Source of the DNA: Pyrinomonadaceae bacterium
GTDB lineage: Bacteria > Acidobacteriota > Blastocatellia > Pyrinomonadales > Pyrinomonadaceae
Length of the DNA: 64,000 nt
NCBI GenBank assembly: GCA_035571655.1
Contig: DATNCH010000290.1
Span: forward strand, 541-64,540
Direction of reading: 5' to 3'
Shown here: positions 1-64,000 of the stretch, one piece after another
How positions within the stretch are numbered: position 1 is the stretch's first letter
Layout: every line of letters starts with the position of its first letter
Notes under the pieces: model-generated
Database searches by the model: none
The model's input: the letters and a program-made list of their open reading frames with translations, nothing else
What the model was told of the DNA's origin: nothing
Program-made: the position numbers and the translations under genes

Positions 1-484
1 ACCGCATTAAGGTAATAGATGGTGGTTATCGCGAGAAGCGGGACTTAGTACTCTATGTTGTGTCTGAAGCAGTATGTCGTCCCACTCCACAGCCCACCGT
101 AGACCCACGAGATGTCGAGATTCTTAGACATAGAAGGGTAAAAGGTAGGTAGATTGTAACGATTAAATTTCTTGACATCGGACCAAAACCAGCATAGAGT
201 TCGGGCCCTCCCGACTACAAAGCATTGCCCAGCTAAATTCGATTTACTATTTCGAGCAGAGACCTTTCTCCTCTGCCCGCTCTCTCACTACCGAGGCTCG
301 CCCTTGGCTTTTCTTCGTGAGAGTGGGTCAACTCTGGCCTTTCCCCCAAAGACTCGGAGCTGCCTCTTCATTCTGGTCAAGCAGGGTTTCACACTTAATG
401 GCAAAACCATGCAGTTTGCCGGCGGGCAAAACTGCCAGTTCTGCTTGCCACCCCGTTTCTAGAGGTCCCTAGGAGGTCGAAAAA

Positions 485-1819
485 ATGAGGAAAGTTCTGC
501 CTATCTTAACGCTGATCTTGTTTGCGGTCGCGCTCATCCTACCCTTGAGTTCGCCCCAAACGGTCGAGAGTCAGACCGCCACCGAAGCACTGACGACCGA
601 CATGGACGCCAAAACCGACGACTTGTTCAACGGCTTCGGCGTCAAGGGCACACCCATCGATGAATGCGTGAACGAACCTGTAGCACCCACAGCTCGCGGC
701 AACGGGAGATTTGAAGACAACAAGTTCATTTTCTCTGAGCGCGAAACAATCGCAGATGGTCTTGGGCCAACTTATAACGACGTCGGATGCGTTGAATGTC
801 ACCAGTCTATTGACGTCGGAGCATTCGGCCAGCAGATGGAATTCAGGGCCGGCCATATCACAAATGGCGCCTTCGTCGATGCACCAGGCGGACAATTAAT
901 CCATGCTCGCGCCACAGATTCCGACATCGTCGAACACATTTCAACTGCGGAAACCGTCAAGGCATTCCGCGTTGTAACCAGCACTCTGGGCGATGGCTTC
1001 GTCGAGTGTCTTGCGAATGCGACACTCGAAAACAACGTCGCTGCTCAGCCACTCGCACAACGTGGAACTCTCACGAACGTGCCGGTTGTTGAGGCGAACA
1101 ATGCCCTTCGCCACGGACGGTTCGGCTGGAAGGCGCAACAGGCGAGCCTTCTCTCGTTCGCCGGCGATGCTTATCTCAATGAGATGGGTATCACGAATCC
1201 GTTTGACGGCTTTGGCGGCCGCAGTTCAAACGCTGCCGATGCCGGAACAAACGAAAATCCGGCCAGCACGGCTGAGGGCGTTATCAACGTCACGTTCCCG
1301 TCGCCTTTCGATCCAGTACAGGACCCGGAGGATGACGGAGACGACGTGCTTGCGTTTGCCGACTTCATGGCAGCAACACGCGCGCCGGGTCGTCAAAACC
1401 CAATACCGGCTGCGGCAGTTCGAGGCGACTCGTTGTTCACGCAAGTTGGTTGCGCGGTTTGCCACACCCGCACGCTCGTAACGGCTGCTCCGGGTACATT
1501 GATCAACGGCGGTGCGTTCGCTGTCCCGGCAGCTCTCGGCAACAAGATAATTCATCCTTTCAGCGATTTTGCACTCCACAATATCGGCACTGGGGATGGA
1601 ATCGTTCAAAACGCCGGGCAGGGTTCAGCTAATCAACTGCGAACCGCTCCACTTTGGGGTATTCGCGGACGCAACAGGCTCATGCATGAGGGCCTGAACG
1701 TCACTATTTTCGATTCGATTCAACTACACGCCGGCCAGGCAACAACAGCCAGGAATAACTTCAATGCACTGACGGCGGCGCAGCGGAACGATCTCATTGC
1801 ATTCGTGCTGTCGTTGTGA
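485..1819 (+). CDS. Secreted di-haem c-type protein, DUF1111 / putative thiol oxidoreductase (di-haem peroxidase-like) family
   Basis: 444-aa ORF with a hydrophobic N-terminal signal-like segment and aggagg shortly upstream. It has two CXXCH haem-binding motifs (GCVECH and GCAVCH) in the arrangement I associate with DUF1111 proteins. Confidence 0.7.
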   Translation: MRKVLPILTLILFAVALILPLSSPQTVESQTATEALTTDMDAKTDDLFNGFGVKGTPIDECVNEPVAPTARGNGRFEDNKFIFSERETIADGLGPTYNDVGCVECHQSIDVGAFGQQMEFRAGHITNGAFVDAPGGQLIHARATDSDIVEHISTAETVKAFRVVTSTLGDGFVECLANATLENNVAAQPLAQRGTLTNVPVVEANNALRHGRFGWKAQQASLLSFAGDAYLNEMGITNPFDGFGGRSSNAADAGTNENPASTAEGVINVTFPSPFDPVQDPEDDGDDVLAFADFMAATRAPGRQNPIPAAAVRGDSLFTQVGCAVCHTRTLVTAAPGTLINGGAFAVPAALGNKIIHPFSDFALHNIGTGDGIVQNAGQGSANQLRTAPLWGIRGRNRLMHEGLNVTIFDSIQLHAGQATTARNNFNALTAAQRNDLIAFVLSL

Positions 1820-1930
1820 TCAGCGGTTGGCAGCCGAATTGACGAGGTACTATCCCGAAGCTCGCCGGAGACACTATCTGGCGAGCTTCGGCTTCCTGTG
1901 TACACAAAAATCACCAAAGAGGATGAGAAC

Positions 1931-2992
1931 ATGAGACAGATCGCGCTTGGGTTATTAAGTCTCGCGATTATTGGTTGCAGCACGCCATCAAAACAGAGGA
2001 CGGCCGAAGCACCGCCGGTGGCGTACCAGCCTTCGCCTGAATCAACGCCGGTGCGAATGGGCGTTGCACAGGCGCCGAAATTGCCCGAGGTGCAGGATGC
2101 TGTGAAACGAGTCTTCAAAGACGCCGCAGAGGTGGATCGAAGTTACGAGCCACACTTTCTCGCGGGCGATTTCAATGGCGACACTTCGCAGGACATAGCA
2201 GTGATCATAAAACCGGTGAACCTGGACGAGATGAACCAGGAACTGCCGCCCTGGTTACTCAGAGATCCGCTAAGCAATAAACCTCCCACGCTTCGGCTCG
2301 GAATCCAAAAGGATGAAACGTTGCTCGCCGTCATTCATGGTTATGGAACAAACGACTGGCGCGATCCGCAAGCCACGCAAACTTTTGTGCTGAAGAACGT
2401 CGTCGGAAAAGACTTGCGCGTCGAGAATGCAAAAGACTTTGTGAAGGAACACAGCGGAAAAAAATTGCCGCGTCCGCAGGGCGACTTGATCGCAGAGAAC
2501 GTGAAAGGTACTGACGGTTACCTTTATTACGCAGCATCAAACTACTCCTGGTACGATCCGAAATCACCTCAAGCGGAAGCGCCCAGAGGGATGGTCCATC
2601 AGCCACGACCATTGCGGAATCACGCTCAGGCAGCGCCCGAGGTTGCTTTCATCACTGCTGAAGAACTAAAGACAAAAATGGCAAGCAACGCTCCAGTGAC
2701 CATCGTCGATGTGCGAAGTTCCGAGGGTTATGCAGCGAGCACGACAACGATCAAAGGCGCGCTCCACTACAAGGTCAGAAAACTAAAATACCGGCTCTCG
2801 TATCCCCCATTCAAAGATATGCCGCGCGATCGAGAGATCGTCACGTATTGCGCTTGTCCGAAAGATCAATCGAGTATCTCTGCGGCGCAGGTTCTCCAGG
2901 CCAGCGGCTTCACGCGCGTCCGAGTTTTACAGGGCGGGTGGAATGAGTGGCAGAAAGCGAACGGCCCCGTGCAGCCAAAAGCGAAAGGATAA
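1931..2992 (+). CDS. Lipoprotein with C-terminal rhodanese-like domain
   Basis: Internal Met gives MRQIALGLLSLAIIGC, a lipobox-like signal. The C-terminus (VTIVDVRSSEGY...IKGALH...EIVTYCACP...GGWNEW) is a typical rhodanese fold with an active-site Cys loop. Confidence 0.7.
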   Translation: MRQIALGLLSLAIIGCSTPSKQRTAEAPPVAYQPSPESTPVRMGVAQAPKLPEVQDAVKRVFKDAAEVDRSYEPHFLAGDFNGDTSQDIAVIIKPVNLDEMNQELPPWLLRDPLSNKPPTLRLGIQKDETLLAVIHGYGTNDWRDPQATQTFVLKNVVGKDLRVENAKDFVKEHSGKKLPRPQGDLIAENVKGTDGYLYYAASNYSWYDPKSPQAEAPRGMVHQPRPLRNHAQAAPEVAFITAEELKTKMASNAPVTIVDVRSSEGYAASTTTIKGALHYKVRKLKYRLSYPPFKDMPRDREIVTYCACPKDQSSISAAQVLQASGFTRVRVLQGGWNEWQKANGPVQPKAKG

Positions 2993-3004
2993 ATCCGCGC
3001 GCGC

Positions 3005-3029
3005 GTGCCCTTTTGTGCCTTTTTGTGGC
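3005..3029. repeat. Family-A palindromic element, right arm (possible degenerate left arm at 2974..2988)
   Basis: GTGCCCTTTTGTGCCTTTTTGTGGC. Confidence 0.7.
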
Positions 3030-3680
3030 TCGGCATACAATGGCTCCGGAGGACAACCGACAATACTGGAGCTCAGCAAGCTCGGATGCGTGCGTGGAGA
3101 TCGCAGGCTTTTTAGCGAACTCGACTTTGCAGTGTCTCCCGGCACGCTCGTCCAGCTCACCGGTCCGAACGGCAGCGGCAAAACCAGCTTGCTTCGGATC
3201 TTGTGTGGGCTACTCGCTCCGGCTGAAGGTGAAGTTAAGTGGCAAGGTGCGAACATTCGCTCGCTGGGTGAGGAATATTTCACTTCAGTCACATACCTTG
3301 GTCACCGTCATGGAGTGAAGGACGAACTCAGTGCGGTTGAAAATCTCAGAATTTCGAATGCCTTGAATGGCATTGAAGTCAGCAAACAACGGGCTCGCGC
3401 GGTCCTCGAACAGATGGGACTTGCCGGTCGTGAACTGCTTCCGGCACGACTCTTGTCAGAAGGTCAACGTAGAAGAGTTGCGCTTGCGCGCCTGCTTGTT
3501 TGCGACACCGCGCTCTGGCTGCTTGATGAGGTGATGACCTCGTTAGACAAAGGCGCCGTAGCACTGGTTAGATCTTTGATTGAGAACCACTTGGCCAATG
3601 GCGGCATCGCCTTTGTCGCGACACATCAGGAGCTGGGGTTGCCAGACACCCTGACCAGGCGACTCGAACTCACCACGTGA
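3015..3680 (+). CDS. ccmA: Haem exporter ATP-binding protein CcmA
   Basis: Walker A GPNGSGKT, ABC signature LSEGQRRRVALAR and Walker B LWLLDE. The stop overlaps the ccmB start (GTGA). The start is uncertain: I chose the in-frame GTG at 3015. The ATG at 2943 lies inside the rhodanese gene and reads through a repeat arm. Confidence 0.8.
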   Translation: MPFCGSAYNGSGGQPTILELSKLGCVRGDRRLFSELDFAVSPGTLVQLTGPNGSGKTSLLRILCGLLAPAEGEVKWQGANIRSLGEEYFTSVTYLGHRHGVKDELSAVENLRISNALNGIEVSKQRARAVLEQMGLAGRELLPARLLSEGQRRRVALARLLVCDTALWLLDEVMTSLDKGAVALVRSLIENHLANGGIAFVATHQELGLPDTLTRRLELTT

Positions 3681-4360
3681 ACGCACCCTCGAGCTTATCG
3701 ATGTTGCGCTGGATCGTTTGGCGCGATCTGATGCTGGCTTGGCGTCGCCGCGCCGACATGCTGTCGACAGTTTTCTTCTTCGTGATCGTGGTCAGTCTAT
3801 TTCCGTTCGGCATCGGACCAGAAACAGAGTTGCTGCGGAAGATCGCGCCGGGCGTTGTTTGGGTCGCTGCGCTGCTGGCCTCGATGCTCTCGCTGAGCCG
3901 GATGTTTGCCAACGACTATCAGGACGGCACGTTGGAACAGTTGTTACTGACGCCACAGCCGCTCTACCTGGTCGTACTGGGAAAGACTTTGGCGCACTGG
4001 ATCGTTGCGGAGGTGCCGCTGGTTTTGATTGCGCCCCTGGTGGGAGCGCAATTCGATCTCAGCAACGAAACGCTCGCGCTTCTTTTTGTGAGTCTGTTGG
4101 TGGGCACGCCGGTGTTGAGTTTGATCGGGTCAGTCGGAGCGGCTTTGACGCTGGGGTTGCGTGGTGGCGGCGTTTTGATCTCGATACTCGTGTTGCCGCT
4201 TTACATTCCCGCGCTGATCTTCGGCGCGGGCGCAGTCGAAGCCAGCATCATGGGATTAAGCCCGGCACCGCATCTCTATTTGCTCGGAGCTTTTGCAATC
4301 GTGTCGGCGATTTTTTCTCCCTGGGCCGCCGCCGCTGGATTGAGAATTTCGTTGGAATAA
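3677..4360 (+). CDS. ccmB: Haem exporter membrane protein CcmB
   Basis: 227-aa polytopic membrane protein between ccmA and ccmC. Its start is coupled to the ccmA stop. Confidence 0.8.
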   Translation: MNAPSSLSMLRWIVWRDLMLAWRRRADMLSTVFFFVIVVSLFPFGIGPETELLRKIAPGVVWVAALLASMLSLSRMFANDYQDGTLEQLLLTPQPLYLVVLGKTLAHWIVAEVPLVLIAPLVGAQFDLSNETLALLFVSLLVGTPVLSLIGSVGAALTLGLRGGGVLISILVLPLYIPALIFGAGAVEASIMGLSPAPHLYLLGAFAIVSAIFSPWAAAAGLRISLE

Positions 4361-4394
4361 AAGAAATAGGTCCGATAGGTCCTGTTCAAAAGTC

Positions 4395-5120
4395 ATGAAT
4401 CTCTACAAATACGCTTCGCCCGCAACCTTCTACCCGCTCGCCGGCAAGATGATCCCGTTCTTCGCGATAACGTCGGCCATCTTGTTTGCTGCCGGTCTTT
4501 ACTGGGGATTCTTCATCGCGCCGACTGATTTCCAACAAAAAGACGCATACCGGATCATCTTCATTCACGTTCCCGCAGCATGGATGGCAATGCTCCTCTA
4601 TGTGCTGATGGCGGCTTACGCAGGCATCGGTTGGGCCTTTAACGCGCGTCTTTCTTCGATGATGGCGTCGGCGATTGCGCCTACGGGAACATTGTTCACG
4701 CTGATCTCACTCGTCACCGGCGCATTGTGGGGTAAACCAACCTGGGGTACGTATTGGGTGTGGGACGCGCGCATGACGTCCACATTGATCCTCTTCTTCC
4801 TTTTTATAGGGTTCATTTCTCTGCAATCCGCCATCGACGATCCACGACGTGCAGACCGCGCCGGCGCCGTACTCGCGCTTGTCGGCGTGATCAATGTTCC
4901 CATCATCTATTTCTCAGTGCAGTGGTGGAACACGCTCCACCAGGGTGCGACGATTCGGATGCTCGGCAAGCCGACAATCGCAGCGCCGATGCTGACGGCG
5001 CTGCTGATCATGCTCGCCGCGTGTTGGCTCTACTCGGTGGCGGTTGTGCTGATCCGCTTGCGATGCATTATTTTAGAAAGAGAGCAGAATGCTTCTCGAT
5101 TCGCGGAGGTTGGGGTTTAA
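4395..5120 (+). CDS. ccmC: Haem exporter / haem lyase component CcmC
   Basis: Polytopic membrane protein with the Trp-rich WWD motif (WGTYWVWDARMT). Position in the ccm cluster supports the call. Confidence 0.9.
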   Translation: MNLYKYASPATFYPLAGKMIPFFAITSAILFAAGLYWGFFIAPTDFQQKDAYRIIFIHVPAAWMAMLLYVLMAAYAGIGWAFNARLSSMMASAIAPTGTLFTLISLVTGALWGKPTWGTYWVWDARMTSTLILFFLFIGFISLQSAIDDPRRADRAGAVLALVGVINVPIIYFSVQWWNTLHQGATIRMLGKPTIAAPMLTALLIMLAACWLYSVAVVLIRLRCIILEREQNASRFAEVGV

Positions 5121-5121
5121 C

Positions 5122-5313
5122 ATGAACTGGCCAGATCTATCGATGAGCGGCTACGGCTTCTACGTTTGGGGCTCATACATTTTTTCACTCGTCCTGATTG
5201 TTTGGGAAGTGGTGAGTTTAAAACAGCGCAAGAAAGCGCTCACGCAACAGCAATCATCCAATACTGTTCCTGCGTCTGTTTTGAGAGGTAGTGCTAATGA
5301 AACGACGTCATAA
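5122..5313 (+). CDS. ccmD: Small haem exporter protein CcmD
   Basis: MNWPDLSMSGYGFYVWGSYIFSLVLIVWEV, a single-TM small protein between ccmC and ccmE. Start chosen at the internal Met. Confidence 0.6.
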   Translation: MNWPDLSMSGYGFYVWGSYIFSLVLIVWEVVSLKQRKKALTQQQSSNTVPASVLRGSANETTS

Positions 5314-5755
5314 ACGTGTGGCATTCATTGTAGTGGGACTGGCAGGATTAGCAGTCGCCGCTTATTTGGTTGCTAGCGCGTTTCGCAATAACCTGGTCTT
5401 CTTTTTCAGTCCGACTCAGGTGGCGGCAAAGGAAGCGCCGGTCAATCGAACCTTTCGTATCGGTGGGTTGGTGCAGGAGGGCACACTGCAACGCGACAAC
5501 GACGGTTTGACAGTCCGATTTACCGTTACCGACACGGCTGCAAATATTCCGGTGGTGTACAAGGGGATACTTCCGGATCTGTTTAAAGAAGGTCGTGGCT
5601 GTGTCGCGCAGGGAAAGCTCGCGTCTGACGGCGTGTTTCACGCAGACCAGGTGCTGGCGAAGCACGATGAGAACTACATGCCTCCGCAAGCCGGCGACGC
5701 GATCGACAAAGCGAAGCATGCACAGGAAGCCGCGCAAACAGTGGTAGATAATTAG
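5291..5755 (+). CDS. ccmE: Haem chaperone CcmE
   Basis: N-terminal TM anchor, an OB-fold-like body and the haem-binding motif LAKHDENYMPP. Confidence 0.9.
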   Translation: MLMKRRHKRVAFIVVGLAGLAVAAYLVASAFRNNLVFFFSPTQVAAKEAPVNRTFRIGGLVQEGTLQRDNDGLTVRFTVTDTAANIPVVYKGILPDLFKEGRGCVAQGKLASDGVFHADQVLAKHDENYMPPQAGDAIDKAKHAQEAAQTVVDN

Positions 5756-5756
5756 G

Positions 5757-5823
5757 GCCACAAAAAGCACATAAAGCATACAAAATGGTTTTTACTTTTG
5801 TTCCTTTTGTGCTTCTTTGTGGC
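5757..5823. repeat. Family-A palindromic element (complete)
   Basis: GCCACAAAAAGCACATAAAGCA...TTGTTCCTTTTGTGCTTCTTTGTGGC, between ccmE and ccmF. Confidence 0.85.
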
Positions 5824-5837
5824 AGGTTATTAGATCA

Positions 5838-7856
5838 ATGATTCCAGAAATTGGGCAATTCTCATTAACGATCGCGCTGCTCCTGGCTCTGACTCAGGCG
5901 ACTCTGCCGCTCATCGGCGCGTCGCGTGGCAATCGCGTCTGGATGGCGCTCGCCGTCCCTACCGGCCAGGCGCAGTTCATCTTTGTTACGATCGCGTTTG
6001 GCTGTCTCGCCTACTCGTTCATCACGAATGACTTTTCAGTTCTGAACGTCGCGATCAATTCCAATTCACAACTGCCGTTGCATTACCGGCTCGCCGCAAC
6101 CTGGGGTTCTCACGAAGGCTCTTTGCTTTTGTGGACGTTGATGCTCGCACTGTGGACGGCCGCCGTGTCGCTCTTCAGCCGTCACTTGCCGGAAGAGATG
6201 GTCGCGCGCGTGCTCAGCGTGATGGGAATCGTGAGCGTGGGCTTCCTGTCGTTCATGCTGCTCACCTCCAATCCTTTCACGCGCCAGTTCCCTGTTCCGG
6301 CGGATGGCCGCGACCTCAATCCACTGCTCCAGGATCCGGGAATGGTCGCACATCCGCCAATGCTCTACATGGGCTACGTCGGTTTCTCAGTCGCGTTTGC
6401 TTTTGCGATTGCGGCGCTCATCGGCGGACGGCTTGATGCAACGTGGGCGCGTTGGTCCAGACCCTGGACCACCATCGCATGGATGTTTTTGACGTGCGGC
6501 ATCGCGCTTGGAAGTTTCTGGGCATACTACGAACTCGGATGGGGCGGCTGGTGGTTCTGGGATCCGGTCGAAAACGCATCCTTCATGCCCTGGCTCGTCG
6601 GCACCGCCTTGATACATTCGCTCGCCGTCACCGAAAAGCGTGGCGGCTTCAAAAGCTGGACAGTGTTGCTCGCGATCGCCGCTTTTTCGTTGAGCCTGCT
6701 CGGAACGTTTCTCGTTCGCTCGGGTGTGCTGACGTCCGTTCACGCGTTCGCGTCAGATCCGAAGCGAGGCATTTTTATTCTTGCGTTTCTGGTGCTCGTT
6801 ATCGGCGGCTCGTTGCTGCTCTACGCCTGGCGCGCGAAACAAGTCGGGCTGGGCGGCAAGTTTGAAGTCGTGTCGCGCGAATCGCTGCTGCTCTCGAACA
6901 ACGTTTTGTTGACCGTCGCCGCCGGGTCCGTTCTTCTCGGAACACTCTACCCACTGATCGTCGATGCATTGGGTATGGGCAAACTGTCCGTTGGTCCACC
7001 TTACTTCAACCTCGTATTCGTGCCGCTGATGGCGCCGGCCATGTTCCTGATGGGCATTGGACCACTCGCGCGCTGGAAGAAAGCGAGTCTTCCGGATCTC
7101 GTGACGAGATTGCGCTGGGCGTTTGTGATCAGCGTCGTGAGCGCGCTGGCGCTTCCGTTCGTCTTCGGCCAGTTTAAGGCGCTCGTGAGTTTGGGTTTGA
7201 TGTTGGCCATCTGGATCGTCACGACTGTTTTGGTGAACCTTTGGGAACGAGTTCGCGTGACTTCGGGACAACTCTCGACATTCCAGAAACTGCGGATGCA
7301 GAGCCGCAGCTACTACGGGATGCAGGTAGCACACGTCGGCGTCGCGGTGTTCATACTCGGCATAACGATCGTGACCGGGTATCAATTGGAGCAGGACGTG
7401 CGAATGAAACCCGGCGACACGGTTAACGCCGGCGGCTACGAATTCAAGTTCAACGGTACGACCGAGATCAATGGTCCAAACTACGTGGCGGCGCGCGCGG
7501 AAGTCGTCGTCAGTCGCAACGGGGCCGAGATCGAGCGGATGTATCCCGAGAAGCGTAACTACAACGCCAGCGGCAATGTGATGACCGAGACAGCGATCGA
7601 CACTGGAATCTTTCGCCACCTGTACATCTCGCTCGGCGAGCGTGTGAGCGGAGGTGCGTGGAGTGTGCGCGTGTATTACAAGCCACTCGTCGGATGGATC
7701 TGGGGTGGCGCACTGCTGATGGCGATTGGCGGCGGTCTCGCGGTTTCCGATCGACGATACGCTCTGGCAGCGCGGAAAGAACGTGAGGCACGCGAGACGG
7801 TTAAAACGGTCGAAGTACCGACGACCGTTGTGGCTTCGGTGCAACAGGAATCTTAA
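5838..7856 (+). CDS. ccmF: Cytochrome c haem lyase subunit CcmF
   Basis: Large polytopic protein with the WWD motif WGGWWFWDPVENAS. Start moved to ATG 5838 (MIPEIGQ...) because 5817 lies inside a palindromic repeat. Confidence 0.9.
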   Translation: MIPEIGQFSLTIALLLALTQATLPLIGASRGNRVWMALAVPTGQAQFIFVTIAFGCLAYSFITNDFSVLNVAINSNSQLPLHYRLAATWGSHEGSLLLWTLMLALWTAAVSLFSRHLPEEMVARVLSVMGIVSVGFLSFMLLTSNPFTRQFPVPADGRDLNPLLQDPGMVAHPPMLYMGYVGFSVAFAFAIAALIGGRLDATWARWSRPWTTIAWMFLTCGIALGSFWAYYELGWGGWWFWDPVENASFMPWLVGTALIHSLAVTEKRGGFKSWTVLLAIAAFSLSLLGTFLVRSGVLTSVHAFASDPKRGIFILAFLVLVIGGSLLLYAWRAKQVGLGGKFEVVSRESLLLSNNVLLTVAAGSVLLGTLYPLIVDALGMGKLSVGPPYFNLVFVPLMAPAMFLMGIGPLARWKKASLPDLVTRLRWAFVISVVSALALPFVFGQFKALVSLGLMLAIWIVTTVLVNLWERVRVTSGQLSTFQKLRMQSRSYYGMQVAHVGVAVFILGITIVTGYQLEQDVRMKPGDTVNAGGYEFKFNGTTEINGPNYVAARAEVVVSRNGAEIERMYPEKRNYNASGNVMTETAIDTGIFRHLYISLGERVSGGAWSVRVYYKPLVGWIWGGALLMAIGGGLAVSDRRYALAARKEREARETVKTVEVPTTVVASVQQES

Positions 7857-7862
7857 AGATCT

Positions 7863-7943
7863 TCTCTGCGGTCCTCTGCGTATCTCTGCGCTCTCTGCGT
7901 TAAAATCGAATCTAAACGCAGAGAGCGCAGAGGACCGCAGAGA
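7863..7943. repeat. Family-B palindromic element (CTCTGCG units)
   Basis: TCTCTGCGGTCCTCTGCGTATCTCTGCGCTCTCTGCG...CGCAGAGAGCGCAGAGGACCGCAGAGA, between ccmF and ccmG. Confidence 0.9.
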
Positions 7944-7954
7944 AAAGGCAATTT

Positions 7955-8482
7955 ATGTTGAAGTACTTAATTCCACTCGCTCTATTCCTCGTACTCGTTG
8001 TCTTTCTGGCAATCGGGCTGACGCGTAATCCCAACGAACTTCCGTCTGCACTGATCGACAAACCCGCGCCAACATTCCGTCTGCCGCAGTTAAAGCAACC
8101 AGACAAGACGTTCTCTGCCGAAGACATGCGCGGGAAGGTTTGGATGCTGAACGTTTGGGCGTCCTGGTGCGTCGCGTGCCGCGACGAACACCCCTTTATG
8201 TTCGAATACCAGAAGTCAGGCGCCGTTCCGATTTATGGGCTGAACTACAAAGACCGACCCGAGGACGCGCTCGGATGGCTCAGCGAGTTAGGCGATCCTT
8301 ACCTGCTGAGCGCTGTCGATCTCGACGGGCGGGTCGCGATCGACTACGGAGTCTACGGAGCGCCCGAGACTTACATCATCGACAAAAAGGGCACGATTCG
8401 ACTCAAACATGTCGGCCCCGTGATGCCCGACGTTTGGGAGAAAAAGATTCTGCCCATGGTCCAGGAATTAAACCGCCAGTGA
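7955..8482 (+). CDS. ccmG: Periplasmic thiol:disulfide oxidoreductase CcmG/DsbE
   Basis: N-terminal anchor and a thioredoxin fold with WCVAC. Confidence 0.85.
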   Translation: MLKYLIPLALFLVLVVFLAIGLTRNPNELPSALIDKPAPTFRLPQLKQPDKTFSAEDMRGKVWMLNVWASWCVACRDEHPFMFEYQKSGAVPIYGLNYKDRPEDALGWLSELGDPYLLSAVDLDGRVAIDYGVYGAPETYIIDKKGTIRLKHVGPVMPDVWEKKILPMVQELNRQ

Positions 8483-8490
8483 ACAACCAG

Positions 8491-8973
8491 ATGACTCGCT
8501 CGCGTTTGCTCGCACTTTTGTTGCTCTGCCTGCTCGCCTCCTTTGCGAGGGCGCAAGTCCAGACTGAAGAACAGCCAAGCGACGACCCCGTGATCGAGCA
8601 GCGTCTCGCAAAACTCTCGCACGAGCTTCGTTGTCTTCAGTGTCAAAATCAAACTCTCGCTGATTCGCCGTCCGATCTCGCCGCAGACTTGCGTCGCGAG
8701 ATACGCGCGCAGATGAAAGCCGGCAAGAGCGACCAGGAGATCATTGCATTTCTCACGCAGCGGTACGGGCAATTCATTCTGTATCGTCCACGCGTGACGC
8801 CGCTGACGTATCTCTTGTGGTTTGGGCCATTCGTATTATTGCTCGGCGGCCTGCTTATTCTCTTCCGCTACATCAAACAGCGACGCGATCAGATTACGGA
8901 ACAGCCGTTGACCGCCGAAGACCGGCGCCGCGCTGAAGAGATGCTTGCGTCTTCGCGAAAGGAGACGGCGTGA
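8491..8973 (+). CDS. ccmH: Cytochrome c maturation protein CcmH
   Basis: Signal peptide MTRSRLLALLLLCLLASFARAQ, the LRCLQCQNQ CXXC motif and a C-terminal TM. The ORF-track start at 8140 overlaps ccmG and was rejected. Confidence 0.85.
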   Translation: MTRSRLLALLLLCLLASFARAQVQTEEQPSDDPVIEQRLAKLSHELRCLQCQNQTLADSPSDLAADLRREIRAQMKAGKSDQEIIAFLTQRYGQFILYRPRVTPLTYLLWFGPFVLLLGGLLILFRYIKQRRDQITEQPLTAEDRRRAEEMLASSRKETA

Positions 8974-9854
8974 TTGTCTTCTGGCTCATCTGTGCTGCAT
9001 TCATCCTGATCGCGCTCGCGTTCATTCTGCCCCCTGCTCTTCAGCGTTCCGAAGAGGCCGATCGCAGAGACGACGACGAGCGAAAACTCGCAAACATCGC
9101 CGTCTATCAGGATCAACTCGCCGAGCTGAAGAATGATCTTCAAAACGGAATCGTAAGTGAGGAGCAGTACGCACAGGATCGCGACGAGATCGAGCGTCGC
9201 TTACTCGAAGACACAAAGACAGCAAAGTCAGAAAAGAAAAAGGCAAAGACTGCATTCAGCGCACAAAATACAGCGTTTGCACTCGGGATCGGAATTCCCT
9301 TCGTCGCGATCGTTTTCTATTTGAACATCGGTAACCCAAAGAGTATCACCGGCGCAGTCGTTACAACCTCGCCAACGACCTCTGCTCCAACAGAACGCAC
9401 ACAGGCACAGATCGAGGCCAATGTCGCCGCGCTGGCGAAGCGTTTGGAGTCGAACCCTTCAGACGCGCAGGGTTGGACCATGCTCGCGCGCTCGTACAGT
9501 TCGATGGAGAGATTTTCTGAATCGGCCGGCGCTTATGCGAAAGCGACGGAGCTAACTCCAAACAACGCCGACTTGTGGGCCGAGTACGCCTTCGCGACTG
9601 CAATGGCGAGTGGCCGAACTCTCGAAGGCAGACCGGTGGAGCTGATTCAGCGTGCGTTGAAAGTGGATCCTAACAACGCGAAAGCGCTTCAGCTCGCCGG
9701 AAGCGCTGCGTTCCAGGCGAAAGACTACAAGAAAGCGATCGACTACTGGCAACGCGTGTTGAAGCAGGTTCCTCCGGGTTCTGAAGTGGCCGAGACCATC
9801 CAGTCGCGAATTGATGAAGCGAAGTCGTTGGCGGCGGGAAACAGCAACAGATAA
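8970..9854 (+). CDS. ccmI: CcmI/CycH-like TPR protein (apocytochrome chaperone)
   Basis: Start overlaps the ccmH stop (GTGA). It has two N-terminal TM segments and C-terminal TPR repeats. Confidence 0.7.
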   Translation: MIVFWLICAAFILIALAFILPPALQRSEEADRRDDDERKLANIAVYQDQLAELKNDLQNGIVSEEQYAQDRDEIERRLLEDTKTAKSEKKKAKTAFSAQNTAFALGIGIPFVAIVFYLNIGNPKSITGAVVTTSPTTSAPTERTQAQIEANVAALAKRLESNPSDAQGWTMLARSYSSMERFSESAGAYAKATELTPNNADLWAEYAFATAMASGRTLEGRPVELIQRALKVDPNNAKALQLAGSAAFQAKDYKKAIDYWQRVLKQVPPGSEVAETIQSRIDEAKSLAAGNSNR

Positions 9855-9856
9855 TC

Positions 9857-10459
9857 ATGACGAGAGAAAATATTCTTTTTGCAATCATCGGTATTCTATT
9901 GGGGTTCATCGTGGGTTTCATGTTTGCCAGTTCGATGAGCCAGAGGATGCCCGAGCCGCAGGTAGCGGCGAGATCGCAGGCGATGCCCGCAGATCATCCA
10001 CCTGTCGGCGCGCAGCAGAACGGCGCTGCTGGCGACCCGCAGGCAGTGCGTGAGCAGGTGGCCGCGTCGCTCGAGAAAGCTCGCAATGAACCGAAGAACT
10101 TCGACGCGCAGGTCAAAGCGGCAGAGCTCTACTACCAGATTGGCCGCTACGACCAGGCGATCGAGTTCCTGCTGAAAGCAAATCAGATACAACCCACGGA
10201 TTACCGTACGGTCACGCTGCTCGGGCTGACCAACCTCGACGCCGGTCATTTCGAGACTGCTGAGAAATGGTATCGAGCGGCGTTGAAGATGAGACAGGAC
10301 GACGTGATGGTGCTTGCCGGGCTTGCGGCAGCGACGCTTGAAAAAGGCGACGCCAAAGCTGCTGAAGATGCGATTGCGCAGTTGGAGAAGGTCGATCCGA
10401 ACAGCGAGGATCTGCCGAATTTCAAAACAAAGCTGGCGAGCCTGAAAGCTGCCAGGTAG
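9857..10459 (+). CDS. Membrane-anchored TPR protein (second CcmI/NrfG-like module)
   Basis: N-terminal TM (ILFAIIGILLGFIVGFMFA) followed by TPR repeats. It lies 2 nt after ccmI. Confidence 0.55.
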   Translation: MTRENILFAIIGILLGFIVGFMFASSMSQRMPEPQVAARSQAMPADHPPVGAQQNGAAGDPQAVREQVAASLEKARNEPKNFDAQVKAAELYYQIGRYDQAIEFLLKANQIQPTDYRTVTLLGLTNLDAGHFETAEKWYRAALKMRQDDVMVLAGLAAATLEKGDAKAAEDAIAQLEKVDPNSEDLPNFKTKLASLKAAR

Positions 10460-10462
10460 TCT

Positions 10463-10521
10463 CACAGGATTTACAAGATGTTACAGGATTTAATCCTGAG
10501 GAAATCTTGTTAATCCTGTCA
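10463..10521. repeat. Family-C palindromic element (CAGGATTTACAAGAT units)
   Basis: CACAGGATTTACAAGATGTTACAGGATTTAATCCTGAGGAAATCTTGTTAATCCTGTCA, between convergent genes. Confidence 0.85.
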
Positions 10522-11523
10522 AGGTGAGATTGACATCCTCACGACGTTCGCGAGTAGTACTCGATCGATCTTTCCGTCGCGGCCGACGACCACCACCTGG
10601 CCATTCTCAACCGTCACGCGTTTCACAGTACTCATCGAACGATTGATCAGCGTTCCGTCGCTGGTCTCGATCACCAGACGTGGCCCAGGTTCCGGTTCTG
10701 GTTCAGTCGGAGGAGGCTTCGGCTTTACTTCTTCTACCGTCTCGACTGTGTCTTTTGTGCTGGGTGTTGCAGGTGGCGGTGCGGTACGTCGTCCTGCGGG
10801 TCTGCGACCACGTGTGTTCCGCGGTGGCACGGGTCTCTTGTACACCTCGATTTTTTCAGGCGCAGGTTTCGGCGACTCGACCGGCTTGGCTTCTGGCGTA
10901 GGTTCCGGCGTTGGCTCGGACTTTGGTTCGGGAGTCGGCGCTGCGGCGACTTCCGTCACGGGCGGTGCGGGCTCTTCGATTCTTGCTCCTACCGAAGAAA
11001 CACGTTTTGTTCCCGGCGTCCTGGCGGGAGCCTCAGTCGTGGGTGTTTCACCTTCGGCAATGTCAGGCCCGCCGGCCACCGGCATGAACGAGCCGCCGAA
11101 CGACAATCGATACGTTCCCTCTTCGTCGTTCGGACTGCGCGCCTCCACTCGCAACACGAGATCTTCGCGCCTGCGAAGATAGATGCCCTTTGTGACTGGT
11201 GTATCGATCTCGGCGTAAACCGTCACTTTCAGCAGTGGTCGTAATGAGCCTGCGGTGAACACGTCGATGTCGCCGTTTAAGTTCTTCGTCTGAACGGTGA
11301 TCAGCAGGTCGCCCGGCGTTCCCGTGAACGCAAAATAGTGATCGGTTAATCGCGCGTCTCCCAAATCGCGCGCCGCGATACGGCCCGTCACCGTGTTGTG
11401 ACGCACTGGCGCTGGAGCGTTCGGATCGATCGATTGAGCAAACGACGACGTTGCGATCGAGAAAAGAAACGCAACAGCTATTAACTTTGCGACGTTGCGA
11501 GTTTGCGAGAAAACCAACTCCAT
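10519..11523 (-). CDS. Secreted hypothetical protein with a Pro/Thr/Glu-rich linker
   Basis: Start chosen at MELVFSQTRNVAKLIAVAFLFSIATSSFAQ (signal peptide). The N-terminal beta-rich domain may be pre-peptidase-C-terminal-like. It also has a PEPTPEPKP low-complexity linker and a small C-terminal domain. Confidence 0.5.
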   Translation of the reverse strand: MELVFSQTRNVAKLIAVAFLFSIATSSFAQSIDPNAPAPVRHNTVTGRIAARDLGDARLTDHYFAFTGTPGDLLITVQTKNLNGDIDVFTAGSLRPLLKVTVYAEIDTPVTKGIYLRRREDLVLRVEARSPNDEEGTYRLSFGGSFMPVAGGPDIAEGETPTTEAPARTPGTKRVSSVGARIEEPAPPVTEVAAAPTPEPKSEPTPEPTPEAKPVESPKPAPEKIEVYKRPVPPRNTRGRRPAGRRTAPPPATPSTKDTVETVEEVKPKPPPTEPEPEPGPRLVIETSDGTLINRSMSTVKRVTVENGQVVVVGRDGKIDRVLLANVVRMSISP

Positions 11524-11565
11524 ACTTTGCCGCAAAGCATATCAGATCTGGGTTATCCTAGTCGC

Positions 11566-11581
11566 ATGAAGTTAAGTCGTG
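11566..11581 (+). pseudogene. Orphaned 5' end (ATG AAG TTA AGT CGT G) of the beta-propeller gene that continues at 17181
   Basis: Joining 11566..11581 to 17190 onward gives MKLSRAVLFVLVSSLPVFAQSW..., a clean signal peptide in frame with the 17181..18838 ORF. Confidence 0.8.
11573..11581. repeat. Left copy of the 9-bp target-site duplication TAAGTCGTG
   Basis: Identical 9-mer at 17181..17189, directly abutting both terminal inverted repeats. Confidence 0.85.
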
Positions 11582-11602
11582 GGTAGTGTCCTAATCTGAG
11601 AT
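11582..11602. repeat. Left terminal inverted repeat (TIR-L)
   Basis: GGTAGTGTCCTAATCTGAGAT. Its exact reverse complement is at 17160..17180. Confidence 0.9.
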
Positions 11603-11609
11603 TCAGAAT

Positions 11610-11834
11610 TTATTTTTCCGCAGGCCGCTTAAAGAAAAATCGTTGCCCGATTCCGAATAGCGCTGCTTCGAGTCGATGGGAACAGACAAGCTCCCAACCG
11701 TGCTTACCTAAAGTAGTTAGATAATCGGTTATTTCGATACCTTCGACCGCCTCGTTTCCGTGGTCAGCTACCACGATAAAACTTGTCTGAAGGTTATTCT
11801 GAGTATCGACGGTTAGGTATTCCCACTTCTGCAT
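11610..11834 (-). CDS. DUF4177-like small protein
   Basis: 74 aa. MQKWEYLTV...LGKHGWELV resembles the DUF4177 pattern. Confidence 0.45.
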   Translation of the reverse strand: MQKWEYLTVDTQNNLQTSFIVVADHGNEAVEGIEITDYLTTLGKHGWELVCSHRLEAALFGIGQRFFFKRPAEK

Positions 11835-11857
11835 ATAGCCTCCATCAAATTAGCTCA

Positions 11858-12352
11858 CTACCGAGAGAGCTTTGAGTGCGCCCTGAATTCCGTGGATGTT
11901 ATGAGTATCTTCTTAGCGTTGTAAATGCGGGCAATGAACGGCGGCTGATTAGCCTCTAGAATCCGGAGCATTTTAGGTAGAGCAGCAACCAGCATTGCCG
12001 CTTGGTCTTCGCCCTTCATATCGGCATGGACGTTTAAGAACGCTCGTCCGTTGGCATTCCTAATAGCCTGCCTTTCTATTTCGTTATATTGGTTTTGGGA
12101 AATGACTACCCAACCGTTAGCGCAGACTTCGGGCAACCATATCTCGTCGGGTTCGTCGTCTTCGTAGTGGGCACGGTGCCTTTCCACACGAGCGCCTTTT
12201 GCTGTCAGGGCGACGTATAGGTCTTCACTGTCCGAAGCGCGATCTAGGAAGAAGGTGTAGAGGTCAAGCGATTCTAAGCTCGTATCGGATCGCGTCGTCG
12301 ATTTCTTCTTCTTTGCGGCCATAATTGGCAGCGATTTGAGGAATCGAGTCAC
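11858..12352 (-). CDS. PIN-like / DUF5615-type putative toxin
   Basis: The core FFLDRASDSEDL...DDEPDEIWLPEVCANGWVVISQNQ resembles DUF5615/Mut7-C-like PIN domains, which usually pair with DUF433. The start is uncertain: Met codons at 12352 and 12322 both overlap the upstream gene. Confidence 0.45.
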   Translation of the reverse strand: MTRFLKSLPIMAAKKKKSTTRSDTSLESLDLYTFFLDRASDSEDLYVALTAKGARVERHRAHYEDDEPDEIWLPEVCANGWVVISQNQYNEIERQAIRNANGRAFLNVHADMKGEDQAAMLVAALPKMLRILEANQPPFIARIYNAKKILITSTEFRAHSKLSR

Positions 12353-13001
12353 CCGCTTTAAAACGCTCAGCCACTATGCGGGTCGGCAAGCCAGTACCGG
12401 AGATCACTGGTTTGCCAAAAGAGACGTAAGGATTGATTACAACATTCTTTGGCTGATCCGTACCAGTTAGACGGATAAACGGATAGAGCCTAGCAGCCTT
12501 TCCAGAAGGATCATGTTCGACGCGGGTAAGGTAGGCCTCTAAGATTTCCTTCATTGCCAATTGCCCGCCCGCCCCTACGTTTATTAATTCGCCGTATTCT
12601 TCAACAAACAGGTCCACACCATTAGTTTGAAATTGATGTTCTGCCAACGGATGTTGAGAGTTAAACCGTTCCTGCAAGGAATCAATAGCTGTTCTAATTT
12701 TGTAAAGATTGATTAGATGTCTGCGCCGGAGACTGCTAAGCACAAACGCCTCAACTAGGTTCGTATAAGATAATAGCGGGTAATCTGGCTCAGGCAAAAA
12801 AAACACTGGTTTGAAAAACGTCCGTTTATCTCCCGTACCGTAATGCGTTCCCCTCGCCCATGCCCTTAAAGTTGGCACCGGAATCCGCAGATACGAGGCC
12901 GCATCAGTAAAACGATACGCCGGAATCTCACGCGGATCGCGCCCGCCGTAAATATCGACTTTGGGCTGGTCGCTGGGTGATAGTTGGTGGATTCTAGACA
13001 T
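12264..13001 (-). CDS. DUF433 domain protein (putative antitoxin) with a long N-terminal extension
   Basis: The C-terminal GTGLPTRIVAERFKAGDSIPQIAANYGRKEEEIDDAIRYE matches the DUF433 pattern. The N-terminus has an HTH-like segment (ASYLRIPVPTLRAWARG). Confidence 0.55.
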   Translation of the reverse strand: MSRIHQLSPSDQPKVDIYGGRDPREIPAYRFTDAASYLRIPVPTLRAWARGTHYGTGDKRTFFKPVFFLPEPDYPLLSYTNLVEAFVLSSLRRRHLINLYKIRTAIDSLQERFNSQHPLAEHQFQTNGVDLFVEEYGELINVGAGGQLAMKEILEAYLTRVEHDPSGKAARLYPFIRLTGTDQPKNVVINPYVSFGKPVISGTGLPTRIVAERFKAGDSIPQIAANYGRKEEEIDDAIRYELRIA

Positions 13002-13043
13002 TCGCCCTCGCTAAATAAAAATGCCGTAGTACAAAAATAATCC

Positions 13044-13072
13044 TTGACGGATCAGAATTTCCGTAGTACAGT
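13044..13072 (+). promoter_or_regulatory. Putative sigma70-like promoter of the transposase gene
   Basis: TTGACG (13044..13049), a 17-nt spacer, then TACAGT (13067..13072). GGAGG is 6 nt before ATG 13093. The promoter is flanked and overlapped by two CCGTAGTACA direct repeats. Confidence 0.35.
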
Positions 13073-13092
13073 AATCAGCATCGGAGGCTGAT

Positions 13093-13895
13093 ATGGCAAA
13101 CGTCCTGAGTAAAGACAAGCAAATCTCAATTACAGCAGCTCTCGCGGAAGGTTCAAGCATACGGTCTATTGAGCGCATGACGAACGTCCACCGCGACACT
13201 ATCATGAGGCTAGGCGTCCGAATCGGTCAAGGCTGTGCGAGACTGCTAGACCAGAAAATGCGTAACCTCGATTGTCACCGGATCGAGCTTGATGAGGTTT
13301 GGGGCTACATCGGGAAAAAGATGGCCCATGTGCGTGAAGATGACGATCCAACTTTCGGTGACGTTTGGACCTTCTGCGCGATTGATGCGGAGACAAAGTT
13401 AGTTCCGGCCTACAAGGTTGCCAGCAAGCGCAACACTCCGAACACAATCGAATTTATCAGCGACCTTAAATCACGTCTCAACAATCGCATTCAAATCTCC
13501 AGCGACGCGATGAACGCATACGCGGACGCGATTGAGTTTGTGTTCGGGCAGGATGTCGATTACGCGCAGATTGTAAAAACCTACGGCACCGACGAAAGTA
13601 AGTACAGCACTCCAGAGCGCAAGTACAGCCCGTCGCGCATTCTCGAAAGCGAGAAGATTTGGATTCAGGGAAGACCCGAAGGCAAGTACGTCTCAACTAG
13701 CTACGTCGAGCGGTTGAATGCTTCTACCCGGTTGCACGTCAAAAGACTAAACCGCCTGACCTCGCATTCAGCAAGAAGTTTGAAAACTTCGAGGCAGCGG
13801 TTGCGCTTCACTTCGCGGCGTACAATTTCGTTCGCACTCATGCCACTTTGAAAATGACGCCAGCGATTGCAGCGGGAGTCGAAACAAACTTCTGA
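13093..13895 (+). pseudogene. IS1-family transposase, single-ORF type, interrupted by a frameshift near 13759..13762
   Basis: N-terminal HTH (SIRSIERMTNVHRDTIMRL). LDEVWGYIGKK resembles IS1 InsB MDEQWGYVGAK, and YVERLN resembles IS1 RIERHN. After ...KRLNRLT the conserved C-terminus LAFSKKFENFEAAVALHFAAYNFVRTHATLKMTPAIAAGVETNF continues in the -1 frame to the stop at 13893..13895. Confidence 0.75.
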
Positions 13896-13924
13896 TCCTA
13901 TGGCGATCTAGTCGAGGCAGTCTC

Positions 13925-14242
13925 ATGAGTGACTACATCGCAGAACTACAGTCAGTCTTTTTGAAGTTGCACGGATGCGATGCGGACTACGTTGAGACTG
14001 TGCCTGTAGTCGAAGAGTTTCAAGGCGAAACGATCTTTCAAGGCGACGTTGAAGTGTTCGACATTCGCGGGCATCCGAAAGCGACACGCGGGTACGGATG
14101 GGGATACACAACAACCGAGAGCGGTGGACGGCGTTATTTCACAGTGCTGGAACTGCCGCCGGTAGATTCGCCACAAACGGCGGTCAAAGCAGCAATCATG
14201 TCGGAGATTAAGAATGCGAGAGAAAAGAAAAAAAGTAGGTAG
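13925..14242 (+). CDS. Hypothetical protein
   Basis: 105-aa ORF with no motif I recognise. It overlaps the next ORF by 29 nt. Confidence 0.35.
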   Translation: MSDYIAELQSVFLKLHGCDADYVETVPVVEEFQGETIFQGDVEVFDIRGHPKATRGYGWGYTTTESGGRRYFTVLELPPVDSPQTAVKAAIMSEIKNAREKKKSR

Positions 14243-14396
14243 GCCACCGCTAGCGAAGGGCGAGGCGAAGACAATCGTATTGCAGTCTCGCGTACAAGAG
14301 ACGGAGCGGGAAGCATACCGCAAGGCCGCCAAAGCGGCAGGGCTGGATTTGAGCACATGGGTACGCGAGACCTTGAACAAATCTATCTCTCAGTGA
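14214..14396 (+). CDS. Small ribbon-helix-helix (CopG/Arc-like) DNA-binding protein
   Basis: 60 aa. The pattern KKVGRPPLAKGEAKTIVLQSRVQETEREAYRKAAKAAGLDLSTWVRETL is typical of RHH antitoxin or plasmid-regulator proteins. Confidence 0.5.
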   Translation: MREKRKKVGRPPLAKGEAKTIVLQSRVQETEREAYRKAAKAAGLDLSTWVRETLNKSISQ

Positions 14397-14412
14397 TAGC
14401 TTATCGTTGGTT

Positions 14413-14507
14413 CGGAAGATGTAGGAGTCGAACCTAACGCTGGTATCAGCAGCGTCCCCTATCAGGGTGTAAAGGCCTTACGTGGACCGACCACGGGGAC
14501 ATCTTCC
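14413..14507 (-). tRNA. Non-canonical tRNA-like gene (8/4 or 9/3 acceptor/T-stem, selC/allo-tRNA-like); anticodon not assignable
   Basis: Minus strand reads GGAAGATGTCCCCGTGGTCGGTCCACGTAAGGCCTTTACACCCTGATAGGGGACGCTGCTGATACCAGCGTTAGGTTCGACTCCTACATCTTCCG. The acceptor is a perfect 8-9 bp helix, the T-loop is TTCGACT with a 4- (or 3-) bp stem, and the D-arm is CGTGG/CCACG with a 5-nt GG-containing loop. The discriminator is G and no CCA is encoded. Confidence 0.6.
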
Positions 14508-14532
14508 GCGCTTGAAAATTTGTTTTGCCTTG

Positions 14533-14581
14533 GCCGCAGGGAGTCGGACGCGAATCGGAATCCCTGCGGCTTTTCTGTTTT
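14533..14581 (+). terminator. Hairpin plus T-tract (putative intrinsic terminator)
   Basis: GCCGCAGGGA...TCCCTGCGGC followed by TTTTCTGTTTT. It lies 26 nt beyond the 5' end of the oppositely oriented tRNA-like gene. Confidence 0.4.
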
Positions 14582-14971
14582 GCGCGTCTAAGTCGGCATC
14601 CTAACCACGCACTGATCTTCTTCTCATTCCACTTGTCCCTCCTTTTGTCGCTTTTTGCGCGACCGTGGGAATTCTTAATCAATCCCAACGGTCGTGTGTG
14701 AAATAGCGCAATACCTTTCACTGGGAACAGTTTTATTCAGACATTTTCCCAGCTTGTGATTTATGAGTTTCGAGACGGTAAAACGCCATCTTTTCCTCCG
14801 CGTATCTACGTTAGCCATAACGCGATAACACGCCTAGACGCTTTGAAAGATTTATTTTGGATTTCCGCAGAAGAACGCCTCGTATTGAGGTTCGAGAGTA
14901 AATTTTTGGCGTTCACCGTTTTGGGCAAAAGCGAGGAGGTTCGATTATTCAGGTTTGAGGTTCCGCGTTTC

Positions 14972-15910
14972 TTAGGTTTCCGCAGAAGTTGATTGCTGGT
15001 TTTTCAGTTTCCACGCTCGAATCTTTTCTCGCAATTCTCGTGTCGTATATTGTTCTTTTACTCCACATTCTTTTAGGGCGTGAATTAGCGCGATGTCAGA
15101 CGGTTTCGCGTCGTCTGATCTCAAATGCGCAAAGCGGGCTAGTAGGTCGTGCGGCAGATCGGGATAGGCCCGCAGGACTTCTGCGCGCCATTCCTTATTT
15201 CGTTTCGGCGACCTCGCTTTCTGTGCGTCCCTTGCGATCTTCTTCGCATCGATCCATACCTCTTTCAGTTCCTGGTATTTCTGCGTTAGGCAAGCAAGGT
15301 CGGTGTCAGTCCATTGGTGCTTGGGCTTGCTACCACCCCGGCCTCGTTCCGGACGAACATACGGTATTGCGCTAACATGTTGACGTATTAAGGCGCGCTT
15401 TTTATCGGCAGCTCTCTTGATGGCCATTTCCACTTGCAGTTTCATGTCCACACTAAATTGCCCTTGACCTGTTGTCCTAAAATATCTAACGAGCGATGCC
15501 GCCATGAACCCATTGGCGATGGCGTAACTATCCTCAACTACATCTTCTAATAGATCGCGAAGTCGTTGAGGGAATGAAGCAACCAAGTGGAGAACTGCGC
15601 AGTCAGCCATTGATTTGATTGCTATGTCTCGAAATTGTTCAAAAGTAGGATGAACCTCGTTGTTGGCTATAAAATCGTCATAAAGACGCTCGCAGTATTT
15701 GACAATTTTCTTGGACGGGTCGATTGCCATGTACTGGCAAGCAAAGCTGCCGTCACCCTTCAAACTTGTGTCGGCATAGATAGCTACTTCTTCGCCGTTG
15801 TCAGCTTGAAAAACCTGAAATAAATTTGACGGGAGTTGGGCACCAAAGTCTTTCAGTACGTGGGTGAGAATATCCCTAGCAAGCGCATCGATTTCTGCGT
15901 CAGTGAACAT
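14972..15910 (-). CDS. Hypothetical protein (transposon cargo)
   Basis: 312-aa ORF with normal-looking composition and no motif I recognise. The basic middle region RPERGRGGSKPKHQW separates two helical-looking halves. Confidence 0.5.
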   Translation of the reverse strand: MFTDAEIDALARDILTHVLKDFGAQLPSNLFQVFQADNGEEVAIYADTSLKGDGSFACQYMAIDPSKKIVKYCERLYDDFIANNEVHPTFEQFRDIAIKSMADCAVLHLVASFPQRLRDLLEDVVEDSYAIANGFMAASLVRYFRTTGQGQFSVDMKLQVEMAIKRAADKKRALIRQHVSAIPYVRPERGRGGSKPKHQWTDTDLACLTQKYQELKEVWIDAKKIARDAQKARSPKRNKEWRAEVLRAYPDLPHDLLARFAHLRSDDAKPSDIALIHALKECGVKEQYTTRELREKIRAWKLKNQQSTSAET

Positions 15911-16030
15911 GGCTTCCCTGTAACCATTCCCTGAATGAGTATTCGGCCCGCCTGTCGCGTCAGGGATGTCGCGCCTTTTTCCTCTCGTTAGCTACACGTG
16001 AGTAAGGCAAGCCGAAATTGAGTGTGTGAA

Positions 16031-16273
16031 TTATATGTTCTGCTTGTCGTCGATTAAAGCGTCGGTTGAGATTCTGGCGAGCTTCGCATAAGCCAATAAC
16101 AGCATCAAAGGCGGTTCTCTTCTACCACTCTCGAACTGTGAGATTTGCGCCGCTCGCAACGGTGACGCTTTGTAGTTGAGTGCCTTTACCATCTCCGTTT
16201 GACTCAATCCTAAATTAGCCCGGATTTGCGCGAGCTTCTTGGCGAGCTTCTTAGGTACAGGGCGCTTCGCCAT
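16031..16273 (-). CDS. XRE-family helix-turn-helix transcriptional regulator
   Basis: 80 aa. LGLSQTEMVKALNYKASPLRAAQISQFESGRREPPLMLLLAYAKLARISTDALIDD is a classic Cro/CI-type HTH. Confidence 0.8.
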   Translation of the reverse strand: MAKRPVPKKLAKKLAQIRANLGLSQTEMVKALNYKASPLRAAQISQFESGRREPPLMLLLAYAKLARISTDALIDDKQNI

Positions 16274-16294
16274 CAGGATCGTTCTCCTAATGGC

Positions 16295-16323
16295 TTGCGC
16301 TTGATGCTAGCAGTTGCTAGTAT
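16295..16323 (+). promoter_or_regulatory. Putative promoter with an embedded palindromic operator
   Basis: TTGCGC, a 17-nt spacer, then TAGTAT. The spacer contains the perfect palindrome CTAGCAgtTGCTAG (16307..16320). It lies in the divergent region between the XRE gene and the 16408 ORF. Confidence 0.3.
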
Positions 16324-16407
16324 CTGCTGGCTTGTTTGATAGGTTGTGATGTTCGCCCAGATATACCGGGCGACGTTCACCTAATCATTTCCTCCGAGGC
16401 TTTCAGC

Positions 16408-16695
16408 ATGGCGTACCGCAAAAGACTATTCCTCAATTCGCTCTCAACGGGCTCAACGTCATTCATTCAGGCAACCGCAGAGTCGAGCTTCAATGGTGAA
16501 GATCCGCTGGCAAACTACGTGTTGATTATAGCTGACTGTAATCGCCGCATCATGCTCGATTTTGCTTTGAGCAGTGCCTACATGCGAAAACAGAGCCTCG
16601 CTAAAATTGATCGTCTCGCAAAAGTTGTCAATGAATTTAGGGATGCGGTTCACGCCGAGGCAAAACTAACAGACAGTGCGAACCCAGAACATTAA
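16408..16695 (+). CDS. Hypothetical protein (transposon cargo)
   Basis: Start chosen at ATG (MAYRKRLF...) with a gagg about 9 nt upstream. The ORF track begins at TTG 16336. No recognisable motif. Confidence 0.4.
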   Translation: MAYRKRLFLNSLSTGSTSFIQATAESSFNGEDPLANYVLIIADCNRRIMLDFALSSAYMRKQSLAKIDRLAKVVNEFRDAVHAEAKLTDSANPEH

Positions 16696-16859
16696 GTCTA
16701 ACGCGCCGTACAGAACAGACCTAATTAATGCGGCGATGGGCGCTCAGCGGCTCTCAAATGAAGCTGTTGCTATTGGTCTATCGATGGCAGAAGTATCTAC
16801 GCCCAAAGAGAGATCGTCCTAACCTTGCCCGCGCCGTAGTTGGGTGAGGAAGACTGAAA

Positions 16860-16892
16860 GGCCGGGAATAAGCCCAGATCCCGGCCTTTTGG
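16860..16892 (+). terminator. Putative intrinsic terminator
   Basis: GGCCGGGA...TCCCGGCC followed by TTTTGGTTT. Confidence 0.5.
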
Positions 16893-16946
16893 TTTGTCTG
16901 TCAGTGCCTTATCATTATCTCCAAATTCCTTACGGAGGTACTCGCC

Positions 16947-17126
16947 ATGTCTCAGCCTCAGGGATGCGTTGTCTTGACAGTTATTAGTGGCATCATGGCC
17001 CTGTTCGGGTTAGTCTGTACCTTTGTTGTTCACAGCAAAGATCCGAACGTAAACATATTCTGTAACGTGATGGCGGTAATCGGCATCATTGGAATCATAG
17101 TGAAGGTGATCAGCGCCAGAAGGTGA
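16947..17126 (+). CDS. Small (59 aa) two-TM membrane protein
   Basis: Below the ORF-track cutoff. GGAGG sits 8 nt upstream. The protein MSQPQGCVVLTVISGIMALFGLVCTFVVHSKDPNVNIFCNVMAVIGIIGIIVKVISARR has two hydrophobic helices. Confidence 0.4.
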   Translation: MSQPQGCVVLTVISGIMALFGLVCTFVVHSKDPNVNIFCNVMAVIGIIGIIVKVISARR

Positions 17127-17159
17127 CGGACAAAGACCGTGCCGTACTCTCAAGTCCAG

Positions 17160-17180
17160 ATCTCAGATTAGGACACTACC
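17160..17180. repeat. Right terminal inverted repeat (TIR-R)
   Basis: ATCTCAGATTAGGACACTACC, the exact reverse complement of 11582..11602. Confidence 0.9.
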
Positions 17181-17189
17181 TAAGTCGTG
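17181..17189. repeat. Right copy of the 9-bp target-site duplication TAAGTCGTG
   Basis: Identical to 11573..11581. Confidence 0.85.
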
Positions 17190-18838
17190 CGGTGTTGTTC
17201 GTCCTTGTGTCTTCCCTTCCCGTTTTCGCGCAATCCTGGACTACAAAGCTCGACAAAGACGTTCGCTTCTACCAGGCGACAGATCTGGGCGTCGTCGTCG
17301 CCGGCACGGAAAAATCGCTTTACGCCATCGACGGCGCGACCGGCGAAACGCTTTGGCGACGGAAAGACACTTCGCTCGACGAGACAGACGTCGCGCCCGT
17401 GCCCGGCACTCAACTGCTGCTGTTGAGTTTTGATAAAGGCGACAAGGCACGGATCGAAGCCGTCGATATTCTGACCGGCGATTCGATCTGGCGCAGTGAA
17501 AAGATCAAAGGCGCGGTGATGCAGATGTCGGTCGATCGGGGATCGGATCTGCTCGCCGTCGTGCTCGCGAAGGACGCGAAGAATCGTCCGCGCGAGGGCT
17601 TCAAACGCCGGCCACTAGTGCACGTTTTAAATCTGGCGACTGGCGACGAGCTGTGGAAGTACGAAGTTGGCGAAGTCGAGATGATGCCGGCACGCTGGCC
17701 GGAAGATTCGGATAAAGAAGTTGACTACACGCTCGATAATTATTATCCACCAGCGTTCGTCGCGGGACGGTTGTATGTTTTCTACGAAGGCGTGACTTCG
17801 TTCGACGCACGAACCGGAAAGGAACGGTTGCGCTAGAAGTATCGCGTCAACGAAGAAGGGCTTGCGTTCACGGAAGCCGAGCCGATCTTCACTGAGGAGA
17901 ATATATATGTTTCCGGACACGGGCGCGTGAGAGCGATCTCACGTCAGAATGGCGACACGGAGTGGGAAGCGAAAGATCTCGGACTCACGCCGGAGATGAT
18001 CCTCGCGGGCGATGTTCTCTACGTACGAACCGGAGGACAATTCACGCGGATCAAAGATGGCGACACTGTCGAGCGTGGCTCGTACGGCGTGAGCGCGATT
18101 GACGCGCGGTCAGGCAAAGTGTTGTGGCGTTACAAAGGTGCGGATAAGGGCATCACGAATCTGCTGCTGCCGGATCGAAACACGATTGCGATCGCCGATC
18201 GCGACGATCTCATTTTGCTCGACGCAAGCAACGGAAAACGTACGGCTCGTTTTGCACACAAGATCGAACGTGCTTCATTTGGACTGCTGAATGAACGCGG
18301 CGATGTCGTGATTGGTGGACAATCGGAGATCGTGGGGTTTGATCCTGTGAGTGGCCGGCAGCTCTGGCGCGCGCGACACACACCGCCGGGTCGCGGCGTC
18401 TTTCGCACCGTCGCCGCGATCGCAGCGCGCGCGGCGTCACTCTATTTTCGTTTTGGTAGCCCGGCGATGAGTGCGCGCTCGTCGTTTTCAAATCTTCAGG
18501 CACTTGCGACCGCATCCTCGCGAAAGTACAGAAAAGGCACAAATAGGATTGAAGATAAAATCGTTGAGCGGTTGGATCCTTCACGCCAACTCGATCGTCT
18601 CTCACGATTCCTGTGGCATCGCGAACGGCTGGCGACACTGCGCGGTCACTGGATGTATTTCTACACCGACCTTGACACCCGCGACGGCAACGGCCTTGCC
18701 GGTGTGAACGTCAACAACGGTCGCACCGAACGTGAAGTGCGTCTGCCGGACCTCGACGAACGTTTCGTAACGGACGAAGTTCTCGGCCTGATGTTCGTCG
18801 CATCAGGCAATCGACTGCTCGGCCACCGATTGAACTAA
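17181..18838 (+). pseudogene. PQQ-like (BamB-type) beta-propeller repeat protein, disrupted by the transposon at codon 5 and by an in-frame TAG
   Basis: Repeated ...LYAIDGATGETLWR..., ...VLNLATGDELWKY..., ...AISRQNGDTEWEA..., ...AIDARSGKVLWRY..., ...GFDPVSGRQLWRA... blades. ORFs 17123..17836 and 17927..18838 share a frame, separated only by TAG 17834..17836. Confidence 0.7.
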
Positions 18839-21159
18839 ATTCGAACTCGTCTCAGCCTTAGCGCATTCGCAATCACGGACACTGAGCTGAAGCTCATCGC
18901 GGCTGCCGCGATCATCGGGCTCAAGAGAATTCCGAAGAATGGATACAACACGCCTGCCGCCAGCGGCACGCCAAGCGTGTTGTAGATAAAAGCGAAGAAG
19001 AGATTCTGTTTGATGTTACTCATGGTGGCGCGACTCAATGAGCGCGCCCTGACGATCCCGCTCAGATCTCCTTTCACGAGTGTGACGTCAGCGCTCTTCA
19101 TCGCGACGTCAGTTCCGGTACCCATCGCGATCCCGACGTGCGCTTGCGAGAGTGCAGGCGCGTCGTTGATTCCATCACCCGCCATCGCCACGATTCGCCC
19201 GCCATTCTGAAACCGCTTCACGGCATCGACCTTCTGATCCGGTAAGACTTCCGCGAGGACTTCATCGATGTTCAGTTTGCGTGCAACGACCTCTGCGGTC
19301 GTGCGACTGTCGCCCGTCAGCATCACGATCCGAATTCCTTCTGCGTGAAGTTGTTTCACTGCCTCGGGTGTCGTCTCTTTGATCGGATCTGCGACACCAA
19401 GCAAGCCCGCTACGGTTCCGCCCACGGCGACGAACATCACCGTCTGGCCATCCGCTCTCAATGTTTCGGCCCGCGTTCCCAACGCACCCGGCTCGATCTC
19501 GAGTTCATCAAGCAGCGCGCGATTCCCAAGCGCCACTCGACGATCATCGACCTCTCCCACGACTCCTTTACCTGTTAGCGAATCAAACCGAACCGTGTCG
19601 ACAGGCTTCACACCGCGATCTCTCGCGCCCGACACAATCGCTGCTGCGAGCGGGTGTTCGCTGTTTCGCTCGATACTCGCTGCGAATCGCAACAACGTTT
19701 GTTCGTCCATTCCGTTCGCAGTGATCACGGTTTGCAGCTTCGGCTTCCCTTCTGTCAACGTGCCTGTTTTATCGACGACGAGCGTATCGACTTTGCGCAT
19801 CACCTCGATGGCTTCAGCATTCCTGAACAGCACTCCGTACGACGCCGCTTTTCCTGTGGCCACCATGATCGACATCGGAGTCGCCAATCCGAGCGCGCAC
19901 GGACACGCGATGATCAGCACGGCGACCGCGTTCACTAATCCATACGCCATGCGCGGTTCAGGGCCCCAGATGCTCCACACGACAAACGTAAGCACCGCAA
20001 TAATCACGACCGCCGGCACGAAATAACTCGAAACGACGTCAGCAAGCCGCTGTATCGGCGCGCGGCTGCGCTGCGCTTCCGCGACCATCTGCACGATCTG
20101 TGCGAGGAGTGTCTCCGAGCCGACACGCTCAGCACGCATAATGAACGAGCCCGTGCCATTCACTGTGCCGCCCACAACTCGATCATTTGGACCTTTCTCA
20201 ACTGGAATCGGCTCACCCGTGATCATCGACTCGTCGACAGCGCTCGTTCCTTCGGTCACTACACCATCGACCGGTACTTTTTCTCCCGGCCGTACTCGCA
20301 GTCGATCGCCGACAGAAATGTGTTCCAGTGGAACGTCTTCCTCGGTGCCGCCTTCTCTGACGCGGCGCGCTGTCTTCGGTGCGAGACCGAGCAACGCCCT
20401 TATCGCCGTACCCGTCTGCCCGCGCGCGCGAAGTTCGAGCACCTGGCCCAGCAACACCAGCGCCGTGATAACCGACGCTGCCTCGAAGTAGACAGGAACG
20501 TTACCGTGATGATCTCGAAACGATGCTGGAAAAATTCCGGGTGCGAGGATGGCGATCACGCTGAAGAGATAGCTGACAGCGACACCCAGACCAATCAACG
20601 TGAACATGTTCAGATTGCGATTCACGACCGACTGCCACGCGCGTACGAAGAACGGCCAGCCGGCCCACAGCACCACGGGTGTCGCCAGAACAAGTTGCAC
20701 CCACGCCAGCGTCGACGCCGGTATCAACTTTTGCAAAGGCTGACCGGGAATAAGGTCGCTCATCCCGAGCACGAACACAGGAATCGCGAGAGCAACAGCA
20801 ACCCAGAACCGGCGTGACATGTCGCGCAGTTCCGGATTCTCTTCGTCGAGAGTGGCGACGAGGGGTTCGAGCGCCATGCCGCAGATGGGACAACTCCCGG
20901 GCGCGTCGCGAATGATCTCGGGATGCATCGGGCAGGTGTATTTCTGACCAGGCGTCGTTGCGGTTTGTTTCGGCGCTCGAGCGATGCCGATCGGAGTCGA
21001 TTTAGTCAGAAAGCTTTCCGGGTTTTCCCGAAAGCGGTGCAGGCAGTGTGTGCTACAGAAATAGTAAGTCTTGCCCTGGTACTCAAATGAGCCGGCTGCG
21101 CGGTCCGGATCGACAGTCATACCGCAAACCGGATCGAGTGCCTGTGCTGCTGTTTGCAT
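18835..21159 (-). CDS. copA: Copper-translocating P1B-type ATPase
   Basis: CPC ([13 protein letters not shown]), [19 protein letters not shown]. The N-terminus has a TRASH/YHS-like CGMTV...YYFCSTHC and a CPMHPE...CPICGM motif. Confidence 0.9.
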
Positions 21160-21174
21160 ACAGTTTTGATTTAC

Positions 21175-21262
21175 CTCTGCGGCCCTCTGCGTATCTCTGC
21201 GTTCTCTGCGTCAAAAATGTTCTTAACGCAGAGGACGCAGAGATACGCAGAGTTACGCAGAG
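21175..21262. repeat. Family-B palindromic element
   Basis: CTCTGCGGCCCTCTGCGTATCTCTGCGTTCTCTGCG...CGCAGAGGACGCAGAGATACGCAGAGTTACGCAGAG, between the copA start and the PPTase stop. Confidence 0.9.
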
Positions 21263-21999
21263 AAATACCTCATGTCCGACACCGCTCCCTCAATCGCAAG
21301 CGCTGCTGCGTAATCCTGCCCGACATCAATATCACACATGGACCAGCGCGACGCATCATCGTCTGCGACACGCAACAACTCAGCCTCGACACCTGGACCA
21401 AGCGTCACATCAAACCCATCGAGCGCCTGCGAAAGCCCGCGACCCGTGGCTTTGATAAACGCCTCCTTCCGCGTCCAGCAACGAAAAAACGCCGCCACCT
21501 GCTCTTCCCGCGCCAGGGTATTGAACACGTCGACTTCACAACGTGAAAAGTAGCGCCGCGCGATTTCCTCGGTCGCAAAGTCTGCCCTGATATGTTCTAC
21601 GTCGACCCCGATATGCCGCTCCTCGGTGATCGCCAGCAGTCCAACGTCATGCGAATGTGACATATTGAATCGCAACTTTGTGTCTTTATGTTCGCCATTT
21701 AACGCCGGCTTGCCATAAGCGCCGTAAGAAAACTCCAGCACCTGCGGCCGCGACTGCAAATACCGCCCGAGCACGTCGCGCAAAAATCCCCGGCCCACGA
21801 TAAACGCCCGTCGATGTCGTTCAAAATGAAAGCGACTCGCGCGCTGAAGTTCCTCTGCGTCCAGCGTCGTGCGAAACCCATTCACTACCTCGTTCGTCTG
21901 TTCTAGGTCCACGTGCCACACGTGCACCTCACCGCTGTTAAGCGATACGACGTCCGGCGGCTGCGACCATATGGAAGAGTTGGCCCTCAACGCATTCAT
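21253..21999 (-). CDS. 4'-phosphopantetheinyl transferase, Sfp type
   Basis: GVDVEHIR, FFRCWTRKEAFIKATGRGLS and a W/KEA motif pattern. Confidence 0.8.
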   Translation of the reverse strand: MNALRANSSIWSQPPDVVSLNSGEVHVWHVDLEQTNEVVNGFRTTLDAEELQRASRFHFERHRRAFIVGRGFLRDVLGRYLQSRPQVLEFSYGAYGKPALNGEHKDTKLRFNMSHSHDVGLLAITEERHIGVDVEHIRADFATEEIARRYFSRCEVDVFNTLAREEQVAAFFRCWTRKEAFIKATGRGLSQALDGFDVTLGPGVEAELLRVADDDASRWSMCDIDVGQDYAAALAIEGAVSDMRYFSA

Positions 22000-22192
22000 T
22001 CTTTCGTGTCTCTTTACGCGTCGTCAAATCGGCGCCACAAAAGACAACTTTTCATGTGTAAATACTTATTAGAATTCGGTCCAGCCGTTGTATAGTAGGT
22101 TTGTCTCAGGTCAGTTCCAGTCTCCCAGTTCTATCCCCCGACTTCTTTGCGAAGAGCTTGCACGATCGATCTGCCTCGGGAGGGGGGCCGCA

Positions 22193-25100
22193 ATGTCGCG
22201 AATTATCTTCTGCATTGTCCGCATAAGTATGTGCGGACTTTTTGTTGTGTCCGCAATGATCACGGCGAACGCTCAATTCAGAGCGGGCGTCCAGGGAACG
22301 ATATCCGACGTGAATGGCGGCCTCGTGCCCGGCGCCAGAATCGTTCTTAAAGATACGGAAACCGGAAAAACTCAGGAAGTGACAAGTAGCGAGGCAGGGT
22401 TTTACCGCATTGTCGGCCTGGCGCCGGGCAAATACGAACTCACCGTCGAGAAGACAGGCTACAACAAGAGTCTCGCGGAGAATGTGACCGTCGTGGCAGA
22501 GAGTATTCAAGGTGTCGACGTCATTCTCGAGACGGGCGACGTCACGGCCACGGTTACGATCACGCAAGAAGCAGCCTCACAAATCGAAACCGAGAACGCG
22601 AACGTCAATAAAGCCATCACGACTGCCGAGGTCAAACGACTGCCGCAGATCGGTCGCGATCCTTACGAGTTGGCCCGGCTCACGCCTGGCATATTTGGTG
22701 ACGCAGGGCGGAGTCCAAATGGAAACGCCAATGGCCTGCCGAATTCTCCCGGACCAGGAGGGTCGAACAATTCGATTTTTCAGGCCGAAAATCAAGTACC
22801 GATCAGCGCGAACGGTCAGCGCATCTCAGCGAACAATTTTCAGATCGACGGTGTCAGCGTAAACAGTCTCAGTCACGGTGGCGCTGCGGTGGTTACGCCG
22901 AACCAGGAATCGGTGAAAGAGATCCAAATCTCATCGTCAAGTTATTCTGCCGAGGATGGTAGAAATTCTGGCGCACAGATCAAAGTCGTCTCACAAAACG
23001 GGACCAACGATTTTCATGGCAGCGCGTTTCTCAAATACAACAGTCCAAAGCTCAACGCTTTTAATAAGTATCCTAACGACTTTGGGCGAGGACGCCTCGA
23101 AAGAGTCGAGCGGTTCTATCGTCAATTCGGTGGGAGCTTAGGTGGCCCACTTTACTTACCGCGCTTCGGAGAAGGTGGTCCAGCAGTTTACAACGGCAAG
23201 AATCGAATGTTCTTCTTTTTCTCGTACGAAGGACTGCGGGAAAATACAACCTCGCTTTCGACCGGTTACGTTGAGACGCCGCAATTCCGGCAAAGCGTCA
23301 TCAGCGCTCGTCCGGGCGGAGTCACCGCCGCAGTGCTCGGTAGCTCCGGCGTTCAGCCGCGGCTCGGCGGCCTGCTCACGTCGAGTTGTTCGGACATCGA
23401 CGCTCGTTTTCTGTGCCAGGTTGTTCCCGGCGGTTTGGATATCGGATCGCTGGGCGGTTCGTTGAACCAATATGTTCCGCTTTCAAGCCTTAGCGGCGGC
23501 GGCCTTGACGGCATACCTGACGTTCAAAAAGCCATCATCGCTGAGCCGAGACATAACACACCCAATCAGTACAATGTCCGCCTGGATTTCAACCCGACTT
23601 CGAATGATCAATTAACTTTCAGCACGTATCTCACCAGGATCTTCCAGATAAATTCCGATACCGGCGGTGCGGCGCGTCCGCAAACTGACGTCACGACCGC
23701 GCCTCACAACACGGCCTACGCCGTCTTGTACAACCGCACGATATCCCCGACGTTGCTGAACGAAGCGCGTTTCAACTTCACCAAATTCGCTTACAACGAA
23801 CTCGAGACTTCGACGGATACAAACTTCGGTATTCCCCGGCTCGAAGTCGAGGGCATGTTGCGTGACGGCAGTCGAATTCGGTTCGGCGCGCCGCAAGCTG
23901 AAACAACTCCCGGAGTTTTCTCCGAAAAGACATTTGAATTTCGCGATATATTAAACAACGTACGAGGAAATCACGGGCTGAGATTTGGTGGCGAGTTTCG
24001 TCGAGAGCTTAACGATAACATTCTCAACGGCGGCTCGCGTCCTTTGTACAGCTTTGTGGGTCTCTTCAACCTGGCGAACGATACGCCGATCTTCTACCAG
24101 ATCAATGCCGATCCCGAGACAGGCGGAATTGCGAACGCAGAACGCCATTTCCGCTCCAGCAGCTACGGCGTGTTTTTTCAGGACGATTGGAAAGCACGGC
24201 CCAATCTCACGCTGAACATGGGTTTGCGCTATGAGTACTTCGGCGTGCTCAAGGAACAGAACAACCAAACTGCGAACTTTGTATTTGGACCAGGCGGAGC
24301 TTTGGCCGGCTCGAGAGTCGAACCGGTCAGTCAGCTATACAACGGCGATCGAAACAACTTCGCGCCGCGGATCGGTTTTGCTTACAGTCCGAGACGTTTT
24401 GATCTTCAGGAAAAGCTGGTGCTTCGTGGCGGATTCGGTATCGCCTATAACCGTATTCCCGAAGTCGTCTTCTCAAACATGCGTGGCAATCCGCCGTTCT
24501 TCGCGCGATATCAGATCTGTTGTGGAACCGCGGGGCAACCGTTAGACTCATTTGGCTCACCTTTCGTGGACGGGCAGATTCAGTATTCGCTTGGTAGCAG
24601 TAATTCGCCCTTTAGTTATCCGGCAAATCCTGCACTCGCAGTTGGCATCGATCCAGCGACCGGCACTCCTCCAGGCCGGCAGGTTGAGATCTACGGGGCT
24701 CTTCCGGACACGCCGACAGCTTATGTCTACTACTATTCACTCGAGACGCAGTACGCAATGCCATACAACCTTGTGGCGACGGTCGGTTACCAGGGTAGTT
24801 CCAGTCACAAACTGATTCGTCTCGTGAATCAACGATTTGTTCAATCGGTGATTCCGAACGACTATTTTGCGTTTGCAGTGTACATCCCGACACCGGACGT
24901 GAACTCGAATTACAACGCGATGAACGCGCGACTGACACGTCGATTCAGTCGCGGATTTCAATTTGACGTTCTCTATCGCTGGGCCAAGAGCATTGATACG
25001 TTATCCAACGAAGGACCGGGCGCGGAAACTAATCAGACGTTTCCACAGGATCTGAGCCAGGAGCGTGGTCCATCCGACTTCGACGTGCGACACAATTTCA

Positions 25101-25666
25101 ACCTCTCTGGTCTGTGGGATCTTCCGTTCCTCCGCGGTCGCAAAGACGTAGCCGGCAAGATACTCGGCGGTTGGCAGGTCGACGGGATATTGACCTATCA
25201 CACGGGTTTTCCGTGGACGCCCCACGCCGGAGCCTGTACACGCACTGCGAATTCGAACGATTTCGTCTGTCCGGCGCGTCCGACGATATACCTCGGTGGA
25301 AATCTCGAGGATACAGACAACGAAGCATTCATCAGGCCAGGAGGAAATTTCCCGGGTGGTGGAAACCTTTACTTCCAGTCGAGTAATCCGGATCTGCGCC
25401 TTCCGCCGGGGATCGGTCGCAATTCCTTCCGTGGTCCAAGGTACTTTGCCGTAGACTTCAGTTTAGGCAAACGAACTGGTCTGCCGTCGTTTCTCGGAGA
25501 AGGAGCGTTCCTGGAAGTCAAAGCAAACTTCTTCAATGCATTTAACAATCTGAATCTCGCTCCGTTTGAGTTCTTTGCGCCGGATATCAATAGTTCTGAC
25601 TTCGGCCGTGCGCAGAGTGCACTTGCGGGAAGGGTTGTGGAGTTCCAGGCGAGATTCAATTTCTAG
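22193..25666 (+). CDS. TonB-dependent receptor-like outer-membrane protein with an N-terminal CarboxypepD_reg domain
   Basis: Start chosen at MSRIIFCIVRISMCGLFVVSAMITANAQ, preceded by a G-rich RBS. It has a carboxypeptidase-regulatory-like beta-sandwich (GTISDVNGGLVPGARIVLKD...GKYELTVEKTGY), a long beta-barrel-type sequence and a C-terminal ...QARFNF. Confidence 0.8.
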   Translation: MSRIIFCIVRISMCGLFVVSAMITANAQFRAGVQGTISDVNGGLVPGARIVLKDTETGKTQEVTSSEAGFYRIVGLAPGKYELTVEKTGYNKSLAENVTVVAESIQGVDVILETGDVTATVTITQEAASQIETENANVNKAITTAEVKRLPQIGRDPYELARLTPGIFGDAGRSPNGNANGLPNSPGPGGSNNSIFQAENQVPISANGQRISANNFQIDGVSVNSLSHGGAAVVTPNQESVKEIQISSSSYSAEDGRNSGAQIKVVSQNGTNDFHGSAFLKYNSPKLNAFNKYPNDFGRGRLERVERFYRQFGGSLGGPLYLPRFGEGGPAVYNGKNRMFFFFSYEGLRENTTSLSTGYVETPQFRQSVISARPGGVTAAVLGSSGVQPRLGGLLTSSCSDIDARFLCQVVPGGLDIGSLGGSLNQYVPLSSLSGGGLDGIPDVQKAIIAEPRHNTPNQYNVRLDFNPTSNDQLTFSTYLTRIFQINSDTGGAARPQTDVTTAPHNTAYAVLYNRTISPTLLNEARFNFTKFAYNELETSTDTNFGIPRLEVEGMLRDGSRIRFGAPQAETTPGVFSEKTFEFRDILNNVRGNHGLRFGGEFRRELNDNILNGGSRPLYSFVGLFNLANDTPIFYQINADPETGGIANAERHFRSSSYGVFFQDDWKARPNLTLNMGLRYEYFGVLKEQNNQTANFVFGPGGALAGSRVEPVSQLYNGDRNNFAPRIGFAYSPRRFDLQEKLVLRGGFGIAYNRIPEVVFSNMRGNPPFFARYQICCGTAGQPLDSFGSPFVDGQIQYSLGSSNSPFSYPANPALAVGIDPATGTPPGRQVEIYGALPDTPTAYVYYYSLETQYAMPYNLVATVGYQGSSSHKLIRLVNQRFVQSVIPNDYFAFAVYIPTPDVNSNYNAMNARLTRRFSRGFQFDVLYRWAKSIDTLSNEGPGAETNQTFPQDLSQERGPSDFDVRHNFNLSGLWDLPFLRGRKDVAGKILGGWQVDGILTYHTGFPWTPHAGACTRTANSNDFVCPARPTIYLGGNLEDTDNEAFIRPGGNFPGGGNLYFQSSNPDLRLPPGIGRNSFRGPRYFAVDFSLGKRTGLPSFLGEGAFLEVKANFFNAFNNLNLAPFEFFAPDINSSDFGRAQSALAGRVVEFQARFNF

Positions 25667-25682
25667 TACACAGATTACACAG

Positions 25683-27896
25683 ATGAGACGGCTTAGTCTG
25701 ATCCTGTTAACGATCGTCTGCGTGTTTTTGGCGGCGATCGCTCCAGTAAGATCTCAACGACCGCGAGACGTCGAACAGAGAGTCAATGCGCTGCTCGCAC
25801 AGATGACTCTCGAAGAAAAACTCGGACAGCTCCAGCAACTGGACGGCGAAGGCAACGGGAACTTTCGTCCTGAACACCTTGAACTGATTCGCAAGGGACT
25901 ACTCGGATCGACACTCAACGTTCGCGGCGCGCAACGCACGAACCAGGTGCAGCGCGTCGCGATGAATGAGTCGCGGTTGAAGATTCCCGTGTTGTTTGGG
26001 TTCGACGTGATTCACGGTTACCGCACGATCTTTCCCATTCCGCTTGCCGAAGCCAGCAGTTGGGACCCCTCGCTTGCCGAGCGCTCGGCTGCTGTTGCGG
26101 CGCAGGAAGCGAACAATGTCGGGTTGCGTTGGACGTTTGCGCCGATGGTCGATATCGCACGCGATCCGCGTTGGGGACGAATCACCGAGGGCGCGGGTGA
26201 AGATCCGTTTCTCGGCGCCGCGTTCGCGCGCGCGCGCGTGCGTGGATTTCAGGGTGTTGATTACAGTGCTCCGGATAAAGTGCTCGCGTGTGCAAAACAC
26301 TACGTTGCGTACGGCGCTGCTGAAGGAGGTCGCGATTACAACACGACCGACCTCTCGGAAAACATCCTGCGAGAGATCTACTTTCCACCTTTCAAGGCCG
26401 CCGTCGATGCCGGAGTCGGAACTCTGATGAGTGCCTTCAACGCGATCAACGGTGTCCCTGCAAGTGCGAATGCGTTCACGCTCACGAAGGTGCTGCGCGA
26501 TGAGTGGAAGTTTGATGGGTTTGTCGTGAGTGACTACACGTCGGTGAAAGAGCTGATCAACCACGGGGTCGCTGCGAATGAAGAAGAAGCTGCGGCCCTG
26601 GCGCTCAATGCCGGAGTTGAGATGGAGATGGTCAGCCGCAGCTACAACACTTTTGGTCCGAGGCTGCTGCAACAAAATAAAGTGACGATGGCGCGGATCG
26701 ACGAGGCCGTGCGACGCGTTTTGCGGATCAAGTTTCGTCTCGGTCTTTTCGATCAGCCGTACACCGACGAAGCGCGCGAACCAAATGCGTTGTTGCGACC
26801 CGAGAGCATTCGACTGGCTCGAGAGATAGCGGGCCGCTCGATGGTCCTGTTGAAAAACGATCGCGAAGCCTTGCCGCTCAGTAAAAGCGTTGGATCGATC
26901 GCCGTGATCGGGCCACTCGCAGATGACCGTCGTGCACCACTCGGCTGGTGGGCGGGCGATGGTAAAGAAGAAAACACAGTAACGCCGCTGGCCGGGATAA
27001 AAGCAAAGGTGTCGGCGCAGACAAAGGTCGGCTACGCGAAGGGCTGTGATGTTAAAGACGACTCCACCGCCGGTTTTGACGAAGCTGTTAACCTCGCGAA
27101 ACAATCTGATCTCGCAATTCTTTTCGTCGGCGAAACCGCAGACATGGTCGGCGAGGCCGCTTCGCGCAGCACACTCGATTTACCGGGACGGCAGATGGAA
27201 CTCGTGCAGGCGATTCATTCTGTAGGCAAGCCGACGGTGGTTGTGCTGGTGAATGGGCGCCCGCTGTCCGTCGGTTGGATCGCCAACAATGTTCCGGCAA
27301 TACTCGAATCGTGGATGGGTGGAAGCGAGTCAGGCAATGCCATCGCCGACATTCTTTTTGGCGATGTGAATCCGAGCGCTAAGTTGCCCGTCACGTTTCC
27401 GCGCAGCGTCGGACAGGTTCCGATGTACTACAACTACATGAACACCGGCCGCCCACCCGAAGCTGAAAACCGGTACACCTCGAAATATTTCGACATGCCG
27501 TGGACTCCGCTGTTTCCATTCGGCCACGGACTGAGTTACACGAAATTCAAGATCACAAACCTGCAATTGAGCGCGCCACGGATTGATGCGAATGGAAAGC
27601 TGACCGTGAGTGTTGATGTCGAGAATGTAGGCGCGCGAGCCGGCGATGAGGTGGTCCAACTCTACATACGCGATCCCGTGGCTACGATGACGCGGCCCGT
27701 CAAGGAGCTGAAAGGTTTTCAGCGCGTGAGTTTGCAACCCGGGCAGAAACGGCGCGTTGAGTTTGTGCTGGACCGTGAACATCTTGGGTTTTGGAATCGA
27801 GAGATGCGGTATGTCGTCGAGCCCGGAGAGTTTCGAGTGATGGTGGGATCGAGTTCAGCAGATGTGATTGAGGCCAGGTTTGAAGTCGCAGGTTGA
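25683..27896 (+). CDS. bglX: Glycoside hydrolase family 3 beta-glucosidase (BglX-like)
   Basis: Signal peptide from MRRLSLILLTIVCVFLAAIAP. Has KHYVAYGAAEGGRDYN, GFVVSDY (nucleophile region) and a C-terminal fibronectin-like domain. Confidence 0.85.
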   Translation: MRRLSLILLTIVCVFLAAIAPVRSQRPRDVEQRVNALLAQMTLEEKLGQLQQLDGEGNGNFRPEHLELIRKGLLGSTLNVRGAQRTNQVQRVAMNESRLKIPVLFGFDVIHGYRTIFPIPLAEASSWDPSLAERSAAVAAQEANNVGLRWTFAPMVDIARDPRWGRITEGAGEDPFLGAAFARARVRGFQGVDYSAPDKVLACAKHYVAYGAAEGGRDYNTTDLSENILREIYFPPFKAAVDAGVGTLMSAFNAINGVPASANAFTLTKVLRDEWKFDGFVVSDYTSVKELINHGVAANEEEAAALALNAGVEMEMVSRSYNTFGPRLLQQNKVTMARIDEAVRRVLRIKFRLGLFDQPYTDEAREPNALLRPESIRLAREIAGRSMVLLKNDREALPLSKSVGSIAVIGPLADDRRAPLGWWAGDGKEENTVTPLAGIKAKVSAQTKVGYAKGCDVKDDSTAGFDEAVNLAKQSDLAILFVGETADMVGEAASRSTLDLPGRQMELVQAIHSVGKPTVVVLVNGRPLSVGWIANNVPAILESWMGGSESGNAIADILFGDVNPSAKLPVTFPRSVGQVPMYYNYMNTGRPPEAENRYTSKYFDMPWTPLFPFGHGLSYTKFKITNLQLSAPRIDANGKLTVSVDVENVGARAGDEVVQLYIRDPVATMTRPVKELKGFQRVSLQPGQKRRVEFVLDREHLGFWNREMRYVVEPGEFRVMVGSSSADVIEARFEVAG

Positions 27897-27897
27897 T

Positions 27898-29253
27898 ATG
27901 CCGAGGATCGTTCGTCCAGTTGTCCTCACGCTCCTGCTCGTCTGTTTCACTTCCACCAGCGCTCAAACGCATGAAGCGTTTCTCGACGATCTCCAGAAGC
28001 GCTCGTTTCAATACTTCTGGGAACAAGCTGATCCACAAACCGGTCTCGTGCCGGATCGTGCGCGGATGGATGGCTCGCCTATGCCCGCAAGTCATCAGAA
28101 CGTCGCGAGCATTGCCGCTACGGGTTTTGGATTGACTGGGCTCTGCGTCGGAGTCGCTCGAAATTGGATCGAGAAAGCCCAGGCGCTCGAGCGCACACGC
28201 AACACGCTGCGCTTCTTCGACAGTCGTGCGTTTCAACAGCGCGGTTGGTTCTATCACTGGCTGGATTCGAAAACGGGTGAGCGCCGGTGGAACAGCGAAG
28301 TGTCGTCGATCGACACGGCGCTGCTTCTCGCGGGTATTCTCACGGTTCGCCAGTGTTTTCGTGAGGACCAGGAAATCGTCAGGCTTGCAGATCGGATCTA
28401 CCGGCGTGTCGACTTTCGCTGGATGCTGAATGGGCATCCGCATCTGTTGTCGCATGGTTGGAAACCTGAGACGGGGTTTCTCGGTCCGCGCTGGGATACC
28501 TACAGCGAAGAAACCATTCTTTACCTGCTTGCAATCGGATCGCCTACGTATCCGATCTCACCGTCGTCCTGGCATGCTTTGTGGCGCGATCGGTATCGTT
28601 ACGAAGGTCACGCGTATTTCACGACGATCGGTGTGCCTTTATTCATGCACCAGTACTCGCACGCCTGGGTGGACTATCGCAACCGGCGCGAAACTATCGG
28701 CGACCGCATCGACTATTTTCAAAACTCGATCGCAGCCACGCTTGCGCATCGCGCTTTCTGCATCAACCTTCGACACGACTTCCCTGCTTTTGGACCAGAC
28801 GTTTGGGGCATCACTGCATCTGACAGCGCGAAAGGTTATCTCGCGTGGGGTGGTCCACCGCGTGATGCGGACGTCGACGGAACGATCGTGCCGTCTGCTG
28901 CCGGTGGTTCACTAATGTTTACTCCCGAGCTCTCAACACGCGCCATGTGGACCATGCACGAGAAATACGGTGCGAAGATTTACGGCAAGTACGGATTCGT
29001 CGACGCCTTCAACCCCCAGAGCGGCTGGATCGACACAGACGTCATCGGCATCAACGCCGGAATCATCCTCCTCAGCACGGAAAACATGCGCACCCAAAAT
29101 ATCTGGCGCTGGTTCATGCAAAACCGCGAGCTCCCATTAGCCCTCCAGCGCGTGGGCCTCGTAAAATACAACTCTTCAGTAAGGAGATTCCGAAATGCCC
29201 AAGATCAAAGTAAACGACATCACCATGAACTACGATCAGCAGGGCTCAGGTGA
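27898..29253 (+). CDS. Glucoamylase-like (alpha/alpha)6 protein, possibly GH144-type endo-beta-1,2-glucanase (DUF3131-like)
   Basis: Signal peptide MPRIVRPVVLTLLLVCFTSTSAQ. Has SFQYFWEQADPQTGLVPDR...ASIAATGFGL...WFYHWLD...SSIDTALLLAGIL. ATG lies 2 nt after the GH3 stop. Confidence 0.5.
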   Translation: MPRIVRPVVLTLLLVCFTSTSAQTHEAFLDDLQKRSFQYFWEQADPQTGLVPDRARMDGSPMPASHQNVASIAATGFGLTGLCVGVARNWIEKAQALERTRNTLRFFDSRAFQQRGWFYHWLDSKTGERRWNSEVSSIDTALLLAGILTVRQCFREDQEIVRLADRIYRRVDFRWMLNGHPHLLSHGWKPETGFLGPRWDTYSEETILYLLAIGSPTYPISPSSWHALWRDRYRYEGHAYFTTIGVPLFMHQYSHAWVDYRNRRETIGDRIDYFQNSIAATLAHRAFCINLRHDFPAFGPDVWGITASDSAKGYLAWGGPPRDADVDGTIVPSAAGGSLMFTPELSTRAMWTMHEKYGAKIYGKYGFVDAFNPQSGWIDTDVIGINAGIILLSTENMRTQNIWRWFMQNRELPLALQRVGLVKYNSSVRRFRNAQDQSKRHHHELRSAGLR

Positions 29254-30022
29254 GCCGCTGATCCTCATTCCTTACCTCGCCGCAGATTCGGCTTGCTATG
29301 CGTTTCAGGTGGCGGAATATGCGAAACACTTTACGTGCATCTCTGTAGATCCGAGAGGCGCGGGCGAGACTGACAAGCCCGGGGGCTCCTATTCCATGGA
29401 ACTGTTCGCCGACGACGTCAGCGGTTTTATGACAGCACTGGGCGTCGAACGTGCGCACATTTCAGGTCTGTCTTTGGGCGCTGCCGTCGGAATTTGGCTC
29501 GCCGCGAAATATCCTGACAAGGTCAGGTCGTTATCAGTCCACAGCGGTTGGACCAGGACTGACTCGTATATGAAAACCGTAGTGGGAAGCTGGCAGGTGC
29601 TGGCGAGAGCGCTGGGAAACGTTCCCGACATGATCATCAACGGTATTTTCCCGTGGTGCTTCACGCCGGAGTTCTATGTGGCTAACGCGGAGTACATGCA
29701 AACGCTGGCTGCGTTTGTCCGCAGCCGCCCGGAACAGCCGGTGGATGCATTTATCCGCCAGACGGAGGCGGTGTTGGCCCATGACGTCGAGTCTCGACTT
29801 CGCGACATCAACGTTCCCACTCAGATCACGATTGGCGAAGACGACATGATCAGCGCACGCTTCGCCACTCCGCTGAACGAGAACATCCAGGGCTCCGAAC
29901 TCATCGTTTTCGAAGACTGCGCCCACGCCCCGATCTACGAGAAGGTAGAAGAATTCAACCAAAAAACCCTGGAGTTTTTACAGCGCCACTCAGGTCGAGC
30001 ACTTCAAGCCGGCGGCGACTAA
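29195..30022 (+). CDS. Alpha/beta-fold hydrolase
   Basis: aaggag RBS, nucleophile elbow GLSLGA and a C-terminal ...DCAHAPIYEK (His of the triad). Confidence 0.75.
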   Translation: MPKIKVNDITMNYDQQGSGEPLILIPYLAADSACYAFQVAEYAKHFTCISVDPRGAGETDKPGGSYSMELFADDVSGFMTALGVERAHISGLSLGAAVGIWLAAKYPDKVRSLSVHSGWTRTDSYMKTVVGSWQVLARALGNVPDMIINGIFPWCFTPEFYVANAEYMQTLAAFVRSRPEQPVDAFIRQTEAVLAHDVESRLRDINVPTQITIGEDDMISARFATPLNENIQGSELIVFEDCAHAPIYEKVEEFNQKTLEFLQRHSGRALQAGGD

Positions 30023-30033
30023 CGGCATTGTTA

Positions 30034-30132
30034 GCCACAAAAAGGCACAAAAGGCACACAAATGAAGAAGAGCGTCAAATAACACCTGACCTGACACATA
30101 CTTATTTTGTTCCCTTTGTGCCTTTTTGTGGC
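30034..30132. repeat. Family-A palindromic element (complete, long spacer)
   Basis: GCCACAAAAAGGCACAAAAGGCACAC...TTTGTTCCCTTTGTGCCTTTTTGTGGC. Confidence 0.9.
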
Positions 30133-30146
30133 TCTAAATCTTAGCG

Positions 30147-31169
30147 ATGAAATTATTGATTCTCGGAGGGACGAAGTTTCTGGGGCGCCATTTGGTGATG
30201 GCGGCTCTCGATCGTAATCACGAGGTCACAGTCTTCAATCGCGGCAGACATGCGGCGCCCGCGGATGTTGAGACGATTCGCGGAGATCGACATACGGATC
30301 TTGCCAAACTTCAGGGCCGGCGTTGGGATGCGGTTGTAGACACCTCCGGGATGCTGCCGCGGGCGGTGAAAGCAGCAGCGGAAGTGTTGGCTGATTCAAT
30401 AGCTCACTACACGTTCATCTCAACGCAGAACGTTTATGCAGACGTCAGTATTCCCGGGGTCAGCGAAAGTGCTCCGCTGAGGACGCTGACGAGCGAAGAG
30501 CTGGACGAGGCATACTCGATCGACACTTCCGCCGATCCTTCTTACGGAAAACTCTACGGCGGCTTGAAAGCGCTTTGTGAGCAGGCCGCGACGTCCGTCA
30601 TGCCGGGGCGCGTGTTAAAGATCCGACCCGGTTTGATCGTCGGTCCAAATGATTACACGGATCGGTTTACTTATTGGGTCGCGCGTGTCGCGCGTGGTGG
30701 CGAAGTGCTGGCTCCCGGCCGTCCCGACACTTTCGTGCAGTTCATCGATGTACGCGATCTGGCGGAGTGGACGTTGAGCATGATCGAACGCAACGAAACA
30801 GGCGCTTACAACGCTCAAGGTTTACCCGGACACGTGACGATGGGCGACGTGCTTGACGAATGTAAGGCCGTGAGCGGTAGCGACGCTTCATTCACCTGGG
30901 CCAGCGAGGAGTTCCTGTTGCGTGAGAATGTCGCCGCGTGGACCGACATGCCGCTCTGGCTCCCGGTAGAAGCTGCACCGCACTTGAAAGGTTTCATGTT
31001 CATCAACGGTGACAAAGCCGTCCGTGCTGGTCTCAGCTTTCGTTCGCTAAACGACACGATCGCGGCCACACTCGCCTGGTACCAGGAAACTCGGAACGAT
31101 CCGTTGAAAGCCGGACTTGACTCGAACAGAGAACAATCGCTGCTAGGAAAGTTGCACGCGAGCAGATAG
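30147..31169 (+). CDS. NAD(P)-dependent epimerase/dehydratase-family (SDR) protein
   Basis: N-terminal Rossmann motif MKLLILGGTKFLGRHLV. Confidence 0.75.
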   Translation: MKLLILGGTKFLGRHLVMAALDRNHEVTVFNRGRHAAPADVETIRGDRHTDLAKLQGRRWDAVVDTSGMLPRAVKAAAEVLADSIAHYTFISTQNVYADVSIPGVSESAPLRTLTSEELDEAYSIDTSADPSYGKLYGGLKALCEQAATSVMPGRVLKIRPGLIVGPNDYTDRFTYWVARVARGGEVLAPGRPDTFVQFIDVRDLAEWTLSMIERNETGAYNAQGLPGHVTMGDVLDECKAVSGSDASFTWASEEFLLRENVAAWTDMPLWLPVEAAPHLKGFMFINGDKAVRAGLSFRSLNDTIAATLAWYQETRNDPLKAGLDSNREQSLLGKLHASR

Positions 31170-31211
31170 AATCTCACCTCCTAAACCGAAAACCCGCCAC
31201 GGAGCAAACGT

Positions 31212-33200
31212 ATGAAGCAGAGAACCTTTTGGACCTTGATCTTTGCCCTTCTTGCCGTCTGTCTCGCCGTGCAGTTCCCTGCCAGCGAACGTGTCTATTC
31301 GCAAGGTCGCGGCGAGCCGCTCACGCCGGAAGCCATCGCAAAGCGAAACGCGGTCGAGAACGAGTTGCAATCGATCGCAATCGTCGAACGCAAGCTGATG
31401 ATTCCGATGCGCGACGGTAAACGGATCGCAACCGACGTCTACCGCCCGAAAGACAGCTCGAAAAAGTATCCGACGATCTTCGTCCGCACGCCATACAACT
31501 TCAATTTCTGGGACATCCGCAACGGCGTGCCGCGCGATCTTTCGAATGAGCTCGAGGCGGTCAAGCGCGGGTATGCGTTTGTTTGGATGAATGAACGTGG
31601 CCGGTTCTTTTCGGAAGGCAACTACGACATTCTTGGCCCACCGCTCACCGACGGTGAAGACGAGTTGTCGTGGATCTCTAAACAGTCATGGTCGAACGGC
31701 AAGGTCGGTACCATCGGTTGCTCCTCGACGGCGGAATGGCAGTTGGCCGTCGCAGCTCAAGGTCATCCTGCGTTTACGACGATGATCCCGCAAGGATTTG
31801 GCGCGGGCGTCGGCCGCGTCGCTCCTTACTTTGAACAAGGCAACTGGTATCGAGGCGGAGCGGTGCAGATGTTGTTCATCGCCTGGCTCTACGGCCAGCA
31901 GAACCAGATCCGCCCAATGTTCCCGCCAAACGCGACTCAGGAAGAGTTGATTCGCGCGTCGCGCGCGTTCGATCTCGCACCGCAGTTGCCGCAAGTCGAT
32001 TGGGCCAACGCGCTGCGTCACCTTCCAGAGCAAGACATTCTCGAAGCCGCGGGTGGACCACACGGCATCTTCGCGGATCGCATGCCGGTCGATACGGGCG
32101 GTGCGATGATTCAACGCGAGCCGAACGATCCGGCATGGTACAAAGGCGGCTTGTGGCACGACAACATGAAGGTCAACATTCCCGGATTCTGGTTTATGTC
32201 GTGGTATGACGTGTCTATTGGTCCAAACCTCGCCGCCTTCAATCACGTGAGGAAGACGGCGTCTCCTGAGATCGCGAATCAACAGTACGCCGTCATCGCA
32301 CCGACGCTCCACTGCGCGTACAAACGTGCAACTGAAAACACAATCGTCGGCGAACTCAGCATGGGCGACGCGCGCCTGAACTACGACGAGCTGACGTACG
32401 CCTGGTTCGATCACTTCCTCAAAGGCGAGAACAACGGGATTCTCGAGAAGATGCCGCGCGTGCGTTACTACACGATGGGCCTGAACAAGTGGCAGTCGTC
32501 AGACACGTGGCCGCCTCGCGGTGCGCAGTCGATGAGTTTCTTCCTCGCGAGTGGTGGGAAAGCAAATACCGGGAATGGCGATGGTGCGCTTGTAAACGCG
32601 GCACCGGCGACGGATAACCCGGACAGGTTTGAATACGATCCGATGAACCCGGTGCCCTCGCTCGGCGGCAACGTCTGTTGCACCGGAAACGCGATCACCG
32701 CGGGCGCTTTCGATCAGCGCAAGAATGAAACGCGACCCGATGTGCTCGTCTACACTACCGAGCCGCTGAAGGACGGGATGGAAGTCAGTGGCCCAATTGA
32801 AGTCACTCTCTACGTATCGAGTGACGCGAAAGACACGGACTTCACAGTGAAGCTGATCGACGTTCATCCTGACGGTCGCGCCTTTAACCTGGACGAGACG
32901 ATTCAGCGGATGCGCTACCGCGACGGCTACGATAAACCGGACGTTTGGATGCAGTCCGGCAAGGTCTACAAAGTGACTTTGCAACCGATGACGACGAGCA
33001 ACTTCTTCGCGGCCGGCCATCGCATTCGCATCGAAGTCTCGAGCAGCAACTTCCCGCGCTTCGATCGCAACTTGAACACCGGCGGCCACAATTACGATGA
33101 AACGAAAGGCGTCGTCGCGCGCAACGCCGTGCATCATTCGCGGCAGTATCCGTCGGAGATCAAGGTCACCGTGGTGAAGAACACGGTCTCGCAGCGATAG
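31212..33200 (+). CDS. CocE/NonD-family hydrolase (X-Pro dipeptidyl-peptidase S15-like)
   Basis: Signal peptide; ...[11 protein letters not shown]...; [12 protein letters not shown]. The C-terminal domain has [22 protein letters not shown]. Confidence 0.8.
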
Positions 33201-33208
33201 ATCATTGG

Positions 33209-33276
33209 GACAGGATCTACAAGATTTTTTCAGGATTCAGATCTTGTAAATCCTGTCTAATCATGTAAATCCTGTG
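33209..33276. repeat. Family-C palindromic element
   Basis: GACAGGATCTACAAGATTTTTTCAGGATTCAGATCTTGTAAATCCTGTC, plus an extra partial arm TGTAAATCCTGTG. Confidence 0.9.
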
Positions 33277-33281
33277 AACAT

Positions 33282-34886
33282 ATGCGTTTGCTATTTATCG
33301 CTTTGCTTCTCCTCGCGCCGCAAGCTTCACGTCCGATTTTCGACGACGTTGCCGCAGAAACAGGTCTTAATTTCCGTCATCACAACGGTATGACCGGGAA
33401 GTTCTCTCTACCCGAGATTATGGGCGCGGGCGCCGCGTTGTTCGATTACGACAATGACGGCGATCTCGACGTCTTCCTCGTGCAGGGCGCATCTGGCGGC
33501 CGACTCTTTCGAAACGATCTGGAAAAGCAAAAGCTCCGGTTCACTGACGTAACTGAAGAGAGCCGCATCCGTGCGACTGGTTACGGCATGGGCGCCGCTG
33601 TCGGCGACATCAACAACGATGGCTGGCCCGATCTCTATCTGACCAATCTCGGTTCGAACCAGATGTATCTCAACAAAGGCGACGGTACGTTTGACGATGT
33701 GACGAAGAACACGGCGACCGACGATCCGCGTTGGAGCACCGCCGCGAGTTTTCTCGACTACGATCGTGATGGCTGGCTCGATCTGATGGTAGTGAACTAC
33801 GCTGATTTTTCTGTTACGAACAGCCCGAATTGTTATGCGCCGACGAGCGCCAGGGACTACTGCACGCCGCGTGTTTTCCGTGCGCCCGGCAATCGTCTCT
33901 TTCACAACCGTCGTGACGGCACGTTTGAAGACGTGACGGTTGCAGCAGGTGTCGATCGAGAGTTCGGACATGGTTTGGGCGTCGTCGTGGACGATTTCGA
34001 TGATGACGGCTGGCCCGATATCTACGTCGCGAACGACGGCGATCCGAACCAGCTCTGGATCAACCAGAAGAACGGCACGTTCAAGAACGAAGCGTTGTTA
34101 GCGGGCGCTGCTGTCAATCGAGATGGAAAAACTGAGGCGGGCATGGGCGTGGATGCCGGTGATTTCGACGGCAGTGGCACCGACGACATCTTTGTCACAC
34201 ACCTGATGGACGAGACGAATACTCTTTTCACAAATGCCGGCGCCGCGGTATTTGAAGATCGTACACGTGAAGCAGGTTTGGGAACGCCTGGTCGTCGCTT
34301 TACGGGTTTCGGCACGTCGTTCTTTGATTATGACAACGACGGTTGGCTCGATCTGCTCGTGGTGAATGGCGCCGTGCAACTCTTGCCGGAGCTGATAAGA
34401 AAAGGCGATCCGTTTCCACTGGGCCAGCCGAACCAACTCTTTCACAACACCGGCAACGGGCGCTTCGTCGAAATCGTTGAACAAGCAGGTCCGAGTTTTC
34501 AGCTACTGGAAGTGAGTCGAGGCGCGGCCTTCGGCGACGTCGACAACGACGGCGATACCGACGTGCTCGTAACGAACAACAACGGACCCGTCAGACTGCT
34601 TCTGAATCAACTCGGGAATCGCAACCACTGGCTGGGCTTGCGAATCGTCAGCAAGAATGGTCGAGACCTGCTCGGCACTCGAGTGGATATAGTGCTTCGG
34701 AAGAACCAGATCCTGCGGCGACGCGTGAGAACGGACGGCAGTTATCTGTCGGCGAATGATCCGCGGGTGCTGGTCGGTCTCGGTAGTGCAACGCAGGTGG
34801 AAGCTGTTCGAGTACGCTGGCCAGACGGCAGCGTCGCGGAATTGAAACCGCCGCCAGTCGATCGCTACACCACCATCAAACAATGA
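33282..34886 (+). CDS. CRTAC1-family protein (FG-GAP/VCBS repeats plus an ASPIC/UnbV C-terminal domain)
   Basis: Repeated FDYDNDGDLDVF / DYDRDGWLDL / DFDDDGWPDIY motifs. The C-terminal NHWLGLR...GTRV...SYLSANDPRVLVGLG matches the ASPIC/UnbV pattern. Confidence 0.8.
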   Translation: MRLLFIALLLLAPQASRPIFDDVAAETGLNFRHHNGMTGKFSLPEIMGAGAALFDYDNDGDLDVFLVQGASGGRLFRNDLEKQKLRFTDVTEESRIRATGYGMGAAVGDINNDGWPDLYLTNLGSNQMYLNKGDGTFDDVTKNTATDDPRWSTAASFLDYDRDGWLDLMVVNYADFSVTNSPNCYAPTSARDYCTPRVFRAPGNRLFHNRRDGTFEDVTVAAGVDREFGHGLGVVVDDFDDDGWPDIYVANDGDPNQLWINQKNGTFKNEALLAGAAVNRDGKTEAGMGVDAGDFDGSGTDDIFVTHLMDETNTLFTNAGAAVFEDRTREAGLGTPGRRFTGFGTSFFDYDNDGWLDLLVVNGAVQLLPELIRKGDPFPLGQPNQLFHNTGNGRFVEIVEQAGPSFQLLEVSRGAAFGDVDNDGDTDVLVTNNNGPVRLLLNQLGNRNHWLGLRIVSKNGRDLLGTRVDIVLRKNQILRRRVRTDGSYLSANDPRVLVGLGSATQVEAVRVRWPDGSVAELKPPPVDRYTTIKQ

Positions 34887-36193
34887 AACTGGCTTGCATT
34901 TTTCTGTGCTTTCTCTTTGTCTCTGTGATCTGTTCGGCCCAGACAATACACTGGCCGGATCTCTCTCAGTTGGAACCTGACGTCCGCGACCAGATCAAAT
35001 CGCAGCAAGACATCCTCATCTCGACCATTAAAGACACGCACTCAACTGATACAAAACTCAGCGCGGCTTACGGCGCGATGGGCGAGATCTACCACGCCTA
35101 TTCTTTGACGGGCCCGGCACGCGAGTGTTACCTAAACGCCAACGCGCTTGCGCCTAAAGATTTTCGCTGGATCTACCTGCTCGCAAAGTTGGACCAGCTC
35201 GACGGCCGTGTCGACGAAGCGATTCGTCGCTACCGCATCGTCACTTCCCTACGCCCGGATCTCGTAGCCGCGCTGGTGAACCTCGGCAACATTTATCTGG
35301 AGTTAGATCGACTAGACGACGCGCGTTCAAACTACGCTGCGGCTCTCAAAAACGACCCCAACAGTCCAGCGGCCCACTACAGCCTCGGACAGGTCGCACT
35401 GTCACGACGAAACTACGCGGAGGCAGTCGAACACTTCGAAAAAGCCCTTGCGTTGGCGCCGGACGCAAATCGGATCCATTACGCACTCGCGATGGCCTAT
35501 CGCGGTTTAGGCAACTCAGAAAAGGCAAAGCTGCACCTGGCCCAACAGGGACCGGTCGGCGTGCGCGTCGCCGATCCGCTGATGGATCGTCTCGTGCAGT
35601 TGGTCGAGGGCGCGCGAGTACATCTCATGCGCGGTAAGGTGGCGCTCGAAGCAAAACGGTATGAAGAAGCGGCCAACGAGTTTCGAAAAGCCATTGAAGC
35701 ACGGCCTGACAGTGTTCCAGCACACGTCAACCTCGGCGCGACACTGACGCAATTAGGAGATCTAAAAGGCGCAGCGGAGGAGTTCACCAGGGCAGTCGCT
35801 ATCGATCCAAACAACGCGAACGCGCATTACAATCTCGCGGTCCTGTTGGCGAATGAGAAGCGGCACGAGCAGGCGATCGAGCACCTGCAAGCAGTCTCGA
35901 CAATCAATCCAAACGACGCCGGCGCGCGGTTCTTTCTGGCCCAGCAACTCTTGTATGCTAAGCGCCCTGACGAAGCGCTCAAACTGGCGCAATCGCTCTA
36001 TTCGACGACGCGTGTATTACAACACGGAGCCCTCGTCGGCTCGGCGCTGGCAGATCTCGGCCGTTGTGCCGAAGCTGCCGACTGGCAGCGAAAATTGATC
36101 GCGAGGGCAGTCGAGGAGCGCAACGATGAGCTTCAAGCGAAGCTGAAGACGGATTTACAACGATACGAGTCATGCCGTGGACTCAAACCTTAA
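34883..36193 (+). CDS. Secreted TPR-repeat protein
   Basis: Start overlaps the previous stop (ATGA). It has a signal peptide and multiple canonical TPR units. Confidence 0.7.
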   Translation: MKLACIFLCFLFVSVICSAQTIHWPDLSQLEPDVRDQIKSQQDILISTIKDTHSTDTKLSAAYGAMGEIYHAYSLTGPARECYLNANALAPKDFRWIYLLAKLDQLDGRVDEAIRRYRIVTSLRPDLVAALVNLGNIYLELDRLDDARSNYAAALKNDPNSPAAHYSLGQVALSRRNYAEAVEHFEKALALAPDANRIHYALAMAYRGLGNSEKAKLHLAQQGPVGVRVADPLMDRLVQLVEGARVHLMRGKVALEAKRYEEAANEFRKAIEARPDSVPAHVNLGATLTQLGDLKGAAEEFTRAVAIDPNNANAHYNLAVLLANEKRHEQAIEHLQAVSTINPNDAGARFFLAQQLLYAKRPDEALKLAQSLYSTTRVLQHGALVGSALADLGRCAEAADWQRKLIARAVEERNDELQAKLKTDLQRYESCRGLKP

Positions 36194-36269
36194 CTTCATT
36201 TGCTTTGTGGCCTCCTCGCCCACTCCATAAAACTGAAACAATTCGGGCGGTCGGAAAGTATAGAGCCCT

Positions 36270-38084
36270 ATGACAACCCCGGAATCTGCGCAAGCACCCT
36301 CCCGCACGTTAAGACTGTGGCCCGGCATCATCGCAGTGGCGCTGCTTTTCATTTCGCGATTCGGTGTGAAGGCACTCATACCCGGAATAGAAGGTTTCGG
36401 AAAGGGTATGTTGGGCTCCTTCGGCTTCGTCATAGTCTTTCTCATATGGTGGGCCTTCTTTAGTCGCGCCGCGTGGGTCGAGCGCTTGAGCGCCATCGGA
36501 CTCTTCGCAGTTGCACTTGGCGGAACGTGGCTGCTGCGTCACGAGTCGATGTGGATGCTCTGGCTCCTCGGTTACGCCATCCCTGGGTTGTGTCTTGCTT
36601 TTATCATCTGGGCTGTGGCCACCCGTCGATTGCCCGATCGAGTCAGAAGGATAACGATGGTGGCGACGATTTTACTCGCATGCGGAGTGTGGCTCTTCGT
36701 ACGCGAAGACGGCATCAACGGCGATCACGTCGCGCGTTTTGGATGGCGCTGGACGGCCAGCCCCGAAGAACGTCTGCTGGCCCAAACTGCCAATCAACCT
36801 GTCACAGCTCCGGTCGCAGCACCCACGATTGCCGCCACCACTGCTGCACAGCCCGCTGCGTCACCTTCGGTCGCGCCTGCGACGGAGACTGCAACCTCAG
36901 CCGCACCTACATCACCCGCAGCACCCGCAGCACCCGCGAAAGCACAACCTGAATGGCCCGGGTTTCGTGGGCCACGTCGTGATGGTGTCGTTCGCGGCGT
37001 GCGAATCAAGACCGACTGGTCTGGTTCACCACCGGCGCAGGTCTGGCGTCATCCTGTTGGACCAGGCTGGTCGTCGTTCGCCGTCGCCGGCGATCTTATG
37101 TACACGCAGGAACAACGCGGTGAGGACGAAGTCGTTGCGTGTTACAAAGCGAGCACCGGCGACCCCGTGTGGTCACACCGCGACAAGGCAAGGTTCTTTG
37201 AATCGAACGCCGGTGCTGGACCGCGCGGAACGCCGGCCCTCAGCAATGGTCGCGTCTACGCGTTTGGTGCAACGGGAATCCTGAACGCACTCGACGCTTC
37301 GACGGGTTCGCTTATCTGGACACACAACGTCGCCGCTGAAACCAGTACGAAGACTCCGTTCTGGGGATTTGCGAGTTCGCCGTTAGTGATTGGTGACACG
37401 GTGATCGTTGCGGCGTCGGGCAGGCTCGTTGCGTACGACGCTGCGAACGGAAAACAACGCTGGCTTGGTCCAAGCGCCGGAGGAAGCTACAGCTCACCGC
37501 AACTCGTAACGATCGGCGGCGTTCCGCAAGTCCTGTTTATGAGTGACTCCGGGCTGATCAGCGTTAACCCAGCAGACGGCAAGCAGATTTGGAACCATCA
37601 GTGGGCAGGCAATTTCATGGTGCAGCCGGCGCTCACCGCCGACGGCGATGTGCTGATAACAAGTCAGGAGAACGGCACGCGCAGCATTGCTGTAACGCAC
37701 AATTCCGGCGGATGGAACGTTCAGGAAAAATGGACCTCGAACGGGCTCAAACCCTATTTCAACGACTTTGTCGTACACAAGGGTTATGCTTACGGCTTCG
37801 ACGGCCGTATCCTCTCGTGCATCGATCTCAAGGACGGTCAGCGCAAGTGGAAAGGCGGCCGCTACGGCAACGGCCAACTCATGTTGCTGCCCGATCAAGA
37901 CTTGCTCCTGGTTGTGTCGGAAGAAGGTGAACTGGCATTAGTCGGCGCCACGCCGGATCAATTCACCGAGCTTGCGAAGGTCGCAGGTATTCAGGGTAAG
38001 ACGTGGAACCACCCCGCACTGGTGGGCGATCTATTACTGGTCCGCAACGCAGAAGAGATGGCCGCATTCCGCCTCTCGCGATGA
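36270..38084 (+). CDS. Membrane-anchored PQQ-like beta-propeller protein
   Basis: About five N-terminal TM helices, an Ala/Pro/Thr-rich linker, then propeller blades (ALDASTGSLIWTH, AYDAANGKQRWLG, VNPADGKQIWNH, IDLKDGQRKWKG). Confidence 0.7.
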   Translation: MTTPESAQAPSRTLRLWPGIIAVALLFISRFGVKALIPGIEGFGKGMLGSFGFVIVFLIWWAFFSRAAWVERLSAIGLFAVALGGTWLLRHESMWMLWLLGYAIPGLCLAFIIWAVATRRLPDRVRRITMVATILLACGVWLFVREDGINGDHVARFGWRWTASPEERLLAQTANQPVTAPVAAPTIAATTAAQPAASPSVAPATETATSAAPTSPAAPAAPAKAQPEWPGFRGPRRDGVVRGVRIKTDWSGSPPAQVWRHPVGPGWSSFAVAGDLMYTQEQRGEDEVVACYKASTGDPVWSHRDKARFFESNAGAGPRGTPALSNGRVYAFGATGILNALDASTGSLIWTHNVAAETSTKTPFWGFASSPLVIGDTVIVAASGRLVAYDAANGKQRWLGPSAGGSYSSPQLVTIGGVPQVLFMSDSGLISVNPADGKQIWNHQWAGNFMVQPALTADGDVLITSQENGTRSIAVTHNSGGWNVQEKWTSNGLKPYFNDFVVHKGYAYGFDGRILSCIDLKDGQRKWKGGRYGNGQLMLLPDQDLLLVVSEEGELALVGATPDQFTELAKVAGIQGKTWNHPALVGDLLLVRNAEEMAAFRLSR

Positions 38085-39814
38085 GCCACACGAAGGCACA
38101 AAAACAATATCGACTAGCGATCGTCGTATTGATGTTCGCGTTCGTGTTCTCATCAACCTACGCACAGACTCAGCAGGACGACAACAATGCACAGTTGCGT
38201 GAAAAGGCGTTTAGTCTGCTCGAGTCAGTGGCGGGTCAGCTCAATACCTTACAGTCCGGAGAAAACCGAGCACGCTTAGGCGCCAACATTGTAGATTCAC
38301 TTTGGAAGCATGACGAAAAGCGCGCGCGAGCTCTGTTGCTTCTGGTCCAGGACGACATAAACGCCGGATTGGACATCAAGAAACGAGTCCAGCAAACAGA
38401 CGCAGACGAGTACACGTTCATAGTGTTTTCAAAGTTGCGCGTCGACACGACTGAACGAGTCGCGAAGTACGATAGCGAGGCGGCACTCGCATTTTTACAG
38501 GCAACCGCTCCACGCTCCGAGAAGCCTTTAGCGGAATTTGTCGTTCAGAACGAACGAGAGCTCGAATTACGACTAGCCAACCAGATAGCCGCGAGCAATC
38601 CGGACGCGGCACTGAAGGTAGCGCGAAAATCGTTGGACCAGGGCTTCTCGAGCGATCTCGTTGCGTTATTAATGCAACTCAACAGGAAATACAAAGAGCA
38701 GGCGCTGATCCTGTACAAAGAGATCGTTTCCAAACTCAAAGACGCCGACTTCACATCGAATTGGGAAGTCAGCAACTTCGTTGAGACCCTGGCCCAATTC
38801 AAACCGCCGGCAGCAGACCCGGCTACGTATCGAGAACTTGTCTCGCTGCTTACATCCAGTGCCCTGGCAAAGGGATGTGCAAACAAGATGAGTGAGGAAG
38901 ATGAACGAGTAGATTACTGCCGGTGGGTTACAGCGCTCGTTCCGCGAATGCAAACGATTGATCCACGCGCCTCCAAGCTTCAGCAATGGGCGCCGGAGGC
39001 CGGGCCGCCAGAGCAGTCAGAAGATAATTTTGATATGACCGAGGTCGGGCGGACCGCAGACCCCGATAACTCGCTTACCCTGGTAACAAAATATCCGGAC
39101 CGTGCAGACGAGATTGTTTCTCAAGTAATAAATAAGCTCCGTATCTCCGGTGAATTCGAAGCAGCGCGAAAAATCGCGAACCGTTATCTTCGTGATGACG
39201 GCACGCGGCAACTAATGCTGTTTCAACTCGGTTACGATGAAAAATTCAGTAAGCTTGACGAACAGACACTGGCGGAAATCGAGGCGAGAATCAATGCCAT
39301 CGAAGACGCCGACGAACGCATCAATGCGTTGATGGAAATATACCGTCAGTATGGTGGTAATAATCCAAAGACTTCTTTGAAGCTACTGAACCAGGCGGCC
39401 GAAATCATCGACGCGATGAAACCCGGTCGGGAGCAGACACTATCGCAGATTACCCTCGCGATGATGTATTGTCTGGAAAAGAACGATCGCGGGTTGTCGA
39501 TGATGGAATCGCTCTTGCCGAAGCTGAACGAGCTCGTGGACGTCGCGGCAAAGCTCGACGGGTACGAGACGAGATATCTTCGGGACGGCGAGTGGAACAT
39601 GTCCGCGAATGGCGCGGTTGGCGAGCTCCTGACGGTTCTGGCCCAGAATGCGGCGTATTTCGCGTGGTGTGATTTTGATCGCGCCGTGAGTCTGGCAGCC
39701 AGATTCGATAGAAATGAAATTCGTCTGATGGCACAGGTGAAACTCGCGCAGGGAATTCTGGCTGGACCACCCAAACGCGTCCGGCAACAACCTCAAACGC
39801 TTTATCGTAATTGA
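38081..39814 (+). CDS. Secreted hypothetical helical-repeat protein
   Basis: ATGA overlap with the previous gene. Signal-like MSHTKAQKQYRLAIVVLMFAFVFSSTYAQ. No recognisable motif. Confidence 0.5.
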   Translation: MSHTKAQKQYRLAIVVLMFAFVFSSTYAQTQQDDNNAQLREKAFSLLESVAGQLNTLQSGENRARLGANIVDSLWKHDEKRARALLLLVQDDINAGLDIKKRVQQTDADEYTFIVFSKLRVDTTERVAKYDSEAALAFLQATAPRSEKPLAEFVVQNERELELRLANQIAASNPDAALKVARKSLDQGFSSDLVALLMQLNRKYKEQALILYKEIVSKLKDADFTSNWEVSNFVETLAQFKPPAADPATYRELVSLLTSSALAKGCANKMSEEDERVDYCRWVTALVPRMQTIDPRASKLQQWAPEAGPPEQSEDNFDMTEVGRTADPDNSLTLVTKYPDRADEIVSQVINKLRISGEFEAARKIANRYLRDDGTRQLMLFQLGYDEKFSKLDEQTLAEIEARINAIEDADERINALMEIYRQYGGNNPKTSLKLLNQAAEIIDAMKPGREQTLSQITLAMMYCLEKNDRGLSMMESLLPKLNELVDVAAKLDGYETRYLRDGEWNMSANGAVGELLTVLAQNAAYFAWCDFDRAVSLAARFDRNEIRLMAQVKLAQGILAGPPKRVRQQPQTLYRN

Positions 39815-39959
39815 GCGCCACTGTCGTGGTTCGTCACGATGGACCCCCGATGAGCCCCGATGAGCTAATGTCACGGAACGTTAAGACTCCTGGTTAACGC
39901 GGCGGCCGTTGTGCGAGCTCGGGTTGAAGACCGCTGACGACCTTCGCTAAGAGGCACAA

Positions 39960-41924
39960 ATGCAAAACATAAGACCCAAGGAACTCACTGTACGCGGCCT
40001 GATTCTCGGCGCGCTAATTACCACTGTGTTCACCGCAGCCAACGTCTATCTTGGTCTGAAGGTTGGTCTCACGTTCGCTTCGTCGATACCCGCGGCGGTG
40101 ATCTCGATGGCGATCTTGAGCGTCGTGCGAGACTCGTCGATCCTCGAGAACAACATCGTTCAGACGGTCGCGTCAGCAGCCGGCACGCTGTCGGCGATCA
40201 TCTTTGTTCTGCCTGGGCTCGTGATCGTGGGTTGGTGGACGGGATTTCCGTTTTGGTATTCGTTTCTGATCTGTCTTGCCGGTGGCGTGCTCGGAGTGTT
40301 GTTTACAATCCCGCTGCGGCGCGCGCTCGTTACTAATTCCGATCTGCCGTACCCGGAAGGCGTGGCTGCCGCGGAGGTGTTGAAAGTCGGATCCGGCACG
40401 CGAGGTGAAACAAAGGACGAGACCGGCGAAGCGCGAGAAGGTCTCATCGCAGTCATTCTCGGATCCGTTGCCTCTGCCGGACTCGCGATCATCAGTGCGA
40501 CACGAATCGCCGCCGCTGACATTGTCGGATTCTTCGCGCTGGGCGGAGGAGCATCGAGCGGATACAGAATCACTTTCTCCCTGGCGCTCGTCGGCGCAGG
40601 CCATCTTGTCGGACTCTCCGTGGGACTCGCAATGCTAACCGGACTGATCATCGCGTGGGTAATCGCAGTGCCCATCCTGACGTCGATGCAACCTGCGGCC
40701 GCCGGTGTGGCGCTCGCCGACCACACGCAAAGAATCTGGGCCACGCAGGTGCGCTTCATCGGCGCCGGAGCGATTGCGGTCGCCGCGATCTTCACGCTCG
40801 CGAAACTCGCAAAGCCTGTTGTTGGTGGACTCGTCACGACACTCGCGAGTTCTCGAGCCACAGCAGTCGCCGACGATCGCGATCGTGACCTCTCGCCGGG
40901 TTGGATTCTGGTGCTCACGATCGCGTGTCTGCTCCTCAGTGGCTGGCTGGCTTTCAGCTTCGCGCGAACGACGGTGCTCGCACCGTACGCCGTTAAGCTC
41001 ACGTTGATCGCGATACCGTTCGTGTTGATTGGCGGCTTTCTCATTGCGGGGATCTGCGGCTATATGGCCGGACTGATCGGCGCCTCAAACAGTCCGATTT
41101 CCGGTGTCGGAATTTTGTCGATCGTCGCGTGTGCTTCGCTACTGATTCTCGCTGTGGCGCCGACGCCAGATACTCAATCCGCGCTCGTCGCGTTCGCGCT
41201 ATTCGTGACGGCAATCGTCTTCGCCTGTGCGACGATCTCCAACGATAACTTGCAGGACTTGAAGACAGGTCAACTCGTTGGCGCCTCGCCGATGCGACAA
41301 CAGATCGCGTTGATTGTCGGCGTGGCAGCGGGTGCAGTTGTGATTCCGTTCGTGCTCAATTTGCTGGCGAGGGCTTATGGGTTTGCGGGCGCTGCGAACG
41401 TGGGCGTTGTGGGCGGTGGCGAGCCGTTACCCGCGCCACAGGCAACGCTCATCTCCGCACTCGCGCGAGGTGTGATCGGCGGTAGTCTCGAATGGAAGAT
41501 GATCGGCATCGGCGTGCTCGTCGGTGTTGGTCTGATCATATTGGACCTCGTGCTGGCCGCAATGAACAAAATGCGCATTCCGCCGCTGGCGGTGGGCATT
41601 GGTATCTACTTGCCGATGTCTGCGACGTTTGCGGTTGTCGTTGGTGCAGTGATCTCTTACTGGTACGATCGGCGCATACGTAAACTGCCAAATCCGGAGC
41701 GTGCGGAGCGACTGGGCACTCTGGTGGCGTCGGGATTGATCGTGGGCGAGAGTCTGTGGGGAGTCGTCCTGGCCGGACTGATTGTTGCGACCGCGAGCAA
41801 CGCGCCGCTTGGATTGGTGCCTGAAGAGTTTTGGCCGGCGCCCTGGCTCGGTGGGCTGTTATTTATTGCCCTGATTGTTTTGTTGTACCGGTGGATGCTG
41901 CGCCGGTCAGCAGCAGTGCGTTGA
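39960..41924 (+). CDS. OPT-family oligopeptide transporter
   Basis: N-terminal ELTVRGLILGALITTVFTAANVYLGLKVGLTFASSIPAAVISMAI and about 16 TM segments. Confidence 0.85.
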   Translation: MQNIRPKELTVRGLILGALITTVFTAANVYLGLKVGLTFASSIPAAVISMAILSVVRDSSILENNIVQTVASAAGTLSAIIFVLPGLVIVGWWTGFPFWYSFLICLAGGVLGVLFTIPLRRALVTNSDLPYPEGVAAAEVLKVGSGTRGETKDETGEAREGLIAVILGSVASAGLAIISATRIAAADIVGFFALGGGASSGYRITFSLALVGAGHLVGLSVGLAMLTGLIIAWVIAVPILTSMQPAAAGVALADHTQRIWATQVRFIGAGAIAVAAIFTLAKLAKPVVGGLVTTLASSRATAVADDRDRDLSPGWILVLTIACLLLSGWLAFSFARTTVLAPYAVKLTLIAIPFVLIGGFLIAGICGYMAGLIGASNSPISGVGILSIVACASLLILAVAPTPDTQSALVAFALFVTAIVFACATISNDNLQDLKTGQLVGASPMRQQIALIVGVAAGAVVIPFVLNLLARAYGFAGAANVGVVGGGEPLPAPQATLISALARGVIGGSLEWKMIGIGVLVGVGLIILDLVLAAMNKMRIPPLAVGIGIYLPMSATFAVVVGAVISYWYDRRIRKLPNPERAERLGTLVASGLIVGESLWGVVLAGLIVATASNAPLGLVPEEFWPAPWLGGLLFIALIVLLYRWMLRRSAAVR

Positions 41925-42751
41925 ATCAGAACATTATCAAGCTTCTCCGATCGTGCCGGCATGCCGCTCTGCTCGCATTAGTGCCGCTTGATTACGTTGC
42001 GCGAGTAGTGAATGGCAAAGCAGAGTTGCCGCCGCTACACCTTCGCAGGTACGTCGGCCCGCTGCGAAGTTTTGAAGCGTCAGGCGCGGAGTTTATGGGC
42101 CACCTGCGGACGCTCGCGAACTTGCGAGCGGACGAGCGTGTGTTGGACATCGGCTGTGGCTGTGGCCAGATGGCGCTTCATCTCGAGCAGTATCTCGATC
42201 AAAAAGGAAGTTACGTTGGCGTAGACATACATGGACCATCGATCAGGTGGTGTCAGCGCAACGTCAGCAAACGGCGCGACAACTTCGAGTTCGCACACAT
42301 CGATGTCCGCAATCTCGCTTTCAACCCTGTCGCGAAGCATGCCGCCGAGAGTTACCAATTCTCGTATGACTCGTGCTCGTTCGATCTGATTTTGTTGAAG
42401 TCGGTCTTCACACACATGCGCCCGGGTGAGGTTGATAATTACCTCGGTGAGGTGGTGCGACTGATGAAGAACGACGGCCGATGTTTGGCGACGTTCTTTC
42501 TCCTTAATGAACAACAGGCGAGACTTGCGCGTGAGGGGAAAAATGCATTGCCATTCCCCTACGGCGAAGGAATTTGGCGCTACCGCTACGAGCACTCGCC
42601 GGAGAGTGCCGTTGCTTACGATGAGACTTACGTACTGGAGCTGCTCGACAAACACGGTCTCGCATTAAAAACACCGATCCAATACGGCCACTGGTCCGGA
42701 CGCGACGACGCCCTATCGTTTCAGGATATCTTGTTGCTGGGAAAAAAGTAG
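41831..42751 (+). CDS. Class I SAM-dependent methyltransferase
   Basis: Motif I VLDIGCGCGQMA. The true start is probably downstream of the OPT stop (41924). The coordinate given is the ORF-track start. Confidence 0.7.
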   Translation: MAGALARWAVIYCPDCFVVPVDAAPVSSSALNQNIIKLLRSCRHAALLALVPLDYVARVVNGKAELPPLHLRRYVGPLRSFEASGAEFMGHLRTLANLRADERVLDIGCGCGQMALHLEQYLDQKGSYVGVDIHGPSIRWCQRNVSKRRDNFEFAHIDVRNLAFNPVAKHAAESYQFSYDSCSFDLILLKSVFTHMRPGEVDNYLGEVVRLMKNDGRCLATFFLLNEQQARLAREGKNALPFPYGEGIWRYRYEHSPESAVAYDETYVLELLDKHGLALKTPIQYGHWSGRDDALSFQDILLLGKK

Positions 42752-42841
42752 CCACAAAAGGCACAAAAGGCACACAAGATTGATGAAAAGTGCGACTTCA
42801 ATTCATTCAATTCATTTGTGCTTTATGTGCCTTTTTGTGGC
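42751..42841. repeat. Family-A palindromic element (complete)
   Basis: GCCACAAAAGGCACAAAAGGCACAC...TTTGTGCTTTATGTGCCTTTTTGTGGC, starting 1 nt after the methyltransferase stop. Confidence 0.9.
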
Positions 42842-43067
42842 CCTAATCGTTGACTTTTCAAACTCCTCCGCATTAAATCTTTCCGCCATTTAATTCCCTT
42901 CCGAGCGTGATGCAACTGCTCGCTCCGGGAGATATCGTGAAATAGTTTCACTTCTCCTCGCAATCGGAAGCGGTTTAGAACGAGCACGGGCGTAAATACG
43001 TAAATTTCTGCTGACGAGAACTTATCCCGCCAGCCTCACAGTCAACCTCTGGACCAAGGAGTATTTA

Positions 43068-43469
43068 ATGAGCGCACAACTCTTGAAAGCACCCACCGCA
43101 ACATCAGTCAAACTGATCAATTTCACCAGGGCGCGTATTGTTCCCGGGATTGTTAACAACACATGGATCCTGATCGTGGAAGGAACGAAACCATGTCTCA
43201 ACATGACGGTGCGGCTTAGCCCGTTGATTTATGTCCGCAAACCTGAGTATTGGGGAATCGAAGTCGTTGGCTCGGTTCCTGGCTTCTGTTTACCGGTTGT
43301 TTCGCCGTATTCAGTCTCGCTGCCTCTCGACCATATCATCGGGACTAAAGGAATCGAAGTGATCGGCGCGAAAAAGAGAAAGAAGATAGATGTGCCCGGC
43401 GCTTCCGGAGGACCGGTTGTGAGTCAGAAGAGTAAGAAGACTAAGAAGAGAGCATCGAAGAAGAAGTAA
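43068..43469 (+). CDS. Hypothetical protein with a Lys-rich C-terminal tail
   Basis: 133-aa ORF with aaggag about 8 nt upstream. No known motif. Confidence 0.4.
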   Translation: MSAQLLKAPTATSVKLINFTRARIVPGIVNNTWILIVEGTKPCLNMTVRLSPLIYVRKPEYWGIEVVGSVPGFCLPVVSPYSVSLPLDHIIGTKGIEVIGAKKRKKIDVPGASGGPVVSQKSKKTKKRASKKK

Positions 43470-43480
43470 TGCACATCTGT

Positions 43481-43530
43481 TTCTTTGTGTCTCTGTGGTA
43501 GAGTAAACCGCACCACAGAGACACAGAGAA
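43481..43530. repeat. Palindromic element related to family B (CTCTGTGG variant)
   Basis: TTCTTTGTGTCTCTGTGGT (12-nt loop) ACCACAGAGACACAGAGAA. 19-bp arms with 1 mismatch. Confidence 0.8.
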
Positions 43531-43539
43531 CGCAGAAGA

Positions 43540-44007
43540 TTGATGTCGAGCACAACCGTCATCTCGCGTGAACGTCCTGACACCGGCGACGCTCGCGTCC
43601 TGATCACAGAGCTGGACGCGTACCTCATCCCGCTCTCACCAAAAGAAAGCCGTCACGGATACCCGGTCGAGAAGTTAATGAACGAGGACGTGCCCTTCTT
43701 CATCATCCGCGACAACGGAATCGCCGTTGGCTGCGGTGCAGTGAAACTCTGTGGCACGGAGTACGGCGAGATCAAACGAATGTACATCCGACCGCAGTTT
43801 CGCGGTTTGGGTTTTGCCAAATTGATGTTGGACCATCTCGCTAACTATGCGCGCAGTCAGGGGATTACAATACTGCGACTCGAGACGGGTATCGCTCAAC
43901 CCGAAGCGATTGGATTCTACGAGCGCGCGGGCTTTCAGTTGATCGCTCCTTTCGGAGAATACAAGCCCGACCCTCTCAGCAGATTTTATGAAAAACGAAT
44001 TGCATAA
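43540..44007 (+). CDS. GNAT-family N-acetyltransferase
   Basis: Motif A region IKRMYIRPQFRGLGFAKLML. Confidence 0.8.
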   Translation: MMSSTTVISRERPDTGDARVLITELDAYLIPLSPKESRHGYPVEKLMNEDVPFFIIRDNGIAVGCGAVKLCGTEYGEIKRMYIRPQFRGLGFAKLMLDHLANYARSQGITILRLETGIAQPEAIGFYERAGFQLIAPFGEYKPDPLSRFYEKRIA

Positions 44008-44021
44008 CGAGGTGATCACTA

Positions 44022-44537
44022 GTGCCGGTTGAAGGTCTCAAAATCCGTCGCGCAGAACCGGATGACTCTTTGGACCTCTATGAAATGTTCCATGGTCCAA
44101 AGCTGTATACCGGCACAATGCAGTTGCCATATCCGTCACGCGAACAGTGGCGAAAGCGGCTGTCTTCAGAAGAGACTGACGGTCATTACAACCTTGTCGC
44201 CGTCGTCGAGAATCGCGTCATCGGCCTGGTCGGTGTCGAAACTTTCCCAAACAGACCTCGAAGACGACACGTCGGACGAATCGGAATTAGCGTGGACGAC
44301 GACTGGCAAGGTAAAGGTGTTGGAACTGCTCTGCTGGCCGCTGCTGTGGATCTCGCCGACAACTGGCTCAACCTCACACGACTCGAGCTCGAAGTGTACG
44401 CGGACAACGAAGCCGGGATTCACCTGTATGAGCGGTTTGGTTTTGTCCACGAGGGACTAATGCGACAACACGCCTTCCGCGATGGAGTTTACGTCGACTC
44501 GATCATGATGGGTCGCTTGCGCCCGCCCAGGAGCTGA
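44022..44537 (+). CDS. GNAT-family N-acetyltransferase
   Basis: GTG start; ISVDDDWQGKGVGTALLAAAV...YERFGF. Confidence 0.8.
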   Translation: MPVEGLKIRRAEPDDSLDLYEMFHGPKLYTGTMQLPYPSREQWRKRLSSEETDGHYNLVAVVENRVIGLVGVETFPNRPRRRHVGRIGISVDDDWQGKGVGTALLAAAVDLADNWLNLTRLELEVYADNEAGIHLYERFGFVHEGLMRQHAFRDGVYVDSIMMGRLRPPRS

Positions 44538-44637
44538 TACCTGCCGTTTGGAAATGTTGACAAACAAACACGTGAAAGATAACGTGCCCGAGCTTTAACA
44601 AAACCTCCCGACAGGTCCTCAGATTAAAAGGAGAAAT

Positions 44638-44970
44638 ATGTCAGTACAAATCGTTATCAGTCAAAAAGGCCCCCTCCCCATCTCAACAGCTTTCCAGGCG
44701 CTCGGCGATCTCCAGATGACCCTGGTAGTCCACGGATCAGTTTGGACTCAAACCGCGAACCAAATGATTGGGATTGTGGTTCAGCTCGATGGCCAGACCA
44801 TTGGGCAGGCCCAAATCTTCTCTAATGCAAGCGCGACCCACCGGGCGGTTGTGCCTGCATATATTCCGGTTCAGCTAACCTATGGACAGCATAAACTCAC
44901 CTTAAGCGCGTTACCGGGTAGCACCACATCGGATCTCAACGACTTTTACACTGCCGTCCTGCATTATTAG
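44638..44970 (+). CDS. Hypothetical small protein
   Basis: 110-aa ORF with aaggag 7 nt upstream and a beta-rich sequence. No motif recognised. Confidence 0.4.
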   Translation: MSVQIVISQKGPLPISTAFQALGDLQMTLVVHGSVWTQTANQMIGIVVQLDGQTIGQAQIFSNASATHRAVVPAYIPVQLTYGQHKLTLSALPGSTTSDLNDFYTAVLHY

Positions 44971-45036
44971 GACAAACGTGCTAAGGCGAAGGAGGCGCCC
45001 TCACCTCCTTCGCCCCACTCTTGGAACCAGATTGAA

Positions 45037-46698
45037 ATGAATAAAAACATTTTCGCCATCGTCGCATTGTTGAGCGTCTCACTCGTGTCGCGCTCGGCAT
45101 CAGCGCAGGAAATGCACCCGCACCGGCACGACAGTTCAGAGAAGCTTGGGGCGGTTAATTTCTCTGTGTCGTGTAAACCTGCTGCGCAGAAACAATTCAA
45201 TCGTGCCGTCGCATGGCTCCACTCGTTCGAGTATGAAGAAGCGGAAAAGGCGTTCACGGAAGTGGGGCAGATCGATCAGCAATGCAGCATGGCTTACTGG
45301 GGCATCGCGATGACGCACTATCATCCGCTCTGGGCGCCTCCCACTGCTGCGGAGTTGAACAAGGGTTTGACCGCGGTTCAGAAAGCGAAGGAAATCGGCA
45401 GTGGAACTCCGCGCGAGCAGGCGTATATCGCTGCGATCGAAACCTTCTACAGCAATCACGACAAAGTCGATCACCGAACGCGGACTTTCGCGTACAGCGA
45501 CGCGATGAAGCAAGTTCACGAGCGCCATCCGTCTGACCGCGAAGCCGGTGTTTTTTACGCACTATCGCTCATCGCCACCGGGACGATGGTGCAAGACAAG
45601 ACTTATGTGAGAGAGAAAGAGGCAGCGCAGATTTTGAATCGCGTTCTCGCTATCGAGCCACAGCACCCCGGCGTCGCTCACTATCTGATCCACAGTTACG
45701 ACTATCCTGCACTCGCGGAACTGGCCCTACCGGCGGCGCGAGCGTATGCGAAGATTGCTCCGTCATCCGCGCACGCGCAACACATGCCTTCACACATCTT
45801 TACGCGGCTTGGTTTGTGGCAGGAGGCAATCAAGTCAAACCTCGACGCAAAGTCGGCAGCAGAAGCTTTTGCGGTGAGAAATAAGATGTCGGCCGTGTGG
45901 GACGAGCAGCTTCACGCGATGGACTATCTCACGTACGCATACCTGCAACGTGCGCAGGACAAGCAGGCAGCGGACGTGCTCGCCGAGTTATACAAGATTC
46001 AGAAAACGGAACCGGAAACTTTCAAAGTTGCCTACGCGTTCACTGCAATTCCCGCGCGTTATGCGCTCGAGCGCCGGCAGTGGAAAGAAGCTGCGATGCT
46101 GCAATTCCCGCCGCCGGAATTGAAAAGCTTTCCGTGGCAGCGTTTCCCATGGGCTGTGGCACATATTCATTTTGCTCGCGCACTCGGCGCCGCGCGCATG
46201 GGCGACACGGCTGTGGCGCGTGTTGAAGTCGAGAAGTTGAGTGCTATCCAGGAGGCGCTCGTTCAAGCGAAAGGTGATTACGATTGGGCCAAACAGGTTG
46301 ACATCCAACGAATGGTTGCGTCCGCGTGGTTGGCGTACGCGGAAGGCAAAAATGATGAGGCGCTTCAGTTAGTTCGTAAAGCCGCGGATCTGGATGATGC
46401 GACTGAGAAGCATCCGGTGACGCCAGGCGCGATTGTTCCCGCTCGCGAACAACTGGGCGAATTATTGCTGGAACTCAAGCAACCCACGGCAGCGCTAACG
46501 GAGTTTGAAGCTTCCTTCCGCAGCACGCCTTATCGCTTCAACGGGATGTACGGCGCCGCGCGTGCCGCGAGACTCGCAGGCGATCAGCAGCGTGCGAGGG
46601 GTTACTATGAAAAGCTGCTGGCGCTCACGGACAACTCAGGTTCCGCGCGACCGGAGATCGACGAGGCAAAGACATTCCTCACCACGGCGACGCGTTGA
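45037..46698 (+). CDS. Secreted TPR-like hypothetical protein
   Basis: Signal peptide MNKNIFAIVALLSVSLVSRSASAQ followed by helical-repeat sequence. Confidence 0.5.
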   Translation: MNKNIFAIVALLSVSLVSRSASAQEMHPHRHDSSEKLGAVNFSVSCKPAAQKQFNRAVAWLHSFEYEEAEKAFTEVGQIDQQCSMAYWGIAMTHYHPLWAPPTAAELNKGLTAVQKAKEIGSGTPREQAYIAAIETFYSNHDKVDHRTRTFAYSDAMKQVHERHPSDREAGVFYALSLIATGTMVQDKTYVREKEAAQILNRVLAIEPQHPGVAHYLIHSYDYPALAELALPAARAYAKIAPSSAHAQHMPSHIFTRLGLWQEAIKSNLDAKSAAEAFAVRNKMSAVWDEQLHAMDYLTYAYLQRAQDKQAADVLAELYKIQKTEPETFKVAYAFTAIPARYALERRQWKEAAMLQFPPPELKSFPWQRFPWAVAHIHFARALGAARMGDTAVARVEVEKLSAIQEALVQAKGDYDWAKQVDIQRMVASAWLAYAEGKNDEALQLVRKAADLDDATEKHPVTPGAIVPAREQLGELLLELKQPTAALTEFEASFRSTPYRFNGMYGAARAARLAGDQQRARGYYEKLLALTDNSGSARPEIDEAKTFLTTATR

Positions 46699-46726
46699 GT
46701 GTTTGTGAGTCGTGAGCCTCTTACAT

Positions 46727-46931
46727 AACGCCGAAGGCGTTGGTAATTCCAGCCCAGGGTTGGAGCGTAGCGACAACCCTGGGATCAAGAGCCACATTTG
46801 CTTTGAACCCTGAAAGGGTTAGCGGCGCACAGGCCTAACGCTTTCAGCGTTGATTCTTTTTATGTCCTTGATTCCCAGGGTTGTCGCTGCGCTCCAACCC
46901 TGGGCTGGAATTAGCCAACGCCTTCGGCGTT
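46727..46931. repeat. Large composite inverted repeat (MITE-like), about 63-bp arms
   Basis: The left arm AACGCCGAAGGCGTTGGTAATTCCAGCCCAGGGTTGGAGCGTAGCGACAACCCTGGGATCAAG (46727..46789) is near-perfectly complementary to 46867..46931. The arms and spacer carry nested small hairpins (AACGCCGAAGGCGTT, AACCCTGAAAGGGTT, AACGCTTTCAGCGTT). Confidence 0.85.
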
Positions 46932-48553
46932 AAATTGAGCGGGAGATCCACGATCATTGGGTTGTGATCTGAAATCCCGTCTTTCAGACTGTGATTCAAC
47001 GTCTTCAACGTTCTCCCAAAATGCGGCGCGAACGTGTACGGTTGATCCCGATCGTCCGGATCCGTGAGTTGTAGCGGTTTCACGAAGATCCAGTCGAGCT
47101 TCATTTCGACGTTGAACTTTCCTTTCAACTCCAGCGTGCTGACAAAGCCCTTGCTGCCACGTTCGTTTGAATCGGAAAGAGTCTCACCACTCGCGCCGAT
47201 CGAATGATGCTTCGATCCGCGGAAATCAAACGCACGTCCATCGACAAAACGAAAATCCTTCAGAGTGTCGAAAAACTTCTCCTCCGGGTTTTCCGACACG
47301 AACTTCAAACTCTTAACAGTCGGATCGTTCCGGGTGCGCTGCATCTTCACCAGTCCCACGGTGATGTCGTAGATCAACCCGACGCCAGTCGCATACTTGA
47401 TCCCCTGCGTCGCCCAAAAAGAAGTGCTGCCGAGCCGTTTCTTTACTTCGCGCTGAAACGACGTCGGAGTTGCATCGCTCCCCGAGGTGTTCATATCACC
47501 TGCGAGGACCACCGGATTGTCGATGCTCTTGATCTGACTCAGCAGTTCGTCGAGTTGCTTCAGACGTTCTGATGGCTTCGACTTGGCTTCGAGATGCGTC
47601 GCGACGATTGTCGCGGCCCCACCGGGAATACTCGCATCTGCAATATCCGCGAGCAGCATCATGCGGCCGCCGCGACGCACCTCGCGCATGATCTTTTCGC
47701 CGAATACCAGTTTCGCGCCTTTCCGCTTCCCTGTTTCCAACTTCGAGACTCCGTCTTTCTCGTCGTGGTACCAATCGTGTCCCTGGTAGACGTAAGGCAT
47801 GAGGCGAGAGTTTTGGAGGGGGAAACGACTCAAGATCGCCGTGCCGTGCAAACCGAGTGTGCGGCTTTTATCGACGGCAATATTTTTGATTATCTCAGCC
47901 TTCTCAGCGCTCGTTTCGCCTTCGAGTGTTTCCGTGCCGAGCGTAAGCGGGTCGACTTCAATGAACTCCACCCCGAAGACGTAGTTCATCTGCATCGCGG
48001 CCGCGAGTTCCTTTGCGACATTTCGATAATTGGTTCGCTTCAGACCCCAGTCGACTTCGTTCAGGATCACTACGTCGGCGCGACTGAGTGCCGCGGCTTG
48101 CTCGAGGATTTCGGCGAGGTTGAACTTCGAACCTCGCAACGCCGGCGTCAGGCGGCGAAAGAATCTCTGATCGTTCGTGAGTGCTGCCTTAACTGCATCA
48201 AACTCGAGCCCGCGTTCGATATTCCACGTCGCTACTCGCAGGCCGCGGTTTTGTGCCGTCGAAACTCTGCCGGGCCTCGGAGCGCGAACACCTGCAGAGT
48301 TATTGACGAAAGGCGTTCTCAGGAGTCGCGTCACCTTCTCCAAGAGATCTGGCGAAGGCGGATCGTTCTCGTAAAGAGCCACGAGTTCGTTATAAGTCAA
48401 CAGCGCTGGACCAGACGACCCCGCCTGTTGAGCGTATATCGAGTTGTTGAAAGTAAAAACCAGGAAAAGCAAAACTATCGGGACAGCTAACCTCACGCGA
48501 GTGCCTCTATTGGAAGTTGGAAGATCGTGGCCCATCATTATGAGCGGCCACAA
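46844..48553 (-). CDS. Endonuclease/exonuclease/phosphatase (EEP) family protein
   Basis: LRVATWNIERG, VVILNEVD, GDMNTSGSD, ISDHNPMIVDL. The last ~30 codons run into the right arm of the 46727..46931 repeat. Confidence 0.75.
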   Translation of the reverse strand: MWPLIMMGHDLPTSNRGTRVRLAVPIVLLFLVFTFNNSIYAQQAGSSGPALLTYNELVALYENDPPSPDLLEKVTRLLRTPFVNNSAGVRAPRPGRVSTAQNRGLRVATWNIERGLEFDAVKAALTNDQRFFRRLTPALRGSKFNLAEILEQAAALSRADVVILNEVDWGLKRTNYRNVAKELAAAMQMNYVFGVEFIEVDPLTLGTETLEGETSAEKAEIIKNIAVDKSRTLGLHGTAILSRFPLQNSRLMPYVYQGHDWYHDEKDGVSKLETGKRKGAKLVFGEKIMREVRRGGRMMLLADIADASIPGGAATIVATHLEAKSKPSERLKQLDELLSQIKSIDNPVVLAGDMNTSGSDATPTSFQREVKKRLGSTSFWATQGIKYATGVGLIYDITVGLVKMQRTRNDPTVKSLKFVSENPEEKFFDTLKDFRFVDGRAFDFRGSKHHSIGASGETLSDSNERGSKGFVSTLELKGKFNVEMKLDWIFVKPLQLTDPDDRDQPYTFAPHFGRTLKTLNHSLKDGISDHNPMIVDLPLNLTPKALANSSPGLERSDNPGNQGHKKNQR

Positions 48554-48605
48554 AATAGCACAAAAATTACAAAAGGGCTTTTATGCTTTTTGTGCATCTT
48601 TGCGG
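48546..48605. repeat. Family-A palindromic element (degenerate)
   Basis: GCCACAAAATAGCACAAAAATTACAAAAGGGCTTTTATGCTTTTTGTGCATCTTTGCGGC. Confidence 0.75.
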
Positions 48606-48621
48606 CATACTCCGTTGGCCT

Positions 48622-49716
48622 ATGCCCATGACTCTCGACGATCTGCGGCGCTTTACGGTCGCGCGGAATTTCCCGAAGCCTACGACGCTCAACAATGCGC
48701 TGCAGAGAATGGGGTTTGTGCAGGCTGATCCGATCCGTGCCCCGGCGCGTGCGCAGGACCTGACGCTGCGCCATCGAGTGAAAGATTATCGTGCTGGTGA
48801 TCTGGAACGGCGTTACACGCAGCTTGATATCGAAGAAGACTTCTTCGTCAACTACGGTTATGTCACGCGGTCGCTACAAGCGTTGATGCATCCGCGGTCC
48901 AACCCCCGCCTTCCGGCGCTCAGGCAGAAGAAGAAAGCCAAACTCCTGCTGGACTTCATCAGCGAGCGTGGTGAAGCACACCCGCGCGAAGTCGATGAGC
49001 ATTTCGCACACGGCCGTGTGACGAACTACTGGGGCGGTTCGTCAAATGCCACCACACATCTGCTTGACGCAATGCATTATGCCGGCGTGTTGCGTATCGC
49101 TCGCCGCAAGAAAGGCATTCGCATCTACGCCCCACATCGTCACGAACCAGTTCCCAAAACCGTTGCCGAGCGTCGCGCACGAATCGACGCCCTGGTTGAT
49201 GTCCTGGTGCGCATTTACGCGCCGCTGCCTGGTCCAAGTCTTTCTTTTTACCTGCGGCGTTTGCGATACGCGGCTCCGCAGTGGGAAAAGGAGTTGCCGA
49301 GTGCGTTACAACGCGCGAAACAACGGCTCGCACACGCGCGTGTTGAAAACATCGATTGGTACTGGCCGTCAGACGAACAAGCCGAAGGTCACGCAACACA
49401 CGAAGTCGTGCGCTTGCTCGCGCCGTTCGATCCGTTGGTCCATGACCGCGCGCGTTTCGAACGTTTGTGGGGCTGGATTTATCGGTTCGAGGCTTACACT
49501 CCCATAACCAAACGCAAGCTGGGTTATTACGCAATGCCTCTCCTCTGGCGCGACAGCGTGATCGGCTGGGCCAATTTGACAGTAACCAATAACAACCTTC
49601 ACGCTGATGTCGGCTATGTCGAGTCACCGCGCGGACCGGCGTTCAGACGCGAACTGGAAGCGGAACTGACTCGCATGCGCCAGTTCCTGCGTCTGCCGGT
49701 GTTTGCAGAGAAATAG
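48622..49716 (+). CDS. Winged-helix DNA-binding protein, YcaQ/AlkZ-like (putative interstrand-crosslink DNA glycosylase family)
   Basis: MGFVQADPIRAPARAQDLTLRHRV is the pattern I associate with YcaQ/DUF1006. Start moved downstream of the repeat at 48546..48605. Confidence 0.65.
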   Translation: MPMTLDDLRRFTVARNFPKPTTLNNALQRMGFVQADPIRAPARAQDLTLRHRVKDYRAGDLERRYTQLDIEEDFFVNYGYVTRSLQALMHPRSNPRLPALRQKKKAKLLLDFISERGEAHPREVDEHFAHGRVTNYWGGSSNATTHLLDAMHYAGVLRIARRKKGIRIYAPHRHEPVPKTVAERRARIDALVDVLVRIYAPLPGPSLSFYLRRLRYAAPQWEKELPSALQRAKQRLAHARVENIDWYWPSDEQAEGHATHEVVRLLAPFDPLVHDRARFERLWGWIYRFEAYTPITKRKLGYYAMPLLWRDSVIGWANLTVTNNNLHADVGYVESPRGPAFRRELEAELTRMRQFLRLPVFAEK

Positions 49717-49741
49717 ATCTAACGACATAATCCCGTTCAAC

Positions 49742-50698
49742 ATGGAAACACTAAAAACGCTTTACCCGGACGTCGAGCCTTACGACAGCGGGCACATCAG
49801 AGTCTCGCCTGTTCATCAGCTCTATTACGAGCAATGCGGTGTTCCGAACGGGAAACCCGTCGTCTTTCTGCATGGTGGACCAGGCGCGGGGCTGGTACCT
49901 GACTATCGTCGCTTCTTTGATCCTGACGCCTATCGCATCATTCTTTTCGAGCAGCGCGGCGCCGGACGCAGCCTTCCACACGCTTCACTCGACGACAACA
50001 CGACGTGGCATCTGGTCGAGGACATCGAACAGATCCGCGAACACTTCGGTGTCGATCAGTGGCTCGTATTCGGCGGATCGTGGGGTAGCACGCTGGCGCT
50101 CGCTTACGCGGAGTCGCATCCGGAAAGAGTGCGCGGATTGGTCCTGCGCGGAATCTTTTTGTGCCGGCCAAAAGAGATTCGCTGGTTTTATGAAGACAGT
50201 CAGGGCGCGAGCGCGATATTCCCAGACAACTGGGAACCGTACCTGAGCTTGATTCCTGAAGCTGAACGCGGCGACATGATCCGCGCCTATTATCGACGGT
50301 TGACGAGCGACGATGAGTCGGTGCGTCTCGAAGCGGCGAAAGCGTGGGCGAAGTGGGAAGCCAGTGCGTTGAAACTTCTTCCAGACCAGAGTCTCATCGA
50401 TGAGTTCACCGAACCCGACAAAGCGCTCGCAGTCGCGCGAATCGAGTGTCACTACTTCGTGAACAACTGTTTCTTCGAGACTAACAACTACTTGATCGAA
50501 CACGTCGATCGCATTCGAGACATTCCTGCGGTGATTGTTCATGGACGTTACGACGTGGTGTGTCCGTTTATGAACGCATGGGACCTGCATCGCGCCTGGC
50601 CTGAAGCGGAGTTGAAGATCATTCCTGATGCGGGGCATGCGGCAACGGAACGCGGTATAGCCGATGCGCTCGTGAGAGCGACAGACAGTTTTCGTTGA
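49742..50698 (+). CDS. pip: Proline iminopeptidase
   Basis: METLKTLYPDVEPYDSGHI..., GGSWGSTLALAYA, and C-terminal ...IIPDAGHAA. Confidence 0.9.
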   Translation: METLKTLYPDVEPYDSGHIRVSPVHQLYYEQCGVPNGKPVVFLHGGPGAGLVPDYRRFFDPDAYRIILFEQRGAGRSLPHASLDDNTTWHLVEDIEQIREHFGVDQWLVFGGSWGSTLALAYAESHPERVRGLVLRGIFLCRPKEIRWFYEDSQGASAIFPDNWEPYLSLIPEAERGDMIRAYYRRLTSDDESVRLEAAKAWAKWEASALKLLPDQSLIDEFTEPDKALAVARIECHYFVNNCFFETNNYLIEHVDRIRDIPAVIVHGRYDVVCPFMNAWDLHRAWPEAELKIIPDAGHAATERGIADALVRATDSFR

Positions 50699-50762
50699 CA
50701 GGATTTACAGGATTTTTTCAAGATTTATCCTGTTAGTTCTGAAAAATCTTGTCAATCCTGTC
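50697..50762. repeat. Family-C palindromic element
   Basis: GACAGGATTTACAGGATTTTTTCAAGATTTATCCTG...GAAAAATCTTGTCAATCCTGTC. It overlaps the pip stop codon. Confidence 0.9.
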
Positions 50763-50806
50763 TAACACTACTTGATCGCAATTGACCAGCTTCGTCGCCG
50801 AACGGA

Positions 50807-51673
50807 TTATTTCTTTTCTGAATTACGAATGCGCGCGATGACTTCGAGTGCGGTATTGCCGGAGCTTGCGATCTTCTTGAGTGGCTCACGGAAATTCGCG
50901 ATGTCCGGCTTGTCCTCGTCGAGCAACTCGAGACATGTCTTAGCGTTACTGACGACGTTTTCGAGTTGCTGATTCACTTCTTCGATTATCGAAATCGCCG
51001 CCTTACCCGTGCTCGCAGCATATGTGGCTTGCGCCAGTTGACCCTGTGTTCTCGCCAGTATCTCTCTCGCCGCATGATGTTCGATTGCGAGACCCGCGAT
51101 ACGCGTCGCAACCTCGGTTAAGGTAGCCTCGTCGCCGGTGGGAGTTTTCGGCTCGCTGTAATACATCGCAAACGATCCGAGAATTTTTCCGCGCCCGGAC
51201 AGTATCGGCGTCGACCAGCAGGCACGGAGACCATTCGCCACCGCAAGTTCCCGATACTCGTCCCACAGCGGATCAGTAAGAATGTCTGTAACAAACACCG
51301 GCTCGCCGCGATACATCGCCGTCCCACACGAACCCTGCTTTGGCCCAATGGGCGAACCGTCGATTGCCGCGACATACTCCTCGGGCAGACTCGGTGCTGC
51401 CCCGTGAACGACGTGCTCGCCATCTTCGCTGAGCAGCAACACCGAACAAAGCATGTCGGGCACCTGAGCTTCGATCAGAAGCACGAGGCGTTTGAGGATT
51501 TCGCTGAGCGGAGCGTTGGCAGCAAGTCTTTGCAGAATGTGAGCCTGGCCGTGCCGAAAATCTTCTACCTTTTTTTCTGCTGGAGTCTTGTTAGCCGAAG
51601 GCTCAATACGTGGCAGTTGCGCCGTCTTTGCGACCGTTGCATCAACCTTCTGCGTTTTCTCCAGTTCATCCAT
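50807..51673 (-). CDS. GAF-domain protein with a degenerate C-terminal histidine-kinase DHp-like helix and no ATPase domain
   Basis: GAF-like core (...CSVLLLSEDGEHVVHGAAPSLP...CGTAMYRGEPVFVTDILTDPLW...). The C-terminal ISIIEEVNQQLENV...ALEVIARIR resembles an H-box region but has Ile where the phospho-His is expected. Confidence 0.6.
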   Translation of the reverse strand: MDELEKTQKVDATVAKTAQLPRIEPSANKTPAEKKVEDFRHGQAHILQRLAANAPLSEILKRLVLLIEAQVPDMLCSVLLLSEDGEHVVHGAAPSLPEEYVAAIDGSPIGPKQGSCGTAMYRGEPVFVTDILTDPLWDEYRELAVANGLRACWSTPILSGRGKILGSFAMYYSEPKTPTGDEATLTEVATRIAGLAIEHHAAREILARTQGQLAQATYAASTGKAAISIIEEVNQQLENVVSNAKTCLELLDEDKPDIANFREPLKKIASSGNTALEVIARIRNSEKK

Positions 51674-51789
51674 GTTTTTGCTCCCGTGAACGATTATTCA
51701 GGCGCGAAGGGCCTATCATCACAAACCACTTACAATTTCCAATTCGGCTCGCGTATTCTACGCCTCTGCGTGCGTTAGAAGCCATACGT

Positions 51790-53223
51790 ATGTTTCAGCG
51801 TAGGAGCGCCCGAATGAAGCGAATCATAGTTCTGCTGTTTCTGTTGTCAATCGTTGCACCCGCGAGGGCGCAAACCGTCGCGTTCGTCGACGTCAACGTT
51901 ATTCCGATGGACAAAGAGCGGGTGTTGCAACATCAGACCGTGATCGTGCGCAACGGCGTAATCTCTGACATCGGTGACACAAAGCGAATCAAGATCCCGG
52001 CAGGCGCGCAAAGAGTTGACGCTGCGGGGAAGTTTTTGATTCCCGGTCTGACCGACATGCACGTTCATCTTTTTACTGACGACGAATTTCCGGATGAGCT
52101 TGCGGAAGATGAACTCAGGATCATGATCGCTTACGGCGTGACGACGATTCGTTTGATGACCGGCACGCCTGAGCAATTGGTTCTGCGCCGGAAGAGTGCC
52201 GCTGGAGAAATCGTCGCGCCCATGATCTACGCCGCCAGTCCGCAGTTTACCGGACGCAAATCCACCAACGCTCACGTCGTAACGACAGAAGCCGAAGCAC
52301 GAGCTGCTGTCATTAAGTCGAAGCAGGACGGCTACGATTTCATCAAGGTTACGACGTATCTCAAACCAGAAGTGTACGAAGCCATCGTCGATGAAGCCGC
52401 GAAGCAAAATATACGTGTCGTGGGCCATGCTGATAGTCGCACAGTGGGTTTGCCGCGAGCGCTCAAAGCAAAGCAACAGATCGAACATCTTGACTCGTAT
52501 CTCGAAGCGCTCTTGCCTGAGAGTTCGCCGGTCAAAGGTTCCGTGTCTGACATCTATCTCTACAATCCGAAGAACTGGGAGAGTATTGATTACCTCGACG
52601 AAAACAAAATTCCGGAAATAGCGCGGCAGACAGTCCATTCGAATCCGTTTGTTGTGCCGACGCTTCATCTCTTCAAATTCACATTCGGGAAAGGCCGAAG
52701 TGAAGAATCGTTCATGGCCCAGCTGGATATTCGTTTCTACCCGAAGAAGGTCGTCGATCAGTGGATGGCCGTCAGCAAGAGATACCTTTCGACAGCCGCG
52801 CCGATCGAGAAACGCGAGAAATACATCGCGATCAGAAATAAGATCGTGAAAGCGATCTACGACGCAGGCGGACACGTGATGGCGGGCTCTGACACGCCCG
52901 AGTGGCTGATGTTGTACGGCCACACGTTGCATCTCGAGTTGATCGATCTGCGCGACGCTGGACTATCGAATTACGCCGCACTCGAAGCCGCAACGCGAAA
53001 TCCCGCGTTGTTCTTCGGAACGCTCAATAAGACGGGGACGATCGAAAAAGGAAAGCGCGCCAATCTGGTCTTGCTCGATGCAAATCCTCTGGACGACATT
53101 GCCAATACTCAGAAACGCGCAGGTGTAATGATCAACGGCAAGTACTACCTGCAAGCGGAGATGAACAAGTGGCTCGACGAGATCGCGCCGCGGTTTCAAC
53201 ACGCCCTCGACGAGAAGAAGTAA
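51790..53223 (+). CDS. Secreted amidohydrolase-family protein
   Basis: Signal peptide (MFQRRSARMKRIIVLLFLLSIVAPARAQ), GLTDMHVHL metal-binding motif, and C-terminal ...GSDTPE...ANLVLLDANPLDDI. Confidence 0.8.
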   Translation: MFQRRSARMKRIIVLLFLLSIVAPARAQTVAFVDVNVIPMDKERVLQHQTVIVRNGVISDIGDTKRIKIPAGAQRVDAAGKFLIPGLTDMHVHLFTDDEFPDELAEDELRIMIAYGVTTIRLMTGTPEQLVLRRKSAAGEIVAPMIYAASPQFTGRKSTNAHVVTTEAEARAAVIKSKQDGYDFIKVTTYLKPEVYEAIVDEAAKQNIRVVGHADSRTVGLPRALKAKQQIEHLDSYLEALLPESSPVKGSVSDIYLYNPKNWESIDYLDENKIPEIARQTVHSNPFVVPTLHLFKFTFGKGRSEESFMAQLDIRFYPKKVVDQWMAVSKRYLSTAAPIEKREKYIAIRNKIVKAIYDAGGHVMAGSDTPEWLMLYGHTLHLELIDLRDAGLSNYAALEAATRNPALFFGTLNKTGTIEKGKRANLVLLDANPLDDIANTQKRAGVMINGKYYLQAEMNKWLDEIAPRFQHALDEKK

Positions 53224-53285
53224 GCCACAAAAAAGCACAAAAAAAGAGATTACTCACTTTTGTGCCTTTTGTGCCTTTTTGTGAC
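53224..53285. repeat. Family-A palindromic element (in duplication copy 1)
   Basis: GCCACAAAAAAGCACAAAAAAAGAG...CTTTTGTGCCTTTTGTGCCTTTTTGTGAC. Confidence 0.85.
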
Positions 53286-53509
53286 TCTACTTGACGTATT
53301 CCCAGTGCCACGGTTCGTAGAAATAAGGCCGAAATCCGAAGCGCTCGGCATTAGTTTTGGTCGAGGCAAATCCTCTGGACGACATTGCCAATACTCAGAA
53401 ACGCGCAGGTGTGATGATCAATGGCAAGTACTACACGCAAGCGGAGATGAACAAGTGGCTCGATGAGATCGCGCCTCGGTTTCAACACGCGCTCGACGAG
53501 AAGAAGTAA

Positions 53510-53580
53510 GCCACAAAAAGGCACAAAAGGCGCAAAAAAAGAGATTACTCACTTTTGTGCCTTTTGTGCCTTTTTGTGGC
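53510..53580. repeat. Family-A palindromic element (in duplication copy 2, one extra unit)
   Basis: GCCACAAAAAGGCACAAAAGGCGCAAAAAAAGAG...CTTTTGTGCCTTTTGTGCCTTTTTGTGGC. Confidence 0.9.
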
Positions 53581-53581
53581 T

Positions 53582-54469
53582 CTACTTGACGTATTCCCAG
53601 TGCCACGGTTCGTAGAAATAAGGCCGAAAACCGAAGCGCTCGGCATTGTGGACCAGCCAACGGTAAGCGGGCGTGTTGACCTGGATCGCACGGTTCGCAT
53701 CCTTCGTGTCGACGGGACTGCCGCCGACGTAGATGTCCAACGCGCGACCCGTAAAGTGTGGACTGTTGACTGCGAGTCCCGCGCTGCCCGAATTCGGCGA
53801 CTGTCGGCGCAACTGTTCTTGATACTCGGGCGAGCGGAACGCGGAAACGATCTTCAGGTATTTGTCTGTCGATTTTAGATTGAGCGACGGATCGGCGTGC
53901 GCTGCCGCGAGCATCTGTTTGTACGCTTCATACGTGTTGCGCTCGACCTGACGGAGTTCGGTGGCACGTCCGGGATCGTAGAAGTCGGTCGCCGGCCCGA
54001 GTATCAACTGATCGGGCGTTGCGGGGGTGCGAGTCTTGAGTCGATCGCCCTGCCAATGCGAGACCAGCTTCATGAGGGAGGCTTCATCAAGCTGACCGTC
54101 TGCGCGCAGGCCCCGCTTCTTCTGCCACTTTGCGAGTATCGTAGCGAATTCGCTCGTGATCGGATCGTGAGGAGTGTCGAGGGTTTTGCCGATCAGCAGA
54201 TCGTAAAGATACCAACCACGCTGCTGTTTTCCTCCGAAGGTCCAGGTTACTTCGTTGCGAAGAATCGCGTTCTGCGCCGCTGCGGCGGCGAAGGCGCTTG
54301 AAGACGTTGTGCTAAGAGCAACGGTTCGAGCCGGTGGTTCACTTTTAGAGCGGCGCGATTGACTGCTGGTTAGACCTGTGACAGATGCGACTGTCGCAAT
54401 GACGACGAGCAAAGATATAGCCAGAAGAATATGAAGTCTGGGGTTTTTCATAATTATTACGAGATGCAA
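53582..54469 (-). CDS. D-alanyl-D-alanine carboxypeptidase-like (peptidase M15B/VanY) with a peptidoglycan-binding-like segment
   Basis: ILAKWQKKRGLRADGQLDEASL (PG_binding-like), [37 protein letters not shown]. Confidence 0.75.
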   Translation of the reverse strand: MHLVIIMKNPRLHILLAISLLVVIATVASVTGLTSSQSRRSKSEPPARTVALSTTSSSAFAAAAAQNAILRNEVTWTFGGKQQRGWYLYDLLIGKTLDTPHDPITSEFATILAKWQKKRGLRADGQLDEASLMKLVSHWQGDRLKTRTPATPDQLILGPATDFYDPGRATELRQVERNTYEAYKQMLAAAHADPSLNLKSTDKYLKIVSAFRSPEYQEQLRRQSPNSGSAGLAVNSPHFTGRALDIYVGGSPVDTKDANRAIQVNTPAYRWLVHNAERFGFRPYFYEPWHWEYVK

Positions 54470-54492
54470 CGAGGGGGCGATGGGTTCGATCG

Positions 54493-55551
54493 TTAGCGAC
54501 GACGTTTTTTAGAGGATTTCCTCTTCGGTTTTTCCTTCACTTTGGCTGGTTTCGGTGCTGCGTGATGCGCTTCTTCAGGGGGAGGAGCACCGGCCTTCTC
54601 CAGTGCCGCAGTGATCAGGTCGTCAGGCGGACGGATGCCATTAATAAAAGCGAACACATGATAGTTCGCGTTCCTCTCGCGTATTACCTCGATACGACCT
54701 TCTCTCTTCAGACGCGCGAGTTCGGTCATAACGAACGTCTGCTCTGGGCCACTCATGTATCGATAGTCGATGTCGAATGCGAGGCCCGTTGAATGCGGCG
54801 GACTGTCGATCAGCACCGCGTTTCTGTTCACGCGCCGCAACGCATGTTGATACTGTTCCGGCCTCATAAGTGAGCTCACGGGAAGCGGGCGATCAAATTG
54901 TCGATGATATGCGGCAGCTACTTCTTCCAGGATCTTGAACGCTTCAGGTCGCACCGAACTCAACATATTGATTTTCAACGCCTGGCGATCTGATGGGTTG
55001 TATAGGTCATAGGAACGCCCGCCGAAATTCTTCGCGAGCGCCTGAAGCGCTTCGTAGTCGCGCGCGAGTTTTTGCGGGTCGTGCGCATCGCTTTGTTGCG
55101 GGTCGGTGCTTTCATCATCGTCTTCGAACCTCGAGAACTCAGCGTCGTCTGCTCTCTGACCGATGCCGAAGAGGACGTATGAGTCAGTGACAAACGGGAC
55201 AGAAATCACTTCGCCACGTTGAATCATCGAGGCGAGATCGAGAAAGTCCTGGCAAGTATGAACGTTGTATTTATCAATCTCCGCGACCTGTGTGGCCAGA
55301 AACCAGTAACGCTCGCTGTAGTGTTTGAGCTCAGGCGGAGTTTCAGCACCTCCTGTCTCGGTTCGTGCCTCTTTGACCTTCTCGGCCGCACGCACCCACG
55401 CATCCGCACTCGACGAATTCATAAACGTCGAGTTGGTGGTTACCGATTGAATGAGGCGAGTCCGCCTAAAATCCGTAAACCGCACCAGCGCCCACACACC
55501 CGCGCACGCCACCGCACAAAAAAGAAACAGCAGCAAGATCCTCTTCCGCAT
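54493..55551 (-). CDS. Hypothetical protein, possibly M15-like (DUF5715-type)
   Basis: N-terminal TM. PPHSTGLAFDIDYRYM resembles the H-x6-D zinc site of M15 peptidases. Basic C-terminal tail. Confidence 0.4.
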   Translation of the reverse strand: MRKRILLLFLFCAVACAGVWALVRFTDFRRTRLIQSVTTNSTFMNSSSADAWVRAAEKVKEARTETGGAETPPELKHYSERYWFLATQVAEIDKYNVHTCQDFLDLASMIQRGEVISVPFVTDSYVLFGIGQRADDAEFSRFEDDDESTDPQQSDAHDPQKLARDYEALQALAKNFGGRSYDLYNPSDRQALKINMLSSVRPEAFKILEEVAAAYHRQFDRPLPVSSLMRPEQYQHALRRVNRNAVLIDSPPHSTGLAFDIDYRYMSGPEQTFVMTELARLKREGRIEVIRERNANYHVFAFINGIRPPDDLITAALEKAGAPPPEEAHHAAPKPAKVKEKPKRKSSKKRRR

Positions 55552-55577
55552 AACTCTCGAATAGTACCAGCCAGGTA

Positions 55578-55596
55578 CACAAAAAGCACAAAAGGG
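55578..55596. repeat. Family-A half element
   Basis: CACAAAAAGCACAAAAGGG, between two minus-strand genes. Confidence 0.6.
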
Positions 55597-55597
55597 C

Positions 55598-56257
55598 TTA
55601 TACCGTATTCAAAAAGCCGATCGCGAGGAAGTAGAGGCCGAGGTCGTAGAGACCGAGGGTGTCGAGACTGTTCGCCGGATCGCCCGAGACTTTGCTGCCG
55701 AGCCCGATCGACAAATCCGACATGAACCACAAGGAGCTGCCGAGAAAGATTGGAATCGTCGCCGTCGAGGCGAAGATGTTTGAAATGATCAGCATCGAGA
55801 AGTACGAGACTTCGAGGATGCGTTCGCTTCCCTTCATCATCGGAAACACCCAGCGCAGAACGAAAAGCGCGATGACGACATTAGTGATCGCCAGAGGCAT
55901 TAACGGGCGGCCGGGTAACTGTCGTTGATAACTCAAAATAATGACGCACACCAACGCCAGCGCAAACGCCACGGCGCCAATCTGAAATCCATGCGGCGCT
56001 TTGCGTTCTGGAAGATCGAGAAAGATGTCGCCAATCGCACACAACAGGAAAGCAAGCGCGACGAGTCGTTGGTCCAGGTAAAACGAGAGCCCCGAAAGCA
56101 GCAGCGCCGGTGCTGCTTTGATCACTGCTCGCAATAAATAAGGCAACGGCGTTGACGTTTTGTCCTTCCTGAGTTGGGTGAACACGGCAAGGACGACGAG
56201 CGCAAAGTACACGATCGTCAATCCGGCAGAACCTCTCAGCAGCCAATCGAATGTCAT
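55598..56257 (-). CDS. YhhN-family (lysoplasmalogenase-like) membrane protein
   Basis: 219 aa with about 7 TM segments. LLCAIGDIFLD resembles the YhhN signature. Confidence 0.5.
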   Translation of the reverse strand: MTFDWLLRGSAGLTIVYFALVVLAVFTQLRKDKTSTPLPYLLRAVIKAAPALLLSGLSFYLDQRLVALAFLLCAIGDIFLDLPERKAPHGFQIGAVAFALALVCVIILSYQRQLPGRPLMPLAITNVVIALFVLRWVFPMMKGSERILEVSYFSMLIISNIFASTATIPIFLGSSLWFMSDLSIGLGSKVSGDPANSLDTLGLYDLGLYFLAIGFLNTV

Positions 56258-56278
56258 AGTAGTCGGGCTCCGTGGCAG

Positions 56279-58750
56279 CTAAAACGTTTTCAAAAACTCA
56301 ATGAGCGCGCGTTTGTCGTCATCGCTCAGACCAGGCTCCTGCTCAAACTTATCCGTACCGAAATAATGTCCCCGATTCACGATCAGATCCGGGCACTTAC
56401 TGAATTTCAGCATTGGACCAACCAGCGGACGCAACGCATCCTTCGCTTGCTCGTCCGTCGCGCCCTGCGGCAAATTTTTGAGCGCATGTTTCATGTCCAA
56501 CAAGAGTTGCAAGATGTCGGCATCTCGCTTCGCCCTGTCAACCAACCCCGACGTCGGTGCCAACAAATCGAGATTTGAAAGCAGGCTTACGGGTGTGCCT
56601 TTCGGTAATGGTCCGATCTCGATACCTTCGTCGCTAAAGATTGCCGGAAAGTATTTTGACAGGAACCCGCCCGACCCTTGTAGAAAATCCGGAAGGAAGC
56701 CGGCGCCGACGCGCAGATAACTCTGTTGCGTGGTGCGATCGATCCGGCCCGGTATCTTGTCGCCGAGCACCTCGTCCTTATCACGCTTCTCCGGCCAAAG
56801 CATCTGCTCGATCGAGTTCTGAAACGACCTCATTCTCGCTTCGACGGAAGGGCTCGATTCAAACTGCCCGACGGAGTTGTTCAGCAGATATGGAGCAGTG
56901 GACCATAGGCTGATCAGCGAAGGCGGACGCGTGTAACCACGACCACCCGCAGGCATCATGTACTGGCGTGGCTCACCGGTTATCGGATCGTACCAGGTTA
57001 TGTTGCCCACCGACGGCAGGTCTTTGTACGACTGCGACGAGAAGTTGTCCCAAATGTTGTTGCCGATTGCATTCGTAGCCAGCGGGCTGCACGCGTTTGT
57101 TTGCAGCAGCGTCACGGGAATGCGCAACTCAGTCGAGAGGTAATTGTCTTTCAGAAAATCGTCAGCCAGAACAATCTGCCGCATCTTCTGTTTGAAGTCT
57201 TCGGTCTTGGTCCACTCCCAGTATTTGTTGAAGCAGGTCAGGTAATCTTTGCCGTTACAGCCGCGCACATCGTCGAGGCCAGGCGCGGGCGTCGGAATCT
57301 TGCTCGAGTGGCAGCGCGCACAACGCTCAGCAAAAACTGTCTTGCCACGCGTTAACTGTTCCGGACTTGCGGTGAGATAGCCACTGCCGCCCGGAGCGTC
57401 TTTTAGATAGTGGGGATCGGTGGTCTTAAGAAAAAATTGCGCCACGTTGAAGGTCTGATTTTCGGTAGCGGCAAAGTAACTAGAGTTGTTGCGTGCGTCC
57501 GAGATCTTTATCGGCGAGATCTCTTTCCCGCCAACCAGCGCATTAAAGTGCAGTAACCATTCCTCGCTGAACGTACCGATGTTTATGTAAACACGATTCA
57601 GCGCACCCATCACGCCGACCGAATCGGAGCCGTCTTTGAGAACGCGCGGAGTGTAGACCGTGTCCGGCGCCTGATAGAACTTAGTCAGTGGTCCATCTTT
57701 TACGTAGTCGTTGAGTTGCCGGTTGTCTTTACCTCCGCCCGCAAGCGTTTCCTTGCCCCAGCGGTCGGCCATCATGATGCGCGGTCCCAGGAGATACATC
57801 GCGTTCATCGTGCGCGGATTGTTGATGTTGTCAGTCGAGACGAGAGAAGTGTCGAGAGTTCCCGGACGCGAAGTGTGAAAGAGTTGGAAGACGAAGTTGC
57901 TCGGATCCGCTTCCCAGTAAAAGATTCGATCGATCCAAAAATACTGTGCGCCGACGTTGGAGCTCAGGTTTTCCCACTTCGGGTTCTCCGGATCGGCGGG
58001 TGGTTTTACCGGATTTGGTCCAACATGACAGAACCCGCACGACATACCGACTCGATACGGGCGAACCAGCTCTTTCGAATAATAATACTGGGAATCCGTG
58101 TAGTACTTCTCCGCGTCCCAGCGCGCTTTTGCTGCTTCGTCGAAGTCGGGATTCGGAAAGAGACGCAAGCCGACAATGCCCGTTTCATACCCGTAGTAGG
58201 AACCGGCAGGCACAGTCGTTCCGCGAGCGCCGTATCTCACGCCGGGATACTTTTGTTCGTTTTCGAATGGATCGGGTGGACAATCCGCGCGGCGCTTGTC
58301 GAGCCAAAGACCGAAACGTTCCGGATCTGGACCAGTTGGTTTTTCGAAGCAAGGCGAGTTGACGAGACCGAAATACTCCCAACGATTGTCGCGACTGTAT
58401 TTCGTCAGTTTCGGATGAGACGAGAGTATCTTCAGGAAATCGAGAGCGCCCGCACTCTTGTTGACCAACTTGTCCCAAAGCCTGTCGTTGCCGGCGGTCC
58501 AGACGATCCACGTGTTGCGCCCTTTGATCTCGTCGGGCGTCAACTGAACGCCGCCGTCCATATCGTGAAAGAAGTCTTCGTCCGCTGCCGGAAAGCTCGC
58601 CGGAAGACGGTTTGCGAGGCGCGCTTCGTCGAGCACTTCGCCGGCTTTTGGTTCATGGCCTTTGATTCGTTTGTAGATGACTGCGCCGGCGGCAATCACG
58701 GCGAGGATGATAACGAGAATGATCAGAAAAGGGCGCGACTTGAGAGACAT
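56279..58750 (-). CDS. Membrane-anchored 823-aa protein with two CXXCH haem-c motifs
   Basis: N-terminal TM RPFLIILVIILAVIAAGAVIY. Has CGFCHVGPNP and CARCHSSKIP. I cannot name a family. Confidence 0.6.
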   Translation of the reverse strand: MSLKSRPFLIILVIILAVIAAGAVIYKRIKGHEPKAGEVLDEARLANRLPASFPAADEDFFHDMDGGVQLTPDEIKGRNTWIVWTAGNDRLWDKLVNKSAGALDFLKILSSHPKLTKYSRDNRWEYFGLVNSPCFEKPTGPDPERFGLWLDKRRADCPPDPFENEQKYPGVRYGARGTTVPAGSYYGYETGIVGLRLFPNPDFDEAAKARWDAEKYYTDSQYYYSKELVRPYRVGMSCGFCHVGPNPVKPPADPENPKWENLSSNVGAQYFWIDRIFYWEADPSNFVFQLFHTSRPGTLDTSLVSTDNINNPRTMNAMYLLGPRIMMADRWGKETLAGGGKDNRQLNDYVKDGPLTKFYQAPDTVYTPRVLKDGSDSVGVMGALNRVYINIGTFSEEWLLHFNALVGGKEISPIKISDARNNSSYFAATENQTFNVAQFFLKTTDPHYLKDAPGGSGYLTASPEQLTRGKTVFAERCARCHSSKIPTPAPGLDDVRGCNGKDYLTCFNKYWEWTKTEDFKQKMRQIVLADDFLKDNYLSTELRIPVTLLQTNACSPLATNAIGNNIWDNFSSQSYKDLPSVGNITWYDPITGEPRQYMMPAGGRGYTRPPSLISLWSTAPYLLNNSVGQFESSPSVEARMRSFQNSIEQMLWPEKRDKDEVLGDKIPGRIDRTTQQSYLRVGAGFLPDFLQGSGGFLSKYFPAIFSDEGIEIGPLPKGTPVSLLSNLDLLAPTSGLVDRAKRDADILQLLLDMKHALKNLPQGATDEQAKDALRPLVGPMLKFSKCPDLIVNRGHYFGTDKFEQEPGLSDDDKRALIEFLKTF

Positions 58751-58768
58751 CGTTTACCTCCAAATGGG

Positions 58769-58796
58769 GCCACAAAAAGGCACAAAAGCACAAAAG
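58769..58796. repeat. Family-A half element
   Basis: GCCACAAAAAGGCACAAAAGCACAAAAG, between the DyP stop and the start of the 823-aa gene. Confidence 0.75.
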
Positions 58797-58798
58797 AG

Positions 58799-60298
58799 TT
58801 ATGAACCGACGGTCGCAAAGTATTTCAAAGCTCTGAGACTCGGAAGGAAGAAATAGGCGCCGCCACGCACGGTCACAAACTGCGGCAGATGGTCACGTCG
58901 CTCTCGCAGTGCGTTGTCACGCGGTTGTGAGAACGTGTCTGAAACCGGACAGCCCTGAACGGCTTCGCGGTTACCGAGCAACGGATCGCTCTCTTCACTT
59001 AGACCATCGAACTTCGTCGTATTCATCCACGCGCCCTGCACAAACTCGAACTGCCGGGCGATGTTGGCGTTAAGACAAATGAACTGGAGTCCGCGCTCCT
59101 CTTCATTCGGCGGCTCGGGTTTCAGAGCATCTTCCGGTGATAAACCTGGACCATACTCACGGCCTCTGCGCAGCAAACGGTGAAAACGAGTCGCCGACAT
59201 CAGATCGTCACGCAGGCCTTTGTGACCCAATCCAAGCGTTTGAAGCAAGTGAGAGATCGGTCCCTTCACACGGTTTGGAAAATCTGCGTTGCGCGGGTTC
59301 GCGCGACGCGCGTGGGCTCCGAGCGGACAACGAACGCCGGCAGGATCGGTGTCGTAAAGAAACTGATTGTATGCGCGATCGTTATCATCTTTGCCGACGC
59401 CGTCGATCGGCTTGTTCTGTAACGGTATCAGCGGCGTGCCGTTCAAACGTCGACCCAACATCGCTTCGGCCACATGTGTTCGCTGTTCGGGATTTGAATT
59501 CGCGGCGTGGTCCATGTATCGCCAGAACTCGCGCACGTGCTGCTCGAGTTGGCGAATGACGAGGTAAGTGCCGTTGCGTCCCAGATCTTTTTTGAATGGC
59601 TGGTCCAACGCCGGCAGCAGGTCGGCAGCGCCGCGACTCGACGGATCCAACAACGGGCGATCCGTGTATAGGTTGTACTCGTTTGAGTAGCCGAGCAGAA
59701 ACTCACCCAACGACACCACGTTGCTGTACACAAGCTGATCGCCGGAGGGCTTTCGCTTCTCTTCCCAGTCGACAACCGGCTGGCTGAGTCCATCCCTGAA
59801 GCCAAAAGGCTCGACGTCGTCAAGGTCGCTCGTCGTCAGACGCTCGAGCACTTCGAACGCAACGTCCCAGGACGGACCTTTAAACTGCGCTTCGCACTGC
59901 GCCATCTGACCTTCCTTGCCGTACATCATGATCGCCAGGTGCGGTATGCGATCGGGTCCACCCCAACGCCAAAGGCTTGGATCATTTGGTCCAATGTCGC
60001 CCAGGCGGCGCGAACGGTTCTTCTCGGCCATGCCGAGCAAGAACTCGGGCGAAAATCCATCGATGACTTCACGCGGGACGCCGAGCTTCTCGAGTCCGTC
60101 GACCGTGAAGCCGATTTGCAGGGCTGTCGATGGTGGAGGATCCAACGTGCGTGCAGTAGTCACGTGTGCGGCCAGCAACCACGCTCGTGCCGCAGCGAGG
60201 TCTTTTATACACACGAGGTAGAAGCACGCCTGTCGCATGCTGCCAAAACCAAAGCGCGCCAGTCCTTGAACGTCATCGAAATCGAGCTGCTGCATCAT
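58799..60298 (-). CDS. Dye-decolorizing (DyP-type) peroxidase, long form
   Basis: GXXDG motif FGFRDGLSQPVVDW, proximal-His region GAHARRANPR, plus LLRRGREYG and QFEFVQGAW. No signal peptide. Confidence 0.8.
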   Translation of the reverse strand: MMQQLDFDDVQGLARFGFGSMRQACFYLVCIKDLAAARAWLLAAHVTTARTLDPPPSTALQIGFTVDGLEKLGVPREVIDGFSPEFLLGMAEKNRSRRLGDIGPNDPSLWRWGGPDRIPHLAIMMYGKEGQMAQCEAQFKGPSWDVAFEVLERLTTSDLDDVEPFGFRDGLSQPVVDWEEKRKPSGDQLVYSNVVSLGEFLLGYSNEYNLYTDRPLLDPSSRGAADLLPALDQPFKKDLGRNGTYLVIRQLEQHVREFWRYMDHAANSNPEQRTHVAEAMLGRRLNGTPLIPLQNKPIDGVGKDDNDRAYNQFLYDTDPAGVRCPLGAHARRANPRNADFPNRVKGPISHLLQTLGLGHKGLRDDLMSATRFHRLLRRGREYGPGLSPEDALKPEPPNEEERGLQFICLNANIARQFEFVQGAWMNTTKFDGLSEESDPLLGNREAVQGCPVSDTFSQPRDNALRERRDHLPQFVTVRGGAYFFLPSLRALKYFATVGS

Positions 60299-60308
60299 TG
60301 AAGTTCAT

Positions 60309-60354
60309 CTTTGCGCCTTTGCGAGGAAAACCGTCTCCTCGCCAAGGCGCAAAG
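60309..60354. other. Strong intercistronic hairpin (19-bp stem with 1 mismatch, 8-nt loop)
   Basis: CTTTGCGCCTTTGCGAGGA aaaccgtc TCCTCGCCAAGGCGCAAAG, between the 434-aa gene stop and the DyP start. No T-tract on the coding (minus) strand. Confidence 0.7.
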
Positions 60355-60367
60355 GTGCAAAGTTAAG

Positions 60368-61672
60368 TCATATCAGTGCGAGCCACTGTGCGGCTTCCGC
60401 ATTTGTCATCGACTGTTGGTCGATTCCGTTTCGGATTTGCGAGTTTCTGAACAGGTCGAAGTTGGTGAGACCGCGATGGCCGTTGTACCAGACTTCAGTC
60501 GGTAGTTGGTGACGCCGAATGTAATACTTAAACTGCTGCTCGTTCTTCGCGCCTTTGGAGAACAGCCAATTCGTTTGCGGGTAACCGATTCCGTTACTGA
60601 AAACGACGTTCAGTCCAAATGCGACTTTGTTGATGAAGTCGTCCATGTAACTTTCGAGACTGCCGTCGTAGTTGCTGCAAAATACGAGTCGCTTCTTGTC
60701 GTCGATGTAGACCCAGCGCGCGAAATGGATCGACGGCACGCGCGCGAGATAGCGGCGCGTGTAGACGTGACGCGTTGTGTATTCAATAAGCCACAACAGA
60801 CTGATGAACAACCAGCGGCGGAACAATCCAGGTTTCACACTTCCCATTGCGGTGAATTGATTTGTGACGTCATGGTCCTCGATTTCTGCGAGCCGATGCA
60901 CATGCTCGGCCGAAGGGCGAGGTGCGATCACCGGATCACGCTTCTCGCGACGGCGCAACTGAATCAAAAAGATCGGCAGGTAAAGCAGAAACCACGGCGC
61001 CAGGATCAGCAGCAGCACGGGAATAAAAATGAGGTTCAACAGATTCCTGATGCGCCATCCCAACGGAGCTTTCCTGAGTGATGTCAACGTCAGCCGGCGC
61101 ATGTTTACTTCCTGGCGCACAAACGCCTGGGCAGCGCGACGGATTTCCTCGGGCGAGCCTTGTTGAAATACAGACCCATTCTCAAACATCTGTTTCTGCA
61201 ACACCTGACACAACGTGTTCTCTTCACGAATCTGCTGCATGCTGCGACCAACCCAATTCACGTACATCGTCGCCGGCCGTTGCTCGTGCTGCTTCATCCA
61301 ACGGATCAGGTCCGTTCCCGGAGTAAAGTCAACACAGTACGAAAAGATCCGCTTCAAACCTTCGCCCGCAACGGCGACCATCTGCCGGCGAAAGTCGTCG
61401 CCGTCGCCGTCAAAATCGCCAAGAAACGTCAGGTACGTTGGAAAGTTCTGGCGTGGTAGACCATACGCGACGGTGATGTCGTCGAGCGTCAGATCTTCAA
61501 GGATCAAAATACGCGCAAAGTGCAGTTCTTCGAGCCGTCCGAAAGGAATGATCTCGTTATCGGGGTTCACCGTTCCGGGCGCACGGTTCATTGTCGCGAG
61601 TAAACTGCGCAACTCGTCCGTGCGATTGACGTCGAGCGGTGCGACCACCATGAAACTCGATTGAGGCGTCAT
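60368..61672 (-). CDS. DyP-related protein split by a central double-TM hairpin
   Basis: The N-terminal half has ...IPFGRLEELHFARILIL.... The centre has LLNLIFIPVLLLILAPWFLLYLPIFLI. The C-terminal half has IHFARWVYIDDKKRLVFCSNYDGSLESYMDDFINKV. I see no GXXDG or proximal-His motif. Confidence 0.5.
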   Translation of the reverse strand: MTPQSSFMVVAPLDVNRTDELRSLLATMNRAPGTVNPDNEIIPFGRLEELHFARILILEDLTLDDITVAYGLPRQNFPTYLTFLGDFDGDGDDFRRQMVAVAGEGLKRIFSYCVDFTPGTDLIRWMKQHEQRPATMYVNWVGRSMQQIREENTLCQVLQKQMFENGSVFQQGSPEEIRRAAQAFVRQEVNMRRLTLTSLRKAPLGWRIRNLLNLIFIPVLLLILAPWFLLYLPIFLIQLRRREKRDPVIAPRPSAEHVHRLAEIEDHDVTNQFTAMGSVKPGLFRRWLFISLLWLIEYTTRHVYTRRYLARVPSIHFARWVYIDDKKRLVFCSNYDGSLESYMDDFINKVAFGLNVVFSNGIGYPQTNWLFSKGAKNEQQFKYYIRRHQLPTEVWYNGHRGLTNFDLFRNSQIRNGIDQQSMTNAEAAQWLALI

Positions 61673-61704
61673 ATCGGTATGTAAATTGTGAAGACTTCAG
61701 TCGC

Positions 61705-62148
61705 TTACTGGCTCGGCGGAAACTCCAGAGAGAAATGGATCAGCGGTTTCTCGCCCCAGTAAACGCGTCCCAGATAGAAATTGGGATCGATAAGCCGGAT
61801 CTCATCGCGAATCCATCGCGCGACTAATGAGGTGTCTGAATAGTCGAGCACGATGCACTCTTTGTTGTCGAACCAGCTTGGTCCCTTATAAACCTTGGCG
61901 ATGATCGCGTTGAATCCGAAATGAGTAATACGGTTTCTGAGAACGCCAGCCTGCGCGTCGAATGTCTTTCCCTGCCAGGCAAAGAAGTTGACGAAGTGAG
62001 CGATTTCATCACTGAACTTTGTACCGTTCGCGATGATGGCGGTGCCTTTCGCCTGGCCGTTGGGAATGTCTCCGACAGTGCCGTTACTGAAGAGTTCGTC
62101 AAGTTGGGTGTCAGTCAGGTTGAGTAGTTCCTCAACTGTGTGAGCCAT
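61705..62148 (-). CDS. Hypothetical 147-aa protein (weak GXWXG/DUF4334-like resemblance)
   Basis: aaggagg RBS; FFAWQGKTFD...LGRVYWGEKPLIHFSLE. The assignment is weak. Confidence 0.45.
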   Translation of the reverse strand: MAHTVEELLNLTDTQLDELFSNGTVGDIPNGQAKGTAIIANGTKFSDEIAHFVNFFAWQGKTFDAQAGVLRNRITHFGFNAIIAKVYKGPSWFDNKECIVLDYSDTSLVARWIRDEIRLIDPNFYLGRVYWGEKPLIHFSLEFPPSQ

Positions 62149-62175
62149 ATGAGTTCCTCCTTAAATTGTTGTTAT

Positions 62176-62195
62176 GCCACAAAAAGGCACAAAAG
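62176..62195. repeat. Family-A half element
   Basis: GCCACAAAAAGGCACAAAAG, between the GMC stop and the start of the 147-aa gene. Confidence 0.7.
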
Positions 62196-62216
62196 AGTAC
62201 ATATATTATTATGTGT

Positions 62217-64000
62217 TTAAGCGCCCATTTCGTTTCGCAGAATTACTTCCGCGGCTTTTTCGCCGATCATGTAGATGGCGCTGACGATAAAGAATCCGGG
62301 AATACGCGGAAACACCGACGCATCCACGACGCGGAGTCCTTGTGTGCCGTGAACGCGGAAGTTGCTATCGAGCACGCCGTTTTGTTCGCGCGGGCCGATG
62401 GCACAGGTGCAGGACGCGTGATGGCCCCAGCAGTTCGTGCGGACGAATGTTTTTAATTGTTCGTCGGTCTGAAGCTCACAGCCTGGAATTTCTTCGGTCT
62501 CAATCAATTCTTCCTGCCGAAGCTTGGCTGTCAGTCCGCGCACAAACTGAACTCCTTCAACCACGGCGTCCAGATCCTCTTCGCCACCTTCCTCGAAGTA
62601 GTGAAAGTTGATGTCGGGCGTGTCGAGTGGATTTGCGGAGCGCAGCGTGACGCAACCTTTTCGGTTTCTCGTGTGCGCCTTGAGTATGACCCACGTCAGA
62701 TAGTTAAGACCGCGTGGAAACAGACCGGAATACCCCGGGAAGTATCCTTTGAAGTTCGCCAGCAGGGCCATGCAAAACAGATCGGGAAGACCGTCGGCGG
62801 TTTTTGAACGATTGAATAGCGTGAGGACGGCGCCGTTGGTTGCGTAGACGCCACAGCGTTTCGCCAACCATTCCTGGTACTGCGGATCCGTCGTGTCGAA
62901 CTTTACGTCTTTGAACAGTTGCCAATCGTCTTTCATGCGATTGACGACTGCGACCTCATATCGATCCTGTAGATTCCGACCGACTCCCGGCAGCTCGACT
63001 CGCACGGGAATGTCGTTCTTTTCGAGAACATCGCGAGGGCCAATGCCTGACAGCATCAGCAGTTGCGGCGTGTTGAAAGCACCACCAGCGAGAATCACTT
63101 CGCGCGATGCATGCGCGCGGCGCAAATCGCCAGGCGTGTCGCTGGGTCGCGCGTGTGCTCGATAGAGTCGTTCGCCTTTGAGGTATTCAACTCCGATCGC
63201 GCGGTTCTGATCGTCAAAGAGCACCTTCGTCGCTAATGCGTTGAGTTCGATGCGCAGATGATCGGGATACTTGCACGCAATCTCCAGCACGCGTTCGCGC
63301 GTGCCCGTACGCGAATGATGGCTGGTGGTGAGCGGCGCGTAACGCATGCCGATCGAGTTGTTCTTCACCAGCCGCCAGTCATTAGGATCCAGCTTCCCTT
63401 CTAAAAACCAGCGTATGCGCTTCAACTTCTCGCCGATGTCTTTAAATGCTTCGTGCCCGGAGTCGAGCATTACGCGCTTCAGCGTGCGATTGCGGAGCGC
63501 CGACACCGGTATCGCCTTTTCGGTGCGCAGCCATCCTTTCCAACCGTGACGCGTCGGATTGATTCCGATCTTCGAGAGCAAACGCTGAAACGGCCGGTGA
63601 TGACAGTTCTCGATGCGCTCGAAGTAAGTGCGCATGTTTTCCGACTTCCAACTCGCGTCGCCGGTGAGATCGGCAATGTAGTCCCAGTCGGCGTTGTGCG
63701 GGTAAATCAGGATCATCGCGTTATGGGCCGTGCAACCGCCGAGTGTTCCGGCGCGTGGATACAACACTCCGTCGACGCGTCGCCCATCGTATTCCGCGTA
63801 ATACTTTTTATCCTGTTCTTGTAACTGATCGTCAGCGTAGTGACGCACGAAGAAGTCCCACTTCATCGCGTTGTTTTCCGAAGCGAATGCATGAAACGCA
63901 GGCACGTCGTAGTCGCACGGTATGCGGCCCTCGGCTGATACAGCGTGGCTTGCGTTCTCCTTCGGATCGCTACCGGCCTCGAGCAATAAGACTTTGCGGC
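62217..64000 (-). CDS. GMC-family FAD oxidoreductase, N-terminus cut by the window edge
   Basis: ...KVLLLEAGS at the edge (after the unseen GxGxxG), GGCTAHNAMI, and C-terminal HHASCTCAIGP...VLDSNFRVHGTQGLRVVDASVFPRIPG. The reading frame stays open to position 64000. Confidence 0.85.
   Translation of the reverse strand, partial: RKVLLLEAGSDPKENASHAVSAEGRIPCDYDVPAFHAFASENNAMKWDFFVRHYADDQLQEQDKKYYAEYDGRRVDGVLYPRAGTLGGCTAHNAMILIYPHNADWDYIADLTGDASWKSENMRTYFERIENCHHRPFQRLLSKIGINPTRHGWKGWLRTEKAIPVSALRNRTLKRVMLDSGHEAFKDIGEKLKRIRWFLEGKLDPNDWRLVKNNSIGMRYAPLTTSHHSRTGTRERVLEIACKYPDHLRIELNALATKVLFDDQNRAIGVEYLKGERLYRAHARPSDTPGDLRRAHASREVILAGGAFNTPQLLMLSGIGPRDVLEKNDIPVRVELPGVGRNLQDRYEVAVVNRMKDDWQLFKDVKFDTTDPQYQEWLAKRCGVYATNGAVLTLFNRSKTADGLPDLFCMALLANFKGYFPGYSGLFPRGLNYLTWVILKAHTRNRKGCVTLRSANPLDTPDINFHYFEEGGEEDLDAVVEGVQFVRGLTAKLRQEELIETEEIPGCELQTDEQLKTFVRTNCWGHHASCTCAIGPREQNGVLDSNFRVHGTQGLRVVDASVFPRIPGFFIVSAIYMIGEKAAEVILRNEMGA

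Follow-up and report, generated by a model that had tools for sequence, protein, structure and literature searches.

What is the function of six closely spaced genes that encode oxidative enzymes and membrane proteins in a genome of the Pyrinomonadaceae (Acidobacteriota)? The genes are located on the minus strand at the end of the window (the whole stretch of DNA analysed, 64,000 nucleotides), and all cluster coordinates below refer to that strand. They encode a GMC-family FAD oxidoreductase (GMC), a 147-aa protein (p147), a 434-aa protein (p434), a DyP-type haem peroxidase (DyP), an 823-aa di-haem c-type cytochrome (c823), and a YhhN-family membrane protein. All six ORFs were found at the coordinates and on the strand given in the original prediction, and the tight packing was reproduced, with gaps of 21 nt (YhhN/c823), 48 nt (c823/DyP), 69 nt (DyP/p434), 32 nt (p434/p147), and 68 nt (p147/GMC). 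A sequence scan of all the gaps found no terminator-like site, which is in line with the module proposed earlier. Conserved homologues of each gene number in the hundreds to thousands, so the six are real genes and not chance ORFs. In the source species, the order is a divergent catalase-related gene, then alpha/beta-hydrolase, GMC, p147, p434, DyP, c823, and YhhN; the window carries the downstream six genes of this conserved locus of roughly 10 kb. It also contains, as had been claimed, a complete System I ccm set (ccmABCEFGH, 2943-8973). No described pathway with such a gene set was found in the literature searched, again as anticipated, and Pfam lacks a model for three of the families. The cluster is an undescribed set of oxidative enzymes that is kept together in soil bacteria of several phyla.

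Neighbourhood conservation had been suggested as a check, and the gene set is indeed kept far outside the source genome. Our sample comprises 83 loci with c823 relatives from at least six phyla or classes, with neighbours counted within 10 kb. The c823 relatives are 63-82% identical across phyla and are present in at least 585 species genomes. GMC is the commonest partner of c823 (66 of the 83 loci) and is often directly adjacent; p147 is found in 38 loci, a catalase-related protein (p391) in 27, patatin in 13, and an animal-type haem peroxidase in four. p434 and DyP each occur in 30 loci, always as a pair. The gene order varies by lineage (collinear, divergent, or with c823 first), and the set is retained. 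Many genomes contain c823 and GMC only, and a few contain c823 alone. Conversely, p434 and DyP are adjacent, with gaps of 1-3 nt, in unrelated genomes without c823 and GMC. The locus is thus a composite of two independent modules, c823 with GMC and p434 with DyP, each of which is also found separately.

The GMC gene (62217-64000) runs past the window end with its frame open to the edge: the 3' 593 codons are inside the window and about 33 N-terminal residues are beyond it, the protein being 626 aa in same-species contigs. Apart from this truncation, the earlier family assignment is borne out by Pfam (GMC_oxred_N, E 1e-20; GMC_oxred_C, E 4e-30). The best solved relatives (about E 1e-41) act on unrelated substrates and include oxidases. 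Many GMC enzymes are H2O2-producing oxidases. The N-terminus of a GMC relative begins straight at the FAD-binding YIVVGSGAGGG, and no export signal was found in the full-length relatives checked except in Nitrospira, where GMC carries a Tat and lipoprotein signal (lipobox). The adjoining p147 (61705-62148), a soluble protein of an unannotated family, has no match among Pfam, NCBIfam, and PDB sequences, and neither a signal peptide nor a twin-arginine motif. Its family alignment shows 73% mean column identity, and in the five DyP-less loci inspected (L057, L061, L063, L079, and L082) it lies between GMC and c823; p147 constantly accompanies this GMC subtype on its downstream side.

The partner of GMC in the first module, c823 (56279-58750), has the membrane anchor and the two CXXCH motifs that had been predicted. 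The hydrophobic anchor covers residues 8-26 (58673-58729; Kyte-Doolittle peak 3.12). Haem-binding motif 1 is CGFCH (residues 238-242, 58025-58039; invariant in 34 sequences), and motif 2, 239 residues further on, is CARCH (477-481, 57308-57322; also invariant), within a Pfam Cytochrom_C match at residues 467-523. As a c-type cytochrome, c823 must face the periplasm. The family is conserved over its whole length (73% column identity), and profile comparisons indicate that it is a divergent family of the CCP/MauG/RoxA/FadCcp superfamily: c823 matches the NCBIfam di-haem CCP model at E 8e-9, which is below the curated cut-off, and RoxA-like neighbour proteins at an hhalign probability of 83% (E 9e-6). 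Those proteins (h508, h491, and p976) in turn match RoxA (4b2n, E 6e-22), while the RoxC and RoxA-like_Cyt-c models score c823 at only about E 0.007. Both c823 and the RoxA-like proteins have PY..N.SV and C-terminal GH...LKTF motifs. In c823, the "MauG motif" is degenerate (APYLLNNSVG, residues 619-628, 56867-56896), with Leu replacing the canonical His that is present in the RoxA-like neighbours (PYLHNGSVP); Rox proteins and PA2077/78 also carry PYxHNGSVP motifs (PMC10837239, PMC4496055). The c823 tail, which contains the invariant VNRGHYFG (791-798, 56357-56380), aligns with GNGGH..GTDL..EYLKTF of the RoxA-like proteins, with His795 as a candidate for the distal ligand of haem 2. The AlphaFold2 model of c823 is poor (pLDDT 55), and a structure search from it returned no significant match.

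The strong GMC-c823 pairing raises the possibility of a flavocytochrome dehydrogenase, in which c823 is the membrane-anchored cytochrome subunit that accepts electrons from GMC, p147 is the small subunit, and DyP and p434 are an add-on. There is established precedent in Collimonas for three-subunit GMC-cytochrome enzymes whose small subunit bears the Tat signal (PMC12542777), and p147 stays with GMC where DyP is absent. In Nitrospira, moreover, the Tat signal and lipobox would place GMC on the same side as c823, which fits direct contact between the two better than a pathway split by the membrane. However, GMC begins at the FAD fold, signal-free, in all the other lineages checked, and p147 lacks the twin-arginine motif and is missing from about half of the loci. 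Furthermore, c823 has two haems instead of three, and an 823-aa protein so conserved, from a catalytic CCP/RoxA superfamily, exceeds what an electron carrier needs. We consider this arrangement unlikely.

The second module centres on DyP (58799-60298, 499 aa), identified as predicted by TIGR01413 (E 1e-21). It matches the solved Deinococcus DyP 8re3 (E 2e-42), DyP2 (4g2c), and an ancestral D-type enzyme (7anv), and is close to C- and D-type DyPs. Its catalytic residues are all invariant and the triad is intact: the GXXDG motif (FGFRDG, residues 165-170, 59789-59806) aligns with that of 8re3 and contains catalytic Asp169, invariant in 26 orthologues, and the proximal-histidine motif (GAHARRANPR, 327-336, 59291-59320), which aligns with GSHIRRMNPR of 8re3, contains His329, also invariant in the orthologue alignment. 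Neither DyP nor p434 has a signal peptide. A cytoplasmic location is predicted for DyP and GMC, since both lack export signals. In five representatives (P0330, P0366, P0367, P0295, and P0372), p434 and DyP are fused into a single protein, and p434 is a dedicated, constant partner of DyP.

p434 itself (60368-61672) belongs to an unannotated family with 2435 clusters at 50% identity. Its AlphaFold2 model (pLDDT 94) has a tandem ferredoxin-like (dimeric alpha+beta barrel) architecture, with ABM/SchA-like proteins as top solved-structure matches. We found no sequence support for the description of p434 as DyP-related: a profile-profile comparison with the DyP family gives a probability of 0.5%, and no DyP is present among the 50 structure-search matches listed. 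The two proteins share only the broad two-ferredoxin-like-domain fold class. Two HFAR motifs, LHFARI with invariant His51 (residues 50-55, 61508-61525) and IHFARW (315-320, 60713-60730), lie at equivalent positions of the two domains, on strands 50-58 and 315-323, and indicate an internal duplication. As to the central TM hairpin claimed earlier, there is one hydrophobic segment (residues 210-239, 60956-61045; Kyte-Doolittle peak 2.64), a single stretch of 30 uncharged residues that contains proline and is hydrophobic in 58 of 58 aligned family members. In the model, a single long helix spans residues 204-245 and the two domains are packed against each other, and we regard the segment as a putative monotopic or hairpin membrane anchor.

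These results bear on the mechanism in the original prediction, in which a GMC oxidase makes H2O2 and DyP, perhaps with c823 as another peroxidase, oxidises aromatic polymers or dyes. GMC and DyP occur together in 30 of the 83 loci, in several phyla, and both the abundance of oxidases among GMC enzymes and the intact DyP triad are compatible with it. However, more than half of the GMC-c823 loci lack DyP, and the constant partner of DyP is p434, even where GMC is missing. In addition, the predicted cytoplasmic location of GMC and DyP rules out extracellular attack on polymers, and the cluster is otherwise accompanied by lipases and hydroperoxide-type haem enzymes and not by genes for aromatic catabolism. 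What remains of that prediction is a conserved functional neighbourhood, wired as c823 with GMC and p434 with DyP; the H2O2 mechanism itself seems improbable.

The recurrent neighbours offer another clue. Patatin lipases, the catalase-related protein, animal-type haem peroxidases, alpha/beta-hydrolase, and further RoxA-like cytochromes near c823 point to an unsaturated lipid substrate. Patatin accompanies the cluster, inside it or next to it, in Acidobacteria, Chromobacterium, Tahibacter, a betaproteobacterium, and Rhizobium, and the alpha/beta-hydrolase gene lies 8 nt upstream of GMC in the source species. For example, the Rhizobium pRL11 operon contains an Old Yellow Enzyme (OYE), two RoxA-like di-haem proteins, a c823 homologue, GMC, and patatin. 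p391, whose gene is outside the window, shows the catalase R-x3-Y-x4-R-x-R proximal motif by inspection, and its profile has a sole PDB match, coral allene oxide synthase (E 0.004). Its relation to catalase is marginal, with a non-conserved distal His and an hhalign probability of 8% against an approximate reference sequence. YhhN (55598-56257, 219 aa) is confirmed as a family member (Pfam, E 4e-16) with several hydrophobic segments. It adjoins c823 in only five of the 83 loci, of which four belong to named Pyrinomonadaceae and one to an Acidobacteriota MAG, and is a lineage-specific neighbour, in Pyrinomonadaceae only.

We tentatively favour, at somewhat below an even chance, a pathway centred on the membrane that acts on an unsaturated lipid (a fatty acyl chain or isoprenoid), whose substrate, steps, and step order we infer as follows. 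Lipases (patatin, alpha/beta-hydrolase, and perhaps YhhN) would free or present the substrate. On the outer face, the first haem of c823 would oxygenate or cleave a C=C bond using O2 or peroxide, a reaction proposed because its relatives PA2077/78 and RoxA perform it. On the inner face, conversion of the hydroperoxides formed would be the task of DyP/p434 and the catalase-related protein, with the hydrophobic segment of p434 holding cytoplasmic DyP at the membrane, and GMC with p147 would oxidise the resulting alcohol to a carbonyl. The conserved p434 membrane segment and the invariant DyP catalytic residues favour this pathway. Against it, the locus enzymes have no characterised close homologue, c823 lacks the motif His in addition to its sub-threshold NCBIfam score and poor model, the p391 link is marginal, lipases are neighbours in a minority of loci, and many genomes have c823 and GMC only.

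Membrane tethering and lipase neighbours fit equally well with repair of lipid-peroxide damage, that is, stress defence instead of oxylipin synthesis or catabolism. Patatin or the hydrolase would then excise oxidised acyl chains, and reduction of hydroperoxides on the two membrane faces would fall to DyP/p434, the catalase-related protein, and c823. The several peroxide-handling haem proteins, the true peroxidases within the c823 superfamily, and AhpC/Redoxin gene fragments upstream of an isolated c823 homologue (L092) are consistent with such a role. However, it leaves no task for GMC, the partner found most constantly. No regulator of oxidative stress was seen in the loci that were inspected, and genes for TonB-type outer-membrane barrels next to c823 in several loci suggest that an external substrate is taken up. 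Repair thus appears rather unlikely, and we retain lipid oxygenation as the working interpretation.

Several known systems resemble parts of the locus. As here, three-subunit FAD-dependent fructose, gluconate, and glucose dehydrogenases combine GMC with a membrane-bound c-type cytochrome and a small protein, although the cytochrome here is di-haem and CCP/RoxA-like, the small protein lacks a Tat signal, and GMC is signal-free except in Nitrospira. Fungi combine an aryl-alcohol or glucose oxidase with a haem peroxidase, that is, GMC and a DyP-type peroxidase in one organism, and here in one locus. However, the fungal enzymes are secreted, whereas those of the cluster are predicted to be intracellular, so that the lignin and dye analogy fits poorly; the GMC-DyP pairing is not the conserved core. 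The best matches of the p434 model, WhiE-ORFI (9lmn) and Abx(+)O (9ltx), each have two ferredoxin-like alpha+beta domains (E 6e-5, probability 1.0), but the TM-score is only 0.38-0.45 at about 7% identity, and these ABM/SchA-like proteins have neither a membrane segment nor a link to DyP. In the coral cAOS-LOX fusion of catalase-related allene oxide synthase and lipoxygenase (PDB 1u5u, 3dy5), an oxygenase forms a fatty-acid hydroperoxide that a catalase-fold haem enzyme transforms, a logic similar to that proposed here, although the locus has no lipoxygenase and its p391 is only marginally related.

The closest parallels concern c823. It shares its superfamily with RoxA, RoxB, and RoxC (PMC10837239; PDB 4b2n), of which RoxC is a membrane-attached group of unknown function, without rubber activity, suggested to oxidise unsaturated fatty acids (PMC10837239). 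Unlike the rubber oxygenases, c823 lacks the MauG-motif His, their residues F317 and W302 were not located in it, and it occurs in a much wider range of hosts (Acidobacteriota, Nitrospira, Geobacter, and others). PA2077/PA2078, the oleate-diol synthase of Pseudomonas aeruginosa, are fatty-acid di-haem cytochrome c peroxidases (FadCcp; PMC4496055), which we compared with c823 by their published features. Their operon has no GMC, DyP, p434, or p147, and c823 is about 190 residues longer, with an N-terminal membrane anchor in place of a cleaved signal and Leu in place of the motif His. Nevertheless, both are periplasmic with two CXXCH motifs, at a similar spacing (239 residues in c823, 245 and 235 in PA2077/78, and 199 in RoxA; PMC4496055). 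PA2077/78 further resemble c823 in a PYxHNGSV-type motif past haem 2, a His near the C-terminus, and kinship to RoxA, and their substrates are unsaturated fatty acids; like PA2077/78, the Rhizobium locus and some acidobacterial loci contain di-haem paralogues in tandem.

Within the window, the locus consists of six minus-strand genes: a YhhN-family protein (55598-56257, 219 aa), a di-haem c-type cytochrome (c823; 56279-58750, 823 aa), a DyP-type peroxidase (58799-60298, 499 aa), proteins of 434 aa (p434; 60368-61672) and 147 aa (p147; 61705-62148), and a GMC FAD oxidoreductase (62217 onward) that is truncated at the window end, its frame being open to the last base. These are exactly the positions given in the original prediction. 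The intergenic gaps, from YhhN to GMC, are 21, 48, 69, 32 and 68 nt. A promoter and terminator scan of limited power, using the sigma-70 consensus, which may not suit Acidobacteria, gave no excess over chance and no terminator-like hairpins in the five gaps. All six genes carry the label 'hypothetical' in the identical public proteins.

Contigs of the same species complete the GMC gene as a 626-aa protein and show that the locus begins with an alpha/beta-hydrolase gene 8 nt upstream of it; a gene for a 391-aa protein (p391) lies divergently upstream of the hydrolase. At the other end, YhhN matches Pfam PF07947 (E 4e-16) and contains several hydrophobic segments, as expected of a multi-pass membrane protein. 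It is followed on the same strand, at 53582-55551, by genes for a DUF5715 protein (352 aa) and a 295-aa ORF, which corresponds to a VanY-type peptidase of 298 aa in the same-species contigs. YhhN and these two genes are neighbours in Pyrinomonadaceae-type loci only, and probably have nothing to do with the oxidative genes.

A System I cytochrome c maturation (ccm) set had also been predicted in the window, and a complete one is indeed found at 2943-8973 on the plus strand. It runs from an ABC ATPase gene (presumably ccmA) through ccmB, ccmC, ccmE and ccmF to the gene of a Redoxin-family protein (presumably CcmG) and ccmH. A rhodanese gene and this cluster are immediately preceded, at 485-1819 (plus strand), by a gene for a second di-haem protein of 444 aa, which matches the Pfam family DHOR, 'di-haem oxidoreductase, putative peroxidase' (E 1e-30).

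The neighbourhood is conserved well beyond the genome of the window. Matches to c823 occur in at least 585 species genomes, and relatives 63-82% identical are found in Acidobacteriota, Nitrospira, Geobacter, Sorangium, Chromobacterium, Rokubacteria, Methylomirabilales and Alpha-, Beta- and Gammaproteobacteria; an identity of ~70% that extends across Acidobacteriota, Nitrospira, Geobacter, Sorangium and Chromobacterium suggests an important reaction. When homologues of the neighbours were counted in 83 c823 loci with 10-kb flanks, GMC was present in 66, p147 in 38, p434 and DyP in 30 each and never apart, p391 in 27, a patatin-like phospholipase in 13, and an animal-type haem peroxidase in four. 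YhhN was found in five of the 83, all of them closely related to the window (four named Pyrinomonadaceae and one Acidobacteriota MAG). Gene order varies by lineage: the genes may be collinear as in the window, arranged in two divergent operons, or headed by c823. Since the gene set is kept despite this variation, functional coupling is a better explanation than inherited synteny.

Plasmid pRL11 of Rhizobium johnstonii 3841 (L088 4023-16375, RL_RS32240-32270) carries a tight operon that encodes, in order, an Old Yellow Enzyme (OYE; NADH:flavin oxidoreductase), a RoxA-like di-haem protein, a 143-aa membrane protein, another RoxA-like di-haem protein, a c823 homologue (929 aa, 45% identical), GMC and patatin. 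In another complete acidobacterial locus, the patatin gene is convergent. In the Methylomirabilales locus L003, the public gene calls omit a GMC gene (13042-14703) that immediately follows the c823 homologue; after it comes a gene for a 958-aa animal-type haem peroxidase. In Tahibacter amnicola (L002 14784-15203), a 139-aa membrane protein encoded between GMC and patatin has a precomputed Pfam label, PF26512 'SOI', that our own Pfam search did not reproduce, and none of the other 82 loci gave a homologue. The SOI-labelled protein, OYE and the alpha/beta-hydrolase are rare when counted across loci and therefore carry little weight as neighbours. Outer-membrane barrels of the TonB-dependent type (CarboxypepD_reg plus OMP_b-brl_4, ~1135 aa) are encoded near c823 in several loci of Acidobacteriota (for example, L045 11330-14734; seven loci in the ORF cluster).

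The protein c823, whose family is annotated in public data just as 'hypothetical' or 'cytochrome c', has an N-terminal anchor and two haem sites, CGFCH at 238 and CARCH at 477, which are 239 residues apart and invariant in 34 sequences. A collinear layout is found in RoxA, RoxB, RoxC and Pseudomonas PA2077/78, the haem spacing being 199 residues in RoxA, 226-233 in RoxC and 235-245 in PA2077/78 (PMC10837239, PMC4496055). Matches to family models are weak: NCBIfam NF040606 (di-haem cytochrome c peroxidase) gives E 8e-9 and 35 bits, far below its cut-off of 150, and the RoxC and RoxA-like_Cyt-c models give E ~0.007. Some related loci contain bona fide RoxA-like di-haem neighbours, whose profile matches the RoxA structure 4b2n with E 6e-22, and hhalign aligns the c823 profile to this neighbour family with probability 83% and E 9e-6 over 138 columns between the haem sites. 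These profile similarities would support membership at the superfamily level only (CCP/MauG/RoxA/FadCcp). Searches of the PDB with the c823 sequence and profile returned nothing more specific than generic cytochrome c matches in the region of haem 2. The AlphaFold2 model is poor (pLDDT 55, from 34 sequences that are all at least 68% identical), and we do not count as evidence the non-significant MauG matches (E ~2) that were all its structure search gave.

The C-terminal motifs of c823 and the RoxA-like neighbours are plainly common to both: 'APYLLNNSVG' corresponds to 'PYLHNGSVP', and 'VNRGHYFGT...LIEFLKTF' to 'GNGGH..GTDL...LLEYLKTF'. The MauG motif PYxHNGSVP is thus recognisable in c823 with its His replaced by a nearly invariant Leu. 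His795 (VNRGHYFG) is invariant and, aligned by eye with GNGGH of the RoxA-like proteins, is a candidate axial ligand of haem 2. The rubber oxygenases proper (RoxA/RoxB) are characterised by Phe317 and Trp302 at the active haem (PMC10837239). Taken together, layout, motifs and remote profile similarity point to c823 as a distinct, divergent family of the RoxA/FadCcp superfamily that has lost the motif histidine.

Both Pfam domains of GMC score above their cut-offs (PF00732, FAD-binding, N-terminal, E 1.3e-20; PF05199, substrate, C-terminal, E 3.7e-30), and its full-length orthologues contain the GxGxxG motif and have the FAD-binding fold right at the N-terminus. A 'WGHHASCTC' stretch is a candidate for the conserved active-site His expected near the C-terminus, and no residue stands out as the second catalytic one. 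The nearest solved relatives reach only ~E 1e-41 and act on unrelated substrates (chloramphenicol, choline, alcohols and fatty acids). Two subtypes of GMC can be distinguished: in the loci inspected, one is 60-80% identical to the window gene and lies directly before p147, and the other is 42-50% identical and lies directly after c823, without p147. Its constant neighbour p147 in the first subtype is soluble and strongly conserved; Pfam and PDB searches detected no relatives of known function. A guess from motifs that p147 is of the GXWXG/DUF4334 type was rejected, since neither Pfam, searched up to E 1, nor the PDB gave a supporting match.

The frequency of the GMC-c823 pairing raises the question of whether the two form a flavocytochrome dehydrogenase, with GMC feeding c823. 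A signal found in Nitrospira (L037 ~12490-12570, L076 ~12600-12680) also favours this reading: there, the GMC beside the c823 homologue has a twin-arginine signal and a lipobox, MKPISRRTFLKLAAATGMVLSVSGCS. However, no signal was found on GMC in any other lineage checked, and the nature of c823 also argues against such an enzyme. The three-subunit GMC-type flavocytochrome dehydrogenases have a tri-haem cytochrome and a small subunit with a Tat signal, whereas c823 has two CXXCH motifs and p147 has neither a twin-arginine motif nor a hydrophobic N-terminus. The GMC enzyme of the Collimonas paper is an unrelated three-subunit enzyme and not the locus described here. We consider a flavocytochrome dehydrogenase unlikely.

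The DyP gene encodes a genuine DyP near the C and D types. It matches DyPs in the PDB over both halves (E 2e-42 to 1e-13), the best solved matches being a Deinococcus DyP (8re3, E 2e-42), DyP2 and an ancestral D-type enzyme; against TIGR01413 it scores E 1e-21 and 77 bits, the curated cut-off being 100.5. The DyP of Deinococcus radiodurans has been described, with mention of entry 8re3 (PMC10820274). Asp169 (GXXDG), the proximal His329 and the arginines of HRLLRRG do not vary among 26 orthologues and can be aligned with the Deinococcus enzyme.

Its partner p434 belongs to a family of 2435 clusters at 50% identity; searches of Pfam, NCBIfam and PDB sequences gave no match. The AlphaFold2 model (pLDDT 94, from an alignment of 58 diverse sequences) consists of two ferredoxin-like alpha+beta domains connected by a long hydrophobic helix. 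The motif 'HFAR' occurs once per domain on equivalent strands, which indicates an internal duplication; the histidines of the two copies, His51 (invariant) and His316 (nearly invariant), are putative haem ligands. Among solved structures, tandem ABM/SchA-like proteins are nearest in fold (WhiE-ORFI, E 6e-5), followed by sulfur oxygenase reductase and 'putative monooxygenases'; DyP is absent among the 50 matches listed. Since BLASTP gives no match to DyP, hhalign puts the probability of a relation to DyPs at 0.5%, and neither a PDB profile search nor the listed structure matches make the connection, we reject p434 as a DyP paralogue on sequence grounds. The earlier description of it as 'DyP-related' holds only loosely, in that both belong to a fold class with two ferredoxin-like domains; no sequence homology is detectable. 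Residues 210-239 are hydrophobic in all 58 members. This stretch is too short for two canonical spans, and the domains are packed together in the model; we therefore read it as a probable monotopic or re-entrant membrane anchor.

The p434-DyP pair is a module independent of c823 and GMC. Distant relatives of p434, 31-33% identical, are encoded 1-3 nt upstream of DyP in contexts without c823 and GMC (L089 1618-4267 and L090 8001-10685), one with CsbD, OmpA and FGE-sulfatase and the other with transglutaminase and LytTR, and in five family representatives p434 is fused N-terminally to DyP in one polypeptide. The partnership is new. As the physiological role of bacterial DyPs is largely open, a conserved and sometimes fused membrane partner offers a concrete handle on it.

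The p391 family (for example, L001 5556-6731 and L084 5844-7070) comprises proteins of ~390-410 aa; among the scored candidates it has over 4000 relatives, all unannotated, and it has no Pfam model; p147, p434 and p391 are thus three attached families that lack one. Its profile has a single match in the PDB, the coral catalase-related allene oxide synthase (E 0.004). By inspection, an invariant R-x3-Y-x4-R-x-R has the spacing of the catalase proximal-tyrosine motif, and an Asn takes the position of the catalase distal His. One of 23 members touches Pfam Catalase (E 0.15), and in a large protein search the profile found close unannotated relatives only, with no tie to annotated catalases. An hhalign comparison gives E 0.004 and a probability of 8%; because the catalase query sequence was approximate, we regard the catalase link as suggestive only.

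No signal peptide was found on the window type of GMC, p147, DyP, p391 or p434. System I maturation requires that the haem domain of c823 face the periplasm. The combination of cytoplasmic-type enzymes with a periplasmic c823 weighs against extracellular oxidase-peroxidase chemistry, and suggests that the substrate lives in, or crosses, the membrane. The original prediction was a peroxide-generating and peroxide-consuming, or electron-shuttling, module in which the GMC enzyme and DyP are wired to two membrane proteins. Conservation of the neighbourhood, which that reading requires, holds; the specific wiring does not, and gives way to a picture of two modules with a probable lipid substrate. 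As an H2O2 shuttle for aromatic substrates, the locus seems to us improbable.

The reading that we prefer, tentatively and at somewhat less than an even chance, is a membrane-centred pathway that oxygenates, and then processes, an unsaturated lipid. Starting from the gene content, homologies, modular structure and conservation observed at the locus, we infer every reaction step, and functions are assigned from context and distant homology. By analogy with FadCcp and RoxA, c823 would act as an oxygenase or peroxidase at the outer face, on substrate that lipases may supply. The resulting hydroperoxides would be handled by DyP, held at the membrane via p434, and by the catalase-related candidate p391, and alcohol products would be oxidised by GMC with p147. 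The same genes might instead form a lipid-peroxide repair system, which we think rather unlikely; what probability remains falls to functions outside all of these readings.

On a broader scale, the lipid pathway could represent an unrecognised, widespread bacterial lipid-oxygenating system resembling an oxylipin pathway, in which a new and strongly conserved family of di-haem oxygenases (c823) with a dedicated GMC is joined, in many soil bacteria, to a DyP deployed in a novel manner, tethered at the inner face by p434, a tandem-barrel protein not described before. We regard this as possible but doubtful. If true, the lipids oxygenated would be membrane or scavenged unsaturated ones, p147, p434 and p391 would each represent a new family of enzymes or accessory proteins, and DyPs would acquire a physiological role in handling lipid hydroperoxides. 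Culturable carriers make these hypotheses testable, among them Rhizobium johnstonii 3841, Chromobacterium, Geobacter hydrogenophilus, Terriglobus and Acidobacteriaceae KBS 89 and KBS 96; the pRL11 operon of R. johnstonii 3841 provides a genetically tractable host for the system.

Searches on the gene combination, the genomic context of DyPs and the relatives of FadCcp and Rox found no description of the cluster in the literature, which, as coverage was incomplete, is absence of evidence only. To our knowledge, di-haem-based oxylipin chemistry in bacteria is known from essentially one Pseudomonas operon, and the present locus may be a sign that soil bacteria use such chemistry commonly and in a more elaborate form. 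That operon, the oleate-diol synthase operon with its two di-haem enzymes, is the closest described system. Also close is the RoxC group, which is membrane-attached and whose describers speculated on the oxidation of unsaturated fatty acids (PMC10837239). The locus in the window differs from both in that c823 forms a separate family, has a constant GMC partner, and is accompanied by the p434-DyP module and by p147 and p391.
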